Source: an uncultured archaeon (GTDB taxonomy: Archaea; Thermoproteota; Nitrososphaeria; Nitrososphaerales; Gagatemarchaeaceae). Taken from it: a stretch of DNA of 64,000 nt. The DNA lies in the NCBI GenBank assembly GCA_963817525.1, contig CAWFOU010000007.1, positions 160,001 through 224,000 on the forward strand, in the 5' to 3' direction. How positions within the stretch are numbered: the stretch's first letter is position 1; every line of letters begins with the position of its first letter. A program made the position numbers and the translations under genes. Shown here in pieces: positions 1 to 64,000 of the stretch. A model generated the notes under the pieces. It saw nothing but the letters and a program-made list of their open reading frames with translations. It ran no database searches and was not told the DNA's origin.

Positions 1-32
1 GCGTCTCGGGTCGAGAAGGGGTTGGTAAGAAA

Positions 33-821
33 TTGGGCATGCTAGAAGGCAAGACTGCGGTGGTCTACGGGGCGGCAGGGGGCATTGGGAGCGCCACGGC
101 AAAGGCATTCGCAAGGGAGGGCGCGTTTGTCTTCCTTGCCGGCAGAACGCTGAAGTCGCTTGAATCGGTCGAAGCCCAAATTCGCGGGTCGGGAGGACTC
201 GCCGAGAGCGGGGTCGTCGATGCCCTTGACGAGCAATCGGTCGAGGACAATCTGTCGAAGTTGGTCAGAGACCGTGACGGGCTAGACGTGTCGTACAATC
301 TGATGTCGACCAACGTGGAGATGGGCGGGAGATTGGCAGAACTATCTGAGAAGCGGTTCTCCAAAGCCGCGTTCGACAGGGTCAGGTCGAATTTCGTCAC
401 CGCTACCGCCGCCGCGAGGGTCATGCAGAAACAAGGGGGCGGTGTCGTGATTGGACTGACGGCTAGCACCGGCAGATTTCCCCAGGCGGACACCGGTGGC
501 TTCTCAGTAGGGTGCGCCGCAATCGAGACACTTCTCAAACAGCTCGCCGTCGAGGTGGGCCCGTCGGGGGTCAGGGTCGTCTGCTTGAGGACGGGGGCCA
601 CACCGGAGAACCCTGTGCTGCAGCAGGTATACCAGCGGCTGGCCGAAGTAAGGGGAACGACAAAGGAAGTTGTGGAGAGAGCCGAAGCGGAGCACACCGC
701 CCTGAAGCGCTCTCCGCGCATAGCAGAGGTCGCCAACGCCGCCGTGCTCGTCGCATCAGATTACGCTAGCGCCATCACGGCGACCCCCGTGAATGCATCG
801 TGTGGGGAGCTCGTGGATTAG
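33..821 (+). CDS. SDR family NAD(P)-dependent oxidoreductase
   Basis: N-terminal GAAGGIG Rossmann motif and SDR-like C-terminus (ASAITATPVNASCG). The YxxxK motif appears degenerate (FSVGC). ATG at 39 is an alternative start. Confidence 0.85.
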   Translation: MGMLEGKTAVVYGAAGGIGSATAKAFAREGAFVFLAGRTLKSLESVEAQIRGSGGLAESGVVDALDEQSVEDNLSKLVRDRDGLDVSYNLMSTNVEMGGRLAELSEKRFSKAAFDRVRSNFVTATAAARVMQKQGGGVVIGLTASTGRFPQADTGGFSVGCAAIETLLKQLAVEVGPSGVRVVCLRTGATPENPVLQQVYQRLAEVRGTTKEVVERAEAEHTALKRSPRIAEVANAAVLVASDYASAITATPVNASCGELVD

Positions 822-1091
822 TATCAGCTGCACTTTCGAGCTGGACACCCACCAATTCGATGCCCCAATGGCGATATCGTACCCGTCCGCTTCCAGGCCC
901 CCGACGACGCTTCGGCCACCTCAGAGGAAGAGACGGACCACCCGGCCTTCTCGATGGGTTTACCCTTCATCTCTTGTGTCGTGGATCGTCGCAAGGATGA
1001 CCTTCTTGCACTTTGGCTTGGTCGTTGCTTCGGGCCGACGCAATCAATGGTTTAGCCTGCCTCTTTGGTGCTAGCCCTCCGCAAAGCTCGC

Positions 1092-1238
1092 TTAGGCGAC
1101 TACGACTCTTCTCTTCTGCTCGAGGTAGCCGCCACACACCGCGCACTTACCTGCAATCGTGAACGCACCCCAGTCCAGCCTTGAGATTGGGTAATCGATG
1201 TCCCTGAGCGCTCGACAGTTTGCACAGCGCGCCTTCAT
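1092..1238 (-). CDS. 48-aa zinc-ribbon microprotein (CxxC...CxxC)
   Basis: Hand-translated, below the ORF-track cutoff: MKARCANCRALRDIDYPISRLDWGAFTIAGKCAVCGGYLEQKRRVVVA. Confidence 0.6.
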   Translation of the reverse strand: MKARCANCRALRDIDYPISRLDWGAFTIAGKCAVCGGYLEQKRRVVVA

Positions 1239-1507
1239 TGAGCTTTGAACTTCCCGTCGTCAGAGTCAGGTCCGAAGAAGAATACCTTCTTCAACGACAT
1301 GTCACAAACTTCGTTACATATATCGCGAACGCAAGATTGTGCTAGAACCTTGTTACAGAGCTTTTCCTGCTAGGCTCCACTTCCGTAGAACCCCCACGTC
1401 AGGTTATACCAAGCAGGGGGGCAATGAGTCCGAGGAGCGCACAAGTCAATTATAGTGACGACGGGGCTAGAAACTCTGTGGCGAGCTCTTCGGGAGGATC
1501 AGGCCCT

Positions 1508-2446
1508 ATGAGCGGGAAAGTCGCATCCCTAGCGAATGGAGAGACGACCTGGGTGGACGTCACAGACCCCGGCCCCGCCGAATTGGCCACGCTGGCCCGC
1601 GACTACCATTTCCACCCTCTGGACCTGGAAGCCTACATCTCAACGGTCCATTTTACGAAGATGGAGGATCACGATGGGCATTTCTTCATCACACTGCAGG
1701 TCCCGGACCAGCCAGTCCCGGGCGCGATAGTCTCGAACCAGGTCATGATGTTCTTGGGAGCGGACTACTTGGTGACTCTACACTCCTCGAGTCTAAAGAC
1801 CGTGCAGACGTTGTTCCAGTCGTGCAAAGACGACGAGAAGCAGCGAAGCGCCATGATGAAGTCCTCGGCCTACTTGGCCTATAAGATAATTGACAGATTA
1901 GTCGATAGTGTCTTTTCGATTCTTAGCAGCGTCCAAACGAGCCTCGACAACATCGAGGCTGTTGTGTTCGATGAAAAGACCTCCTCCGCGCGCGCAATAA
2001 ACATCGCGCGTCGTCAGATAGCGATCTTGAGAAGGATCCTCTATCCTCTGGGGCTCTACATACCGGACCTAGCCAAGGCCCAGAAGTTCAGCAAGGAGGA
2101 CCTTACCATCTACTTCAGCGATGTCCGGCACAAGGTCGGGAAGCTCACTGCGACGGTGGACGAGATGAAGGAGATGGTAGAGATCTACAACGATACGGAC
2201 TTCACTATCGCAAGCGAACGGACGAATACCGTGCTTTCCTTCCTGACGATCATCTTCACGCTGACCCTCCCGGCCGCGGTGATAGCGGCGTTCTACGGGA
2301 TGAACATCCCCATCCCCGGCGCCCTGGATCCCGGAGCATGGGGGTCGCCCCTTGGACCTTTCACGTCGCTAATCTTCATCCTCGTCCTGATTCTCGTCCC
2401 GACCCTCGCCATGGCATCTTACTTCTGGCGCAGGGGCTGGTTCTAG
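1508..2446 (+). CDS. corA: CorA family Mg2+/Co2+ transporter
   Basis: TWVDV...HFHPLDLE N-terminal motif, YGMN signature, two C-terminal TM helices. The ORF opens at 1424; ATG 1508 is preferred. Confidence 0.93.
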   Translation: MSGKVASLANGETTWVDVTDPGPAELATLARDYHFHPLDLEAYISTVHFTKMEDHDGHFFITLQVPDQPVPGAIVSNQVMMFLGADYLVTLHSSSLKTVQTLFQSCKDDEKQRSAMMKSSAYLAYKIIDRLVDSVFSILSSVQTSLDNIEAVVFDEKTSSARAINIARRQIAILRRILYPLGLYIPDLAKAQKFSKEDLTIYFSDVRHKVGKLTATVDEMKEMVEIYNDTDFTIASERTNTVLSFLTIIFTLTLPAAVIAAFYGMNIPIPGALDPGAWGSPLGPFTSLIFILVLILVPTLAMASYFWRRGWF

Positions 2447-2639
2447 CTCCCAGCCATCACCTACCTCCAGAAGCCCGCCACTTCGTCGACGTGGTCGCCA
2501 GGGATGCGGCGTTCTGGGGATGCTGACGAACGGCGCAGCCGGGAGTCCCTCGAAGAGAGAGGCCCTTCACCACGGAGGCGAGTGCTCGGATGGATTGTCG
2601 ATAAGGAAGCGGTTTTGGGTCAATTCCGGCTAGTTGTGC

Positions 2640-3029
2640 CTACTCGTCGACCCGTTTCAGCGAGGCGGAGTTTATGCAGTACCTGAGGCCGGTCGGAGCG
2701 GGACCGTCGCCGAACACGTGACCAAGGTGCGAGCCGCATTTCGCGCATTGGACCTCCGTCCTCTTCATGAAAAAGAAACTGCGATCCGACTCCTCTCTTA
2801 TGCCTCCTTTCTCTATCGGTTTCCAGAAGCTGGGCCAGCCGGTCCCAGAATCGAACTTGGTCTCCGAGTCGAAGAGGGGGTTCCCGCAGACCACGCAATT
2901 GTATATCCCCTTTTCGTGGCTGTCCCAATATTCTCCCGTGAACGGCATCTCGGTCCCCTTCTTGACGCAGACGCTGAATTGCTGAGGCGTCAGTCGCAGC
3001 TTTAGCTTCGCCTCTTCTTCCTTTTGCAT
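2640..3029 (-). CDS. msrB: Peptide-methionine (R)-S-oxide reductase
   Basis: [25 protein letters not shown] and LRYCINS motifs, plus two Zn-binding CxxC. Confidence 0.97.
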
Positions 3030-3105
3030 ACATGAAAAGCGTCACCCGGAATCGTATAAGGTTTGGCCAAACTGGCTTCGTCGCAAAAGGCGCGGCGGGC
3101 GCCTT

Positions 3106-3684
3106 CTACCCGACGGGCTCGCCAAGTGTGGCAAGAATCTTCTTCGCCGCCTCCTCTGGAGAGGTCGCTCGCGAATCGATGACCAGCGCGTCTCTGGGCG
3201 GCTCGAACGAGCTCCAGAGCCTCATGAAGCTCTCACGCGAGACCCGTGGGTTCTTCTGCGCGTTCCTCTGGAAGGCGAGGACCGGGTCGCACCAAGCCCA
3301 AACCACGAGCCGCGACTCGCACAACTTGGCAAGCTTGGTGATCGCCTCGCGCCTGAATTCCTCCTTGGCGAACGTGGCGACCAGCACCACGTCAAACTTG
3401 TGTCTGAGGGCCTGCTCCGCCACGGCGATCGCGCTGCGGTAGACGAACCTCGACTCTCCCGACGCATATGGAGGCTTCGCGACCATGCTCCTGATCACGT
3501 CGGTCTCGATATGGACGCACCTTTCGAGCCTCGCCCCTATCGCCAAGGCTATGCTGGTCTTGCCGCTGCCGGCGATCCCGCATAGTAGTATGAGACGTCC
3601 GCGGCGCGCGGGAGCGGCGGCAGCCTTCGTTTTCCCTGCTTGCGATTGGGCTGGGCCGGTCCCCGCGGGCTCAGGTTGAAACAT
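3106..3684 (-). CDS. AAA_33-type P-loop kinase
   Basis: Walker A GIAGSGKT with small-molecule/nucleotide kinase-like size and pattern. Confidence 0.8.
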   Translation of the reverse strand: MFQPEPAGTGPAQSQAGKTKAAAAPARRGRLILLCGIAGSGKTSIALAIGARLERCVHIETDVIRSMVAKPPYASGESRFVYRSAIAVAEQALRHKFDVVLVATFAKEEFRREAITKLAKLCESRLVVWAWCDPVLAFQRNAQKNPRVSRESFMRLWSSFEPPRDALVIDSRATSPEEAAKKILATLGEPVG

Positions 3685-3889
3685 CGATTCATCTCTCCTA
3701 TCTTTTCTCGCGCATATCAGGACTGAAGAGCTTGGACTGCGATAGTGAGAAGGTCAGGCGCAATCCCAGTTTCTCTCCTCCTCGCTCCCCACTAGATTGT
3801 CTCTCGGAGGACCTTTTCAGTCTTCTCGCAAATTCCACGTTCCGAACCCACCCACGAGCGTGTCCGTCGGGTCGTTGGTTTCAATCAGC

Positions 3890-4231
3890 CTACTTGTAAT
3901 ACCTGAACTCGAGAATCAAGCAAGTCTTCAGGCACTTGAAGGGCCCGTGCGGTTCGCCTGGCTTGTGGAACACGTACGCCCCGCCTTTGATTGTCTTCCC
4001 GGTCTTGGTGTTCAGCATCTCCCCTTCCAGATAGTACGCCTCTTCGTAGAACTCGTGCTTTACAGGCTGAGCAAATTCCACCCCTCCCTTTACTCGAAGG
4101 ACGTGCGTGTAGCTCCCATCTTTGTGCCGGTGCAGCACGATCTCGTCGACTCCTTCGGGCTCGCCCTTCGCTCGCCTCCATCCCGCTCGGTCAGAATTGA
4201 ACTCGAAATACGCCCCGGCCTTGATTGCCAT
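3890..4231 (-). CDS. ChrR-like cupin protein
   Basis: HEFYEEAYYLEG and HKPGEPHGPF cupin motifs. Confidence 0.8.
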   Translation of the reverse strand: MAIKAGAYFEFNSDRAGWRRAKGEPEGVDEIVLHRHKDGSYTHVLRVKGGVEFAQPVKHEFYEEAYYLEGEMLNTKTGKTIKGGAYVFHKPGEPHGPFKCLKTCLILEFRYYK

Positions 4232-4302
4232 GCCCCGCGTTCTTCGAGCGCCCTAAAAAGCGGGACGCCAAGCCCCAAGAGCGATCGGCTTGACCCGAAG
4301 CT

Positions 4303-5346
4303 TCAGGCCTGGGCGGAGAGTTCCTCGACGGCCTCCATAAGCACCCCCTTCGCCACGTCGACCTGGTAGGCGTTGTTCTCCAGTGGGGTGGCCGCAGAGA
4401 GGGCCGGGCCGGCAGCTTGCTCGGGCGTGATCGACGAGAGGATGCTCCCGTTCAGCATCGCTTCGACCGCCGAGTCCCTGTACGGCGCAGGAGCTATCCC
4501 TCCGAAGACCACCCGCGCGTCCTCCACCGTGCCCCCGTCCATTGAGAGAGTGACCGCCACGCTCGCGATGCCAAAGTCGACGGCGTTCCTTATCTTGGAC
4601 TTTACGAACGTCGACAGTAAGCCCTGCGGCGAGGGAGGGATGTTCACGGCCGTGACCAGCTCGGTCGGAAGGAGGATGTGCGACTGGAGCACCCCGCCCA
4701 CCCAGACGTTGCCCGGGAGGAACTCGGCCAGCGGCACGCTCTTGGTCCCGTATCCCCCGGCGACCACCACGGAGACGTCGAGCGCCTCGAGGCAGACCGC
4801 GAGGTCAGAGGGGTGGGCCGCGTAGCAGTCGTCGCCGCCCATGACGCTCATGTAGTACCTGTTGTCCGCGCCCGGTTGGGTCGCATAGCAGATGGACCCG
4901 CCAGCCCTCCAGCACCTCAGCGCGTTCCTCAGGAACGGACACCACACCTGCTGGGCGAGGGCGCCCCCCACAGTGGCGACGTTCCTCACCTGCGGCGAGG
5001 ATATCTCTCCGGAGACCTGGCTCAGCAGCGGGTAGTTCTCCGAGATGACCTCGGAGCTCTCGATGTCCCCGACGGTCACGAGCGACCCCATCGAGAGGCC
5101 GGCCGTCGGGTCGAAGGTGAGCTGGCCCAGCTCTGCGATCTTCTTGATGTCCACGACCACCTCGGGCGGGGAGGGCATCGCGTCCCTCTTCATCATGTAG
5201 AGGAGGTCCGAGCCGCCCGCCATCACCTTCGCCTTGCTCCCGTACTCCGCCAGCAAAGACATCGCCTCCGAGAGAGTGGTGGGAGCGACGTAGCTGAACG
5301 GGGGGAGCGTCCTGGGGGTGAGCTCGGGAAGGAGGCCGTCGGACAC
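4303..5346 (-). CDS. Molybdenum hydroxylase FAD-binding subunit with [4Fe-4S]-type Cys insert (PaoB/HcrB-like)
   Basis: AGGSDL and QVRNVATVGG motifs; Cys insert WCPF..RCW..SIC..DCYAAHPSD. Confidence 0.9.
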   Translation of the reverse strand: MSDGLLPELTPRTLPPFSYVAPTTLSEAMSLLAEYGSKAKVMAGGSDLLYMMKRDAMPSPPEVVVDIKKIAELGQLTFDPTAGLSMGSLVTVGDIESSEVISENYPLLSQVSGEISSPQVRNVATVGGALAQQVWCPFLRNALRCWRAGGSICYATQPGADNRYYMSVMGGDDCYAAHPSDLAVCLEALDVSVVVAGGYGTKSVPLAEFLPGNVWVGGVLQSHILLPTELVTAVNIPPSPQGLLSTFVKSKIRNAVDFGIASVAVTLSMDGGTVEDARVVFGGIAPAPYRDSAVEAMLNGSILSSITPEQAAGPALSAATPLENNAYQVDVAKGVLMEAVEELSAQA

Positions 5347-5347
5347 G

Positions 5348-7636
5348 CTACTGGCCTCCGCCCGTCTTCAGGGCCTCGAGCACCATTTGCGGGGTTATGG
5401 GGATGGAGGTGAACCTGACGCCTATGGCGTTCGCTATCGCGTTCCTGATCGCGGAGTGCGTGCAGATGATCATGCTCTCCCCCGCCCCCTTGGCTCCGAA
5501 GGGCCCCCGGGGGTCGGGGTTCTCGATGGAGATGGGCACCATGTCGGGGACGTCCATCGTCGTAGGGACCTTGTAATAGAGCCAGTCCCGCGTGATGGAC
5601 TGGGCCGTCGTCACGTCCACGACGTAGTCCTCGAGAAGGCCGTAGCCCAAGCCTTGTATGGCGGCGCCCTGCATCTGCCCCTCGGCGGCTAGCGGGTTTA
5701 TCACCTGGCCGTAGTCCTGGACCATGGTCAGCTTCTTCACGTCTATCTTCCCGGTCCACAGGTTGACCTGGACCTCGGCGAAGCATGTCCCGAACTGGAA
5801 GCCCGACTTGCTGGTCTGGGCCGTCTGGGTGTACTGGCCTGACCCTTGCACGCCCGCCCCTCCAGGCGCGCCCTGCGCGACCTGGGAGAAGCTGGCGCTT
5901 CGGCTCGAGCCGTTGACCATGACCTGGCTGTTGTTGGTCGCGAGCTGGTCGGGCGTGGTGCCCAGCAGTCCGGCCGCCGCGGTCAGGAGGTTCTGCTTCG
6001 CGTTCGCGGCTGCCGCCTTGGCCGCGTTCCCCGCGATGAAGGTCGTACGGCTCCCGAAGCTCCCCAGGGCCGGGGCCGCGGGGTAGTTCGTATCGCCGAG
6101 GAGGACTGTGATATCGTCGAGGGCCGCTCCGAGCTCTTCCGCGACTATCATCGACAAGGTCGTCGCCTGCCCGCCGCCCAGGTCAGACGTCCCCATCGTC
6201 ACCTCGACCTGGCCGCTTGGTCCGATGGTGATCGAGACGTTCGCGGTGTCGGGCTTGTGGCCGAACCCGTAAGTGAGAAGCGCCATCCCCAGGCCCGTGC
6301 GCTTGTGCCCGGTGGAGCTCACGGGGCCTGCGGCGCTCCACCTCGCCGTCCAGTCGGTCGCGGCCATCCCCTTCTCGATGGCCTCCATGAAGGCCGAGCC
6401 GCCCACCTGGGAAAAGTCGACGGGCTCGTCCTCTATCTCGAGCACGTCGTCGGGCCTTATGCAGTTCATGTATTGCAGGGCGGTCGGATCCATCCCGAGC
6501 TGCGCGGCCAGGTCGTCCATGGCCGACTGGACCGCGAAGTTCGACTGCACCCCCCCGTACCCCCTGAACGCGCCGGCGGGGGGGTTGTCCGTGAAGACGG
6601 CGTAGGTGGTATAGCTCAGGTTGGGGCAGCGGTAGCCATTGAAGAGCGCCCTTGCGGCGACGTAGGGGACGGACGAGCCGCCCGCAAGGTAGGCGCCCTT
6701 GTCAAAGGTCGCCTGGAGGTCGATGGCAGTGATGGTGCCGTCGCTCGTCGCGCCCAGCTTCACGGTGAAGCTCGCGGCATGCCGCTTGTTGGGGGACCCC
6801 TCGAATGCGTAGTCCGGGGGCATCACCATCTTGACCGGGCGCGAGGTCTTCTGCGCGAGGACGGCGGCGAGCGGGATGTACCTCCAGAGGTTGTCCTCCC
6901 CGAACCCTCCCCCCAGATACTGGGAGACCACCCTCACGTTCTGCGTTGGTATCCCCAGGAGGGTGGCAAGCTCTCCCTGCCTCACGAAGATCACCTGGCT
7001 GTCGGTGTAGACCGTGAGGTTGTCTCCTTCCCACTCCGCCAGGGCCGAGGACGACCTGAGGGAGGCGGCGGGTTGGGGCGGCACCTGGTACTGGCCTTGG
7101 AAGACCACGTCGGCCTGGGCGAACCCCGCGTCGACGTCGCCCCTCGCCATGACGAGGGGCGAGTAGGCCGTCTGGACGTTCCCGGGGAACCATGGCGACT
7201 CGACGTCGGGGGCGCCGGGGTTCATGGTGGTCGCGGCGTCGAGGTTGAAGGGGAGCGGCTGGTATTGAACGTCGACGAGCTTTGCCGCGGCGTCCGCAAT
7301 CTCGGCTGTCTCCGCTGCGATCGCGGCGACCTCGTCCCCTACGAACCTGACGCCGTTGTCCGCGGCCCCGGCCAGGACCCTGAGGTCGTAGGAGAGGAGG
7401 GGAGGGAAAGGTACCTCGGGGACGTCCTTTCCCGTGATGACCGCCTTGACGCCCGGGAGGGCTTCGGCCTTCGAGGCGTCTATGCTGAGGATGGTAGCCC
7501 TGGGTTGCGTGCTCCTCACCACCCGCCCGATGAGCATGTTCGGCCTCGTGAGGTCGATGGTGTACTGGGCGGTCCCGGTCACCCTCTGGGGGCCGCGGAC
7601 GTCGGGGACGTTAGTCCCCACAACGGAGTTGCTCAA
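5348..7636 (-). CDS. Xanthine dehydrogenase family molybdopterin-binding large subunit
   Basis: GGGFG, AFRGYG, GSFGSRT and GAKGAGE motifs. TTG start at 7636 overlaps the upstream TGA (TTGA coupling). Confidence 0.93.
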   Translation of the reverse strand: MSNSVVGTNVPDVRGPQRVTGTAQYTIDLTRPNMLIGRVVRSTQPRATILSIDASKAEALPGVKAVITGKDVPEVPFPPLLSYDLRVLAGAADNGVRFVGDEVAAIAAETAEIADAAAKLVDVQYQPLPFNLDAATTMNPGAPDVESPWFPGNVQTAYSPLVMARGDVDAGFAQADVVFQGQYQVPPQPAASLRSSSALAEWEGDNLTVYTDSQVIFVRQGELATLLGIPTQNVRVVSQYLGGGFGEDNLWRYIPLAAVLAQKTSRPVKMVMPPDYAFEGSPNKRHAASFTVKLGATSDGTITAIDLQATFDKGAYLAGGSSVPYVAARALFNGYRCPNLSYTTYAVFTDNPPAGAFRGYGGVQSNFAVQSAMDDLAAQLGMDPTALQYMNCIRPDDVLEIEDEPVDFSQVGGSAFMEAIEKGMAATDWTARWSAAGPVSSTGHKRTGLGMALLTYGFGHKPDTANVSITIGPSGQVEVTMGTSDLGGGQATTLSMIVAEELGAALDDITVLLGDTNYPAAPALGSFGSRTTFIAGNAAKAAAANAKQNLLTAAAGLLGTTPDQLATNNSQVMVNGSSRSASFSQVAQGAPGGAGVQGSGQYTQTAQTSKSGFQFGTCFAEVQVNLWTGKIDVKKLTMVQDYGQVINPLAAEGQMQGAAIQGLGYGLLEDYVVDVTTAQSITRDWLYYKVPTTMDVPDMVPISIENPDPRGPFGAKGAGESMIICTHSAIRNAIANAIGVRFTSIPITPQMVLEALKTGGGQ

Positions 7637-8244
7637 TCCGAGTCGCTCCCTTGGGCGGCCGCGAGGACGGCGTTTGTGATGTGGGGGTAGCTGCCGCAGC
7701 GACATATGTTGCCCGAGAGGCCTTCGCACACCTCGGCGGCGGTCGGGTGAGGGTTCGACTCAAGGAGGGCGGTGGCCGCGACGATAAAGCCCGGCGTGCA
7801 ATAGCCGCACTGGAAGGCCCCCTCGTCGATGAACGCCTGCTGGAGGGGGCTCAGCGACCCAAGCGAGCCAAGGCCTTCTATCGTCGTGACCTTGCGGCCG
7901 TCGGCCTCGACCGCCAGCCTCTGGCACGAATAGACGGGCGTACCGTCGAGGAGGACCGTGCACGTGCCGCACGAGCTGTTCGAGCACCCCGGCTTCGTCC
8001 CCGTGAGGCCCAGGTCCTCCCTCAGGAGGCCGAGGAGCGTCGAGTTCGCGGCGACCTGGAGCTGGTGGTCTGCGCCGTTCACGTTGACCTTGATGCTCTT
8101 TGAAGCCTCCGGCGCGGAGGAAGGCAACACGGAGTCTAGGGCGGCCCTGCCCGACGACGTGCCCGTGAGCCACGCCACGGCTCCGACCACGGCCGCCGCG
8201 CTCCCCGCGAAAAGCTTCAAGAAATTCCTCCTGGAAATCCTCAA
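7633..8244 (-). CDS. Molybdenum hydroxylase 2x[2Fe-2S] subunit with Tat signal peptide (PaoA-like)
   Basis: SRRNFLK followed by a hydrophobic region; GCSNSSCGTC, QCGYC and CRC motifs. Confidence 0.93.
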   Translation of the reverse strand: MRISRRNFLKLFAGSAAAVVGAVAWLTGTSSGRAALDSVLPSSAPEASKSIKVNVNGADHQLQVAANSTLLGLLREDLGLTGTKPGCSNSSCGTCTVLLDGTPVYSCQRLAVEADGRKVTTIEGLGSLGSLSPLQQAFIDEGAFQCGYCTPGFIVAATALLESNPHPTAAEVCEGLSGNICRCGSYPHITNAVLAAAQGSDSD

Positions 8245-8305
8245 AGTGAAGAGTCGATGGCATTTCGGCTGATAATGTATCTTTCGAAGGGGGACGGAGA
8301 CCGGG

Positions 8306-9139
8306 TCAGTCCGCGCTGCCGCCGGCGCCAGGCTTCCTCCATTCGCGATATTCTCCGATGACGCGAAAGCCCATCTTCTCGTAGATGGGTCGCCCCATCT
8401 TGCTCGCCTGCAGATAGCCCAGCGTGCAACCGGCCGCGCGGCCGTCCGAGACGGCCCGCCACGCCATCGCCTCCCCGAAGCCCCTTCGTCGGAATTCCGG
8501 GAGGGTGCTGACGAAGTAGATCCCCGCGACGTCGCCTGTCCTTATCCGGACCGAGGTGGCTGCGGGCTTCCGGCCGGCGTACCCGACGTAGTTCGCGCCG
8601 TGGACCCAAGGGCCCGAGGCTCCGGCGAGAATTGAGGGCTTCCAGGAGTGGAAGAAGTCGGGGGCGACCCCGAACCCGAGGGCTCCGGTCGTCAGGTGGT
8701 CATCGACCTCCTTCGGGGTGGTGGCGAGCCTGACCTCGAGCGCCTTTGGAGGGCGAGGGTGGGAGTCTGGGATCGGGTCTAGGACCATACCCGGGATGAC
8801 CTCCATCTCCGTGAGGCCCGCCTCCTGTATGACCGGGTCAAGCTCGTCCGAGGTCCCTGGCAGCGTCAGGACCTGGAACTCCGTTCGGGTCCGCGAGAAG
8901 ACCCTCTCGATCCCCTCTCTCACCTGGGCGATGGATTTGGGATGGTCGAGCCCGAACACCCAGTTGAAGCCTGGCCCTGGCATCTCGCCGCGCACGGCAG
9001 TCAGGCCCCCGATTTGCTCAACTATGCCGCCGGGGACAACCCGGGCCACCGTCTCGAAGGCGACGACGAGGTTATCGTGGCATGATCCCAGCAGCGATGA
9101 CGGCCCATCGCCAACCTTGCCGACCATCATCGGAATCAC
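8306..9139 (-). CDS. GNAT family N-acetyltransferase
   Basis: VSTLPEFRRRGFG motif A and LQASKMGRPIYEKMGF. Confidence 0.88.
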   Translation of the reverse strand: MIPMMVGKVGDGPSSLLGSCHDNLVVAFETVARVVPGGIVEQIGGLTAVRGEMPGPGFNWVFGLDHPKSIAQVREGIERVFSRTRTEFQVLTLPGTSDELDPVIQEAGLTEMEVIPGMVLDPIPDSHPRPPKALEVRLATTPKEVDDHLTTGALGFGVAPDFFHSWKPSILAGASGPWVHGANYVGYAGRKPAATSVRIRTGDVAGIYFVSTLPEFRRRGFGEAMAWRAVSDGRAAGCTLGYLQASKMGRPIYEKMGFRVIGEYREWRKPGAGGSAD

Positions 9140-9372
9140 GACAAGCGGGTTTAAATAGGAGTGCCTCGCTATATCAGCTCGAGTTCCAAGGTCGAAAAAG
9201 GCGTGGAACGGACGTAGAGCAGGAGGGAGAACCGTGAAAGCGGTTGCTCCTTTCTTGACTCGCGGAATTTTACTTTAGCTCAAACTGGGAAGGCTGCGTC
9301 ATTTCGTTACACCCTGCGACGAACTCGGGTCGCCTGAAGGATTTAAGCCGCAGCAAAGGCCGTCTCGGACTC

Positions 9373-10626
9373 TTGGAGCCCAGGCCGGGCGGGAACCTCT
9401 GGCATCATAGGGAGTTCATGCGCTTCTGGTTCGCCGACACGGTGAGCCAGTTCGGCAGCCAGTTCAGCGGCTTCGCGCTGCCCGTGCTGGCGGTGTTGAG
9501 CTTCGACGCCACTCCCCTAGACATCGGCATCATCACCGCGCTGGCCATCATCCCATACCCCCTCCTCGGGCTCTTCGTGGGAGTCTGGGCGGACAGGTTC
9601 AGGAAGAGGAGGATAATGATGGCCTGTAACTTTGGGCGGATGGCGACGCTCGGCTCCGTCCCAATCGGCTACGTGCTCGGGGTCCTGAGCCTGAACCAAC
9701 TCTTCGCTGTGTCCCTCGCGACAGGGATATTCTCGGTCTTCTTCGACATCTCCTATCAGGCGTACCTCCCCATCCTCGTGGACAAGGGAGACCTCATCGA
9801 GGGGAACCAGAAGCTCCAGCTCAGCGCCTCGGGGGCCCAGGTCGCCGGACCCGGGATAGCGGGGCTGGTCTACCAAGCTATCGGCGGCGCGTTCACGGTG
9901 GCGGCAGACTCGGTCGGGTACCTGGTCTCGGCGATCACCCTCCTCACCGTGAGGAAGGACGAGGCTCCGAAGGTGAGGGGCGACGGGGACCCCGCGCCCG
10001 ACTTCTTCGGCGAGATGAGGGAGGGCCTCCAGGTCGTCCTCGGCAACAGATACCTGCGGATGATCGCGGGGAGTACGGCGACCAGCAACCTCGGCACGAA
10101 CATGGTGGGGGCGGTCATGACCATCTTCGCCCTGAGGGTTCTGCACTTCACGACCACGGAGCTCGGCTTCGTCGGGTCGATAGGGGCCTTGGGGTTCCTG
10201 GCGGGGGTCATAGTCGTGAGGCGTTTCACCTCCGGGGTCGGGCTGGGGAGGGTGCTAGCGCTCTCCATCACGGTGCCCGGAGCCTTCGTCCTCATGCCGC
10301 TGGCTCTCCTCGGATACCCCTTCCTTGTCCTTGCCACCGTCTCCTTCGTGGTCGGCCTGAGCGTGCCCGCCTACAACATCAACCAGATCAGCCTCAGACA
10401 GGCGATAACGCCTGACCGTCTCCAGGGGAGGATGAACGCGACCATGCGCGTCATAGTCTGGGGTACGATACCCGTCGGCTCGCTCCTGGGCGGCCTTCTG
10501 GGCAACGACGTGGGGGTGGTGGACACCATCTACGTGGGGGGAGCCGTAGCGGCGCTGGCTGGAGCGTGGATCGCGCTAGGCCCGGTGATGAAGCTGAGGC
10601 GCCAGCCCGAGCCGGTCGAGGGCTAA
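9373..10626 (+). CDS. MFS transporter
   Basis: About 12 hydrophobic segments; GVWADRFRKR motif A; PDRLQGR. Confidence 0.92.
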   Translation: MEPRPGGNLWHHREFMRFWFADTVSQFGSQFSGFALPVLAVLSFDATPLDIGIITALAIIPYPLLGLFVGVWADRFRKRRIMMACNFGRMATLGSVPIGYVLGVLSLNQLFAVSLATGIFSVFFDISYQAYLPILVDKGDLIEGNQKLQLSASGAQVAGPGIAGLVYQAIGGAFTVAADSVGYLVSAITLLTVRKDEAPKVRGDGDPAPDFFGEMREGLQVVLGNRYLRMIAGSTATSNLGTNMVGAVMTIFALRVLHFTTTELGFVGSIGALGFLAGVIVVRRFTSGVGLGRVLALSITVPGAFVLMPLALLGYPFLVLATVSFVVGLSVPAYNINQISLRQAITPDRLQGRMNATMRVIVWGTIPVGSLLGGLLGNDVGVVDTIYVGGAVAALAGAWIALGPVMKLRRQPEPVEG

Positions 10627-10985
10627 CGCTGGGTCGGAGCTTCGGAGATGAATGGCAGGACCCACGCCTCTCCCCACGCTTTCAGGGCCTGCATTATCGG
10701 GCTTATCTGCCGCCCCTTCTCCGTCAGGGCGTACCTGACCGTGAAGGGCTGCGTGCCGAGGACATCCCTACGGACGATCTCCTCCTTCGTGAGGTACTTC
10801 AGGACGCGGGAGAGCGTCTTCGGGTCGATCCCGCAAGCGACCTTGAGCAGCTCGTTGAACCTCATCGGCCCCTCCAGGAGGTACCGGACCACGATGAGGC
10901 GCCACTGGTTCCCAATCGTCCGGGCCGACTCCACGGCGCCGCACAGGACGTAATCTTTCGTCCCCGTGCGCGAATAGTCGGCCAT
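10623..10985 (-). CDS. HxlR family transcriptional regulator
   Basis: C...IGNQWRLIVV..L..GPMRFNEL...YALTEKG pattern; divergent from the tautomerase gene. Confidence 0.88.
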   Translation of the reverse strand: MADYSRTGTKDYVLCGAVESARTIGNQWRLIVVRYLLEGPMRFNELLKVACGIDPKTLSRVLKYLTKEEIVRRDVLGTQPFTVRYALTEKGRQISPIMQALKAWGEAWVLPFISEAPTQR

Positions 10986-11085
10986 CGTGCGTCTCCTTCG
11001 CTTAGCTGGCATATTGTCCGCAGGTGGCGTCGGAGCCAGCAAGATATATTAGCTATCATTTTGCCATCTGATTCGAGTTTTACCC

Positions 11086-11526
11086 TTGCCCATGATAGAT
11101 GTCTACGCGCCGTCTGACCTCTTCCCTCCGGGGACGGACGGTCAGCTAGGGCACGAGCTCACGATGGCGGTGCTCCGCGCGGAGGGCGTCGCCACCCCGG
11201 GGCCGTTCCACCTCAACAACACGGCCGCGTTCATTCATCGGATGGACCCTCACGCCGTCCACACGGCCGCGACGGACTCCGCCCGCGTCGTGCGCGTCCA
11301 GGTCATCACGCCTCCCGGGGCGCTGGATCGCGAAGGGCAGAAGAGACTCGTCAAGGAGGTCACCGAAGCGGTGGCCAAGACCTCGGGCGACCCTACCCAG
11401 GCCGGCCGGACGTGGGTGATACTCACCGAGGCCGCGGAGGGAGGCTGGGGCCTTGCGGGGACGGCCTTTGGCCGCCAGGAGTTCGCGGACCTCGCCGCCA
11501 AGGCTGCCGCGGCGCGCGGGAAGTAG
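11086..11526 (+). CDS. Tautomerase superfamily protein
   Basis: N-terminal Pro after Met removal (MPMIDVY), double beta-alpha-beta size, WVILTEAAEGGWG. Confidence 0.8.
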   Translation: MPMIDVYAPSDLFPPGTDGQLGHELTMAVLRAEGVATPGPFHLNNTAAFIHRMDPHAVHTAATDSARVVRVQVITPPGALDREGQKRLVKEVTEAVAKTSGDPTQAGRTWVILTEAAEGGWGLAGTAFGRQEFADLAAKAAAARGK

Positions 11527-11553
11527 CCGCGCGACGTTTCGGGCTGACACAGA

Positions 11554-11847
11554 TCAGAGCGCGATTCCGAAGCCCTTGACAAAGGCCTCGGCCTTCCTGA
11601 CGTTGTCGATGAACTCAAGCCCCTTGGGCGTGAGCACATAGTATCTGCTGTCCTCCTCCTGCCTCTCCTCGAGGAGCTGCTTGTTCACCAGTTCTTGCAG
11701 GTGCTTGTTCAGCCTGTCGTAGGCTAGGTTGGCCTTCTGGAGGATGCGCGTTGGCTTGGCCCGCCCCTCGTCGCGGACCGTGACGAGGATGTCCAGGTAG
11801 GTCTTCAGCGTGCTGCGGGCCTTCTCAGGTTGAACCAATGCGTCCAC
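11554..11847 (-). CDS. Archaeal winged-helix DNA-binding protein (HTH_45-like)
   Basis: YLDIL...KPTRILQKANLAY...YVLTPKG; overlaps the upstream membrane gene. Confidence 0.85.
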   Translation of the reverse strand: MDALVQPEKARSTLKTYLDILVTVRDEGRAKPTRILQKANLAYDRLNKHLQELVNKQLLEERQEEDSRYYVLTPKGLEFIDNVRKAEAFVKGFGIAL

Positions 11848-12505
11848 TCCTTATCACGAAGGCCAGCAGAGAGAGGAATCCGAGGAACTGGACGGTCGCG
11901 GCGATGAGGTACTCGGTCCCGGAGATGGCGAGTATCGAGTGCAGGACGACCACGTGCCCGACGAAGATGAGCGCAAATCCCAGCAGGACGAGGAGCGAGG
12001 AGTTGTCGCGCCCCTTGGAGTAGATGAGGAACCCCTGGAAGATGATGAAGACGAGGATGAGGAGGATGACGAACTCGAGCCCAAGGTAGAGGTAGTAGAG
12101 CAGGAGGGCGAGCCCCACGAGCTTCGCTACCTTGGCCTTGGTCGCGTAGACAACGAAGCCAGACGCCGCCTCCGACAGGAGGCTAGTAGTCCTGCCGAAC
12201 GCGGCCTGCGCGTAACCTACGGCGATGACTAGCAGGGCGGCGACCTGCAGGAAGAGATAGACCAGGTTCTCTAGGAGCTCGAAGGTCCTGAGCCTGGTGG
12301 CGGACACGATGGTCAGCCCCAGGGAGACGGTGGTGACCGCCTCCACCAGGAGGGCGGCCCCGAGGAGCATGAATCCGAAGCTGATCGCGCTGAGCACGCT
12401 GCTGTCGATGAGCCTCCTAGCCTGGAAGGCGTAGTAGCTCACGAGCAGGGCGATTATTCCGCTGAAGAGGTCGAAGGCTACGACGAGAGGTATCGTGTCT
12501 GCCAT
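11825..12505 (-). CDS. Uncharacterised integral membrane protein (6-7 TM)
   Basis: Alternating long hydrophobic segments; coupled to the wHTH gene. Confidence 0.8.
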   Translation of the reverse strand: MADTIPLVVAFDLFSGIIALLVSYYAFQARRLIDSSVLSAISFGFMLLGAALLVEAVTTVSLGLTIVSATRLRTFELLENLVYLFLQVAALLVIAVGYAQAAFGRTTSLLSEAASGFVVYATKAKVAKLVGLALLLYYLYLGLEFVILLILVFIIFQGFLIYSKGRDNSSLLVLLGFALIFVGHVVVLHSILAISGTEYLIAATVQFLGFLSLLAFVIRSGRIGST

Positions 12506-12560
12506 GCAAATTTCATCTTATTCGAGAGTGTTTTTCGAGGATTTCATCGTGTTGTACTCT

Positions 12561-12585
12561 GCGTATATACGCCGCGTATACACGG
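12561..12585. promoter_or_regulatory. Palindromic operator-like element in a divergent promoter
   Basis: Perfect 12-bp palindrome GCGTATATACGC (12561-12572), followed by the related CGCGTATACACG. Confidence 0.4.
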
Positions 12586-12641
12586 ACCGTTCCTTCCCAA
12601 TAAATAGATTCCAGCGTTCGTGCGAGTCGAGGAAAAAGAAA

Positions 12642-13211
12642 TTGAAGACGACAAGCACGAAAATAGCGTCACTGGGCGCGGCGGTAGGGATCGTGGCGGC
12701 ACTCCTGGCTCTGTCGGGGGCGCTGACACCGGTCTTCGCGGCGACCCCACAGGCGACGAGCGCAGCCACCACATCTTCCGTCAGCACGGCGAACATCCCC
12801 GGCCTCACGGTCGGACAGACCATCACCATCACAAGCACCTCTGGCCACTTCTACGTGGTCGGGGATAAGTCAGAGACAGGCCCGGCATCCGGCACGGTGA
12901 CCTTGACCGTAACTGGCAAGTTCGCCGGGGGATACAGCCTCTCCATCACGACCGGAAGCCTCGGCGTCAACGGGACGACGTACGCCATCGCGTCCGGATC
13001 GGCGGAGATGGGACCATACGCGCATCACCTGGTCGGGCAGGGAACTACCACACCCGTAACAACCACACCCGGGACGACCGCGTCGGGATCGTTCCTGATG
13101 AAGGCGACCGCACGTGGGAGCTTCGCGGGTGAGTACGCGACAGCGACGCTAGACCTTCAGACTGGGGCAACCGAGTACATCATTTCCCTCATAGGCACGG
13201 TCCAGGGCTAG
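12642..13211 (+). CDS. Secreted Thr/Gly-rich beta-strand protein (paralog A)
   Basis: TTG start, basic N-terminus, hydrophobic signal, VFA-A cleavage-like site; C-domain clearly homologous to 19232-19903. Confidence 0.8.
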   Translation: MKTTSTKIASLGAAVGIVAALLALSGALTPVFAATPQATSAATTSSVSTANIPGLTVGQTITITSTSGHFYVVGDKSETGPASGTVTLTVTGKFAGGYSLSITTGSLGVNGTTYAIASGSAEMGPYAHHLVGQGTTTPVTTTPGTTASGSFLMKATARGSFAGEYATATLDLQTGATEYIISLIGTVQG

Positions 13212-13214
13212 AGT

Positions 13215-13240
13215 ACTCGGCCCTCCCCCTTTTTTTCTTC
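13215..13240 (+). terminator. Archaeal oligo-T terminator
   Basis: ACTCGGCCC...T7 just after the stop; a similar element follows the paralog at 19913-19930. Confidence 0.55.
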
Positions 13241-13253
13241 CCAGCAAGACCGC

Positions 13254-14000
13254 TCACTTCCACTTTGTGAGTATCTCTTCCCTGCGGAAGGTGGCCGTCG
13301 TAACGAAGAAGAGGAGCACGTCGGCCGCGAGGACGGCGCCCGTGATGATCAATAGGTTCTCCACGGAGCCGAGGTCGATGATGCCGAGCTCTCCGCCGAG
13401 ATAGAGCCCCGCGAAGGGAAGGACTGAGAGGACGCCAACCTGCTGACCGGTCCTGACGTCGCTTATCCTCGAGGAGACTATCACGTTCATCTGGACGCTC
13501 ATCAACAACGCTAGCGGGGCCAGCACAAAGAAGGTGAGCACCGCCCCCCAGGTCGGGAAGTAGTAGTAGCCCAGCTCGCTGTGAGTGACGAGGTCGACGA
13601 GGCCCATGAACACCACCGATGCTCCCAATATTGCGACCAACGGCGGGAGGAAGGCCGCTAGCCCTTTACCAAGCAGGATCTCACTGTCCGTCGTGGGAGT
13701 GGCCAAAAGCGGCTCGAGGCTCTTCTCCACCTTCTCCCCAACCAGTGTATAAGACGCGATGGGTGTTGGGAGATAGGCGCCCAGTATCACGTAGAAGAAG
13801 CCGAAGGCGGGAAGGAGCAGCACCAGCTCTGCCGGTGGGATGCCGCTCGCTCCGTTCTTGCGTCCCGCGTACGCTAGAATTGCGGGAAAGAGGATGGTGA
13901 CTAGGGTTGGAACCACAGCCAGCGCGTAGATTATGTTCTTCCTCTTCCTGAATGTCTTGAAATCCTTCGCTGCGATGATCCAGGACTTTGATAGCTTCAT
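13254..14000 (-). CDS. ABC-2 type permease
   Basis: VGEKVEKSLEPLLATP motif and six TM segments. Confidence 0.9.
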   Translation of the reverse strand: MKLSKSWIIAAKDFKTFRKRKNIIYALAVVPTLVTILFPAILAYAGRKNGASGIPPAELVLLLPAFGFFYVILGAYLPTPIASYTLVGEKVEKSLEPLLATPTTDSEILLGKGLAAFLPPLVAILGASVVFMGLVDLVTHSELGYYYFPTWGAVLTFFVLAPLALLMSVQMNVIVSSRISDVRTGQQVGVLSVLPFAGLYLGGELGIIDLGSVENLLIITGAVLAADVLLFFVTTATFRREEILTKWK

Positions 14001-14921
14001 TCAGGGCAGCTCTTTCACAAGTTTCAGGTACGCGTCCTCGAGGGAGGAGCCGATGACGGAGACCGACTGGACGTTCCCCCCAGCCAGGACTATCGCGCCG
14101 ACGATGGCGGCGTTCTCCTTGTCCGGGTCCTTCACGTCGATCGTGAGCTTGTTTCCGTCTACCGACATTCCTGCAACTGGAAGATTCCGAAGAGCAGTAA
14201 GCACCGAATCGTTCACCTGCTCGAGCTGAATCACCGTCCTCCTGACCGTCACCTTGCCTTCGAGCTCCTCCGGAGTGCCGATCGCCATCAGTCTGGCGTT
14301 CAGTATCCCAATCCTGTCGCAGATCTTCTGTGCCTCGTCGAGGTTGTGGGTGTTGAGGAAGATGGTCCTCTTCTCTCTCTTGAGCTCCAAGATGAAGTCC
14401 CTGACGGTCTTCGATGACTCGGGGTCCAGGTTCGCCGTCGGCTCGTCCATGAAGAGGACCGTCGGGTCGTGTATGAGGGCGCGCGCTATGGCGAGCTTCT
14501 GCTTCATACCCTTGGAGAACGTGCCTGCCGCCACGTCCTTCTTGTCCCAGAGCCCCAGAAGGGTGAGGAATTTCTGGATGTTCTCCTTCCTCTGGGCCTC
14601 CGGGCAGTCGTAGAGCTTCCCGTAAAAGTCCAGGTTCTCATAGGCTGTGAGGTCATCGTAGAGGCCCACGTTGTCGGGCACCAACCCGATGAGCTTCCTT
14701 ATGTTCAGAGAGTCCGAATCCTTCCCGACGTCGTAGTCGCCTATCCTCGCCTCCCCGCTGGTCTTCGATATCAGGCAGCAGAGCATCCTCACGGTTGTGG
14801 TCTTCCCCGCCCCGTTCGGGCCCAGGAAGCCGAAGACTTCGCCCTGCTCGACGCGTAGGGTGACGCCGTCGACCGCGGTGAGGTCGCCGAACTTCTTGGT
14901 GAGGTTGGTGGTCTCGATCAA
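14001..14921 (-). CDS. ABC exporter ATP-binding protein
   Basis: GPNGAGKT, FSKGMKQK, MDEPT and H-loop. Confidence 0.95.
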   Translation of the reverse strand: MIETTNLTKKFGDLTAVDGVTLRVEQGEVFGFLGPNGAGKTTTVRMLCCLISKTSGEARIGDYDVGKDSDSLNIRKLIGLVPDNVGLYDDLTAYENLDFYGKLYDCPEAQRKENIQKFLTLLGLWDKKDVAAGTFSKGMKQKLAIARALIHDPTVLFMDEPTANLDPESSKTVRDFILELKREKRTIFLNTHNLDEAQKICDRIGILNARLMAIGTPEELEGKVTVRRTVIQLEQVNDSVLTALRNLPVAGMSVDGNKLTIDVKDPDKENAAIVGAIVLAGGNVQSVSVIGSSLEDAYLKLVKELP

Positions 14922-14975
14922 ACGCGTGCCCGGCGCGTGGACCTTTTGCCGCTTCTCAGATAACGCTTTGCTGGG

Positions 14976-17591
14976 TTATGAGCCGGTGGGCTTCCCGGAC
15001 GCCTGCTCCTCGGTCTTGGCGACGCGTTGGGAGATCTTGGTCGGCCACCAGTTGAACCTCTCGGCGAGTGCCATCAGGGCGGGGACGAAGAGGAGGATCA
15101 CGATTCCCACGTCGACTAGGACCGCGGCCGCCACGACGAAGCCTATCTCACCCAGGAGAGCAATCCTCGTGACTATGAGCGAACTGAAGACGGTCGCCAG
15201 GACCAGCCCTAGCCCGAATATCGTGACCCACACCTTGTCGAGGGCCGTCCTGATGGCGTCCCTGTCGGTCCTCCCGTTCAGGACCTCCTCACGGATCCTG
15301 GTCACGAAGAAGATGTCATAGTCTATGCCCACCCCTAGCATCGTCACCACGACGAAGAGCGGGGCAAAGTCGAGGATGGGCAGGCCCTGTGCATAGTAGT
15401 AGATTATGACGAGGAGGGCCATCGAGAACGCCACGCTGCAGAGTATCGTGAAGATCAGCCGGATCGGCGTGAAGGCGGATCTCAGCTGGATGAGAAGGAT
15501 GACGTACACCGCCGCGGCGAGGACGAGGATGACCTGTGGGAGGATTCCGTTGAGGAAGGACTGGCTGTCGTAGGTCGACTGGGTCTCCCCGCCGTAGTAG
15601 ACGGAGACTCCCTTCAGGAGCGGCTGGTGGGAGACCGCCGACTCGACCTTGAGGAGCGTGTCGATCGCCGCCTGGCTCTGGCCGTCGCTCTGGAGCCCGA
15701 CCATTATCGAAGCCGTCTCGTTGTTCGCGCCGATGTAGGAGAGCATCCCGGCGAGGTACTGCTCCCGGACGGGCACGGGGAGCTGCGCCAGGCCTGTGTA
15801 GTTGAATGGCGTGCCGTACGGGCTGGTCGGCCCAGTGGAGCTGACGACCCCGGGGACGGAGGAGGCAGCGGAGCTGATCTGCTCGATCTGCTTGAGCAGG
15901 GTCTGGTTGAACTGGTCGTCGCCGTACACGATGGGGGTGGAGGTGGTCACGACTATCGAGGTGGGCGCCGTCGCGGCGCTCCCCAGCTCGTCGGTGATGA
16001 CCGTGAGGCCTTGGTTGGACGGGAAGTCGGGGAAGAGCTTCAGGATGTTCGCGCCGCTGGGCGCGCTCTGTGAGAGGTAGAACGCGCCGAGGGCCAGGGC
16101 GGAGACCACGAGGATTATCGCGATCCTCTTGTCGATGGTGTTCTCCGCCAGGCTGTTCAGCCGGGAACGCTTCGGGCGCTGGACCAGCTTGGTCCTGTTG
16201 AGCCCGGGCCAGAAGAGGCGGTCCTTGAGCGCTAGCTCGAGCGACGGGAGGAGCGTCAGGGCGGCGAGGATGAGGATCGAGACGGCGATCGCGATCGAGG
16301 TGCCCACGCCGCTGAAGAGCGGGACGTTGGCCACCGCCATCACGATGTAGGCGACCACCACGGTTATCCCCGCGGTGAGCACCGCCTGACCCGCCCACCG
16401 GACTGACGTCGAGACGCTGTCCTCGGTTGACTTGCCGTTCAACCTCTCCTCCCTCGTCCTCCTGAGCTGGAGGACGGAGTAGTCGATGGCGAGCCCCAGG
16501 GTGAGCAGAATCGTCAGCGCGGGCGTGAGGAACGTGAGCGTGCCGTGGCCGAGGATCGTGACGCTGTAGTAGATGGTGGGGAGGGCGATCGCTATCGCGA
16601 TCCCTCCGACGATGACGGGCACGATTGCGGCAAGCGGTGCCAGGAGGAGCACCCCGACTATCGCGAGCGCCGCGAGGACGCCCGGGACGACGGTTATCCC
16701 GAGGACAGGCCCGAACACCTTCGAGATGTCCTGCGTGAGGACCGCGCCGCCGGTCACATAGTAGGTGCCCAACGCGGGGATCGCCGAGCTCCCTATGTCG
16801 GACCTGAAGGCGGCTATCATGTCGGGGCTGGGCGCGCCCGCGAAGTTGTAGATCACGATCATCGTGCTGTTGTCGGGGCTGACGAAGTTGCTCGTCAGGG
16901 AGCGGGAGAGCACGAGCGGGTAGTCCGTGTAGGACTCGTTCGCCACGGCGGCGAGCTCCGCGGCGCGGACCTGGGAGGCGCCGGTCCCCGAGCCCAAGGA
17001 TGAGAGGAAGGCGCCCATCCGGGCCGCGTTGACCTTGAAGAGCGGGGAGCCGGATAACGAGGAGGCGCTGCCGTTGGCGACGAGTTGCGACGCGACGTCC
17101 CACGACTGCTGGGCCGTCAGGGGATGGCCTGCGGGGGCCATCGCGGCCACGCTCGAGTTGAGCTGGGAGACCTGCGCCACCAGCGAGGGCATGACGGAGG
17201 CCAGGAAAGAGTACTCCGTGCTGAAGACGCTGCTCAGCCCGGTGAAGTTCTTCGCCAGCGTGTGGTCTGTGGCCACGGTCTGGTTGAAGGCCAAGACGGC
17301 CGACTCCACGGAGCTCGAGTAGACCGGGCTGCTCTGGATCACCACGATGATCCCGTCGTCGCTCGAGTTGACAGAGCGGGGGAACTGCGCGTTGATGATG
17401 TTCTGAGCCTGCTGCGACTCGGAGTTGGTGGGTCCTCCGAAGCTTGAGCCCGCCACGTTGTATGAGACGTGGCTGAAGAAGACGGAGATCTGTGAGCCCG
17501 CGACGATGACCGCGATGATCCACGCTACGATGATGAGCTTGTGATACCTCCTAAGGAAGGAGTTGAACGGGTCGAACCTTGAGCGTGCCAA
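14976..17591 (-). CDS. MMPL/RND family transporter
   Basis: Duplicated halves with GLAIDY and GVGIDY..RIREE; two large extracellular loops. Confidence 0.92.
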   Translation of the reverse strand: MARSRFDPFNSFLRRYHKLIIVAWIIAVIVAGSQISVFFSHVSYNVAGSSFGGPTNSESQQAQNIINAQFPRSVNSSDDGIIVVIQSSPVYSSSVESAVLAFNQTVATDHTLAKNFTGLSSVFSTEYSFLASVMPSLVAQVSQLNSSVAAMAPAGHPLTAQQSWDVASQLVANGSASSLSGSPLFKVNAARMGAFLSSLGSGTGASQVRAAELAAVANESYTDYPLVLSRSLTSNFVSPDNSTMIVIYNFAGAPSPDMIAAFRSDIGSSAIPALGTYYVTGGAVLTQDISKVFGPVLGITVVPGVLAALAIVGVLLLAPLAAIVPVIVGGIAIAIALPTIYYSVTILGHGTLTFLTPALTILLTLGLAIDYSVLQLRRTREERLNGKSTEDSVSTSVRWAGQAVLTAGITVVVAYIVMAVANVPLFSGVGTSIAIAVSILILAALTLLPSLELALKDRLFWPGLNRTKLVQRPKRSRLNSLAENTIDKRIAIILVVSALALGAFYLSQSAPSGANILKLFPDFPSNQGLTVITDELGSAATAPTSIVVTTSTPIVYGDDQFNQTLLKQIEQISSAASSVPGVVSSTGPTSPYGTPFNYTGLAQLPVPVREQYLAGMLSYIGANNETASIMVGLQSDGQSQAAIDTLLKVESAVSHQPLLKGVSVYYGGETQSTYDSQSFLNGILPQVILVLAAAVYVILLIQLRSAFTPIRLIFTILCSVAFSMALLVIIYYYAQGLPILDFAPLFVVVTMLGVGIDYDIFFVTRIREEVLNGRTDRDAIRTALDKVWVTIFGLGLVLATVFSSLIVTRIALLGEIGFVVAAAVLVDVGIVILLFVPALMALAERFNWWPTKISQRVAKTEEQASGKPTGS

Positions 17592-17656
17592 CCGTTTTTC
17601 GGGCCTTTGAATACTTCATTTAAGCCTTGGGAGTGCGGGGGCCAATCTGCAAGCCC

Positions 17657-18826
17657 TCACGAGTCGCCCTTCCTGCCGAGGAGGAGGGGTACTACGAGGG
17701 AGACCGAGAGGATCCCGAGGATGATCAGCGAGTAGGCGAGCCCGTCTATCAGGCCGCTGCCCAGGGCGACCGAGGCGATCACTATCCCGACCGCGCCCCT
17801 CCCTCCGAGGGTGACCGCGATCTGCTTGGCAGCGTCCCGCTCGCCCACTTTGAGGATGTTCTTCACCGCGAAGTAGCTGAGGCCGATGCACAGCACGAGC
17901 GCCACGGCGACCACTACCGCCAGCCTCGGGATGTACTCGAACTGTGACGCGGAAAGATCAGCCTCGAGACCGGCGAGCCCGAAGAAAAGCGGGATGAAGA
18001 GCGCCCTGTTCATCCTGGCGAAGGTCGTCGATATCTCGTGGAAGGCCTTCCTACCGATGAGGCCGTCGTGCACTATGAGGCCCGCGAAGAACGCACCGAT
18101 GATGTAGCTCAGCCCGATCGCCTGAAAGAGGCCCGCCACGAAGAGGCCCACCAGGATGAGGATTGCGTAGGACATATCCTCGCGCCTCACGAGCTTCCCC
18201 GCCCTCTCGACCAACCGCCGAAAAGCGGTGGGCCTGAAGTTGAGCACCCAGTCAACGACTACCAACGCCACGATCAGGATGCCCGTGTAGGCCACGACCG
18301 AGACTGTGCTCCGGACCGGCTGTGATATCGCCACCAGCAGGACGAACGCCACGACGTCGGCCACCGTCACGGTCGAGAGGATCACCCGCCCGGTCTCCTT
18401 CTCCAGCAGGTTGTACTGCATCACCAGGACCGAGATTATCGATATCGAGGGCACGGCGACCGCCATGGCCACCACGAGGTCTGAGACCGCCCCGAAGGGG
18501 AAGAGAAGAAGGCAGAGCGCGAAGCCCGCGAACATCGGGACGATGAAGGCGGTGTCAGCGAGGAGTATCCCGTGGAGGATGTGCTTCCTCACCATCTCCG
18601 TGTTCATCTCGAACCCGATCAGGAATATGATGAAGAAGAGCGCCAGCGAGGAGATCGCCTGCACCTGGACGTTCGTAGTCACTACGTTCAAGATGGTCGG
18701 GCCCAGGATCAGGCCGCTCAGGAGCTCGCCCGCTACGGAGGGGAGCCTGAACTGCTCGAAGACCTCACCCGTGAGGATGGCCGCCGCGAGGACAATCAGC
18801 ACCTGGATGATTATCTCGTAGGTCAA
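17657..18826 (-). CDS. Cation:proton antiporter (CPA2/Kef-type)
   Basis: LPSVAGELLSGLILGP, IIGAFFAGL, FIPLFF and RGAVG. TTG 18826 preferred; the ORF opens at 18892. Confidence 0.9.
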   Translation of the reverse strand: MTYEIIIQVLIVLAAAILTGEVFEQFRLPSVAGELLSGLILGPTILNVVTTNVQVQAISSLALFFIIFLIGFEMNTEMVRKHILHGILLADTAFIVPMFAGFALCLLLFPFGAVSDLVVAMAVAVPSISIISVLVMQYNLLEKETGRVILSTVTVADVVAFVLLVAISQPVRSTVSVVAYTGILIVALVVVDWVLNFRPTAFRRLVERAGKLVRREDMSYAILILVGLFVAGLFQAIGLSYIIGAFFAGLIVHDGLIGRKAFHEISTTFARMNRALFIPLFFGLAGLEADLSASQFEYIPRLAVVVAVALVLCIGLSYFAVKNILKVGERDAAKQIAVTLGGRGAVGIVIASVALGSGLIDGLAYSLIILGILSVSLVVPLLLGRKGDS

Positions 18827-18905
18827 GTCCCATCGTCTCTCCTCTTCGCGCCGCTCGACACTGTCCCCAGGCCGGGCACTTAAGCGAGACAATGAAGTGG
18901 GGACT

Positions 18906-19075
18906 TCAGACCGGCTCCAGGATCAGTTCTGGACCCTTCTGGGTCTTGAGGACGATCGAAGCTGACGGTTCTCCTCTAGTGGAGGTGCACCATCTCTTCG
19001 AGATTGGAGAGGGCCGCGACCACCCGTCCATCTCGGGCTGCTCGACCAAGACGTCAACGAAGACGAGGGACCGTG
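18906..19075 (-). pseudogene. Possible decayed Lrp/AsnC ligand-binding-domain remnant
   Basis: Joining frames gives SLVFVDVLVEQPEMD/VVAALSNLEEMVHLH.../SIVLKTQKGP; broken and truncated. Confidence 0.25.
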
Positions 19076-19156
19076 CTACCGGTCCAGCCCCGGAAGGCCG
19101 CCGGCCATGTAGCTTGCACGAGGCCGAACCTCCGGAAAGTTGCGCGCATCTGGCAA

Positions 19157-19201
19157 CGATTCTCTACCGATTTGGGAAGGATAATGGAAATCCAGTAAAT
19201 A
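19157..19201 (+). promoter_or_regulatory. Conserved 45-bp promoter/operator element, copy 1
   Basis: CGATTCTCTAccGATTTGGGAAggataatGGAAATCCAgTAAATA; 36/45 gapless identity to the reverse complement of 25434-25478; ends in a TATA-like box about 30 nt before ATG 19232. Confidence 0.75.
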
Positions 19202-19231
19202 CTCGGTGGCCCTTGCTGGTCTTGACGAAAC

Positions 19232-19903
19232 ATGACGACGAAAACAAAGACGGCTACGGTCGCAGCCGTGGCGGTGACGCTGGTGGCAGTAATGCTGGCC
19301 TATTCGGCCATGGTACTGCCGGCGTCGGCGCAGACGGCCGCGACATCTTCGACATCCGCATCCGCGTCTAGCAGCAACACACCAGTCGCCCAAGGCCAGT
19401 GGGGCGGCGCAGGAGGCCCAGGCGGGCAGTCCGGACAATTCCAGGGAGGATTCCCAGGAGGGTTCCAGGGCGCTCAAGGGCGAGGAGGCCCGGGTCGCGC
19501 TCCGCAGCAACAGCAGGCAAACCTGACCGTTGGGCAAACAATCACGGTCACCAGCACGCAGGGCAGGTACTTTGTCGTTGGCGACGCCAATGATACAGGG
19601 ACCGCGTCCGGCGCAGTCACCTTCACAGTGACGGGCAAGCTGGCGGCAGGGTACACGCTCTCGATCACTTCGGGCAGCGTCGTGGTCAACGGCACGACTT
19701 ACACCATCTCATCCGGGTCAGCACAGACGGACCCGACAGCCACCACTCTGACCGGGCAGGGAGCTACGACCCCGGCGGGGCAGTTCATCATCCAGGCGGA
19801 GGCCCACGGCAGCTTCGCGGGCTCAAGCGCGACGCTGTCTCTCGACCTCGGCGCGGGATCAACCGAGTACCTAGTCACCCTCGCAGGCTCTGTGGAGGGA
19901 TAG
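19232..19903 (+). CDS. Secreted Thr/Gly-rich beta-strand protein (paralog B) with Gly/Gln-rich linker
   Basis: Signal peptide (ASA-Q), GGPGGQSGQFQGGFPGGFQG linker, LTVGQTITVTST...GSTEYLVTLAGSVEG domain. Confidence 0.85.
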   Translation: MTTKTKTATVAAVAVTLVAVMLAYSAMVLPASAQTAATSSTSASASSSNTPVAQGQWGGAGGPGGQSGQFQGGFPGGFQGAQGRGGPGRAPQQQQANLTVGQTITVTSTQGRYFVVGDANDTGTASGAVTFTVTGKLAAGYTLSITSGSVVVNGTTYTISSGSAQTDPTATTLTGQGATTPAGQFIIQAEAHGSFAGSSATLSLDLGAGSTEYLVTLAGSVEG

Positions 19904-19912
19904 ACTACGGCC

Positions 19913-19930
19913 ACTCGGCCCCTTTTTTTC
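19913..19930 (+). terminator. Archaeal oligo-T terminator
   Basis: ACTCGGCCCC followed by T7 after the stop. Confidence 0.55.
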
Positions 19931-19980
19931 TCACAAAGCGCGGGCAATGGCCCTAGCGGCGGCAGGAGGGCGGACGTGTG

Positions 19981-20133
19981 ATGTCGCAGGTCCACGTCTG
20001 CTCGTACTGCTACCTGATACAGCGGGCCGACAGAGAGGAGCACCAAGGGCTCTCTCCCGAGGACGTTCGGAGGTACCTGGCTCATCTCCGGGCGAAGCAC
20101 GGAGTGACTCCGGGCCCGGAGATAACGGCGTGA
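19981..20133 (+). CDS. 50-aa C2H2-like zinc-finger microprotein
   Basis: Hand-translated MSQVHVCSYCYLIQRADREEHQGLSPEDVRRYLAHLRAKHGVTPGPEITA; AGGAGGG at 19964-19970; the stop overlaps the next GTG. Confidence 0.7.
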   Translation: MSQVHVCSYCYLIQRADREEHQGLSPEDVRRYLAHLRAKHGVTPGPEITA

Positions 20134-20285
20134 GCGTGGTCAGGATGCAGAGAGCCAAGCAAGAGTACCGCTGCGTGATCGACGGCCTCTGGTACGACAG
20201 CATCGAGGCGGTCGCGGCTCACCTCAGGATGCAGCACGGCGTCAGGAACTATAGGATCTACATCGACCTTCGGAAGCCCTGGTGA
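20130..20285 (+). CDS. 51-aa C2H2-like microprotein (CxxD...HxxxxH variant)
   Basis: MSVVRMQRAKQEYRCVIDGLWYDSIEAVAAHLRMQHGVRNYRIYIDLRKPW; GTGA start/stop coupling. Confidence 0.65.
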   Translation: MSVVRMQRAKQEYRCVIDGLWYDSIEAVAAHLRMQHGVRNYRIYIDLRKPW

Positions 20286-20292
20286 GGCTCGG

Positions 20293-21357
20293 CTACCGGG
20301 CGACCTGGGTCTGCATCATCTCGTTCAGGGCGGCCGCGAATATCGGGGCGACCGGGACGATGTGCTTCGTTATGGGCTCCCTGTTCTTGACGGTGTCGGT
20401 GGTGACTATCCTCGACACGCCAGCCCTCGTGAGCCTCTCGAGGGTCGACATTGACGTCGTCTCCCCGGGCGCCTTGCGCTTGTGGTTTATCGCGTGGGTG
20501 CACGCAAGGGTGATGTCGTTGGCCCCCTTCGACCTGAGCCAAGTGGAGACCTTCGCGATGGTCGTGCCCGTCCCTACCATGTCGTCGAAGATCATCAGCT
20601 GCCTGCCCCCTAGGTTGGGGACGCTCCTTCCCGACGCCAGGGAGACGGAGACGTCGTCCCTCTTCCTCACCTTGTCGAAGAGTATCACCTCGTCGTCCGA
20701 GGTCCTGAAGAACCTCTCCACGGGCTCTGCCGCGGGCCTGTGGCCCTTGTCGGGTATCACGATTATTGGGTGCAATATCCCCAGCTTCTCCTTCGCATAG
20801 GCGGCCAGGGCGTCCGTGGCGGTAAGGTTGTAGACCTGCAGGTCAGAGCCGTCTATGGTGATAGGGCCGATCTGCGTGGACTCAAAGTCCACGCGGCCTA
20901 CGCTCCTCCAAAAGTGCACGTCGATGGTGAATATCCGATTGACCTTCATCGCCTTGATCGCCCTGAGGATTGCCCTGATGCTGAGCGCCTCCCCGGGGTG
21001 GAACACTTTGTCCTGACGGGCATGTACCAGATACGGGATGACCAGGTCTATCCACCCCACACGCTGCTCCTTGAGGGCGTCCAGGGTCAGGAGCGTCTCG
21101 ATGAAGTGGTGGTTCTCCACCGGGACGGTCGTCTGGACGTAGATCGCGTGCGACCCGGCCAGGCTCCGCCTGACCTGGTCGAGTGGCAAGCGGACGTAGG
21201 TCTCGCTGTCCGCGAAGTCCTCCGCGAAGACGTCGATGGCCTCACCCAGCCCGAGCGATTTCGCGATACCGCGCGCGATATGGCGCGAGCTTCCTGCCCT
21301 CCCTGCGAAGACGACCGTATTGTCCGGGTTCAAGAGGCTCCGCGTCGAGGTTACCAT
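20293..21357 (-). CDS. Divergent ribose-phosphate pyrophosphokinase-like protein
   Basis: FADSETYVR, PYLVHARQDK, TIDVH and FDDMVGTGTTI (PRT loop). Confidence 0.85.
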   Translation of the reverse strand: MVTSTRSLLNPDNTVVFAGRAGSSRHIARGIAKSLGLGEAIDVFAEDFADSETYVRLPLDQVRRSLAGSHAIYVQTTVPVENHHFIETLLTLDALKEQRVGWIDLVIPYLVHARQDKVFHPGEALSIRAILRAIKAMKVNRIFTIDVHFWRSVGRVDFESTQIGPITIDGSDLQVYNLTATDALAAYAKEKLGILHPIIVIPDKGHRPAAEPVERFFRTSDDEVILFDKVRKRDDVSVSLASGRSVPNLGGRQLMIFDDMVGTGTTIAKVSTWLRSKGANDITLACTHAINHKRKAPGETTSMSTLERLTRAGVSRIVTTDTVKNREPITKHIVPVAPIFAAALNEMMQTQVAR

Positions 21358-21454
21358 TCGCGGGTTCTAAAGGTCGAGACTTCGAAGGCCTTTTTAGTCG
21401 TTATGGATTGGAGAGACACACGGTCGGTGGAAGAGGCGCATAAAGGGGACGTCC

Positions 21455-21829
21455 CTACCCCTCCGGACCTTTGACGTCGATAACCACGGGCCCGCGGCCC
21501 ACCAGGATGTTCGTGATGAGCACCTTCCGCTCCTTGCTCAGGTTCACGTCCCTGTGGATGAGGCCGGCGGGGATGCTGAAGTAGTCCCCCGGGTTCAGCT
21601 CGACCGCTGCCTTCCCCTTCGGCCCGAACTCTAGCTTCATGTGCCCGGAGATCAAGAACCCGTAGAGGTGCCTCTGGCCGTGGTGGTGCCACGCAGACAC
21701 GACGCCGCCACCGACGGTCGACCTGGCGACCAGGATGCCGTCGCCCTCGAAGGCCTTCTCCCGGAGTATGCCTGGCGAAGACCGCCCCTCCGCCAGGCTC
21801 TTCTTGCGGACCACCTCTATCCTTGGCAT
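21455..21829 (-). CDS. Cupin domain protein
   Basis: SAWHHHG and PGDYFSIPAGLIHR. Confidence 0.85.
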   Translation of the reverse strand: MPRIEVVRKKSLAEGRSSPGILREKAFEGDGILVARSTVGGGVVSAWHHHGQRHLYGFLISGHMKLEFGPKGKAAVELNPGDYFSIPAGLIHRDVNLSKERKVLITNILVGRGPVVIDVKGPEG

Positions 21830-22772
21830 GAGCGAGGAGGCGAGACGAATCTAGTTATGCGTATCCTCGAATCCGCGAGGCTACTTTTAATATCGACCGG
21901 GAAGTGGGGGTTTCGGCTGCCCTGGTCGTATAGAGGCCAATGCCGTACATTGGCCCAGTATGCCGCCCTGTCAATAGGGGGTCCTCCCTCCTAGCAGACC
22001 GGCGGTGACGCGGGTTCGAAATCGAGTTCGCTCGACGAATATCCCGCCCAGGGCGCCTACAATTCGACCTCGACTCCCGTCCGTTAGAGGCGGCGGCGAC
22101 CGGCCAATGTGAAAGATACGCGGCGAGTGGAGGAAGGAGAACAAGGCCAAGGTCGAGGATGCTTCGGATACTCCTGTCCCTCTTCATTCGCGTTATTCCA
22201 GGTTGGTTCGGAAGAGGCGCAGGAGTGACCTTGATCTAGGTCGGAGGCAACCCAGAGACCCAATCGGCCCTATTCCGCCTAGGCTTTGTCTGGTTCTTGA
22301 CGGCCGCCTTTCCGAGCGATCGTTCTTTCTTCAGTTGTTCTCCTCTGTTTGCTTCGGCATCCTCCTGTTCTCTTACGAGTTTGCGGTGTTTTTTCGCCGC
22401 GCTCAAATCAATCCTTCCCTCTGTCACCTTGCCGGGTATTTGTCGGTTTTCTCTTGCTTGGGGGATGCTTGCAGCCTCCCTGTCGATTTCGTCTTCGTCT
22501 ACCGGGCAGGGCCCCGGTTGTACCACCACATGGACTTCGACATTTTAGGCGATACGTAGGATTCGACTTCTATACCCGGACTAGAGTTTCTTCTTCGAAA
22601 GAAGGGCGTCCGCTCGGATCATGGTGAACGCATTGGCCAGCGCCTCGGGCGGACTGGCGCCAACCTTGTCGGACGTCGTCGGGGGAAGGTCAGACCGCTC
22701 CTGGGCGAAGAAACCGGATTGGCGCTTAAATCATTAAATATAATCCATCATCATTAGTTGAAACCATCAGCC

Positions 22773-22985
22773 ATGAAGTATCGGGTGAATATCGAGAAAG
22801 ACGAGGACGGCGTGTTCATCGCTAAATGTCCGGCTCTCCCTGGCTGCATCTCGCAAGGCAAGACAAGAAAAGAAGCTCTCGCAAACATCAAGGACGCCAT
22901 GGAAGGATACCTCGCCAGTTTGAAGAGGCACAACGAGCCCGTGCCTCCTTCCATAGAGGAAGAAACGGTAGAGGTCAGTGCCTAA
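22773..22985 (+). CDS. hicB: HicB family antitoxin (short, no DNA-binding domain)
   Basis: EKDEDGVFIAKCPALPGCISQGKTRKEALANIKDA. Confidence 0.92.
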   Translation: MKYRVNIEKDEDGVFIAKCPALPGCISQGKTRKEALANIKDAMEGYLASLKRHNEPVPPSIEEETVEVSA

Positions 22986-23202
22986 GCTTCCTGTCGTTTC
23001 TGGCAGAGAAGTCGTCAAAGCACTTTCCAGAATCGGCTACGAGGTCGACCATCAGACAGGCAGTCACATGATCCTCAGGCTGACCTCTCCACCCCATAGA
23101 AGACTGACAGTTCCGAATCACAAGGAGTTGGCGAAGGGAACGTTACGTGGGATCATTGATGAGGCGGGATTGACTGTGGAGGAATTTCAGCGACTACTTT
23201 GA
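22978..23202 (+). CDS. hicA: HicA family mRNA interferase toxin
   Basis: QTGSHMIL and TVPNHKELAKGTLRGII; overlaps hicB. Confidence 0.93.
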   Translation: MPKLPVVSGREVVKALSRIGYEVDHQTGSHMILRLTSPPHRRLTVPNHKELAKGTLRGIIDEAGLTVEEFQRLL

Positions 23203-23329
23203 ACCACACGTGTGAAGAATTAGTGGTGGCAGGTAGCGGCTGACCTGAACTCCGGCATATAGAACTCGCTGGTTTCTCAGGCGCAGGTTCCTGCGCAAGG
23301 CGCCGCCATTTTTCATCCGGTCCCTCCCC

Positions 23330-23800
23330 TTACTCCAGGCTCAGGTAGAGGAACACGGTGTAGGCGCATATCTCCAAGACGTCCGAGAGTGTGGGGAGCG
23401 AGCCGCTCACGAAGAGGACATGCCCCTGGAGCCCCAGGACGAGGGGGTACGAGAAGACCGTCTGGAGGAAGAGCGCCCCGAGGACTATCACCAGACCCAG
23501 GGCGAAGTTTGCTCTCGTCTCGTTGTAGACCCTCAGGTAGACTACCACGAGCGCGATGAGCAGCGCGACCTCCACGGTTGTGAGGATTACGTGGAGGCGG
23601 ATGGTGGGGTCCGGGTTGAAATGGGGGACGCCGCGGAGAAACGGCGGCGTCGCTTGCGCGGACTGCGTGGAGAGGTCAGCCAAAAGGACCCCCGCCACCA
23701 GCCCGACCAGCAGCACCACAGGTACCCAGAGCTTTCCTGTCGACGACCTTTTCGGCGCGACGACCGGTTGATTGATTCCGTTATTGTTGTTTGTTTCCAA
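23330..23800 (-). CDS. Uncharacterised 4-TM membrane protein
   Basis: Hydrophobic helices and a YLRVYNETRANFALGL segment; last gene of the regulator operon. Confidence 0.75.
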   Translation of the reverse strand: METNNNNGINQPVVAPKRSSTGKLWVPVVLLVGLVAGVLLADLSTQSAQATPPFLRGVPHFNPDPTIRLHVILTTVEVALLIALVVVYLRVYNETRANFALGLVIVLGALFLQTVFSYPLVLGLQGHVLFVSGSLPTLSDVLEICAYTVFLYLSLE

Positions 23801-23806
23801 TTTTTG

Positions 23807-24106
23807 TCAGCCCTTCGCCTTCACTTTCGTCCGCTTCAGGATCCCTTCGAGCGTCGTCCAGTGAGACTCCATGTTCTCGGAGACGAAGTAGACCCTTCCG
23901 TATTTGTCGCCCTCTGCGAGCACTATCTTGTTCGTCTCGAGGACCCTCAGGTGGTGCCTCACCGTCGTGTAGTCAAGGTGCAGCGACTGCGAGAGTTGCT
24001 GCGCGTTCTTCGGCTGCTCCTTCAGGCTGAAGAGAACGAGCGCCCTCGTCTTCGCGCCCGCGCTCCCAGCGAAGAGCCACCAAAGTAGCCGTTCGAAGGA
24101 GTCCAA
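23807..24106 (-). CDS. ArsR-like winged-helix regulator
   Basis: LLWWLFAGSAGAKTR...NAQQLSQSLHLDYTTVRHHLRVL...GDKYGRVYF; TTG 24106 preferred. Confidence 0.88.
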   Translation of the reverse strand: MDSFERLLWWLFAGSAGAKTRALVLFSLKEQPKNAQQLSQSLHLDYTTVRHHLRVLETNKIVLAEGDKYGRVYFVSENMESHWTTLEGILKRTKVKAKG

Positions 24107-24176
24107 CGTGACTACGAAGGCATCCCTCGTCGCTATCGATATTATTGCTTCCTCGGCGGGATGAAAGTGTTCCCAG

Positions 24177-24938
24177 CTAGCGCTTCCCAATCATTTCGAC
24201 CACTACGGGGGGCATAGTCCTCGCCGCGGGGAGAGGCCCCCCTGTGGCGACCGGCTCGACATGCGCCCTCGCGACGAGGCTCCCGAGCCTGCCCGCCCAC
24301 CTCTTCCACGTTCTGGGGTAGTATGACCTAACGAAGCGCAGGACATCGTCGCGGTCCGCCGCCACCTCGTAGACCACCCCGTCGCTGTTCCTGCTCTTGC
24401 TCACCACGCCGAGGCGCGTGAGCCGGTCCATGTGCCAGGAGACCGTCGGCTGCGAGTGTCCGAGGCCCTTCGCGAGGCCGCCCTGGGTCATCGTCCCTTG
24501 GAGGAGCAGGAGGAGGATCTCTCGCGGAGTCTCCTGCGAGAGGACCCCCAGGAGGACCTCCTGGTCCTCCCTGAAGACCAACGTCGGGAAGACGAAGCGG
24601 TAGAACCCGTTCTTCATAGTCTTGACGAAGCCGTTCCTCTCCAGCCAGAAGAGGTGGTAATGCAGGTCGCCGGTGGCGAGGCCGAGGTCCCTGGCCATCC
24701 CGCGGACATGCGCACCCGGGTGCTCGCGGACGTACTCGTAGATGACGCCGCGCCGAGTGAGGCCGGACTCCGCCCCTGCCGGTTTGCTCACCAGCTGCCT
24801 CCCGCGGGCTGGGCCCGCCAATGCCGTCCTCCTGCCCCTGGCCTCGGTGAGGCCCGAGTGGCCGTCGAGGAACCTGCCGAGAGGCTCGAACGGCGAGGCG
24901 GCGAGCCTCCGGGTCCCGTCGCTCAGAACCCCGTTCAT
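24177..24938 (-). CDS. Tandem double winged-helix regulator
   Basis: IYEYVREHPGAHVRGMARDL..LHYHLFWLE and TQGGLAKGLGHSQPTVSWHMDRL. Confidence 0.88.
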   Translation of the reverse strand: MNGVLSDGTRRLAASPFEPLGRFLDGHSGLTEARGRRTALAGPARGRQLVSKPAGAESGLTRRGVIYEYVREHPGAHVRGMARDLGLATGDLHYHLFWLERNGFVKTMKNGFYRFVFPTLVFREDQEVLLGVLSQETPREILLLLLQGTMTQGGLAKGLGHSQPTVSWHMDRLTRLGVVSKSRNSDGVVYEVAADRDDVLRFVRSYYPRTWKRWAGRLGSLVARAHVEPVATGGPLPAARTMPPVVVEMIGKR

Positions 24939-25144
24939 TCCGTCAGCTCGTCTCCTTTGGGCCGGGGCTGGTTCACCTTGTCATCGGGAAGCCGCACCCC
25001 GTGCGCGATCTGGAGATGGTGGAGGTACATCTCTCGGTCGTACGAGGAGCGATACTGGCCTCTCCCCATGCTCTGGAAGAGCAGGCAGATGGTGCACTTT
25101 TGCTGCGTCTGCTGGCGGTCCGACCGACGGAGGTGGTGCGCCAT
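24935..25144 (-). CDS. 69-aa C2H2-like zinc-finger microprotein
   Basis: KCTIC...YLHHLQIAHGV; ATGA overlap with the downstream regulator. Confidence 0.7.
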   Translation of the reverse strand: MAHHLRRSDRQQTQQKCTICLLFQSMGRGQYRSSYDREMYLHHLQIAHGVRLPDDKVNQPRPKGDELTE

Positions 25145-25151
25145 GCTGGTC

Positions 25152-25400
25152 TCACCGCGAGGGTCGTGCCCAGCTCCGGGCGGGCTGGACGAGGCCTCTC
25201 TCCATCATGAGCCCGGTAAGGTACGAGTCGACGATGCCGACCCCCGCCGCCGTGAGCGGTAGAAGGCTTGAGACGAAGTCCAGGCCTTCGAGCGTTACCT
25301 GCGCGCGCCGGGCACACGAGTGGGCCGACGCGAGAATCTTGGCCGACGGGGTCAGCGGCCCCGTCGACTCCCTTCCAGCTTCGACGTTTGCGCGTGACAT
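25152..25400 (-). CDS. Hypothetical protein, first gene of the regulator operon
   Basis: ATG about 35 nt after the TATA-like box; ends 7 nt before the next gene. Confidence 0.45.
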   Translation of the reverse strand: MSRANVEAGRESTGPLTPSAKILASAHSCARRAQVTLEGLDFVSSLLPLTAAGVGIVDSYLTGLMMERGLVQPARSWARPSR

Positions 25401-25433
25401 TCTGGGTCCTTGCATCCAAGGAGCCCCGCTCAC

Positions 25434-25478
25434 TATATAGTGGATTTCCGAGATTATTCCCAAATCTTTAGAGAATCG
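25434..25478 (-). promoter_or_regulatory. Conserved 45-bp promoter/operator element, copy 2
   Basis: Minus strand reads CGATTCTCTAaaGATTTGGGAAtaatctcGGAAATCCAcTATATA. Confidence 0.75.
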
Positions 25479-25531
25479 GCGCAAGAAAAGGGCTCGATTC
25501 GCGAGGCGACAAAGCCTTTTTTTGGAAGCAG

Positions 25532-25834
25532 GTGAGTCCCCTCCTTGTGAGCAAGGAAGAGTTCCAGATGTGGTTCAAGACGGGGTCGAGGTTCCCCCTC
25601 GCCATCAAGGGTCACACCTTCGCCCTCTCCCGCGACGGCATGGTCAAGGTCGACGGCGGCAAGTTCGTCTACGAAGAGGCGCTGCAGCTGGTTGCGATGT
25701 TGAACTCGCGCAGCCCGTTCACCCAGATGAACGCGACGCTGGTGATCTGGGAGAGGAACGGCGCGCTGAGGTTCATAGTCATCGCCTTGCTGGTCATCCT
25801 AGTGGCCGCCGTGTTCGTGATAGCGAACAGGTGA
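25532..25834 (+). CDS. Hypothetical protein with C-terminal membrane anchor
   Basis: Coding-like codon usage and a C-terminal hydrophobic helix. Confidence 0.65.
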   Translation: MSPLLVSKEEFQMWFKTGSRFPLAIKGHTFALSRDGMVKVDGGKFVYEEALQLVAMLNSRSPFTQMNATLVIWERNGALRFIVIALLVILVAAVFVIANR

Positions 25835-25857
25835 GCCCGGAGGCCCGTGTGGGCTTT

Positions 25858-28743
25858 CTACGAAGTTATCGTGACATAGTAGAGGTCGGTCACGCCGCCC
25901 TTCAGCTGGAAGATGCCGACGTTGATGGCGCCCGCGCTGTCCTCCCAGACGTAGAGCGAGCCTCCCGCGCTCCCGGACCCATAGGTCTGGATGAGGTCGC
26001 TGACCTGGGAGAGGGCGCCGCTGACACCCACCTTCGCGAGGGAAACCGTCGCCGTGTTGATGAAGACGTTCGGGCTGACCGTCGTCGCGTTGACGATGCC
26101 CAGGTCCGAGGAGGCCGCTAGCTTCTCTATCCCCGCGAGGAGGGCTTGCGTGCTGCTCGCCCCGATGGAGGTGCTCGTCGTCGTGCTGCTTGATGACGAG
26201 GAGGTCGTGCTGTTGGTCGTCGATCCAGGAAGCCCCCCGTTCCCGTTGCCGGAGCTCGTGCTCGCCGTGCCCGCCTCCACCGCGAGGAGGTTGTAATATG
26301 CGGCGGACGCGTTGGCCCCCACCCCGACCTTGTCAGTCAGGGGGCTCACCGCGGTCATGAACGGGAGTTGCGTGACGACGCCCGACGTCCCGGGGTTGGT
26401 GTAAAAGGCGACGAAATACGTCAATGTTCCCCCGACGGAATACAAGAGATATGACCCGAAACGGCTGTTGGGCAAGAGCGTCTGCTCGGTCCTGACCTGC
26501 TGGTTTGTGGTAAGGGCGTTTTCAGCCGCGGCAGGGCCGATGATGGTCGTGGAGTTCGAGGGGTTCTGGTAGAGATAGATCTGGCCCAGCCTGGCGCCTC
26601 CGTAGGCGATATACATCCCCGCGAGGTTCTGGCTCGCGGCGTTCTTGTAGTGCACCAGCTGGGTGGCCGCGAAGTAGGTCTGGTTCCCCACGGCCCATGG
26701 GATGTACTGCACCGTTGTGTTAGTGGGCCTCTGGTAGAACTGGGAGCCCGACCGCCATATGAAGGGGTCGTCCACGTGGAACTGGAAGTCCACGTCTAGC
26801 TGCCCGGGGACGCTCTGCGTGCCCAGGAGCTGCTCCGGATACCTGAGCTGCGGTATCAGCCAGGCGGGCGGGCTCGACCAGTTGCTGTAGTAGGTCGAGT
26901 AGAACTGCGAGATGAAGTCCGAGGTGCTCGTGCCTACCAGGTTCGAGACGTTGTAGAACTGCATCTCGCCGTTGGCCACGTTGACGAGGGCCACCCCGAA
27001 GAACCTGAGGTAGGGGCTCGCCGCAAAGCCGGACTGGAGCGGGTAGTCGATGTAGATCTGGACGGCATAGTAGATGCTATGCCCGTCGGACACCAGGTAC
27101 GCCGAGGGGTCCTCGACGAGGCCCGGGATCAGGACGCTCTGGACCCTGTTGAAGACGTTCCTGTTCCAGAGCATCTGCATCGTGCTCCCGGAGAATGCAA
27201 AGCCGATCTGCCCCTCGGAGAAGGTCATCCACATGGACTTTTGCCAGCCTGTCAGGTTGTAGTCGGAGGGCCCGGAGTAAGAGGCGTTGCCTATCTCCTG
27301 GTAGCCTGGGACGTGGACGTAGACGTTGTTGTCAAAGCCGGAGCCCTGGCCGTAGTAGAGGGGCGGCGCTTCGGGGACCCCGTAGGCCTTCGTGACGGGG
27401 ATCTCGGAGCCGTTGTAGGTGTCGATTACCAGGATCTTGGCGGCGTGGGTGTAGATGAGGTGCTCGCTGATCCAGTCCGTGGCCGGGTAGGCGGGCGTGG
27501 TCGGCGAGACCCAGTACTCCGTGTTGTTGAGGTAGACTATCTCGGAGCTTCCCAGGGCCATCCAGTTGTAGGCCCCTATCGCCTTCGTGTTCGTGACGTT
27601 GGCGGCGGTCTGGTCCCACTGCCTGACCACGTCGAGGATGGTCGACGGGCTGCTGGTGGGGAGGGCGGTGATGTTCCCCTCGGTGATGTTCTGGATTCCT
27701 GCAGCCCACCTAGTCACGGTGATCTGCTTCTGGACACCGGGGTCGAACTGGTATGGGACGTAGTTGTTGTTCCAGTTGAAGTAGAGGAACGCGAGCGCCC
27801 CCACCTGGATGATCAGCATGAAGATGAGGACGACCCCGAGCGCCCTGTAGAGCCCTCGATTGGGGAGGATGGCCGCCCTGGGCCTTCCGAAGTAGGTGTA
27901 CCCGAAGAGTATCGAGGCGAGGACGACGATGGAGAGGCCGTAGAGGTAGGGGGTCGCCGCGGTCATGTACCAGTAGGGCGCGCTCAGGGTGATGGCGACG
28001 GAGACGGCCGCGGCGATGGCGAGGATGTTGCGTATCCAGACGTTGCTCGCCCGGGTGGTGAGGTTCTTCAGGAGGCGCAGTATCATCCTCAACACGAAGA
28101 CCGTCAGGACCGCGGAAACGGCGTAGTAGACCAGGTTGTACTGGACCTCCATCGTGGGCATCAGGCCAATCAGCTGGGTCCCCGACGGGGGGGAGAGCGG
28201 GAGAGCGAGGAGCCTCGGGACCTGCGCCCAGCTCCCGATCCCCTGGGTGAGCATCGCGACCGAGTTCATTATGGGGCCCAAGGTTGGGAAGCCGCCGTTG
28301 ATGACGAAGAACCCGAAGACCAGCGCCCACTTTGCGAACTGCCAAAGGCCCCAGACCCAGGCCCCCGGGTGGAGCTCGGCGAGCGGCCTCTGTATCTCGT
28401 CGCTGTATTGCGACGTCCTCCTCGTCAGCATCGTGACCAGTCCGCCGAGGTCGCTCTTCCCGACGCGGGGGTTGACCACCAGCAGCGCAAGAATCCCGCC
28501 GACGAGGAAGGTGTAGTCGTGGTAGAACGTGATGCCGAACCAGCTCAAATCGGACTTTGTGGAATAGACGTGCTGGGCGATGGACCAGTTCAGGTAAATC
28601 CACGCGGCAAAGAGAGCGACGACGACCGCGAATATCCCTATGACGACCCAGATGGCCCTAGGCCCGAACGAGATGGGATCTCGTGGCCGCTGCTCGTCCA
28701 GGGGGGGTCCGGCGTCCTGCAATCCGAGGAAGCCGAAATGCAC
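25858..28743 (-). CDS. UPF0182-family membrane protein
   Basis: About 7 N-terminal TM helices; VRQWD, WISEHLIYTH, LYYG, DPSAYLV and LRYP motifs; Ser/Thr linker and extra C-terminal domain. Confidence 0.8.
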   Translation of the reverse strand: MHFGFLGLQDAGPPLDEQRPRDPISFGPRAIWVVIGIFAVVVALFAAWIYLNWSIAQHVYSTKSDLSWFGITFYHDYTFLVGGILALLVVNPRVGKSDLGGLVTMLTRRTSQYSDEIQRPLAELHPGAWVWGLWQFAKWALVFGFFVINGGFPTLGPIMNSVAMLTQGIGSWAQVPRLLALPLSPPSGTQLIGLMPTMEVQYNLVYYAVSAVLTVFVLRMILRLLKNLTTRASNVWIRNILAIAAAVSVAITLSAPYWYMTAATPYLYGLSIVVLASILFGYTYFGRPRAAILPNRGLYRALGVVLIFMLIIQVGALAFLYFNWNNNYVPYQFDPGVQKQITVTRWAAGIQNITEGNITALPTSSPSTILDVVRQWDQTAANVTNTKAIGAYNWMALGSSEIVYLNNTEYWVSPTTPAYPATDWISEHLIYTHAAKILVIDTYNGSEIPVTKAYGVPEAPPLYYGQGSGFDNNVYVHVPGYQEIGNASYSGPSDYNLTGWQKSMWMTFSEGQIGFAFSGSTMQMLWNRNVFNRVQSVLIPGLVEDPSAYLVSDGHSIYYAVQIYIDYPLQSGFAASPYLRFFGVALVNVANGEMQFYNVSNLVGTSTSDFISQFYSTYYSNWSSPPAWLIPQLRYPEQLLGTQSVPGQLDVDFQFHVDDPFIWRSGSQFYQRPTNTTVQYIPWAVGNQTYFAATQLVHYKNAASQNLAGMYIAYGGARLGQIYLYQNPSNSTTIIGPAAAENALTTNQQVRTEQTLLPNSRFGSYLLYSVGGTLTYFVAFYTNPGTSGVVTQLPFMTAVSPLTDKVGVGANASAAYYNLLAVEAGTASTSSGNGNGGLPGSTTNSTTSSSSSSTTTSTSIGASSTQALLAGIEKLAASSDLGIVNATTVSPNVFINTATVSLAKVGVSGALSQVSDLIQTYGSGSAGGSLYVWEDSAGAINVGIFQLKGGVTDLYYVTITS

Positions 28744-28784
28744 GGCGTTATACGCCTTGTGCGCCGCCTCGTTTCGGTTGGACG

Positions 28785-30308
28785 CTAGGCGGGGACGACT
28801 ATCCTCAGGAAGGAGGACTCGTAGGTCACCCCGTCCGTCGCCGTCAGGATCGCAGTGTAGGTCCCTGGCTTGAGAGCACCCAGCGCCGCGACGGTCACAG
28901 GGACCGTCGTCGTGCCGATGGGGACGGACGGGGGCAGCGAGGGGGCGCTGAAGGTGATGTTGGACGGCGTCGAGGTCAACCCCTCCGAGTCGGCGAAGCT
29001 CAGCGTGAGTCCTCCCTGGTAGGTGGTGTCGTGGACGACTAGGTCCACGGTGGCGCTCGAGCCCCTGTCAACGACCACGGTGGAGTTCCCCGCGATGGTC
29101 GTGTAGAAGCCAGGGGTGTAGGATGCGTCCGCGTACCCGAGGACGTTCCCGGTGAGCTCCGCGAACCACGCCCTCCCACCGCCCACGCCGAAGGTGAGGG
29201 CGTTCCCGATGGTGGACCCGTTCACCGGCTGTCCCGACTCCGAGTACTCTGTGAGCGAGCCGTTGCCCGGGTCGATCCTCGCCATCCTGTTCCCGTAGTG
29301 CTCGTTGACCCAGACTGAGGAGCCGTTGGCGTCGACGAAGTAGGGGAGGGTGGTCGGCGCCCAGGAGATGGGCGTGGTCGGGTAGTAGGACCAGGTCTTG
29401 GTGGTGAAGTTGTAGCTCCCCACGCTCGAAGAGCCGTGGAGGGCGACCCAGAGGGCCCCCGACCCGATGGAGAGACTGGAAGGGTCGGTCAGGTGCTGCC
29501 CCCCCAGGAGCTGGGGCGCGAAGCGGGTGGTGTTGAACGCGTAGACGCCTCCTCCCTGGGGCTCGCTGACGCCCACCGCGGAGTAGTAGCCGGAGGTGGA
29601 GTTCACGAAGACGATCTGCGAGGGCTCCGAGGCCGCGCCGCCAGGGAGGGGGTACTGGCGGATGCTCCCGTCCTGGCTCAAGGCGCCGAGCTCGCCCGTG
29701 AAGAGCTCCGTGAACCAGAGCGTGTCGTTCGGCCCCGGGGTCGCCGTGTAGGGGAAGCTGTCGTTGGTCGGTATCTTGACGGTGGTGACGTCCCCGGTCG
29801 AGGGGTCGAGGGCGACGAGCTGGTTCCCCGAGGTGTCGGTGGCCCAGACCTTTCCGTCCCAGAGGACGACACCCCACGTGCTGGTCCTCTGCCCGCAGAG
29901 CCCGCCAGGGCTGGGCGGGGCGGGATAGTCGAACGGCCACGCGTACTCCACCAGCGTAAGGTTGTTCGGGAAGAAGTGCGCCAGCCCCGCGACTGACTCC
30001 TCCGCGAACCAGACCGAGCCGTCTGGCGCGACGGTCGGCGAGCTCGGGGCCCTGATGGGCGTGGGAAGCGCGAACAGGGTCACCCCGCCGACCGTCGTGG
30101 GCGGGGCGAGTTGCGTGACGAGCATCTTCGCGCCCCCCAGTGGGTCGGAGCAGCTCGGGCCGGCGGGGGGCTCCCCGGATGGCTTGAGCACCTGGTAGAT
30201 GTAGAGACCGCTCGCGGAGGTGACCAGGATCAGGATGACGAGGGCGGCGACCAGGAGGATCCTCCCGGACCTGGGAGGCTTCTCGGATTCTTGGGACATA
30301 TTGGACAC
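28785..30308 (-). CDS. Membrane-anchored Vgb-like beta-propeller surface protein
   Basis: N-terminal TM helix; repeated PDGSVWFAE / LWFTE / AWFAE blades; C-terminal Ig-like strands. Confidence 0.8.
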   Translation of the reverse strand: MSNMSQESEKPPRSGRILLVAALVILILVTSASGLYIYQVLKPSGEPPAGPSCSDPLGGAKMLVTQLAPPTTVGGVTLFALPTPIRAPSSPTVAPDGSVWFAEESVAGLAHFFPNNLTLVEYAWPFDYPAPPSPGGLCGQRTSTWGVVLWDGKVWATDTSGNQLVALDPSTGDVTTVKIPTNDSFPYTATPGPNDTLWFTELFTGELGALSQDGSIRQYPLPGGAASEPSQIVFVNSTSGYYSAVGVSEPQGGGVYAFNTTRFAPQLLGGQHLTDPSSLSIGSGALWVALHGSSSVGSYNFTTKTWSYYPTTPISWAPTTLPYFVDANGSSVWVNEHYGNRMARIDPGNGSLTEYSESGQPVNGSTIGNALTFGVGGGRAWFAELTGNVLGYADASYTPGFYTTIAGNSTVVVDRGSSATVDLVVHDTTYQGGLTLSFADSEGLTSTPSNITFSAPSLPPSVPIGTTTVPVTVAALGALKPGTYTAILTATDGVTYESSFLRIVVPA

Positions 30309-30404
30309 GGGAAATCACTCCAGGCTCTAAGGCTGTCCCATCAGCTCTGGCCGGTCAGGGGCATCTGCGAAGGGCCTCGAGGCAGGCGCCCGGGTCGTCC
30401 AGGC

Positions 30405-30836
30405 CTAGCCACCCCACCGCTCTTTCTGGACTCGCCCCTTGATGTGGTTGATTATCTCCTCGAGTGATGTCCCCGGGCCGTAGAGTCCGGAGATGCCAAG
30501 CTTCAGGAGCTTGGGCTTGTCCTCGTCGGGGATGATGCCCCCGCCGGTGACTATGATGTCCTTGCCCCCGTACTTCTCCAGCAGCCTCTTCACCTGGGGG
30601 AAGGCGGTCATGTGCGCGCCGTTGAGGAGGGAGAGCGCGACCACGTCGACGTCCTCGTCGACGGCCATCCGCGCGACCTCCTCGGGGCTCGGGAGGAGAC
30701 CGATGTAGATCACCTCCATCCCGGCGTCCCTAAAGGCCCGGGCGAGCACGAGCACGCCCCTGTCGTGGCCGTCGAGGCCGGGCTTTGCGACCAGGATCCG
30801 GATCTTCCTCTTCTCCTGGGCGGTGCGCTGGCGCAT
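30405..30836 (-). CDS. Acyl-CoA mutase cobalamin-binding small subunit
   Basis: KPGLDGHDRG (DxHxxG), SLLNGAH and GGGIIP. Confidence 0.95.
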   Translation of the reverse strand: MRQRTAQEKRKIRILVAKPGLDGHDRGVLVLARAFRDAGMEVIYIGLLPSPEEVARMAVDEDVDVVALSLLNGAHMTAFPQVKRLLEKYGGKDIIVTGGGIIPDEDKPKLLKLGISGLYGPGTSLEEIINHIKGRVQKERWGG

Positions 30837-30885
30837 TGGGTCGCCGGCGGCCTGCCCATTAGAAAAACAATTCTGTGTCCGCTGG

Positions 30886-31206
30886 CTAACGCCGTTTGAT
30901 GTTGGCGGCTATCACATACAAGCTGGCGAGCGTCCATAGCTCCCCTCCAGAGGTCTCGGGGGAGCGCTTGGCGGAATGAAGAACTCGTTCTTTGGCGACG
31001 GGCATCAGGGCCCGAACCTGCTCTTCCAGCTCATCATCTATGCTTTCGCTGGACATTGTGCGCTCTGTCGAGGAGGTCATTTGCCCAGAGCCTGAACTTG
31101 GCTGGATCGGCCCTGATGGCCCTCAGGAACTCTATGTCCTCCTTGATCTCCTTGTCCGAAATCGCATCGATGTCTCGCTCGACTCGATTATCTCCTTGGG
31201 TCTCAT
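30886..31206 (-). other. Pair of short hypothetical ORFs, the upstream one possibly frameshifted
   Basis: Acidic/helical small ORFs at 30886-31080 and 31034-31206. Removing a duplicated TCGAG gives MRPKEIIERDIDAISDKEIKEDIEFL. Confidence 0.3.
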
Positions 31207-31415
31207 AAACGCCACTCTGACTAGGCCAGCTGGGGCTCGCCGCGCATTGAACCGTCGTTGCCCACCGATGAAGAGTGTTCTGCGAGCCGCCACCCCGCGT
31301 GCTGGGATTCCCGGGCCAGCGCATGAAGAAGCGCCACTCAGGGAGAACTTTGATACCTAAGATTTAGTCGCTAAACACTTGATGCCCGCGGCGCTCCTCA
31401 TTCGACGCGAATCAG

Positions 31416-31586
31416 TTGGAAACGCTACAATACAGCTGTGGGACGTGCGGCCTGACCTTCACCTGGCACGAGGAGCTGGAAAGACACTATGTGGAGGCGC
31501 ATCTTGACATGAGCAACCGACCTAGGCACCTGAATCAGAGGGACCGGACTCGGGCTCAGCCCCGGCGAGGGCCCGCGGGCAGATAG
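31416..31586 (+). CDS. 56-aa classical C2H2 zinc-finger microprotein
   Basis: Hand-translated METLQYSCGTCGLTFTWHEELERHYVEAHLDMSNRPRH...; exact YxCx2Cx3Fx5Lx2Hx4H consensus. Confidence 0.75.
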   Translation: METLQYSCGTCGLTFTWHEELERHYVEAHLDMSNRPRHLNQRDRTRAQPRRGPAGR

Positions 31587-31641
31587 TGCGTCACCCTCAG
31601 AATACTCGCTTTAAGTAAGAAACGGTCGTGAGGGAGGGGCG

Positions 31642-32264
31642 ATGGCCGTAGACTACCTTTTCCTGGTTAGGCATGGGGAGACCAAGGCCAACGAAGAAGG
31701 CGTGGAGGCAGGCCCGCTGCGCTACCCCCTCGCCAAGAAGGGGCTCAAGGACGCGGAGTTCATCGCCAAGACTCTTTCTAGGATAGAGGTCAGCGCGGTC
31801 TACAGCAGTCCGATCTTTCGTGCAGTCGAAACGGCGAAGATTCTCGCTCGCCCGCACAGCTTGAAGGTCAAGACGCTCGAGGAATTGACCGAAGCGAAGT
31901 TCAAGCCCCGATTCGTCGGGAAGAAGGGAAGACACCACATTCTTACTGACCCCGAAGCGTTCTCGGAGACGAACGCCGACCTCCTAGCCCGGACGGCTAA
32001 GGCAATCAGGATCATCGAGAAGGAGGCTACGGGGAACGTGATACTGGTCTCCCACGGCGACGTGATTACCGCCATGCTCGAGGGTGTGGTCGAAAGAAAG
32101 GTCGGCGATGAGAGATACTACGTCTTCCACCCTGAGCCGGCCTCGCTTTGCATCGTCGAAATCAAGGACAGGCCGTTCCTGATTCTGTATAACTATCACC
32201 GCAGGCAGTTTGCGAAATTCGGTCCGTCTGCCGAGTCGAGGCGTCGGACGCGCGAAGCCACTTA

Positions 32265-32268
<4 letters not shown>
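31642..32268 (+). CDS. Histidine phosphatase family protein
   Basis: LVRHGET, SSPIFRAVETA and LVSHG. Confidence 0.92.
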
Positions 32269-34022
<1,754 letters not shown>

Positions 34023-34084
34023 TGCTGGGAAGGGCGCCCTCTAGGTTCCTGATAAGAGTGTCCATTTCTGCGAAGAGACGTTCG

Positions 34085-34868
34085 TCAATGCGCGAGGCGG
34101 ACGAGCGCCACGTCCTCGGGAGCGACCGTGCGCGTGACAGGCCCCTCGAGCACGAGCGAGCCTCCTTCCTCCAGCCGCACCGCCTTCCCCTTCACAACGC
34201 GGCCGTCTGCGGTCCTCACATCGACCTCCTGCCCGAGCCAGGATATGGTGGGCTGGATCCTTTGGACGAGCTTGCTGAGCATCCCCCTCTCCCACTCGGC
34301 GAGATACCAGTCGAGGGCGTGCAGGATCTTTTCGCGCAGGAGGCTGGCGTCTATCTCGACTCCGAGGACTTTCGCGATGGACGTCGAACGCAGCCCTGTA
34401 GGCATGGACGCGCTGTCGCCGAAGCAACTCACCGAGACCTCGAAGACGGCATGGGCCTTCGCACCCGGGCGCGAGGGCCGCGTGAGGTAGAGGGAGGTAT
34501 TGGCGACGACCTTCCCGTCGATGGTGACCAGGTTGGGCCAATGGAGCCAGCTGATGATACCGGTGTCCCTCCTGATGCCCTCCGACGCGCAGGCGGCGGA
34601 GAGCGGGCCGAGTAGGCCGAATGCGCCAGGAGCGGCGGGTGAGAAGGCCCGGCAGACCCAAAGCCGGAGGAGGCCCCGCCTCCCGCCCTGGACGACGAGG
34701 CCGTCGGAGAAGCGCCTCACCGCTGAGCCTCTCCTCACCCTCCAGTCGTAGTGGGACAAGGAGCAAAGCGCCGCGGGTGCGCGGTCATATCCTTTCGTGG
34801 GCACGGCAGGAATGCCGGTGTGAGGGGGATGTGGCTCGACGTCTACAGCGTCTACGAGGACAAGGCAA
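34085..34868 (-). CDS. Degenerate biotin-protein ligase (BirA)-like protein
   Basis: LHWPNLVTIDGKVVAN in place of KWPND...KxxG; C-terminal WLGQEVDV..GKAVRLEEGGSLVL SH3-like domain. Start uncertain. Confidence 0.65.
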
Positions 34869-34929
34869 TGTCTGAGAAGGTTAGGTTTATTTCGAGAGGG
34901 CGACGGCACGGCGCACAGCAGGCCCCAAA

Positions 34930-35889
34930 TTGGACACCAAGGAACTCGCCGCTCGGCTCGCAAAGGGAGACAGGAGGGCCGTCGCGAAGGCGATCACCTT
35001 GGTCGAGAACGACGGCGCTGGGTCGTCGGGGCTCCTCAAGGCGATAGGCCCGAAGCTCGGCCACGCGTTCGTCATCGGCGTGACAGGCCCGCCGGGCACG
35101 GGGAAGAGCAGCCTCGTGGACAGGCTCACGGAGAGCTATAGGAAGAAGGGGCTGAAGGTAGGCATAGTAGCCATCGACCCAACGAGCCCGCTCACGGGGG
35201 GCGCGCTGCTGGGGGACAGGATAAGGATGGTCGACCACACGATGGACGAGGGGGTCTTCATCAGGAGCATGGCCTCGCGGGGATGGGCCGGCGGCCTGTC
35301 GGGGGCGGTCGCCGACGTCATCCAGCTGCTCGACGCGGCGGGGATGGACGTGGTGATGGTCGAGACCGTGGGGATAGGGCAGTCTGACACGGACGTCGTC
35401 CGCGTCGCGCACGCGGTGATGGTCGTGCTCATGCCCGGGCTGGGGGACGACGTGCAGGCCTCGAAGGCTGGCCTGATGGAGATTGGCGACGTCTACGTGG
35501 TCAACAAGGCCGACCTCCCCGGGGCCGACGACATGGTGGTCGACCTCCTCGCGATGACGAGGGATTCCAAGGGGCGCAACCCCTCGGTGCTCAAAGTCTC
35601 GGCGGCGAAGAAGGAGGGGATCGACCAGGTGCTGGGGGTGCTGGAGGGCGCGAGGGGCAGGTTCCTCGCCTCTCCCGGCGAGGGAGGGGACGACGTCAGG
35701 CTCAAGAGCATCAAGGGGATGATAACCGAGCTCGCGCGGCGTAGGGTCCTCGTGGGCTTCGAGGAGAGGGCCGAGGGGAAGGTGGACGTGCTGGCCCGGC
35801 AGGTGGTCGCCCACAGGCTAACTATGGACGAGGCCGCGAACCAGCTCTTCGGAGAGAAGGCACGACCCAGAGGGAGGGCGCGCCGATGA
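34930..35889 (+). CDS. meaB: Mutase-associated GTPase MeaB/ArgK
   Basis: GPPGTGKSS, DPTSPLTGGALLGDRIRM, ETVGIGQ and NKAD. Confidence 0.96.
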   Translation: MDTKELAARLAKGDRRAVAKAITLVENDGAGSSGLLKAIGPKLGHAFVIGVTGPPGTGKSSLVDRLTESYRKKGLKVGIVAIDPTSPLTGGALLGDRIRMVDHTMDEGVFIRSMASRGWAGGLSGAVADVIQLLDAAGMDVVMVETVGIGQSDTDVVRVAHAVMVVLMPGLGDDVQASKAGLMEIGDVYVVNKADLPGADDMVVDLLAMTRDSKGRNPSVLKVSAAKKEGIDQVLGVLEGARGRFLASPGEGGDDVRLKSIKGMITELARRRVLVGFEERAEGKVDVLARQVVAHRLTMDEAANQLFGEKARPRGRARR

Positions 35890-37271
35890 CCATGGCGATG
35901 GACCTCTCCGAGAGGCTGGCCGAGTACGCCTCGTCCCTGACCTACGACGACCTGAGCGAGTCGGTTGTGAAGGAGGCGAAGAAGCGGCTCCTGGACAGCC
36001 TGGGTTGCGCCATGGGCGCATACGGCGAGGCCCCCGCGAAGGCCGCGAGGCGGCTCGCGGAGAAGGGATACCCAGGGAAGGCCTCGACGCTCCTCGGGAC
36101 GAGGAAGAAGACGACGCCCGACATGGCCACGTTCGTGAACGGGTTGATGGTGAGGTACTTCGATTTCAACGACACCTACCTCTCGAAGGAGCCGGGGCAC
36201 CCCAGCGACAACATACCGGCGTGCCTCGCGGCGGCGGAGATGGAGGGCAGGTCGGGGAAGGAACTCATCCTTGCGATCGTCCTCGCTTATGAGATCCAGT
36301 GCCGGCTCTGCGACGCCGCGAACCTCCGCCACCGGGGCTGGGACCACGTCAACTACGGGCTCGTGTCGGGGGCCCTCTCTGCGGGGAGGCTCCTGGGGCT
36401 ATCCAAGGCCCAGCTGGCCCAGGCGGTCAACATCTCGCTCAACTCCCACCTGGCGATGAGGCAGGTGAGGGCGGGCGCGCTCTCGATGTGGAAGGGGTTC
36501 TCGTTCGCCAACGCCTCGCGCAACGCCGTCTTCTCCGCGCTCCTCGCCCGCGAGGGGATAACCGGGCCCGCCCCGGTCTTCGAGGGGGAGATGGGCTTCT
36601 TCAACCAGGTCTCGGGCCGCTTCCTGCTCGACGTGAAGTCCTTCGGGGGGAAGGGGAGGAGGTTCAAGCTTGAGGACACCTTCGTGAAGTTCTACCCCGC
36701 GGAGTACCACGCCCAGACCGCGATCTGGGCCGCCCTGGGCATCAGGGAGAAGATCAAGGGCGACCCCATGAAGAGGGTCGCCTACGTCGGGATCGATACC
36801 CACGAGGCGGGGTACACGATCCTCGGGAGGGACCCCGAGAAGTGGACCCCGGAGACGAGGGAGACCGCCGACCACTCGCTCCCCTACATAGTGACGATGG
36901 CTCTCCTCGAGGGGAGGATCGACAACGAGACCTACGCCGCCGGGAAGCTCAAGGACCCCGCCATCAGGGAGTTCATGAAGAGGGTCATCGTGAAGGAGGA
37001 CAAGGCCCTGACGGAGGTATACCCGGTGAGCACCCCCAACAGGGTCACCGTGAGGCTCGACGACGGGGAGGCTCTCGTGGTGAAGGTGGACGACCCGCGG
37101 GGCCACCCCAGCAACCCCATGACGGAGGAGGAGATTGAGCAGAAATTCAGGCTCCTCACCAAGGGGGTCCTGAAGGGACCTCAGGTCGAGAAAGCCCTGA
37201 AGTTCGTGAGGACCGTCGAAGACCATGCGGGCGTCTCCCCGCTCCTGGCGGCGTGCGTCGTGGCCCCCTAG
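35886..37271 (+). CDS. prpD: MmgE/PrpD 2-methylcitrate dehydratase
   Basis: RYFDFNDTYL..GHPSDN, GWDH, LSMWKG, KFYPAEYH and ADHSLPY. Confidence 0.92.
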   Translation: MTMAMDLSERLAEYASSLTYDDLSESVVKEAKKRLLDSLGCAMGAYGEAPAKAARRLAEKGYPGKASTLLGTRKKTTPDMATFVNGLMVRYFDFNDTYLSKEPGHPSDNIPACLAAAEMEGRSGKELILAIVLAYEIQCRLCDAANLRHRGWDHVNYGLVSGALSAGRLLGLSKAQLAQAVNISLNSHLAMRQVRAGALSMWKGFSFANASRNAVFSALLAREGITGPAPVFEGEMGFFNQVSGRFLLDVKSFGGKGRRFKLEDTFVKFYPAEYHAQTAIWAALGIREKIKGDPMKRVAYVGIDTHEAGYTILGRDPEKWTPETRETADHSLPYIVTMALLEGRIDNETYAAGKLKDPAIREFMKRVIVKEDKALTEVYPVSTPNRVTVRLDDGEALVVKVDDPRGHPSNPMTEEEIEQKFRLLTKGVLKGPQVEKALKFVRTVEDHAGVSPLLAACVVAP

Positions 37272-37280
37272 GCCCGTGGC

Positions 37281-38393
37281 CTACCTGCTTTCCAGAGGGA
37301 TGTAATTCAGACCCTTCTTTCCGATGTAAGTGGCGTCGGGCCTGTATATCCTGTTGTCCATCAGCTGCTCGTTGTAGTGAGCGACCCAGCCGACGGTCCT
37401 GCTCGAGGCGAAGATGGGCGTGAAGGTCTCGATGGGGATGCCCAAGGTCATGAAGAGCGGGGCGGCGTAAAAGTCGACGTTCGAGGGGAGCTTCTTGAAC
37501 TCCCAGGCGGCGTTCTCTACGGCCTCGCAGAGCTTGTAGATGTCGAGGCTCTTCTTTTCCTTTTCGAGGAGGTCCCTTAGGAGCTTCTTCGCTAACTGGG
37601 AGCGCGGGTCGACGGTCTTGTAGACCCTGTGGCCGAAGCCCATTATCTTTTCGCCCTTGGCCAAGGTCTCCTGGACGTAGGGTCTCGCGTTGTCAGCGGT
37701 CCCTATCTTGAGGAGCATCTGCATGGCCGCCTCGTTGGCTCCCCCGTGAAGGGGCCCCTTGAGGGCGGCGAGCCCCGCGGTGCACGCGGCGTAGATGTCC
37801 GCCAACGTGGAGGCGACCACCCTCACGGTGAAGGCCGAAGCGTTGAGGTCGTGCTCCAGGTATAGGATTAGCATCCTCTCGAAGCACCAGGCCTCGTAGC
37901 TCGTGGGCTTCTTCCCGGTGAGCATGTAGAGGTAGTTAGCGGTGAGGCTGAGGGACGGGTCGGGCTCGGCTGGCTCCATCCCCTTGTTCAATCGGTAGCA
38001 GTTGGCCACTAGGGCCGGCATCTGCGCGATGATCGAGAGCTTCTGCTCCTCCGACGAGATTCCCCCCTCGGTGGCGCCCAGCCCAGAGACGGCAGTGCGC
38101 AGGACGTCCATCAGGTGCGCCTCGCGGGGTATCTCCTTGACGAGCTGGTAGACGTTGCGGGGGACGAGCGAATACCTCCTCAGCTTCGCCTCGAACTCCG
38201 CCAGCTCTCGCTTCTTCGGGAGCCTCCCGTACAGGATCAGGTAGGTGGACTCCTCGAAGGTCGAGTGCTCGAAGAGGTCATTGATGGCATACCCGCGGTA
38301 GATCAGCGTGCCGTCCGAGTCGCTGATCGCAATGCTGGTGTCCGCTACCGCGACTCCGTCGAGCCCCTTTGGGGCCCGGAGTATCTCTGCCAT
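37281..38393 (-). CDS. prpC: Citrate/2-methylcitrate synthase
   Basis: HDLNASAF, GPLHGGAN, GFGHRVY and NVDFY. Specificity inferred from prpD/prpB context. Confidence 0.85.
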   Translation of the reverse strand: MAEILRAPKGLDGVAVADTSIAISDSDGTLIYRGYAINDLFEHSTFEESTYLILYGRLPKKRELAEFEAKLRRYSLVPRNVYQLVKEIPREAHLMDVLRTAVSGLGATEGGISSEEQKLSIIAQMPALVANCYRLNKGMEPAEPDPSLSLTANYLYMLTGKKPTSYEAWCFERMLILYLEHDLNASAFTVRVVASTLADIYAACTAGLAALKGPLHGGANEAAMQMLLKIGTADNARPYVQETLAKGEKIMGFGHRVYKTVDPRSQLAKKLLRDLLEKEKKSLDIYKLCEAVENAAWEFKKLPSNVDFYAAPLFMTLGIPIETFTPIFASSRTVGWVAHYNEQLMDNRIYRPDATYIGKKGLNYIPLESR

Positions 38394-38663
38394 GCGAGGT
38401 TCAGAAGCAATAAACCCGATATTAATGGTTATAGACGATATATAACCTGCTCTTAGTCGTCATTCAGGCGCTTTAGGGACTCGCAACCCCAATCGTTTCC
38501 CGCTTTTACCCGTCGGTTGCCATCATTCGAGAAGCAATACGCCGTGAAAAAAAAAGCAAAGCCTACGCGCTCCGGAGGCTTAGGGCGCTTTCGCCTAAAA
38601 AGGGGCGGAATCCGACGTGGGAACTTCCGCACGCGAAAGCCCCGAGGGGGACGCACCCGGTTG

Positions 38664-39116
38664 ATGGCAAGGAGGGGCAGGGATTCCGGGGCGCCCCTGC
38701 ACCGCCATAGGCCGTGAGAGGAGTGGGGCGAGATTACGTCCAAATACAAGTCGGGCGCACTCCTTAGGGAACTCGCGAAGGAGTATGACCTGTCCCAGAA
38801 ATATATCACCGCCTCCCCGCATGGAGAGCTCCCAGACGAGGACACCCGGGCGATAGGCAGAGCGCACAGCGCGAAAGCGAGTGCAGAACGCCCTCACACA
38901 GTGAGCGACCGGACCAGGGAGAAGATGCGCCAGGCCAAACTCGGGCACGTGGTTAGCGCCGATACCAAGGAGAAGATGCGCCAAGCCGGACTCCGCCACT
39001 GGGCGCTTGCGCGCAGACTCGAGGACAGCAATGACCCCTCTCTGGACCCCTATTTGGACGAGATAATTCGGATTCCATGGGGGTGGGTCGTCGCGGTCTC
39101 GGAGACCGTCCTCTGA
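38664..39116 (+). pseudogene. HTH plus NUMOD3-like repeat protein interrupted by an in-frame TGA
   Basis: MARRGRDSGAPLHRHRP*EEWGEITSKYKSGALLRELAKEYDLSQKYI...HTVSDRTREKMRQAKLGHVVSADTKEKMRQA in one frame; TGA at 38715-38717. Confidence 0.6.
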
Positions 39117-39270
39117 TGGCCAAGAGGGGCAGGGACGGGTGCAGGGGTGGGGGCGACGGGGTTCGTGGTCGTGGTGGCAGCACAGTCGTAGACTACGGCG
39201 CAGCTCCCCGTCGGGTCGGTACTGCTCTCCTGGTTGTCTAGGGCGTAGATGTACCGGTCGAGGCTCTGGG
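39050..39270 (-). pseudogene. Orphan Rhs cassette remnant (core end plus start of an alternative C-terminus)
   Basis: PQSLDRYIYALDNQESSTDPTGSCAVVYDCAATTTTN copies the main Rhs junction, then diverges and truncates. Confidence 0.85.
39161..39268. repeat. Direct repeat R1, copy b (pairs with 41060-41167)
   Basis: First 60 nt identical, then few mismatches over about 108 nt; spans the DPTG junction. Confidence 0.95.
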
Positions 39271-39282
39271 GGGATTTTTCAT

Positions 39283-39510
39283 CTATCGCGTGGATAACGC
39301 CGAGATATTGGTCTGTTTTCTGTAATTCCTCCATTTTTTGGAATTGTCCCATGTAGCTATCACAAAAACGGCGAAAGAAAGAAGCTTAAGGGCGCCGGTT
39401 GTCAATGGTGCGAGCTTCAATTCATTTACGAGCACTAGAACAGCAACTTCAAAAGCTACTAATGACAGTCCAACAGCACAGAATTTCCATTCCGTTCTAT
39501 CCAGGATCAA
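39283..39510 (-). CDS. Putative 2-TM immunity protein of the orphan cassette
   Basis: AT-rich, two hydrophobic helices, TTG start after GGGGG, directly downstream of the orphan tip. Confidence 0.6.
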   Translation of the reverse strand: MILDRTEWKFCAVGLSLVAFEVAVLVLVNELKLAPLTTGALKLLSFAVFVIATWDNSKKWRNYRKQTNISALSTR

Positions 39511-39521
39511 ATGCCCCCTTA

Positions 39522-39939
39522 TCAGCCAAACAAGTTGAAGAAAAGTCCTTCAGCCCACGTGTCTAGTCCTTTTTGGGCCATAAAATTTGGATTGTTCCAG
39601 TTATTGTAGGTGTAGATGACTTCGTCGCCCTCAGGACAGCACTGAAGGTCCGGCCACGAAAGCGGCACCACCTGTGCCTAGCCCGGCTACTATAACCAAT
39701 GCGATCGCAGTAATACCAATGATGTTGTCGAGCATTAGTCCATCCCGGTTTGAAGTTAAACCGGAACTATTTGCCGTAGCCGGTACATCCGAACTAGCAG
39801 TTGTTGAAATACTCGTCGTCGTTGAACTCGTCGAAGGTGACGACTGCGTCGAGGTATTGGGCACGAAACCCGACCCCGGAGTCCCATCGGAGACATTGGC
39901 CAGGCAATGTGAGCACGTGGTCTGGGACGGACCGCCCAA
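39522..39939 (-). pseudogene. Orphan alternative Rhs toxin tip (frameshifted)
   Basis: CSHC..GTPGSGFVPNTSTQSSPSTSSTTTS stalk copy, then a different hydrophobic tip IIGITAIALVIVAGLGTGGAAFVAG. After TGA 39631 a +1 frame continues EGDEVIYTYNNWNNPNFMAQKGLDTWAEGLFFNLFG*. Confidence 0.8.
39811..39887. repeat. Direct repeat R2, copy b (pairs with 40697-40773)
   Basis: 77 nt with 2 mismatches; encodes the GTPGSGFVPNTSTQSSPSTSSTTTS stalk. Confidence 0.95.
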
Positions 39940-39976
39940 TCCCGATGGAGATGATTTCCGTCACTGGGAGGAAGCT

Positions 39977-40378
39977 TCATATCGCATTTTTGCCCTTCGA
40001 AAATGATTTTCTCATCGAAATGGCTTTGCTCATGACCGCCGCGTAGTAACCGAGTTGCGGAACACCGCTGAGTATCAGGACAATAAAGGCGTCAGAGAAT
40101 GCAGATTGATTATGCCCCACAAAGAAGAATACTTCTACGGCCAAGCTGGCATCCATGACTGCTATGGAGGAAAGAACCCACCTTCGCAATCTTGGAAGAA
40201 ACTGGTCAAGAGTTTTGAACGACACAAATTGCTCGTTCATCTTCAATGTGAGAGCCCCCGAAAAGATTAGCAGTGGAACCTCAAACGATTTCGCAAAGAA
40301 AGGGACGACAAAAAACGCAAGAAGAAGAAGCAACACGAATGAGAGATTTGTAAGACGGTGGAATACCCTCAAGGACAC
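39977..40378 (-). CDS. Putative 4-TM immunity protein of the main Rhs toxin
   Basis: AT-rich, four hydrophobic helices, starts 12 nt after the Rhs stop. Confidence 0.7.
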   Translation of the reverse strand: MSLRVFHRLTNLSFVLLLLLAFFVVPFFAKSFEVPLLIFSGALTLKMNEQFVSFKTLDQFLPRLRRWVLSSIAVMDASLAVEVFFFVGHNQSAFSDAFIVLILSGVPQLGYYAAVMSKAISMRKSFSKGKNAI

Positions 40379-40390
40379 TATCGAGAGAAC

Positions 40391-43300
40391 TCACACCCAC
40401 TTGGAAAGTGCCGAAGCAAGCAACCCGAGTCCAACCGCTAGAATTGGACCGCCGACCAATACATCGTCAGCTTCAATGGCGGGAACGAGGACGATTCCAA
40501 CGCCGGTGGAAGACACCGCGATTGACGTTACGACCCCACCAAAGAGGATGCCTGCTCCCGCCAGAGTGAGACCCAATCCGATGAGGAATTGATCGCCGGG
40601 GCTATAACTGTTCCACTCAGAAGTCAACGGGCAGAGGTTCCCGCAATCCAGACCCGTACCGACAACAGAGTTCGAAGATGAAGCGGTCGACGTGACACTC
40701 GTCGTCGTTGAACTCGTCGAAGGGGACGACTGTGTCGAGGTATTGGGCACGAAACCCGACCCCGGAGTCCCATTCGGGGCGTCGTTTACGCAGTGCGAGC
40801 ACTCGGGCGTGGAAGAGGATGTGGAAGAGGATGTACCAGAAATAGGCGGGGTGCTCACGACGGGTGGCGGCGTGGGCGGTGGCGACGCAACGCAGGTGTA
40901 GGCGAAGCACCCGCTGGGCTGCGGTGTGGGCGCGGCGGCAGGAGCAGGTGCAGGGGTAGGCTGGGGATCATACGGCGGCAGGGTTTCCACTACAGAAGTC
41001 TCCACTACAGAAGTTGTAGGCGCAGGGGTGGAGGTGGGGGCGGGGGCGGGGGCGATGGCGTTCGTGGTCGTGGTGGCAGCACAGTCGTAGACTACGGCGC
41101 AGCTCCCCGTCGGGTCGGTGTTGCTCTCCGGGTTGTCGAGGGCGTACGTGTACCGGTCGAGGCTCTGCGGGTCCTCCGCGACGCCTGGGAAGGTGTCCTG
41201 GGTGATGAACCTCTGGATCGAGGGGTCGTAGAACCTGGCGCCGAAGTAGTAGAGGCCTGTCGAGCCGTCTATGGGCTTGCCGCTGAACTGGAAGTAGGCT
41301 TGCCCGTCCTTCTGCCAGTTGGCGCCATAGGGCTTGTAGTCGGTGCTGAAGAGGGTGTTTGACGTGCCCTCCATCACCTGCCTGACGCTCCCGCTGGCGT
41401 CGTCGAGGTAGAAGTAGGAGTAGCCGCACTCGCACTCCTCCTCGAGCAGCATGCCGTTGGCGTAGTAGTACTTGTCGACCGCGCCTGACCCGGTGTTCTT
41501 CTCGTAGATCAGGTTGTTCCCCTCGTAGATGTACACCGTGGTCTGCGTGCCCTGCACGCTCTTTATCCTCTCACCGTCGCTGTCGTACGTGTTCGTCTGG
41601 ACAGTCGAGCCGCCCTTCGACACGCTGGTGAGTTCGTTGTCATAGTTGTACGAGTAGTGCCAGGTCGTCGACCCGTTGACGAGCTCCAGCAGGTTCCCGT
41701 TGTCGTCGTAGGTGAGGCTGGCGCTTCCGACCGAAGTGAGCTTGTTGTTGGCGGCATACCCGTAGGTCGTCTTCACGCTGTTCTGTGTCACGCTCACGAT
41801 GTTTCCGGCCGCATCGTAGTTGTAGTCGATGGTCCCCCAGGAACCTGTCGCGGTGGAGAGGCGGTTCAACCAGTCGTAGGTGTAGCTGTCGCTGTTGATG
41901 CTGAGGACGTTGCCGACGTTGTCATAGGTGTAGGCGAGGTCCATCTCGGTCGTGATTCCCGACATTGCGACGATGCTCGTGGGCAGGTCTGTGCTGTTGT
42001 ACGTGTAGGTCGTTTGAGCGCCGTTCTGGTAGGTTATCGTGTTGATCTTGTCGTCGAGCGTGTACGTGAAGTTCACCGCGTGGTCGTTCATGCTCGTGAC
42101 CCTGTTGAGAGCGTCGTAGGTGAAGGCATCGGTGGTGCCGTCGGGGTACTTTATCGAGAGGATGTTGCTGGCCTTGTCATATGTATAGAGCACCTGGTAT
42201 TTGGCTCCGGCTATCGTGTCCGTCTCGTTGGTCAGGCGGTTCATCGCATCGTATGTGTAGTTGTCGATCGACCCAGAATTGCTCTCGGTGATGATGTTCC
42301 CCGCTTTGTCGTAGGTGTACGAGATGCTGGAGGACCCTGGATAGGTGACCTTTGTGAGCCTGTCCAGTGGGTTGTACGAGTAGCTCGTCGTGTTGTCGTT
42401 GCCGTCAGTCAGGCTTTGCAGGAGGCTGTCTGCGTCATAGGTCTTGGTCTCGTACGTCGCGTCCGGATAGGTGGTCTTTATCAGGCGGTTTAGGTCGTCG
42501 TACTTGTAGCTCGTGACGCCTCCGTCAGGATTTGTGCTGTTCACGAGGTTCCCCGCAGCGTTGTATACGTATGTGGTCGTGTTGTATGCCCCCGTCTTGT
42601 AGTACTCCCTCACGCTGGTCAGGAGGCCGTCCCAGTTGTAGACGTCCTGCGTCTCGTGGCCGTCGGGGTCCGTCACCGTCTTGATATTGTTCACGTCGTT
42701 GTAGGAGATCGTCTCGGTTCCAGAAGGACTGATCTCCTTGATGAGCCGGCCATCCTGATCGTAAGTGTAGTAGGTGGTGTGCCCTGTGGGGGTGGTCTCG
42801 TGCGCGACCTCGTTGTCCCAATTGTAGGTGTAGCTGGTGGTGGAGTACAGCGTATCGCCGTTGAATGTTTGGACAGATGTCAGCCGCCCTAGGCCGTCAT
42901 AGGTCTGGTTCACTATGTTCCCGTCGGGGTCGGTCATCTTGACGACGTTGTGGGTGTTGTCGTAGGCGTAGGTCTCGACCGACGTCGACGCCCCCACGGT
43001 CGGGTACGTGATCGTCAATACCCGATTCAGAGCGTCGTACGTGTACGAGGTGGTGTGCCCGTCCGGGTCGGTCTGGGAGAGCAAGTCCCCGGTCGAAAGC
43101 TGGTAGGTGCTGGAGCTGGTGGTGTTCACGCCGCCCACGTCGATGCTCGTCATCGTCGGGTATGCGTAGGAGTACGTGGCGGAGTAGTCGACGTCCGTCG
43201 TGTTTCCGAGGGGGTCGGTCGCCGAGATCTGGTTGCCGTAATGGTCGTATGCGTAGTTCGAATAGAGCCACGAGGCGCCGTCTAGCTGCTTGGTCTGGAG

Positions 43301-44920
43301 CACGTCCCCCGCCGCGTCATACTTGTAGTAGGTCTCCATGGGGACGGTCCCGTTTGCGTTTTGGAACGAGGCTTCCCCCACCAGCGCGTCGTGGATGTTC
43401 GAAGAGACCACCAGCGGAGTATAGAAGCTGTTGGAGAAGCCAGAGACGCCGAACGTGTCCTGGGAGTCCGTGTTAGCATAGGAGTAGTACGTCTTGTCGC
43501 CGACGTTGTCCTCGCTGTAGATCAAGTTCCCCCAGTTGTCGTATGAGAACTGCGAGCTTGCGAGCAGAGAGAGCGTGGGCGACAGCAGCTTTGTCTCGTT
43601 GATCTGACCGGCGGTGTTGTAGTCGTTCTCGGTGATCCGCACGATGCCGTTCGTAGAGTTAAGGTCGTAGATCCTCTCCAGGTTGTTCGAGTTCTGGAAG
43701 TTGAAGTCTAGGAAGCCCTGCGTAGCCGTGCCGTTCGACATCGTGGAATTCGACCACGTCACGAGCCCGTTCGTGATCGCGTAGGAGGTGCTCAAACTCT
43801 CGGTGAGTGAGGGGAGCGCCGTCGACGAGTAGATGTTCCTTGCGCTCACGGCGTAGAACGTCACCTCGGTTCCGACGGCCTGGCCCGCGTAGGAGTAGGT
43901 GTCTCCGCCCAGGGTGGGATAGATTATTCCCGTAAGGAGCCACCGATTGACTCCGTCGTTGTACTCGTAGCGGGTCACCCTGCTGAGGGGGTCCGTGAGG
44001 CTGACGAGGTTGGTTCCTACGTAACCGAAACTCCATGTGCTTCCGCCCGAGCTGATCGAGCTCAGCTGGCCGTTACCATTGTACGAGAAGGTAACAGTCC
44101 TGCCGATCGTGTCTGTGATCTGGGAGATCTGGCCGGACGAGTACTCGAACGAGATGGTGTTGTTGCCGGTGCTGTCGGTTATCGAGAGCAGTTCCTTGTC
44201 AGAGGCGTAGTGAAAGTCTATCCCGGAGGGAAGATAGAGGTCGTAGGTGCCGCTGCCGCTGTTCTGCACGAGCTCGAAGTCGGTCGCGTTGTTGACTGTC
44301 ATGGTGTCGCCCACCCAATTGTAGGGGTACGCCCCCCCGTCCGCGAGATGGACGTAGTTCGTGCCCAGCCACGGGAAGTTCAGAGCCCAGCCGTTCCCGA
44401 GGTCGGCGAGGGTGAAGTTGTCGTACTCGAAAGGCGAGTCGGAGCGGAAGCCGTAAGGCTGGGTGTAGACCAATCCGATGTCCAAGTTCAGCCCTCCTCT
44501 CCCCGTGAGCGCCAGAGTTCCCTGCTCGATCGAGAGGAGGCCGTTCCCCGGAGACACGACCTCCGAGAGCTGGTTGAAGTATGACTCGTACGGTGAGATC
44601 CCTGCTTGGCTCCAGGAGTTCGGCGAAGCGGGCGCTATCGGGACCACGGGCGGGAACGAAGCGAACACGACGTCGTACGGCGACGAGCTCCCCGTGGTCC
44701 ACGCGACGGAGACGATGGAGTCGCTTATGGGACCGGCCGTGGCCGTGAACGGCTGCAGGTTCGCCTGGTCGCTCGTCAGCGTCTGCTTGGGTCCCCAAGT
44801 CACCCCCAGGTTGGTGCTCACAAAATAGTAGACGGTGGACTCGGACTGGTCGGCCTCGAAGGCCACGAGGGTGTCCTGTCCGTCGGTGGAGATCGTCTTC
44901 GACGAAGACAACTCGAACAT
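40391..44920 (-). CDS. Rhs/YD-repeat protein with Pro/Thr/Ser stalk and hydrophobic C-terminal tip
   Basis: Many YxYD repeats (YTYDALNR); core TGLYYFGARFYDPSIQRFITQD...YALDNPESNTDPTG (PxxxxDPxG); Asp-box-like STNLGVTW near the N-terminus. Confidence 0.95.
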   Translation of the reverse strand: MFELSSSKTISTDGQDTLVAFEADQSESTVYYFVSTNLGVTWGPKQTLTSDQANLQPFTATAGPISDSIVSVAWTTGSSSPYDVVFASFPPVVPIAPASPNSWSQAGISPYESYFNQLSEVVSPGNGLLSIEQGTLALTGRGGLNLDIGLVYTQPYGFRSDSPFEYDNFTLADLGNGWALNFPWLGTNYVHLADGGAYPYNWVGDTMTVNNATDFELVQNSGSGTYDLYLPSGIDFHYASDKELLSITDSTGNNTISFEYSSGQISQITDTIGRTVTFSYNGNGQLSSISSGGSTWSFGYVGTNLVSLTDPLSRVTRYEYNDGVNRWLLTGIIYPTLGGDTYSYAGQAVGTEVTFYAVSARNIYSSTALPSLTESLSTSYAITNGLVTWSNSTMSNGTATQGFLDFNFQNSNNLERIYDLNSTNGIVRITENDYNTAGQINETKLLSPTLSLLASSQFSYDNWGNLIYSEDNVGDKTYYSYANTDSQDTFGVSGFSNSFYTPLVVSSNIHDALVGEASFQNANGTVPMETYYKYDAAGDVLQTKQLDGASWLYSNYAYDHYGNQISATDPLGNTTDVDYSATYSYAYPTMTSIDVGGVNTTSSSTYQLSTGDLLSQTDPDGHTTSYTYDALNRVLTITYPTVGASTSVETYAYDNTHNVVKMTDPDGNIVNQTYDGLGRLTSVQTFNGDTLYSTTSYTYNWDNEVAHETTPTGHTTYYTYDQDGRLIKEISPSGTETISYNDVNNIKTVTDPDGHETQDVYNWDGLLTSVREYYKTGAYNTTTYVYNAAGNLVNSTNPDGGVTSYKYDDLNRLIKTTYPDATYETKTYDADSLLQSLTDGNDNTTSYSYNPLDRLTKVTYPGSSSISYTYDKAGNIITESNSGSIDNYTYDAMNRLTNETDTIAGAKYQVLYTYDKASNILSIKYPDGTTDAFTYDALNRVTSMNDHAVNFTYTLDDKINTITYQNGAQTTYTYNSTDLPTSIVAMSGITTEMDLAYTYDNVGNVLSINSDSYTYDWLNRLSTATGSWGTIDYNYDAAGNIVSVTQNSVKTTYGYAANNKLTSVGSASLTYDDNGNLLELVNGSTTWHYSYNYDNELTSVSKGGSTVQTNTYDSDGERIKSVQGTQTTVYIYEGNNLIYEKNTGSGAVDKYYYANGMLLEEECECGYSYFYLDDASGSVRQVMEGTSNTLFSTDYKPYGANWQKDGQAYFQFSGKPIDGSTGLYYFGARFYDPSIQRFITQDTFPGVAEDPQSLDRYTYALDNPESNTDPTGSCAVVYDCAATTTTNAIAPAPAPTSTPAPTTSVVETSVVETLPPYDPQPTPAPAPAAAPTPQPSGCFAYTCVASPPPTPPPVVSTPPISGTSSSTSSSTPECSHCVNDAPNGTPGSGFVPNTSTQSSPSTSSTTTSVTSTASSSNSVVGTGLDCGNLCPLTSEWNSYSPGDQFLIGLGLTLAGAGILFGGVVTSIAVSSTGVGIVLVPAIEADDVLVGGPILAVGLGLLASALSKWV
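40697..40773. repeat. Direct repeat R2, copy a
   Basis: Matches 39811-39887. Confidence 0.95.
41060..41167. repeat. Direct repeat R1, copy a
   Basis: Matches 39161-39268. Confidence 0.95.
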
Positions 44921-44964
44921 GAAGGACGAGCGCCTCGTGAAGACGCTGCACCCAAGGCCCTAAG

Positions 44965-45876
44965 CTAGCCCAGGAGACGAGACCCCTTCCGCGCGGTCTC
45001 CTTGTCAGCCCTCTCTAGGGAGCGGTAGTCCGTGAGCTCGTAGAACTCATCCCTGGTCATCATCTTCTCGAGGAGGGCCTTCTGCGTCCCCGACCTGGAG
45101 AGCTGCCGGAGGGCGTCACGCATCGCCTTCATCGCTACCCGGAAGGTCGTCACGGGGAAGATGACGAGCTTGTAGCCCTCGCCCAGCCCCGCAAAGTCAG
45201 ACAGCGAGAGGTAGGGAGTCTTGCCGAACTCCGTCATGTTGGCGAGCAGCGGCCCCCTCACCTTCTTCGCGAACTCGGCGAACTCCTCCCTGGACTTTAG
45301 GGCCTCTGGGAATATCACGTCCGCCCCCGCTCTCTGGTAGAGCCTCGCCCTCTCCACCGCCCCGTCGAGCCCCTCGGTCTCCGCGGCGTCGGTCCTCGCT
45401 ATCACGACCAGCTCGGTCTTGGCGGCTGCCTTGGCCGCGATGACCTTCTTCGCCATCTCGGCTGGCTCGACCACCCCCTTCCCGTCGAGGTGCCCGCACC
45501 TCTTGGGCATGACCTGGTCCTCGATCTGTATCGCGGCCGCCCCGGCCCGCTCCATCTCCCGGACGGTCCGGGCGACGTTGACCGCTTCCCCAAACCCCGT
45601 GTCCACGTCGACGATGAGCGGCAGCGAGGGCACGACGGCAGTTATGCGCGCGGCCGCCTCGGCGACCTCGGAGAGGGTGGTTACCCCGAGGTCGGGCAGA
45701 CCCATGGAGTTCGAGAGGGCGGCCCCGGAGAGGTAGAGGCACTGGAATCCTGCTTCCTCGGCCAGCAGCGCGACGGCCGGGTTGAAAACGCCGGGTGTTG
45801 CAATCGTATTCTTCCCCGAGAGGAGCTTCCTAAGCCTCGCGCCGGGGTCGGCAGCTGGCCTCTTCGCGGGGGGCAT
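44965..45876 (-). CDS. prpB: Methylisocitrate lyase
   Basis: DVDTGFG, IEDQVMPKRCGH, ARTDA and ANMTEFGKTP. Confidence 0.95.
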   Translation of the reverse strand: MPPAKRPAADPGARLRKLLSGKNTIATPGVFNPAVALLAEEAGFQCLYLSGAALSNSMGLPDLGVTTLSEVAEAAARITAVVPSLPLIVDVDTGFGEAVNVARTVREMERAGAAAIQIEDQVMPKRCGHLDGKGVVEPAEMAKKVIAAKAAAKTELVVIARTDAAETEGLDGAVERARLYQRAGADVIFPEALKSREEFAEFAKKVRGPLLANMTEFGKTPYLSLSDFAGLGEGYKLVIFPVTTFRVAMKAMRDALRQLSRSGTQKALLEKMMTRDEFYELTDYRSLERADKETARKGSRLLG

Positions 45877-45938
45877 AACACTGCGCCTCGGGTTGCATTG
45901 ATTTATAGACCCTGGGTCGGGGCGAAAGAAGCACAGCC

Positions 45939-47114
45939 TTGCCTAAGAGCGGAGCTCGGGGTGTCGACATGGCCGGCCTCAGGAGGGAGAAGGTCGCGAA
46001 GCTCGTCGCCTTCATGAAGAAGAAGGGCCTCGACGCGCTGCTGCTCAACAGGATAGAGAACGTCAGGTACTCGACCGACTTCCGCCCGGTGGTCAGCATG
46101 TGGTTCCAGAACAGCTATTCCTCCTTCATCACCGCCGGGGGAGACGTCGTGGTGCTGACGGTGGCGGGGGACTACACCAGGTCCAAGCACTACATGCCCT
46201 GGGTCGGGGACATGAGGGTGATGCACACCTCGGGCAGGGCCGAGGAGATCGCGAAGGTCTTCAGGGACTACAAGAGCCGCAAGGTCGGGTACGACCAGCT
46301 TGGGCTCGAGGGCTTCCACGCCCTGCGCAAGTCCGCGAAGGGGGTAAAGCTCGTGGACGCGGGCGCAGAGATCGCAGAGGAGAGGGCCGTCAAGCTGGAC
46401 GGAGAGATCGAGATCATGCGCGAGGCCTCGAAGGTCACGGAGGCCTCGGTCGATGCGGCGCTCAAGTTCGCCCGCCCCGGAAAGAGGGAGTATGAGATAG
46501 CCGCGGAGGGCGAGTACGCCGCGCGGAAGCTCGGGGCGGAGGGGATGTCGTGGTCGCTCGCGACCTTCGCAGGCCCCAACACCGGCCTGATGACGAGGCA
46601 CGACTCCGACAGGGTCGTGAAGAGCGGTGAGTTCCTCATCCTGGGCTACGCGACGATCTACAAGGCCTACAACACCGACATCACGACGACCTCGATACTC
46701 GGTAACCCCAGCGCGGCGCAGAAGCGACTCTACACGGCCACGTACGACGCCTACTCCGCCGCCCTCAAGGCGACGCGCCCCGGCGCGACCACGCTAGAGC
46801 TCAGGGACGCGGCCGAGGAGGTGGTCGACGAGTACGGGTACTCGCCGTACTCCTTCAGCAGGATCCAGCCCATCCTCCACGGGGTCGGGGTGAACGTCTA
46901 CGAACCTCCATGGGCGCCGGAGCCCGGGAGGGACGGGCCCAGCGCGAAGCTCAAGCCGGGGCACGTCATCGCAATCGAGCCTTGCATCACGCTGGACGAC
47001 AACCTCGAGGTCGGGGGATGCAGGATAGGTGAGACGATACTGGTGACCGAGTACGGCCACGAGGTGCTGACCGACGGGAAGCCCGACGCCCACGAGATCC
47101 TCTACGAGAGCTAG
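45939..47114 (+). CDS. M24/creatinase (pita-bread fold) family protein
   Basis: Creatinase_N-like N-domain; YNTDITTT, HGVG and IEP motifs, with two metal ligands substituted. ATG 45969 is a likely start. Confidence 0.85.
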   Translation: MPKSGARGVDMAGLRREKVAKLVAFMKKKGLDALLLNRIENVRYSTDFRPVVSMWFQNSYSSFITAGGDVVVLTVAGDYTRSKHYMPWVGDMRVMHTSGRAEEIAKVFRDYKSRKVGYDQLGLEGFHALRKSAKGVKLVDAGAEIAEERAVKLDGEIEIMREASKVTEASVDAALKFARPGKREYEIAAEGEYAARKLGAEGMSWSLATFAGPNTGLMTRHDSDRVVKSGEFLILGYATIYKAYNTDITTTSILGNPSAAQKRLYTATYDAYSAALKATRPGATTLELRDAAEEVVDEYGYSPYSFSRIQPILHGVGVNVYEPPWAPEPGRDGPSAKLKPGHVIAIEPCITLDDNLEVGGCRIGETILVTEYGHEVLTDGKPDAHEILYES

Positions 47115-47938
47115 GCCAAGGGCCTGAGGCCGAGGACGTCCGCCATCCCGTAGACCCTTGGCTCCCGCCCCTCCGCGGTGACCCACTCGGCGGCGTGGAG
47201 GGCCCCGAAGGCGAACGACGACCTCGAGAACGCGACGTGCTCCAGCGTTATCATCTCGTTGGGGCCGAAGGCGTGGACCGTGTGGATGCCCGGAGTCCCC
47301 CCTCCCCTCAGCGAGACCACCTCGAGCTCGTCGGGGGCGCGCTTGGAGAGGCCGCTGCGCCCGCTCACCGTCTTGGTGTATCCCCTCGCCCTCGAGACCT
47401 CCTGGGCTAGGCTCAGCGCGGTCCCGCTCGGCGCGTCCGCCTTTCCGGAATGGTGGGCCTCGACTATGCTCACGTCGAACCCCTTCGGGAGCGCCTTGAG
47501 CGCGGCGGACATCGCGATGAGGAAGTTGGCCCCTACTGAGAAGTTCGAGGCGACCACGGCCGGGATCTTCCCAGAGAGCGCTGCGTTCGCCTCCCTCCTC
47601 TCCCTCGGCGTGAGCCCGGTCGTCCCCGAGACGTAGGGGATCCCGCCCTGGACCACCGTCCGGAGGTTGCTGACCTCGGCTTGCGCGCTGGTGAAGGAGA
47701 TGCAGACGTCGCTCTTGCGCAGGAGCGCTGCGAGGCTTGACGGCGGGGAGACCTCCGCGTCGCTGAGCCCGGCGCCGAGCTCCCTGAGGGTCTTCCCGAG
47801 GCCCGGGTCGTCCGGGGCCGCGACCGCCCCGGTCACCTCGAACCTCTCCTTCGGCGCTTCCCTGGCGATGAGGGCCCCCATCCGGCCCGTGGCGCCGATG
47901 ATGCAGACCCGGAGCGGGCTACTCGTACGCGTCTTCAT
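47111..47938 (-). CDS. dapB: 4-hydroxy-tetrahydrodipicolinate reductase
   Basis: GATGRMG, GTTG, NFSVG and EAHHSGKADAPSGTA. Confidence 0.96.
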   Translation of the reverse strand: MKTRTSSPLRVCIIGATGRMGALIAREAPKERFEVTGAVAAPDDPGLGKTLRELGAGLSDAEVSPPSSLAALLRKSDVCISFTSAQAEVSNLRTVVQGGIPYVSGTTGLTPRERREANAALSGKIPAVVASNFSVGANFLIAMSAALKALPKGFDVSIVEAHHSGKADAPSGTALSLAQEVSRARGYTKTVSGRSGLSKRAPDELEVVSLRGGGTPGIHTVHAFGPNEMITLEHVAFSRSSFAFGALHAAEWVTAEGREPRVYGMADVLGLRPLA

Positions 47939-48971
47939 AGGCGAGCCCTTCCCAGTTGCGCGCTACGCGGAGCCTCTTGTCGATCGAGACGTCGAAGGCC
48001 TTCTCTATGGGCTCGAGGACCTCGGGATTCTGCGCCCAGACCTTCCGGAGGCCTTCGAGGATGTGGTTCAGTGCCTGGTTTGTGACCTTCCCTAGCGGCC
48101 CCCTGCAGGGCCCGACCTCCATCCCTAGGATGTTCATCACGGTCTTCACCGGAAGCGGGTTCCGCGCCTTCACCGGCACGGGCCCGTAGGCCGAGTTCTC
48201 CTCCGACTTTACGGTGACTATCGCGAAGAGCGGCTGCAGGGCGGCCCCGAGGCGCTCGGCCTCCTCAAGGTTGCCCGCCAGCGCCGCCTCTGTCAGGTCC
48301 TCGATCGCCCTCGGGACGACGTTGGAGATGACAGAGATGGCCCCCGAGCAGACTATGAGGTCGTCGCTCATGAAGGCGACGGTCTTGTCGTCGTCTCCGG
48401 ACATTATCGAGAACTCAGGGCCGCAGAGCTTCCTCGTCAGGCGGGCGTTCTCGACGCTGCCGGTGGCCTCCTTGACCGCCTGGAGGTTGGGGTACTCCCT
48501 CGCGAGGATGGCTAGGTCCTGCGGGAGGAGCTGCGTCCCCGTCCTCGCGGGGATGATATAGGGGATCATCTCCACCTCCGGGAACTTCCGGACTATCGGC
48601 TCGTAGTACTCCTTCCTGATCTCAAGCGAGCTGGGGCCGTTGTAGTAGGGGTCTACGAGGAGGGCCGCGCGTATGCCGTGGTCGTACACGTGCTTTGTCG
48701 CCTCGAGCGACTCTTCCGTGTTGTTGGAGCCCGTACCGGCTATCGTCTCCAGCGAGGAGCCGGCGGCCTCGAAGTAGGACTCGATGACCCTGTAGTGCTC
48801 GGTCCAGCTCAGCGTGGGGCTCTCCCCCGTGGTGCCCGCGGGGACCACACCCCGTACGCCCTGGGCCTTTTGGAACTCCCCCAGGATCTTCAGCTGCTCC
48901 CAGTTCACCTTCTGCTTAGAGTCAAAGGGGGTGACGACGGCCGTGTAGCAACCCCTGAACCTAAACGCCAT
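47919..48971 (-). CDS. dapA: 4-hydroxy-tetrahydrodipicolinate synthase
   Basis: TAVVTPF, GTTGESPTL, PYYN, VKEATG and SGDD. Confidence 0.95.
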   Translation of the reverse strand: MAFRFRGCYTAVVTPFDSKQKVNWEQLKILGEFQKAQGVRGVVPAGTTGESPTLSWTEHYRVIESYFEAAGSSLETIAGTGSNNTEESLEATKHVYDHGIRAALLVDPYYNGPSSLEIRKEYYEPIVRKFPEVEMIPYIIPARTGTQLLPQDLAILAREYPNLQAVKEATGSVENARLTRKLCGPEFSIMSGDDDKTVAFMSDDLIVCSGAISVISNVVPRAIEDLTEAALAGNLEEAERLGAALQPLFAIVTVKSEENSAYGPVPVKARNPLPVKTVMNILGMEVGPCRGPLGKVTNQALNHILEGLRKVWAQNPEVLEPIEKAFDVSIDKRLRVARNWEGLAYEDAYE

Positions 48972-49332
48972 GCCGTCCGCCTGGTGGCCTGTCAGGTTCT
49001 TAAACCTATTTTTCCGCAACGAAACGCCTCTTTTCGAATATAAGACGCGTCAGAACGCACTTTTCCGCAGCTCGTTTGGTCGTTCGATAGGTGTTCCGCA
49101 CCTCAGACGAGCGCAATAGTAATGGAAACTGGCGAGAAGGCGATCCTGGACTTCCTAGTTAAGAGGGAGGCGCGTTTCGGACGACGCACCATCAGGTTAG
49201 TGGACGCGCTGGCCAAGTCCGTGCTGACGCGAAAACTTTCGCTGCCGATCCGTCCTGTTCCCTCGTGTTTCCCAATACGCTGTGGCACCAGTAAAGTCAA
49301 ACTTAGTTAGTTAGTAGCGCGGCACTACTGAC

Positions 49333-49340
49333 TATAAATA
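49333..49340 (+). promoter_or_regulatory. TATA box of the spt4-rps5 unit
   Basis: TATAAATA upstream of spt4. Confidence 0.6.
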
Positions 49341-49391
49341 GCGGCAGGCCGCACATAAGTATGAAGTTTTGAGATTGCATCAAAGAAGAGG

Positions 49392-49587
49392 CTGGTAGCC
49401 ACGAGAGAAAGGGCCTGCAAGAAATGTAGAAGGCTGACCATGAAATCCTCCTGTCCGGACCATGGTCCAAACGACCTCAGTGAGCATTGGACCGGACTGA
49501 TAGTGATTCTCGACCCCGAAAAATTCAAGGGTAGCCCAGACCCTCGGAGTCAAGAACGCTGGCAGATATGCGCTGAGAGTGGGGTAG
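49392..49587 (+). CDS. spt4: Transcription elongation factor Spt4, frameshifted in an A5 run
   Basis: ERACKKCRRL...CPDHG..LSEHWTGLIVILDPE. Deleting one A at 49519-49523 gives NSRVAQTLGVKNAGRYALRVG*. Start appears to be CTG. Confidence 0.85.
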
Positions 49588-49600
49588 TGAGCGGTCTGAA

Positions 49601-50266
49601 ATGAGCAAGATATCGCGTGGGCTGAGCCAACAGGTGTCCAACTACCGCCGAAGCAGCGACCTGGCCAGATGGAAGGAGGCGTGGATTCCGAGGACAAGAT
49701 TGGGCGAGAAGGTATCGGAAGACAAGGTGACCTCGCTTCAGGAAATCTTCCAGCAGGGGTTGAAGATCCGCGAGCCCGAGATAGTGAAGACGCTGCTCCC
49801 GAACATCTCCTCCGAAGTGGTGAAAGTGGGAATCGTCCAGAAGCAGACCGACGCTGGTGAACTCACGAGATTCCGCGCGGTCGTCGCGGTAGGCGACAGG
49901 GACGGCTGGTTCGGGGTGGGTGAGGGTAAGGCTGCGCAGAGAGTAGCCGCAATAGACAAGGCGACGAATGCCGCACTGCTCTCCATCATACCGGTGAAGC
50001 GCGGCTGTGGAAGTCCAGAGTGCTCGAACAAGACGAACCACTCGGTGCCCTTTAGGACGATCGGCAAGGCCGGGAGCGTGACAGTGCAGTTGCTTCCCGC
50101 GCCCAGGGGCGTCGGGCTCGTTGCCGGCCCCGCCCTTAGGAAGCTCTTGGCGTTGGCTGGCTTGGAAGATGTCTATGTGAGGTCCTTCGGCTCGACCAAC
50201 ACAGCGTCGTCATTGGCGAACGCGGTCTACGACGCGGTCTCCAAGTCGCATAGACTTGACGTGTAG
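49601..50266 (+). CDS. rpsE: 30S ribosomal protein uS5
   Basis: WIPRTRLG, VQKQTDAGELTRF, VKRGCGS and PAPRGVGLVAG. Confidence 0.96.
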   Translation: MSKISRGLSQQVSNYRRSSDLARWKEAWIPRTRLGEKVSEDKVTSLQEIFQQGLKIREPEIVKTLLPNISSEVVKVGIVQKQTDAGELTRFRAVVAVGDRDGWFGVGEGKAAQRVAAIDKATNAALLSIIPVKRGCGSPECSNKTNHSVPFRTIGKAGSVTVQLLPAPRGVGLVAGPALRKLLALAGLEDVYVRSFGSTNTASSLANAVYDAVSKSHRLDV

Positions 50267-50445
50267 GCTTGCTGGTGGAGTTGCCCACGAGTCAGCTTTG
50301 TACGTCCCCAAAAAATTCCGGAATCTAGGGAGGCCGGCTCTGCGGGACCTCTGACGACGAAAGAGAGGAACGCCCAAGGCGGCCGTGCTAGCATAGTGTC
50401 AATCCGGCGCTAATATTAAAGAATCCATCCGACTCCGGGACGGAA

Positions 50446-51021
50446 TTGGCCCCGGCCACCATTGCCGTCCTCATCGCCTTGCTGGCGGCAACCGTCTTCG
50501 TTTGCCTCTCGTTCGTCTTCCCGTCCCTGACCGGCGCTCCCTGGGTGCCGAGCCCCAACGACACCGTGAGGAAGATGCTCCTGCTCGCGAAGGTGAAACC
50601 GGGCGAAGAGGTCTACGACCTAGGGTCTGGAGACGGTAGAGTCGTCATAACCTCCGTGAAGGAGTTCGGTGCGAGGTCGACCGGGATCGAGATCGACGTG
50701 TTCCGGGCTTTTTACTCGAAGGTGCTCATCAAGCTGCTGGGCCTTGGGGGGAAGGCCAGGGTCATCTGGTCCAGTTTCTACAGGGTGGACCTGAGCAAGG
50801 CAGATGTCGTCACCGTGTACCTGCTGCCGCAGACCAACGACAAGCTGATGCCCAAGCTCGAGAGGGAGCTCAGGCCGACGTCCAGGGTGGTCTCGCACGC
50901 GTTCAAATTCGATTGGCCGCTCCTCGACTCTGACGAGGGCGCGAAGATCTACGTCTACAATCCTCGTCCCAGCCCGTCTCTACCTAAGGCCTCTCCGGAA
51001 GCTCGAGGCGAGCCGACCTGA
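50446..51021 (+). CDS. Class I SAM methyltransferase (FAM173/aKMT-like) with N-terminal TM helix
   Basis: APWVPSP, YDLGSGDGR, ADVVTVYL and RVVSHAF. Confidence 0.85.
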   Translation: MAPATIAVLIALLAATVFVCLSFVFPSLTGAPWVPSPNDTVRKMLLLAKVKPGEEVYDLGSGDGRVVITSVKEFGARSTGIEIDVFRAFYSKVLIKLLGLGGKARVIWSSFYRVDLSKADVVTVYLLPQTNDKLMPKLERELRPTSRVVSHAFKFDWPLLDSDEGAKIYVYNPRPSPSLPKASPEARGEPT

Positions 51022-51078
51022 GCCTGACCGTGCTGGAAGGGACAGCCTAGCCGCGTCGAGGACTGTGAGGGAGCTGGC

Positions 51079-51837
51079 TCATGACTCCTCGAACTCCTCT
51101 CCTCCCTTCGCAATGCGCGAGAGCTCCCCCACCAGGGCGATGAAACCGTCCCTCGTGTAGCCCGAGACGGGGAAGAGGCCCGTCGAGATCGAGGCGTGCT
51201 TCAGCGCCCGGAAGACCTGCGTGTAGAAGGTGTAGGACTCGCCGGACTTGGTCTTCGAGAGACCAGCCTCGAACTGCACGGCGTCGTTGCCCCACTTCAC
51301 AATCTCCCTTGCGTTGGTCGAGATGTCCGTCTTCGAGAGGACCTGCAGGAGGGGGAGCTCCATCCGCAGCTGGACCGAGGTCGATAGGAGAAGGAGCGAG
51401 AGGAAGTTGGTTGGCGAGGAGGCTACCAGCGAGTCGATGAGGAAGAGGACGGCCTTAGAGTCTGCCCTGAGGCCCCTCGCGACGAACGGCCCGCTCTCCC
51501 GGAAGGCGAAGAGCTCTATCTGGCCCGGTGTGTCGACGACCACAAAGTCCGCGTTGGAGGAGTCGATGTCGTCCTGCACCTCAGGGAGCTTGCTGGCGAT
51601 GAGGTCGCTGGCGAAGATCAAGGCTCCGTTAGGCCCGAGAGAGTACTTGTGCATTATCTCCTGGAGGTCGATCATCGTCCTCACGTCGACGTCCGGCTCG
51701 TAGGGGAGGGCGACGACCCCCGGGTCTAGGTTCACCGCTATCGCGTTCTGCGACTTTTCGTGATACCAGCTCAGCAATGACGCGGTGAGGAGGGACTTGC
51801 CAGCGCCCGCCGTGCCCGTGACGAAGACGACGTTCAA
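51079..51837 (-). CDS. GPN-loop GTPase
   Basis: GTAGAGKS, NLDPG, LGPNGA and DTPGQIE. Confidence 0.95.
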   Translation of the reverse strand: MNVVFVTGTAGAGKSLLTASLLSWYHEKSQNAIAVNLDPGVVALPYEPDVDVRTMIDLQEIMHKYSLGPNGALIFASDLIASKLPEVQDDIDSSNADFVVVDTPGQIELFAFRESGPFVARGLRADSKAVLFLIDSLVASSPTNFLSLLLLSTSVQLRMELPLLQVLSKTDISTNAREIVKWGNDAVQFEAGLSKTKSGESYTFYTQVFRALKHASISTGLFPVSGYTRDGFIALVGELSRIAKGGEEFEES

Positions 51838-51893
51838 CTTGGCCCTAGCGCCGGCCGCGTCAGCTTATATCTTCGACCGCGCTTTGGGCGACC

Positions 51894-52184
51894 ATGCCCG
51901 CCTACATAGTTTTCACCCGACTGCGCACCCGCAACCAAGCGGAGCTCGACACCTACAGGAAGGAAGTGGGCGCTTCCCTGGCCGGGCACAAGCTCAAGGC
52001 CCTGGCCAGCTACACCCCGTACGAGGTCCTGGAAGGGCCCGAGGTCGAAGGCGCCGTGATTCTGGAATTTCCGACGCGCGCCGAGGCAAAGGCCTGGTAT
52101 ACGAGCCCCGCGTACCAGGAGGCGGTCAAGCACAGGTTCTTGGGCGCGGACTACAGCGTGATGATCGTCGAAGGCGAAAAGTGA
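51894..52184 (+). CDS. DUF1330 domain protein
   Basis: EVLEG...ILEFPT..AKAWYTSPAYQ. Confidence 0.9.
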   Translation: MPAYIVFTRLRTRNQAELDTYRKEVGASLAGHKLKALASYTPYEVLEGPEVEGAVILEFPTRAEAKAWYTSPAYQEAVKHRFLGADYSVMIVEGEK

Positions 52185-52190
52185 GGCCGC

Positions 52191-53006
52191 CTACCTTATC
52201 GTCTCGCGCTTGCTCGTGACGGTCCCGCCGAGCTCCGATATCCTTCGCGTGAGGAAGGACGCAAGCTCCGAGTACGTGGAGCGAGCCGTGCTCGACTTGC
52301 GGGAGGTCACGGTCACGTCGAGCTCCATCGTGGGTACGCCGGCCCTGAGCCCTCTGGGGTGCGACTTGATGTACGCCTCTGGGTGCATCTTCAGCGCCTC
52401 CGCGAGGGAGGGGGCGAGGGCCGCCTCGTAGATCCCGTTAAGCTTCATTGTAACCTTCGCTATGTGGATTTCGCCAACCTTCTCCCTGATCTCCTTCTCC
52501 GCGATGTTCGAGAAGATGTTCCTCATCTCCCTCGGCACTCCAGGGAGGCAGTAGACCACGGTCCCCTCGCCGGCGGTGAGCCTGACCCCGGGCGCGGTCC
52601 CCACGTCGTTCCTGAGGGGAATGCTCCCCTCGGGGAGCATCGCCATCTTCTTCCTCGCAGGGGTGAGCTCGAACTCCCTACCCGCCTTCTCGATGTGCTC
52701 CTTGATGAGCGCAATCGCGTCTTCGTTGAACTTGATTTTCTTCCCGAGCCCGAGCGCGATGCCCTTCAGGGTCATGTCGTCGGGAGTGGGGCCCAGCCCT
52801 CCGACCACGATGATAAAGTCAGGCCTCGATGAGAGGAGCTCCTTGAGCCCCGCCGAGATCTCGTCCAGAGAGTCCGTGACCGTGAGGACCCTGTCGAGCA
52901 TCCCGCCCATCTTGTAGAGCCGCCCGCCTATCCAGTATGCGTTAGAGTTCATCGTCCTCCCAATCAGGAGCTCCTTGCCCACGGAGAAGTTGACGACGGA
53001 GACCAA
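52191..53006 (-). CDS. CinA-like molybdopterin-binding domain protein
   Basis: VGKELLIG, GGLGPTPDDMT, GTAPG and LPGVPREM. Confidence 0.9.
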   Translation of the reverse strand: MVSVVNFSVGKELLIGRTMNSNAYWIGGRLYKMGGMLDRVLTVTDSLDEISAGLKELLSSRPDFIIVVGGLGPTPDDMTLKGIALGLGKKIKFNEDAIALIKEHIEKAGREFELTPARKKMAMLPEGSIPLRNDVGTAPGVRLTAGEGTVVYCLPGVPREMRNIFSNIAEKEIREKVGEIHIAKVTMKLNGIYEAALAPSLAEALKMHPEAYIKSHPRGLRAGVPTMELDVTVTSRKSSTARSTYSELASFLTRRISELGGTVTSKRETIR

Positions 53007-53112
53007 CTCCCCTGCGTCGAGGGGACCGCATATTCAAAGGCTTGCGCGTGCCTAAGAAAGGTGCTACGGCAGAGTGAACACTAAGCTTTCGCGTCGCGTC
53101 TCGTCGTTTCTT

Positions 53113-53334
53113 CTACTGTTTTTTCTTGTCGCCACTCAGCCACCAGTCGAGATAGTCGGCCTGCTGGCGCTGCCTCTTCCGCCTCTCGTCGTCAGGCAGC
53201 GTTTTCATCTTGAACCTCAGGTCGGACAACTGGTCTCTGGTCAAAAACAGCCCGCAGCTCTTGCAAGAGAATCTCTTGTTGACCGCGTCGAAGACGAGCG
53301 CCCCGCCACATTCGGGACAGAACTGGTCTACCAT
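53113..53334 (-). CDS. Small zinc-ribbon protein
   Basis: CPECGG...CKSCG and a DYLDWWLS tail. Confidence 0.8.
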   Translation of the reverse strand: MVDQFCPECGGALVFDAVNKRFSCKSCGLFLTRDQLSDLRFKMKTLPDDERRKRQRQQADYLDWWLSGDKKKQ

Positions 53335-53462
53335 GGATTAATTTCAGTCCAGAGGTCGGTATTCCTTAAGTCTTTGGTGGCGTTCCCGTTTCTTCCAGCC
53401 AAAATTTGTTAAATAGCTAGACCCCTGTGGCGGCTCGACTTCCAGTGGCCAATTGGCGAGTT

Positions 53463-54344
53463 ATGGTTGGTCCCTCCTCCCAGGAGTTCGGGACCAAGCT
53501 GGCCAAGAGGATGGGGCTCCCGCTGCTTGCGGTGACCACCACGGAGTTCCCCGACGGCGAGATAAAGTACAAGTTCGACGAGAAGCTCGACGGGCTGGAG
53601 GTCCTCCTCGTCCAGGCGACATATCCGCCGGCGGACAGGCACTACATGCAGCTCTTCCTCGCCTCCCACCACATGAGCCAGGAGGGTGCGAGGGTCCACG
53701 CGGTAATCCCCTACCTGGGGTACGCCAGGCAGGGCAAGGCCTTCCTCCCTGGGGAGATAGTGAGCCTCGGCATAGTCGCCCACCTCCTGAGGTCGGTGGG
53801 GGTCACGAGGGTCAGCACGGTCGACATGCACTCCGCGGAGGGTCTCGCGCTCTTCTCGATGCCCGTCTACAGCGTCTCCGCAATACCCGGGCTGGCGCAG
53901 TACGTCAAGACGCACGTCAAGCTCGACGACCCGATAGTGGTCGCCCCGGACGCGGGCTCCGCAAAGAGGACGCAGGCGTTCGCCGCGCTCTACGGGACCA
54001 AGTCCATCCAGTTCAAGAAGAGCAGGGACCGCGTCACGGGCAGGATCAAGATGGAGGCGCCTCCCAAGCTAGAACCCAAGGGGAGGGACTGCGTCGTGGT
54101 CGACGACGTCATCTCGACTGGGGGGACGATCGCGGCCTCGACCGAGCTCCTCAAGAAGGCGGGCGCGAAGAAGGTCGTAGCCGCCTGCGTCCACGCCGTC
54201 CTGCTTGGGGAGACCTACGACAAGCTCATCAAGTCGGGAGTCGATGAAATAATAGGGACCAATACTGTGCCCAGCCGAGTAAGCAAGGTTGACGCAACAG
54301 AGCCTATGGCGGCCTACCTCAGGACGATCATCGCCGAGAAGTAG
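53463..54344 (+). CDS. prs: Ribose-phosphate pyrophosphokinase
   Basis: FPDGE, PYLGYARQ, VDMH, APDAG and DDVISTGGT. Confidence 0.95.
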   Translation: MVGPSSQEFGTKLAKRMGLPLLAVTTTEFPDGEIKYKFDEKLDGLEVLLVQATYPPADRHYMQLFLASHHMSQEGARVHAVIPYLGYARQGKAFLPGEIVSLGIVAHLLRSVGVTRVSTVDMHSAEGLALFSMPVYSVSAIPGLAQYVKTHVKLDDPIVVAPDAGSAKRTQAFAALYGTKSIQFKKSRDRVTGRIKMEAPPKLEPKGRDCVVVDDVISTGGTIAASTELLKKAGAKKVVAACVHAVLLGETYDKLIKSGVDEIIGTNTVPSRVSKVDATEPMAAYLRTIIAEK

Positions 54345-54360
54345 GGCGAGCGTCCTCTTC

Positions 54361-55327
54361 ATGCTCTCCGGGAGTCGACGGGAGTCCCGGAGGCGGAGGC
54401 GCGGGCCCTCGTCCGCGACCTCGACCCTGAGGCCAAGTTCGAGAGCCCCGAGGGAGGCCTTCTGGTCGCAGAGACCAGCGCCGACCCGGCGCTGATCGAG
54501 TCCCGCGTGGCGTTCTCGAGGCGAGTGGGGCGCCTCGTCCCCGACGGGCGCCTGGACGAGGGGCATGTCTCCCTCCTCAGGCGGGGGACCTACAGGGTGC
54601 GCGTGTTCGGCGAGGGGGATAACGGGAAGGGGGAGGAGGAGATGATCGCCTCCATCGCCGAGAGGGTGGGAGGGAAGGTCTCGCTGGACGCCCCGGACCG
54701 CGAGGTATCCGCCTACGTGGGCGAGGGCGGGAGGAAGACGTACGTGGCGATAACGATGCCCGGCTCGATGAGGCAGGGGTGGGTGACTCGGAGGCCGCGG
54801 AGCAGGGCGTTCTTCCACCCGTCGGCCATCTTCCCGAAGCTCTCCCGCGCGCTGGTCAACCTCTCTGGGGTCCAGCCCGGCGAGGCGTTCCTCGACCCAT
54901 TCTGCGGGACGGGGAGCCTGCTCATCGAGGCCAGCATAGTCGGGGCCGAACCCGTGGGGATCGACCTGGCGCGGAAGATGGTGAGGGGGGCGCGCAGGAA
55001 CGCCATCAAGTACGCGCAGCCGTGGCTCGGGGTAATCCGGGCGGACTCTCGGAGCCCCCGGTGATGGAGGTGAGCGCGGTCGCCACCGACATCCCCTACG
55101 GGAGGGCCTCGAGCGCCGCCGGGCGCAAGTCGAGCGACGTCCTGTGTTCCCTGGTCGAGCGCGCGGCGGGGGTGATCCCGGGCGGGAGGAAGCTTGTGGT
55201 CATGCACCCCAAGAGCCTGCAGGTCGAGGAGGCGGGCGGGCTGCGCATCGAGGAGGAGCTCGACATATACATCCACAGGACGCTCACCAGGACTATCACC
55301 GTGATGCGGAGGGACGAGGCGCGCTGA
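54361..55327 (+). CDS. trm11: tRNA (guanine-10-N2) methyltransferase, two apparent homopolymer frameshifts
   Basis: RAFFHPS, LDPFCGTGS and TDIPYGR. Frames join by adding a G at ~54370-54372 and a C at ~55056-55059. Confidence 0.85.
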
Positions 55328-56244
55328 CCAAGCTCGAGGTCGTCTTCCTGGGGACGAGCTCCGCGACCCCCACGAAGGGAAGGAACCTCCCCGCGGTAGT
55401 GATCAGGAGGGAGGGGGAGGTCGTCCTCATGGACTGCGGGGAGGGCACCCAGAGGAGGTTCGTCGAGTACGGCCTCGGGATAAACAGGGAGATGGTCGTC
55501 CTGATCACGCACCTGCACGGGGACCACGTCAACGGCCTCCTCGGGCTGCTACAGACGATGAGCATGTCCCAGAGGGGGAAGAAGCTCACGCTCGTCGGGC
55601 CTGAGGGGCTCTACCAGTGGGTGAAGGCGAGCATGGAGATGCTGCACATCGGGCTCTCCTTCGACCTGCAGTTCTTGGCCGCGAGGCCCGGGGTGGTCCT
55701 GAGGAGGGAGGCGTACCAGATAAGGTGCGCCCGGGCGAGCCACTCGGTGGAGGCCTATTCGTACCTCTTCGAGGAGACTCCCCGTCCGGGCGTGTTCGAC
55801 TCGAAGAAGGCCGTGGCGCTGGGGGTCCCTGAGGGGAGGAAGTGGTCGACCTTGCAGCACGGGAGGAGCGTCACCGTTGAGGGGAAGACGATACGGCCGC
55901 GCGAGGTCCTGGGGCCAAGGAGGGAGGGGAGGAGGGTGGGATACTCGGGGGACACGAGGCCGTCGGCGACCCTGGCCAGGCTCTTCGCCGAGGCAGACCT
56001 GCTGATCTTCGACTCGACGTTCGCCGCGGGCGACGCGGACAAGGCGGTGGAGAGGAAGCACTCCACCTGCGTGGAGGCCGCCGAGCTGGCAAAGAAGGCC
56101 CATGTTAGGAGGCTCGCGCTCACCCACTTTAGCGCCAGGTACAGGAGCGTCTCCCCGCTGGTGAGGGAGGCCAGGGAGGTCTTCCCGGAGACCTTCGCCG
56201 CGAGTGACGGGATGTTCGTGGACGTACCCGGAAGGGCTCAGTAG
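55324..56244 (+). CDS. rnz: Ribonuclease Z
   Basis: FLGTSSATP, DCGEGTQ, THLHGDH, SGDTRP, HST and THFSARY. CTG start overlaps the upstream TGA. Confidence 0.95.
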   Translation: MTKLEVVFLGTSSATPTKGRNLPAVVIRREGEVVLMDCGEGTQRRFVEYGLGINREMVVLITHLHGDHVNGLLGLLQTMSMSQRGKKLTLVGPEGLYQWVKASMEMLHIGLSFDLQFLAARPGVVLRREAYQIRCARASHSVEAYSYLFEETPRPGVFDSKKAVALGVPEGRKWSTLQHGRSVTVEGKTIRPREVLGPRREGRRVGYSGDTRPSATLARLFAEADLLIFDSTFAAGDADKAVERKHSTCVEAAELAKKAHVRRLALTHFSARYRSVSPLVREAREVFPETFAASDGMFVDVPGRAQ

Positions 56245-56643
56245 GCCGTGAGCCAGTCAACCAGCTTCTCGGGAGCCTCTGACTCTATCTCCAGGTTGAG
56301 CGGCCCAAGGGGAGACTCCACCGCGTTCGAGCAGAGGGCCAGGACCCCGGCGGCGGCGGCCTGCCGATTGAGCTTGAGCGGGAGGACCTGCCCCTCCAGG
56401 CTTGCGAGCATCAGCCTCCGCGCCGCGTCCCTCACGTGCCTGTCCCTGAGCTGGTCGTGGAGCTTCTGGAGGCATCTCGACGAGGCTGAGACGGATGCGG
56501 ATGGAGGCCGCCCCCTCTTCGACGGAGTAGTCGCAATCGCCGAGGACCTGGCGCATCGCGGCCAGCACCTTCTGGGGGTCCTCCGAGGCGGAGACGGTCG
56601 CGCGCAGCTCTATCCTGTTCGCGGGCGGAGCGGCCTCAGGCAG
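56238..56643 (-). CDS. UPF0201-like RNA-binding protein, one frameshift near 56495
   Basis: IELRATVSASEDPQKV in one frame; LQKLHDQLRDRHVRDAARR..LNRQAA..ESPLGP in the next. Confidence 0.75.
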
Positions 56644-57187
56644 TCGTGCTCACCCACCATTCTACGAGCTCGACGGCTCGGTTCCCTAGCTCCTCGGGGG
56701 TATCGTGCTCGTTGGAGAGGACGTCGTCGGCCAGTGCGACCGCGTCCCCCACCCCGATGGTAAGCTCCCTCTTCTCGCGCTCGTCGAAGCCCTCCCTGCT
56801 GGTGGGCGCGTCGCTCCTCGCCCTCTCGCTCAGTAGCCTGAAGCGCCTCTCCGGCGACGCGTGGATGGCGAGGACCTTGACCTTCCCGTGGCTGGCGAAG
56901 ACCTCCGCCTCCGCGAGCGACCTGAGCCCGTCGACTATCACGACCTTCTCCTTCATCGCCTTGATGGACCTGAGGCAGACCTCGGCCACCGCTCCGGGCC
57001 CGTACTCCCGGCGGAGCTCCAGCATGACCTTGCCCGTGTTCTTCTCGTTCGGCTCCAGCCCCCGTCTCCGAGTCTCCTCGCGAATCACGTCCCCCATCAC
57101 GACGAGTTCGAACCCGTGGACCTCGAGAGCCTTGGCCGCCGTCGACTTGCCCGCCCCCGGCATCCCAGTGATCGCTACTATCAGCAT
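56636..57187 (-). CDS. UPF0200 P-loop kinase (CoaE-like)
   Basis: ITGMPGAGKS, MGDVIREE, DGLRS and HASPERRF. Confidence 0.88.
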   Translation of the reverse strand: MLIVAITGMPGAGKSTAAKALEVHGFELVVMGDVIREETRRRGLEPNEKNTGKVMLELRREYGPGAVAEVCLRSIKAMKEKVVIVDGLRSLAEAEVFASHGKVKVLAIHASPERRFRLLSERARSDAPTSREGFDEREKRELTIGVGDAVALADDVLSNEHDTPEELGNRAVELVEWWVSTTA

Positions 57188-57242
57188 CCTAGCCTCCTTA
57201 AGACAATCGCCGCTATAACAACAGCGCGGAATCGATGGTTCG

Positions 57243-57792
57243 CTAACCGCGGCCTTTGAGCCTAGGTCTGGGGCGATTCGCACTCTCGGCGACTTTGCGA
57301 ACAAAGTCGTCGTTCCACCCGAAGTTCCGCCTTCGCAGCTCTCTGGCATCCAGGAACAGGAGCTCCTTCCAGTGCGGGCGCTTCCGCGGCGTTTCGGATG
57401 ACGTCACCTCGTAGGCGAACGCCAGGTCCCAGTGCCTGTTACCCGGATACCAGGTGCTCGGCTCAGAGTAGGAGAGCACCCTCGGATCCGAGTGCTCAAA
57501 GGCGGGTATTCCAAGCTGCCCCTTGACCACCCGCCTCAGCGCCTCCTCAGGGTGCTCCCCCTCGACGAGGTAAGCCGACGGCAGACGCCAGAGCACCGCC
57601 TCTCGGTCCGGCTCGTCGGTGTCCTTCCTGTTGCTTGGGAGCCACTCCGAGTCCCACCTCCCCCCGGGCTCGGAGACCCCGACGAGGAGCCCGTCCTCGT
57701 CCCTCACGACGCGCGAAGACGCTGATGCACATGCCGGCCGCCGGGGGCGGATTGTATCTGTCCAGAGGACCGAAGCGCGCGAGCTTTGGCAG
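57243..57792 (-). CDS. NUDIX-fold protein, one frameshift near 57712
   Basis: WRLPSAYLVEGEHPEEALRR...LG Nudix-like box; the N-terminal GMCISVFA strand lies in an adjacent frame. Confidence 0.7.
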
Positions 57793-57911
57793 GTAAGGTC
57801 GGTGGTCGCTTGCGTTTTTGCTATTTTAACTCTGAGAGGGCGTCAGGGACCGGACGGGATGCGTCCCGATGGCCGTTTACCTTGTCATCGTAAAATAGGA
57901 GGCGGGCGCAG

Positions 57912-58484
57912 GTGGAGGAGGAGCAAGAGAGCCTGCGAGCATTCTTCGCGTTCGAGGTGTCCCCAGAGGTAAGAGGGAACCTCATGAAGGTCGAGGAGGA
58001 GCTGAGGCAGACGCGGGCTGACATCAAGCTCGTGGAGAGGGAGAACCTCCACTTCACGGTGAAGTTCCTCGGAGAGATCCCTGAGAGCCTCGTGGTGGAG
58101 GTGGACCGCAGGATAGTGACCCTGGCGCTGAGGATGATGGAGGTCGGCGTCCGCGGCCTGGGGGCTTTCCCCGACGGGAGGCGGCCACGCGTGGTCTGGG
58201 CGGGCGTCGCCCCGCAGGACCTCGCCGCGCTGACCAGCCAGGGGCAGCAGGTGATAGACGCGCTCGACGGGATAGGAGAGAGCGACGACCGCGGCTTCCA
58301 CCCCCACATCACGCTCGCCCGCGTCCGCTCCCCGAGGAACCCAGAGGCGCTGGCCGCCATCCTACGCGACTCGGCCGCGAGGGAGTTCGGAAGGACGACG
58401 ATAACGGCGCTGAAGCTAAAGTCGAGCAGCCTCACTCCGAACGGTCCGACCTATAGAGACGTGAGGGAGTATCCTCTCCAGTGA
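57912..58484 (+). CDS. thpR: RNA 2',3'-cyclic phosphodiesterase (2'-5' RNA ligase)
   Basis: Two HxT motifs (LHFTVKFLG, PHITLAR); upstream of cca. Confidence 0.95.
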   Translation: MEEEQESLRAFFAFEVSPEVRGNLMKVEEELRQTRADIKLVERENLHFTVKFLGEIPESLVVEVDRRIVTLALRMMEVGVRGLGAFPDGRRPRVVWAGVAPQDLAALTSQGQQVIDALDGIGESDDRGFHPHITLARVRSPRNPEALAAILRDSAAREFGRTTITALKLKSSSLTPNGPTYRDVREYPLQ

Positions 58485-59806
58485 CAGCCGCGACAGAGAA
58501 GGTCCTGGCCCAGGCGAGGGCCGTCGTGGTGCCGAGCCCCGCGTCCAGGAGGGAGACGGTCAGGGTGGCCGAGAAGGTCCTCTCGAAGGTGAAGGAGGCG
58601 GCCAGGCCGCACGCCGAGGTCGCGGGTGTCCTCCTGGGTGGGTCCTTCGCCAAGGACACCTGGCTGCCCAGCGACGTCGACATCGACGTCTTCGTGAAGA
58701 TAGCCCCCACTGTGGACGAGCGCACGTTCGAGGAGGTCGGGCTCGCGGTTGGGAGGGAGGCGCTGCGGGGCTACAAGCCGGGCAAGAAGTACGCCCAGCA
58801 CCCCTACACGGAGGCCACGGTCGACGGGTTCAAGGTCAACGTAGTGCCCTGCTACGACGTGAAGCTGGGCGAGTGGAAGAGCGCCGCCGACAGGTCGGTC
58901 CACCACGTCGAGTTCGTCAGGAAGAACCTCGACGACGAGGCGAGGGTGCAGGTGAGGCTGCTCAAGAAGTTCATGAAGGCGGTGGGCGTGTACGGGGCGG
59001 AGATACAGCAGGAGGGCTTCAGCGGATACGCGACGGAGGTGCTCATCCACGAATACACGACGTTCGAGTCGGCCCTCGGCTCGTTCTCCGTCTTCGTCCC
59101 GGACTCCCAGGAAGAGTACTTCACTCTCTTCGACCCCATCGACGACAAGAGAGACCTGGGCAAGGCCATGTCGAAGGAGACCGTCGCGAAGATGGTCGTC
59201 GCCTCGCGCGCGTTCCTCGGCTCGCCGTCGGCGGCGTATTTCAAGAAGGCAAGTGGGAAGGCGAGGCCCGGTCTCCAGGGCAGGGCCTACGTGATAGCCT
59301 TCGAGCACGTGGAGCTCAGCGAGGACACGCTCTGGGGAGAACTGAAGCGTAGCTCGAGGCAGATAGCGAAGCACGCGCGAGAAGAGGGGTTCGAGCTCGC
59401 CCGTGTGGAGGCTGCCTCCGACAACAAGCGCTCGAGCGCCATCATCCTACTCCCGCTGGTGGACGAACTCCCCGACCTGGAGGAGAGGCTCGGGCCCGGG
59501 GTCGAACTCGGGGAGGGGTCGAAGAGCTTCGTCTCCAAGAACAAGGGCTCGGCCAAGCTGATATGGGTGGGGGACGACGGGCGCCTGCGGCTTCTCGCGG
59601 AGAGGCGATACACCTCGCTGGGGATGCTGCTCGAGGAGGTCCTGAAGACGCGCGCTGAGAAGATCGGCGTCTCCAAGGAGGTGGCAGAGGCGCTGAAGAA
59701 GAACGGGAGGGTCCTTCGCGGGGCGAAGCTCTCCCGTGAGGCAGGTCGGAAGGCCTGGCTAAGGGAGGGGCTTGCTAGGGCCATCTCCGACACCGTCGGG
59801 GTCTGA
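58481..59806 (+). CDS. cca: Archaeal CCA tRNA nucleotidyltransferase
   Basis: GSFAKDTWL..DVDIDVF, YAQHPY, SAADRS and YGAEI..GFSGY. Confidence 0.96.
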   Translation: MTAATEKVLAQARAVVVPSPASRRETVRVAEKVLSKVKEAARPHAEVAGVLLGGSFAKDTWLPSDVDIDVFVKIAPTVDERTFEEVGLAVGREALRGYKPGKKYAQHPYTEATVDGFKVNVVPCYDVKLGEWKSAADRSVHHVEFVRKNLDDEARVQVRLLKKFMKAVGVYGAEIQQEGFSGYATEVLIHEYTTFESALGSFSVFVPDSQEEYFTLFDPIDDKRDLGKAMSKETVAKMVVASRAFLGSPSAAYFKKASGKARPGLQGRAYVIAFEHVELSEDTLWGELKRSSRQIAKHAREEGFELARVEAASDNKRSSAIILLPLVDELPDLEERLGPGVELGEGSKSFVSKNKGSAKLIWVGDDGRLRLLAERRYTSLGMLLEEVLKTRAEKIGVSKEVAEALKKNGRVLRGAKLSREAGRKAWLREGLARAISDTVGV

Positions 59807-59848
59807 GCGGGGAAGGTCGGTTGCGCACAGCGTTGAGCGAGGCGACTC

Positions 59849-60650
59849 ATGCCTAAGCCAAAGCCAGGGCGGCCTCAGACCACGTCGGAGACCATCGAAG
59901 TGAAGCAGTTCGACAGGATGCCCTACCTCGCCATGCTCACCTACCCGAAGCCCGACCTGAGGCTGGCGAAGTCGAGGATGAAGCAGCTCGCCGAGCTGGG
60001 CATCGACCGGGTAACCTTCGAGGGGCGCACCAAGATCGGAAGGCTGGGGCTGGTCGGCATCGGGACGGTCGGGCTCGTCGTGAAGGGGACGGGGAAGGGG
60101 CCCGAGGTCTTCGCGCTGAAGATCAGGAGGGCGGACGCGAACCGCGAGAGCATGGCGGAGGAGTTCAGGCTCACCCGATTAGCCAACAGGGTGAGGGTCG
60201 GGGCGCCGGTCTATCGCGTGCACCAGAGACATCATGTCGATGCGCTACGTCAAGGGAATCGAGCTGGAGGACTACGTGAAGGCCGCGACAGGAAAGGGGA
60301 GCGCCAGGAGGGTCAGGGGCATGGCCCACGCCATCCTCAACCAGTGCAGGAAGCTCGACCTGATAGGCCTAGACCACGGGCAGTTGAGCAACCTCAGGAA
60401 GCACGTGATAATCGACGGGGAGACCCCCTACGTCATCGACTTCGAGTCGGCCAGCCAGAACAGGGCGGTGAAGAACGTCACCGCCGCGGCGCAGTTCCTC
60501 TTCATAGGGAGCAGCGTCGCGCCTCGGGTCAAGAGGATACTCAGCATCAAGAGCTCCGACGAGACCCTCGAGGCGCTCAAGCGATACAAGGGCGAGATGT
60601 CGGACGAGAACTATGTTCGCCTTCTCGGGACCTTCGGCGTGATGACCTGA
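59849..60650 (+). CDS. Atypical (RIO-like) Ser/Thr kinase, frameshift near 60215
   Basis: GIGTVGLV and ALKIRR in one frame; LDHGQLS..HVII and IDFESAS in the next. Confidence 0.85.
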
Positions 60651-60673
60651 GCTCGAGAAGCCACAGGCGACTG

Positions 60674-61303
60674 CTATTCAGCCGGGCGCCTTCCAAGGCG
60701 AGGGACCACCAAGAGGACCACTATGACCACGTACCACATGTCGAACCTCAGGTATTCCCCAAGAGGCACCGGCGTCCAGAAGATGGGGAGCGCCGAAGCC
60801 ACGAACACCACGCCCCCTATCGACAGGGCTGCCACGGACCACCTGAACCGTCTGAGCCTTGCTGGAGGCAAGTCAGCGAGGCCGCCTCTCCTCTCCTCGC
60901 TCAACAATATGCGGTCAAGCCCGGCGAGGATGAAGAGCATGGCCCCCACGTCCAGAGCGTAGGAGGCGGCGGCGAACGCCAGGAACGGGGGCTGGGCCTC
61001 CTCTTGGACGTAGAACAGGTAGGGCTCGACCGCGACGCAGAAGAGGAGCATGACGTTCAGGACATAGGTGCCGCGTACCTCGAGCGGGAGCGCCGTCATC
61101 ACCGCCGTGTAGCTGCTCCATATCCACACGACCAACAGAAAACTGAAGCCGAAAATCGCGACGCCCGTCACGAGGTCGGTCGGAGTCTGCGGCAGCTTGG
61201 AAATCAAGACGATCGACCCTATCGACAGCGCGAGGCCGAAGACCAGGTCGGAGAGGTTCTCGATCCTGTTCCTGATCTTCGGAGCGTTGGGTGGTTCGGA
61301 CAT
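60674..61303 (-). CDS. TMEM175 family K+ channel-like protein
   Basis: RIENLSDLVFGLALSI (RxxxFSD-like) and six TM helices. Confidence 0.8.
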   Translation of the reverse strand: MSEPPNAPKIRNRIENLSDLVFGLALSIGSIVLISKLPQTPTDLVTGVAIFGFSFLLVVWIWSSYTAVMTALPLEVRGTYVLNVMLLFCVAVEPYLFYVQEEAQPPFLAFAAASYALDVGAMLFILAGLDRILLSEERRGGLADLPPARLRRFRWSVAALSIGGVVFVASALPIFWTPVPLGEYLRFDMWYVVIVVLLVVPRLGRRPAE

Positions 61304-61419
61304 TTCCAGACTCGGGCAGCCGTGGCAATCCTCTCGGCCGCATATTTATGGGGGACATCGAATCCGATCCTGCAGAAGAGTAACGAGCCCGACGGGCCCG
61401 CCCGTATCATTTATCTAAC

Positions 61420-61977
61420 GTGCAGACTAACTCGGTCTCGGATTTGGCCCGCGTCAAGGACGTGATGACCCCGGACGCCGACATCCCGAAGGTGACAACC
61501 GAGACGACCGTGCTAGAGGCCGCGCGCGTGATGAACGAGGAAGGGACGTCGGGAGTGGCGGTCGTGAATGGAGAGCGCAAGGTCGTCGGGGTCTTCGGTG
61601 AAAGGACCATCCTGACAGAGTTTGTGAAGCTGAACACAAGGCCGGATGGTGTCAAGGTGGGCAAGATCATGCACATCCTTCCCAGGATAGACCCTAAAGC
61701 GACCACGAAAGAGGCCGCAAAGATGCTCGTCGATAGCGGGGCAACGCGACTGGCGGTCTACAACGCTGACAGGTTTCTTGGATGGGTGACTTTGACCGAC
61801 CTCTCCAGGGAGTTCAGCAAAGAGGGCCTTCTGGACCGGCTGCGGGGTCGGGACATCCCTGAAGCGGAGGAGGAGGTCCGGTGCCCGAACTGCAACAAGG
61901 CGTTCATGGAGAAGGTGACGGACAAGGAGGGCATAATCGTCCGATGGCAGTGCCCGAACTGCGGATACGCCTTGTAG
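61420..61977 (+). CDS. CBS-pair protein with C-terminal zinc ribbon
   Basis: Two CBS domains and CPNC...CPNC. Confidence 0.88.
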   Translation: MQTNSVSDLARVKDVMTPDADIPKVTTETTVLEAARVMNEEGTSGVAVVNGERKVVGVFGERTILTEFVKLNTRPDGVKVGKIMHILPRIDPKATTKEAAKMLVDSGATRLAVYNADRFLGWVTLTDLSREFSKEGLLDRLRGRDIPEAEEEVRCPNCNKAFMEKVTDKEGIIVRWQCPNCGYAL

Positions 61978-62075
61978 CCGCCACGACCTGGATTATGCTC
62001 TCGCCACGAGCCTACCGCACGTTCGGCGTGACAACCTAAGCTTTAAACCGGCAATAATTTCCACGCGACCCACGG

Positions 62076-62150
62076 GGGGTCGTAGTCTAGATTGGTCAAG
62101 ATTCTTGCTTGGGGTGCAAGAGATCGTGAGTTCAAATCTCACCGACCCCA
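62076..62150 (+). tRNA. tRNA-Pro(GGG), no intron, CCA not encoded
   Basis: Acceptor GGGGTCG/CGACCCC+A; anticodon arm CTTGC-TTGGGGT-GCAAG; T arm GTGAG-TTCAAAT-CTCAC; TTTAAA box at 62042. Confidence 0.95.
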
Positions 62151-62218
62151 TTACACTTGCTCGCCCTGAGGTTGGAACCTGCCTTTTGCGCGCCGAGCGG
62201 CGCCATCCTTTGGTAGGT

Positions 62219-62566
62219 CTAGACCTCGAACGTGATTTGCACGGTTAGTCCCAGGGGGACGCTTACGCCAACCGTGTAGCTTGCGGCCTTCAGGAAGGTC
62301 GCAAGGGCCTCCAAGGCAGACTTAATCTTCTGAATCCAGCCTTGCAGACTTGCTATCGCCCCTGGGGGGGCCGGTGGCGCCGGAGTCAGGGGCCGCGCCG
62401 ACCCGGCTTGGCTCGCTTCAAACGACATGGCGCTGTTAATCCTTGAGGTGACAGTGACGAGGTTGGCCAGGACCGCGTAGGCTTGTTGGTCGCTCTTGAT
62501 CCTTCGGGAGGACTTCAGGATGCCGCTCAGGTCGCTTTCGATTGCCGCGACTTCGCTCGAGCTCAT
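62219..62566 (-). CDS. Hypothetical protein
   Basis: ATG 62566 after TATA-like TATA; helical N-terminal part and a C-terminal beta-hairpin SYTVGVSVPLGLTVQITF. Confidence 0.55.
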   Translation of the reverse strand: MSSSEVAAIESDLSGILKSSRRIKSDQQAYAVLANLVTVTSRINSAMSFEASQAGSARPLTPAPPAPPGAIASLQGWIQKIKSALEALATFLKAASYTVGVSVPLGLTVQITFEV

Positions 62567-62779
62567 CTCGAGACCTTTGGAAATGCGATGGTCGCTATAT
62601 ACTCGTCGACCGGCCTGGTTTCGAGTTCTGAGCGATGAGGCGGCTGTCGCCATTGTCCTTTTGTGAGACATTATTCTGCATGCGGAGACCGCGAGTCCAT
62701 GTCGCGCGACGTTTCGCAATAGATGAGAGGCGAGCGAGACAGGGTGTTTTTTATATCGGAGTGTACCCCATGACTACGC

Positions 62780-63268
62780 ATGTCCAAGGCCGGCGGTAGC
62801 AAAAAACCCTCGATTTTGAAGCCTGGCTCGAAGGCTCCGGACTTTACTCTCAAGACCACCCCAGACCAGAGCGTGTCTCTCCGAGACTTCCGCGGCGGAC
62901 CCGTGGTGCTCGCCTTCTACCCAGCCGATTGGAGCCCGGTCTGCAGCGACCAGATGGGGCTCTACGCCCAGGTCATGCCCGAGTTCAAGAAGTTCGACGC
63001 GGAGATCCTGGGAGTATCCGTCGACGGCATATGGACCCATCTCGCGTTCGCGAAGGACCGGAAGCTGAACTTCCCTCTTCTAGCGGACTTCGAGCCGAAG
63101 GGCGCCGTCTCCAAGGCCTACGGGGCGTACGAAGGCCGTACCGGCGAGTCGGCGAGAGCGCTCTTTGTGATAGACAGCAAGGGGATAATCAGATGGAGCT
63201 TTCTCTCACCGGACGGGGTCAACCCCGGCGCAGACGGCATACTCTCCGCACTGGAGAAGCTAAAGTAG
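62780..63268 (+). CDS. 1-Cys peroxiredoxin (AhpE-like)
   Basis: APDFTL, FYPADWSPVC, FPLLADF and RALFVID. Confidence 0.92.
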   Translation: MSKAGGSKKPSILKPGSKAPDFTLKTTPDQSVSLRDFRGGPVVLAFYPADWSPVCSDQMGLYAQVMPEFKKFDAEILGVSVDGIWTHLAFAKDRKLNFPLLADFEPKGAVSKAYGAYEGRTGESARALFVIDSKGIIRWSFLSPDGVNPGADGILSALEKLK

Positions 63269-63290
63269 CCCGCCACTGGAGTGAGATGGC

Positions 63291-63845
63291 ATGGCCCAAA
63301 ACTACAAGGCGCCCAGACTGACGATGCCAGTGGGAGAGCGGGACCACTCAGATGGGCCCTCGAACGCCCCGATGGTGCTCGTGGAGTACGGAGACTACCA
63401 GTGCCCGTACTGCGGCGCGGCCTACCCGATCGTGAAGAAGGTCCAGAAGGAGCTCGGGGCGAAGCTACGATTCGTGTTCAGGAACTTCCCGATCACAAAC
63501 GCGCACCCCTACGCCCAGTGGGCGGCGGAGACCGCAGAGGCCGCGGCCGCCCAAGGGAAGTTCTGGGAGATGCACGACTACCTCTACGAGAACCAGGGGT
63601 CGCTGGGCGACGAGGCGTTCTTCGCGAACTATGAGAAGAGGCTCAAGCTGGATTCGGCGAAGCTCAATCGCGAGCTCGCCCAGCACGTCTACGCAGCCCG
63701 GATCCAGGAAGACTTCATGAGCGGAGTCAGGAGCGGCGTCAACGGGACGCCCACCTTCTTCATCAACGGCGCGAGGTACGACGGCTACCCGGGGTTCGGT
63801 GACATGGTCGCGGCCCTAAAAGGGGCCTCCAAATCATCCGACTGA
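63291..63845 (+). CDS. DsbA-family thioredoxin protein
   Basis: EYGDYQCPYC, FRNFP and GVNGTPTFFING. Confidence 0.92.
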   Translation: MAQNYKAPRLTMPVGERDHSDGPSNAPMVLVEYGDYQCPYCGAAYPIVKKVQKELGAKLRFVFRNFPITNAHPYAQWAAETAEAAAAQGKFWEMHDYLYENQGSLGDEAFFANYEKRLKLDSAKLNRELAQHVYAARIQEDFMSGVRSGVNGTPTFFINGARYDGYPGFGDMVAALKGASKSSD

Positions 63846-64000
63846 GGCCGTCGCACGTACGATGGGTTCACTCGAAAGGGACAACCCCTCTTGCCCCGAG
63901 CGCCCACCTTCCAGCCTGACCGGGGCGGCCAGGTCATCGGCGCTGTGCAGGTCGCTCAAAGCTCGACCCGGACGCCCGGCTGCACGACGCGGACCGTGGT

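Follow-up and report, generated by a model that had tools for sequence, protein, structure and literature searches.

Bacterial Rhs toxins include a Sec-exported, WapA-type class and a class that is associated with the type VI secretion system (T6SS). Classical RHS polymorphic toxins with cassettes are described in Methanosarcina acetivorans (Zhang et al. 2012, PMC3482391). According to PMC10684867, the Rhs shell of Tse5 (PA2684) of Pseudomonas aeruginosa encapsulates an integral-membrane pore-forming tip of 149 aa and 16 kDa, tsi5 is its dedicated immunity gene, and the cargos of solved Rhs shells measure 15-16 kDa. Polymorphic toxin systems of archaea have been widely predicted (Makarova et al. 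2019, mBio, via PMC8416519); as summarised in PMC8416519, their commonest toxin moieties are DNase and RNase domains, and as of 2021 they were predicted systems, not experimentally characterised ones.

We analysed a 64,000-nucleotide stretch of DNA from an uncultured archaeon (the window), which carries a locus of the Rhs polymorphic-toxin type. A preliminary description had assigned the DNA to a TACK archaeon, which fits the thaumarchaeal same-genus genome G006, and had interpreted the locus as an undescribed Rhs toxin system. The toxin interpretation agrees with the layout that we found (core, DPxG motif, variable tips, orphans and small ORFs), but it had missed a 5' truncation of the gene. 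The locus is a variant of a described kind, and the claim to novelty was lost to systems already in print, namely the Methanosarcina RHS toxins and the pore-forming tip of Tse5. In the available portions of the literature on Thaumarchaeota polymorphic toxins, including PMC6393860, no thaumarchaeal Rhs locus was found, and an earlier listing in Makarova et al. 2019 is possible.

The locus has in common with the bacterial and M. acetivorans Rhs toxins, as these are presented in PMC3482391, a YD shell, a core extending to PxxxxDPxG, a variable C-terminus, small downstream ORFs and orphan tip cassettes, and several of its relatives also have signal-peptide-like N-termini. It differs from the toxins of that account in its thaumarchaeal host, in the missing N-terminal export part, in a Ser/Thr/Pro/Cys linker that harbours a second recombination junction, and in tips and candidate immunity ORFs that fall in no described family; furthermore, every tip of this thaumarchaeal family has a Gly-rich hydrophobic segment. 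The likeness to Tse5, going by PMC10684867, is one of architecture, in that a hydrophobic fragment rather than an enzyme lies past the aspartyl-protease junction. The 149-aa tip of Tse5 contrasts with a 237-aa tail here that includes a 170-aa low-complexity linker, and Tse5 is delivered by a T6SS (PMC10684867), whereas no match to PAAR (PF05488) or VgrG (TIGR03361) was detected in the whole 95%-complete genome, although the positive controls were; the absence of T6SS, PAAR and VgrG genes noted earlier for the window therefore extends to the genome searched. Like the predicted archaeal systems outlined in PMC8416519, the locus opens with a long gene, has homologues of the C-terminal region of that gene further downstream and includes adjacent putative immunity genes, but DNases and RNases are the commonest moieties of those systems, whereas the tips here are hydrophobic hairpins.

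We consider it probable that a soil Thaumarchaeota lineage here carries a polymorphic Rhs toxin locus with exchangeable membrane-inserting tips. Thaumarchaeota are abundant in soil and uncultured, and the family offers a compact test case of how they may compete, in which the tips are short and hydrophobic, the candidate immunity genes are very small and alleles with swapped tips occur naturally. It also poses a concrete puzzle, namely an Rhs allele that has no export signal and yet seems to be under selection.

The Rhs gene and its insertion site

The Rhs gene (40391-44920, minus strand) is a 1509-aa ORF in which Pfam RHS_repeat (PF05593) recognised 14 stretches (E 2.6e-74) and NCBIfam YD_repeat_2x (TIGR01643) gave E 3.3e-48; PF25023 is part of the precomputed annotation on P0001. 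The RHS-associated core domain (41105-41338, minus strand; aa 1195-1272) matched Rhs_assc_core (TIGR03696) over model positions 1-75 of 76 with 62.4 bits, against a cut-off of 32.5 bits, and E 4.2e-17, and a class-wide search for the RHS core domain hit the identical place in the protein. DPTG at aa 1269-1272 is the final DPxG of the protein and, together with the proline at 1263, forms PxxxxDPxG (aa 1263-1272). The ORF, both family databases and the position of the motif confirm the 1509-aa YD-repeat protein with an intact core that had been reported previously. This core end presumably undergoes autocleavage, and it forms the first recombination junction. The genome contains one Rhs locus, plus two orphan fragments of the same locus.

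In all five same-genus relatives examined, prpB is directly followed by citrate synthase and then by prpD. In the window, an island with the approximate bounds 38433-44890 (no strand assigned) separates the 2-methylcitrate synthase gene (37281-38393) from prpB (44965-45876). DNA similarity to the same-genus relatives ends at about 38432 and resumes at about 44892, and the GC content of the island, which gave no Rfam match, is below that of its flanks. Judged by this comparison, the entire block of 6.5 kb was inserted between prpB and the 2-methylcitrate synthase gene, and the locus would have arrived with this insertion into the methylcitrate gene cluster.

The genes of nine out of nine relatives aligned from query residue 4-10 or later and had 210-550 or more extra residues at the N-terminus; signal-peptide-like N-termini were flagged in three relatives by a hydropathy scan and in two more by eye. 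The N-terminal trafficking part is missing from the Rhs protein in the window, which has no hydrophobic N-terminus, and two queries did not detect the relatives' N-terminal domain in this genome. The Rhs ATG (44918-44920) is located antisense inside a gene relic (44859-44957, plus strand; tblastn E 3.3e-8, 56% over 34 aa) that represents the last 22-34 codons of a 146-aa gene situated between prpB and citrate synthase in the relative G017. These alignments indicate that the Rhs gene is 5'-truncated and that its export signal is lost. A misassembled 5' junction was considered and rejected; contigs of X1 (44696-45605), X3 (44593-45457) and X4 (44826-45112) bridge it, the four runs X1-X4 being from one study that may include the source sample, and P0008, from another assembly, has the identical N-terminus.

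One could envisage that a former polymorphic toxin system was inactivated by deletion of its 5' end and signal peptide and now persists as an undegraded, functionless pseudogene with spare cassettes, which we regard as improbable. The truncation, with an ATG in antisense relic DNA, would be expected of such a relic; by eye, the 44 nt upstream of the ATG showed no TATA-like or GGAGG-like element, and in one contig of X3 the frame would be disrupted by a 1-nt insertion at 44331, although at a depth of 3.7 it may be an error. However, 44 nt separate the gene from prpB, which precedes it on the same strand, and transcription could read through from prpB into it; moreover, the 1509 codons are open in two assemblies. 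In addition, 13 of the 17 listed SNPs in the Rhs ORF, which come from low-depth metagenome contigs of possibly more than one strain, are synonymous, suggesting that the truncated gene is still under selection.

The tail behind DPTG and native surface anchors

The tail after DPTG has 237 aa, 23.0 kDa and eight cysteines. Ser, Thr and Pro make up 53% of its first 170 residues, a stretch that by composition is a Ser/Thr/Pro-rich linker with paired cysteines (Cx2-5C; 40592-41104, minus strand), and hydrophobic segments then follow at aa 1444-1506. Inside the linker is the second junction module, CSHC...GTPGSG.VPNTS, which coincides with a DNA repeat (40682-40813). The CSHC...GTPGSG module is common to orphan tip 2, G006_a and P0008, and similarity stops just past it. 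Tip 1 (40403-40591, minus strand), as delimited by hydropathy, consists of the Gly-rich hydrophobic segments at aa 1444-1506 with an EADD loop between them. This is the hydrophobic C-terminal fragment expected of a Tse5-like tip, the evidence being compositional, and it makes tip 1 a candidate membrane-inserting toxin. The 23-kDa tail, which exceeds the 15-16 kDa cargos, counts against a toxin, as do the missing signal peptide and the ATG in the antisense relic.

No real homologue of tip 1 was found among 1.84 billion representative proteins. A search with aa 1273-1509, in which the best 8000 candidates were scored, retrieved only the protein itself, and a full HMMER scan with aa 1395-1509 returned the protein itself and three repetitive, spurious proteins; the tips and the small ORFs had no family match in Pfam, NCBIfam or PHROGs.

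A comparable plan is present elsewhere in this genome, where 19 native surface-protein ORFs have a Ser/Thr stalk and a C-terminal TM anchor, and in the Rhs tail, too, a Ser/Thr-rich stretch leads into a hydrophobic C-terminus. The Rhs protein could accordingly be pictured as a surface-displayed YD-shell protein for adhesion or kin recognition, and not a toxin, in which the Ser/Thr/Pro/Cys stretch would be a glycosylated extracellular stalk, the hydrophobic end a membrane anchor or identity determinant, and the small TM ORFs its partners in the membrane, much as in IdsD/IdsE and other self-recognition pairs that do not kill. We consider this unlikely. The pairing of the eight cysteines (Cx2-5C) points to exposure in an oxidising environment, which would suit a surface protein, as would a tail that is large for the Rhs cavity and tips that match no toxin family, and orphan tip 2 showed weak, sub-threshold matches to the stalk-and-anchor families Mid2 and Podoplanin. 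Native anchors, however, combine a signal peptide with a single TM helix, and the helix is followed by a basic tail in 19 of 19 cases (2-6 K/R in the last 20 residues, median 3), whereas the Rhs tips have 0-1 K/R (one in tip 1) and the Rhs copy has no signal peptide with which to reach the surface. Nor do tip 1 and the P0008 tip have the form of single anchors, each being a hairpin with an acidic loop (orphan tip 2 has a single segment), and the Rhs tips, unlike the native anchors, are exchangeable. Furthermore, the complete autocleavage-type core end would detach the shell from its anchor.

Cassettes and orphan junctions downstream

A multi-TM ORF (39977-40378, minus strand; hydropathy) starts 13 nt past the Rhs stop. 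It encodes 133 aa (or 89 aa) with hydrophobic segments at residues 5-40, 67-89 and 97-116; one set of public gene calls has only the 89-aa, two-segment form, and another has the 133-aa form. The 133-aa sequence matched only itself in 5.8 billion clusters and was present in none of the 96 family genomes. By its position and hydropathy it is a candidate immunity protein for tip 1. Orphan tip 2 (39631-39939, minus strand) begins at the CSHC module and continues with a different Ser/Thr stretch and then one hydrophobic segment; positions 39796-39927 repeat 40682-40813 with 80% identity over 132 nt (translated E 3.6e-13). A 75-aa ORF with two hydrophobic segments (39283-39510, minus strand; TTG start, with AAGGGGG ahead of it), the exact sequence of which is absent from the public protein collection, may encode the immunity protein for tip 2.

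Orphan 3 (39050-39352, minus strand) is a remnant that runs from the end of the core through DPTG into the first part of the linker, where it is cut off. Positions 39125-39272 (repeat D3) repeat 41024-41171 with 89% identity over 148 nt (translated E 9.6e-22), and orphan 3 is joined to Rhs-core-like sequence in one contig of X4. Its cut-off end and its overlap with an unrelated frame that has no start are features that a decaying relic would also show. Orphan repeats of such length and identity are far beyond chance. GC content was 0.455-0.537 across 39200-40399 as compared with 0.62-0.69 in the flanks, and the cassette region had no plasmid match. Contig cover of parts of 39335-40669 was either none or patchy in the four runs X1-X4.

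The AT-rich TM gene behind the Rhs gene, the second tip with its own two-TM gene and the third junction remnant, all of which the preliminary description had listed, were recovered here by low GC, hydropathy and the two repeats. It had also presented the tips as non-enzymatic, membrane-active warheads and the TM genes as their immunity genes; these roles go further than hydropathy and gene order carry them, and since neither homologues nor family matches were found for tip 1 and the small ORFs, they cannot be connected with any known toxin or immunity protein.

Tip exchange among relatives

P0008 was about 99.5% identical to the Rhs protein up to about aa 1400 and, past GTPGSG.VPNTSTQSSP, continued into an unrelated tip made up of two Gly-rich helices and an acidic loop. 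Alignments to the nine relatives' genes ended at query aa 1272-1307, the core being kept and the region past DPxG differing. When 13 post-DPxG regions were compared all against all, similarity was confined to the two junction modules with two exceptions; the terminal parts of G002_C47 and G006_a also matched, and the match between G006_a and P0008 extended past the module. A conserved core with variable tips in related MAGs, as anticipated in the preliminary description, is thus what P0008, the nine genes and the 13 regions display, and the tips, rather than being invariant among strains, vary between them, as in P0008. Because the two truncated alleles carry different tips, cassette turnover postdates the truncation, which argues against a functionless relic. 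Nevertheless, Rhs matches in G015 and G053 were interrupted by stops, indicating that decay occurs in the group.

Among relatives with locus data, the hydropathy scan found a small same-strand TM ORF behind four of the seven hydrophobic-ended tips. Soluble ORFs were present behind all three tips with a soluble domain, and a TM ORF behind none of these. In these three relatives the soluble domain stands after the hydrophobic segment, an arrangement, with the soluble ORFs behind it, that a surface anchor leaves unexplained. The relatives' soluble tips and their downstream ORFs had no match in Pfam, NCBIfam or PHROGs; a first impression that these tips resemble restriction endonucleases was supported by no tool and was dropped. 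L016 and L017 had only a short motif in common.

In the polymorphic toxin system that we favour, the full-length proteins of the family (1700-3400 aa) would be exported via their N-terminal signal peptide, and the YD-repeat shell would close with the RHS core domain, presumably cutting the chain at DPxG. The cargo behind the cut would be exchangeable and, in the present case, would comprise the Ser/Thr/Pro/Cys linker and a short Gly-rich hydrophobic hairpin, which may act like the Tse5 tip in Pseudomonas, entering the membrane of a neighbouring cell and dissipating the potential across it, while the producer would be protected, within the membrane, by the small TM ORF that follows each tip. 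Recombination at the two junctions, the DPTG core end and the CSHC...GTPGSG module, would bring in new tip-plus-ORF cassettes, and displaced tips would stay downstream as orphans.

A more far-reaching proposal, which we hold to be rather unlikely, is a thaumarchaeal contact- or proximity-dependent membrane-toxin system specified by a self-inserting Gly-rich hairpin in every Rhs cargo, by the linker junction and by a selected, signal-less allele with Sec-independent release. The hairpin alone would insert into the single membrane that bounds neighbouring archaea, either as a toxin that depolarises it or as an entry device for the soluble domain of the relatives; cassettes would be exchanged at the second, lineage-specific junction inside the Cys-paired Ser/Thr/Pro linker; and the signal-less allele would be kept by selection, the truncated copy leaving the cell by a Sec-independent route, for example through vesicles or lysis.

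The RHS core domain was detected in 10 of the 301 genomes of the class sample, whereas within the genus of the window the protein query had matches in 10 of 22 genomes, which makes the trait a lineage-enriched one.

The Rhs gene and its downstream cassettes

The 1509-aa Rhs/YD protein (40391-44920, minus strand) matched Pfam RHS_repeat 14 times (E 2.6e-74) and NCBIfam YD_repeat_2x (E 3.3e-48), and the RHS-associated core domain TIGR03696 was found at residues 1195-1272 with a score over the family cut-off. The core terminates in P1263-x4-DPTG (1269-1272). The tail that follows has 237 residues (23.0 kDa, 8 Cys), the first 170 of which are 53% Ser/Thr/Pro, with the cysteines paired as Cx2-5C; its C-terminal end, the main tip, carries Gly-rich hydrophobic segments (residues 1444-1506) with an EADD loop between them. 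Thirteen nucleotides past the Rhs stop begins a 133-aa ORF with three to four hydrophobic segments (39977-40378, minus strand), for which one public gene call has only an 89-aa, two-segment form. Further downstream lies orphan 2 (minus strand), in which the CSHC...GTPGSG.VPNTS tail module recurs at 39796-39927 with 80% identity to 40682-40813 over 132 nt (translated, E 3.6e-13); beyond the module it has a different Ser/Thr stretch and then one hydrophobic segment. After orphan 2 come an ORF of 75 aa (39283-39510, minus strand), two segments of which are hydrophobic, and orphan 3 (minus strand), which repeats the end of the core, DPTG and the linker start at 39125-39272 (89% over 148 nt; translated, E 9.6e-22) and then breaks off. 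The GC content of this cassette region is 0.455-0.537, compared with 0.62-0.69 in the flanks. Everything the preliminary description had reported as seen, namely the Rhs core, the small ORFs, the second tip, the third junction and the low GC, was found again and was correct.

The cut end of orphan 3 is overlapped by a plus-strand frame of 132 codons (38718-39116), open without a start codon until 38901, in which a tandem 48-nt repeat (38901-38948 and 38952-38999, 77%) encodes ...EKMRQA..G.. units after a helix-turn-helix-looking stretch. The frame is reminiscent of the DNA-binding tails of homing endonucleases; it had no family match in Pfam, NCBIfam or PHROGs, and no second copy in the source genome.

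That genome (G000) is a MAG of 2.82 Mb in 15 contigs, 95% complete and 8.75% contaminated, and the sequencing runs holding the stretch are labelled soil metagenomes. The absence of T6SS, PAAR and VgrG genes had been noted for the window; the PAAR and VgrG families also had no match in the whole genome, at its 95% completeness, with positive controls matching.

Variation of the tips

The main protein shares its 90% cluster with one protein from another assembly, P0008 (1514 aa, named 'RHS repeat-associated protein' at its source). The first residues of the two are identical, and they differ at 7 positions over residues 1-1300 and by small indels in the Pro-rich linker; after GTPGSG.VPNTSTQSSP, P0008 continues into an unrelated tip, an acidic loop flanked by two Gly-rich helices. 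The expectation that a conserved core would carry variable tips was thus borne out at the strain level. In run X4, one contig from a second strain aligns to 38551-39272 with 13 differences in 722 nt (98% identity); past 39272, its next 30 letters are identical at 29 positions to the core sequence from 41172 onward. Orphan 3 of that strain is continuous with Rhs-core-like sequence in place of the 75-aa ORF. Run X2 has a 6-nt in-frame deletion at 41036, which agrees with a 2-aa gap of P0008.

The protein query matched 16 of 61 related genomes, G000 included (10/22 in the genus, 14/36 in the family and 1/24 in other families of the order), and among genomes sampled evenly across the class the RHS core domain occurred in 10 of 301, again with G000. 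Seven larger loci of five relatives were compared; their nine Rhs genes or gene halves have 41-65% identity to the main protein, and those alignments extending as far as the end of the core terminate at query residues 1272-1307, at or just past DPTG. When 13 post-DPxG regions (three of the window, nine of relatives and that of P0008) were compared all-against-all, similarity was confined to the first 15-29 residues and a CSHC module of 20-26 residues, with two exceptions: G002_C47 and G006_a are similar in their terminal parts as well (29% over 85 aa), and the match of G006_a to P0008 extends beyond the CSHC module.

Two tail plans were found. In the first, a Ser/Thr/Pro/Cys linker leads to a hydrophobic end (the main tip, orphan 2, P0008, G006_a, the G006 orphan, G027_C6, G002_C47 and G003_C57). 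In the second, a Gly-rich hydrophobic segment directly behind DPxG leads to a soluble domain of 150-200 aa without family assignment (G006_b, G027_C4 and G002_C12; L016:6857-7846, minus strand; L017:7946-8935, plus strand; L015:17772-18761, plus strand), and here the hydrophobic segment may help a soluble toxin to enter. Two of these three soluble domains have in common only a short K-Q-Q-L-G-D-Y motif. By raw ORFs and a Kyte-Doolittle scan, and in small numbers, a small TM ORF on the same strand stands behind 4 of the 7 hydrophobic-ended tips with locus data, and soluble ORFs stand behind all three soluble-domain tips, none of which is followed by a TM ORF. The G034 tip is short and unclassified, and TM ORFs follow it.

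The closest relative's locus, L015 (G006:C80:1-20000), is a richer version of the window's layout, with two full-length Rhs genes (4623-10013 and 13575-18764), each broken near its 5' end by masked N runs, and between them, on the opposite strand, an orphan core-end-plus-tip (11474-12280) and then a 173-aa ORF.

The 5' end of the Rhs gene

By comparison with its relatives, the main Rhs gene is 5'-truncated: all nine relatives' genes have 210-550 or more extra residues upstream of the point aligning to query residue 4-10. Signal-peptide-like starts were recognized in three relatives by hydropathy scan (L017, L019 and L021), and by eye L016 and the L015b upstream piece have one too; the remaining four starts were not judgeable (N runs, contig end, downstream gene half, later start). 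Hydropathy gave no such start in the main protein, and two queries with the relatives' N-terminal region found it nowhere in G000. In all five same-genus relatives examined, prpB, the 2-methylcitrate synthase gene and prpD follow one another directly, with one of the five, G017, having a 146-aa gene between the first two (L024:2080-2564, minus strand there). The last 22-34 codons of a G017-type 146-aa gene persist as a relic at 44859-44957 (plus strand, E 3.3e-8), and the Rhs block is an insertion that removed the rest of that gene. Because the Rhs ATG (44918-44920) lies antisense within the relic, roughly the first ten ORF codons do not belong to Rhs sequence. No TATA-like or GGAGG-like element was seen by eye in the 44 nt from the prpB stop to this ATG. 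An assembly artefact at the junction was ruled out, as contigs of three runs bridge it and the start of P0008 is identical.

The evidence on whether the truncated gene is dead points both ways. Its reading frame stays intact across 1509 codons in two assemblies, and 13 of the 17 single-letter differences listed for the ORF in four runs are synonymous; P0008 has three of the four amino-acid changes. Since the tips of the two truncated alleles differ, a cassette was gained or lost at least once after the truncation. On the other side, one low-depth contig has a frame-breaking 1-nt insertion, and the single-letter differences may stem from more than one strain.

Toxin or membrane anchor

Neither the tips nor the small ORFs could be linked to a family by homology or profile search (Pfam, NCBIfam, PHROGs, protein collections). 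An alternative of real weight is that the Ser/Thr/Pro stretch is a stalk and the hydrophobic end a membrane anchor, given that in G000 a Ser/Thr/Pro stalk is combined with a C-terminal TM helix in 19 ORFs at least 200 aa long, of which about 11 are paralogues. However, all 19 native tails have 2-6 K/R (median 3) in the last 20 residues, compared with 0-1 in the three Rhs tips, two of which are hairpins with acidic loops. A toxin-immunity system is a better fit than an anchor, because the core end is of the intact autocleavage type, the tips are exchangeable and paired with small ORFs, the cassettes are low in GC, and the soluble cargos of relatives adjoin soluble ORFs. The reading that we favour, and consider moderately probable, is that of a polymorphic Rhs toxin locus whose tips are membrane hairpins and whose main gene lacks its 5' part in this strain.

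The closest worked example is Tse5 (PMC10684867), in which the Rhs shell acts as chaperone for a pore-forming integral-membrane fragment of 16 kDa and killing requires cleavage; the 23-kDa tail of the main Rhs protein is larger. Polymorphic toxin systems are described as rare in archaea, with classical RHS toxins and cassettes in Methanosarcina acetivorans (Zhang et al. 2012, PMC3482391), and a 2021 paper (PMC8416519) cites Makarova et al. 2019 for predicted archaeal systems being widespread, with nucleases the commonest moieties and none experimentally characterised. The locus is therefore of a known kind; the Rhs polymorphic-toxin layout proposed in the preliminary description stands, with tips that vary between strains, but not the suggestion of an undescribed system. 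It differs from the known kind in its thaumarchaeal host, in hydrophobic tips without a family match, in a second junction within the Cys-paired linker, in the hydrophobic segment present in every family tip except that of G034 and orphan 3, which is cut off, and in a signal-less allele that is apparently maintained.

The surface-protein family of about 11 copies in G000 lies outside the window, on contig C7 (1535-41715) and other contigs; its members measure about 820-850 aa, apart from shorter copies or fragments (334-549 aa), and have a Ser/Thr stalk and a near-identical C-terminal anchor that ends in a basic R-G-R-K tail.
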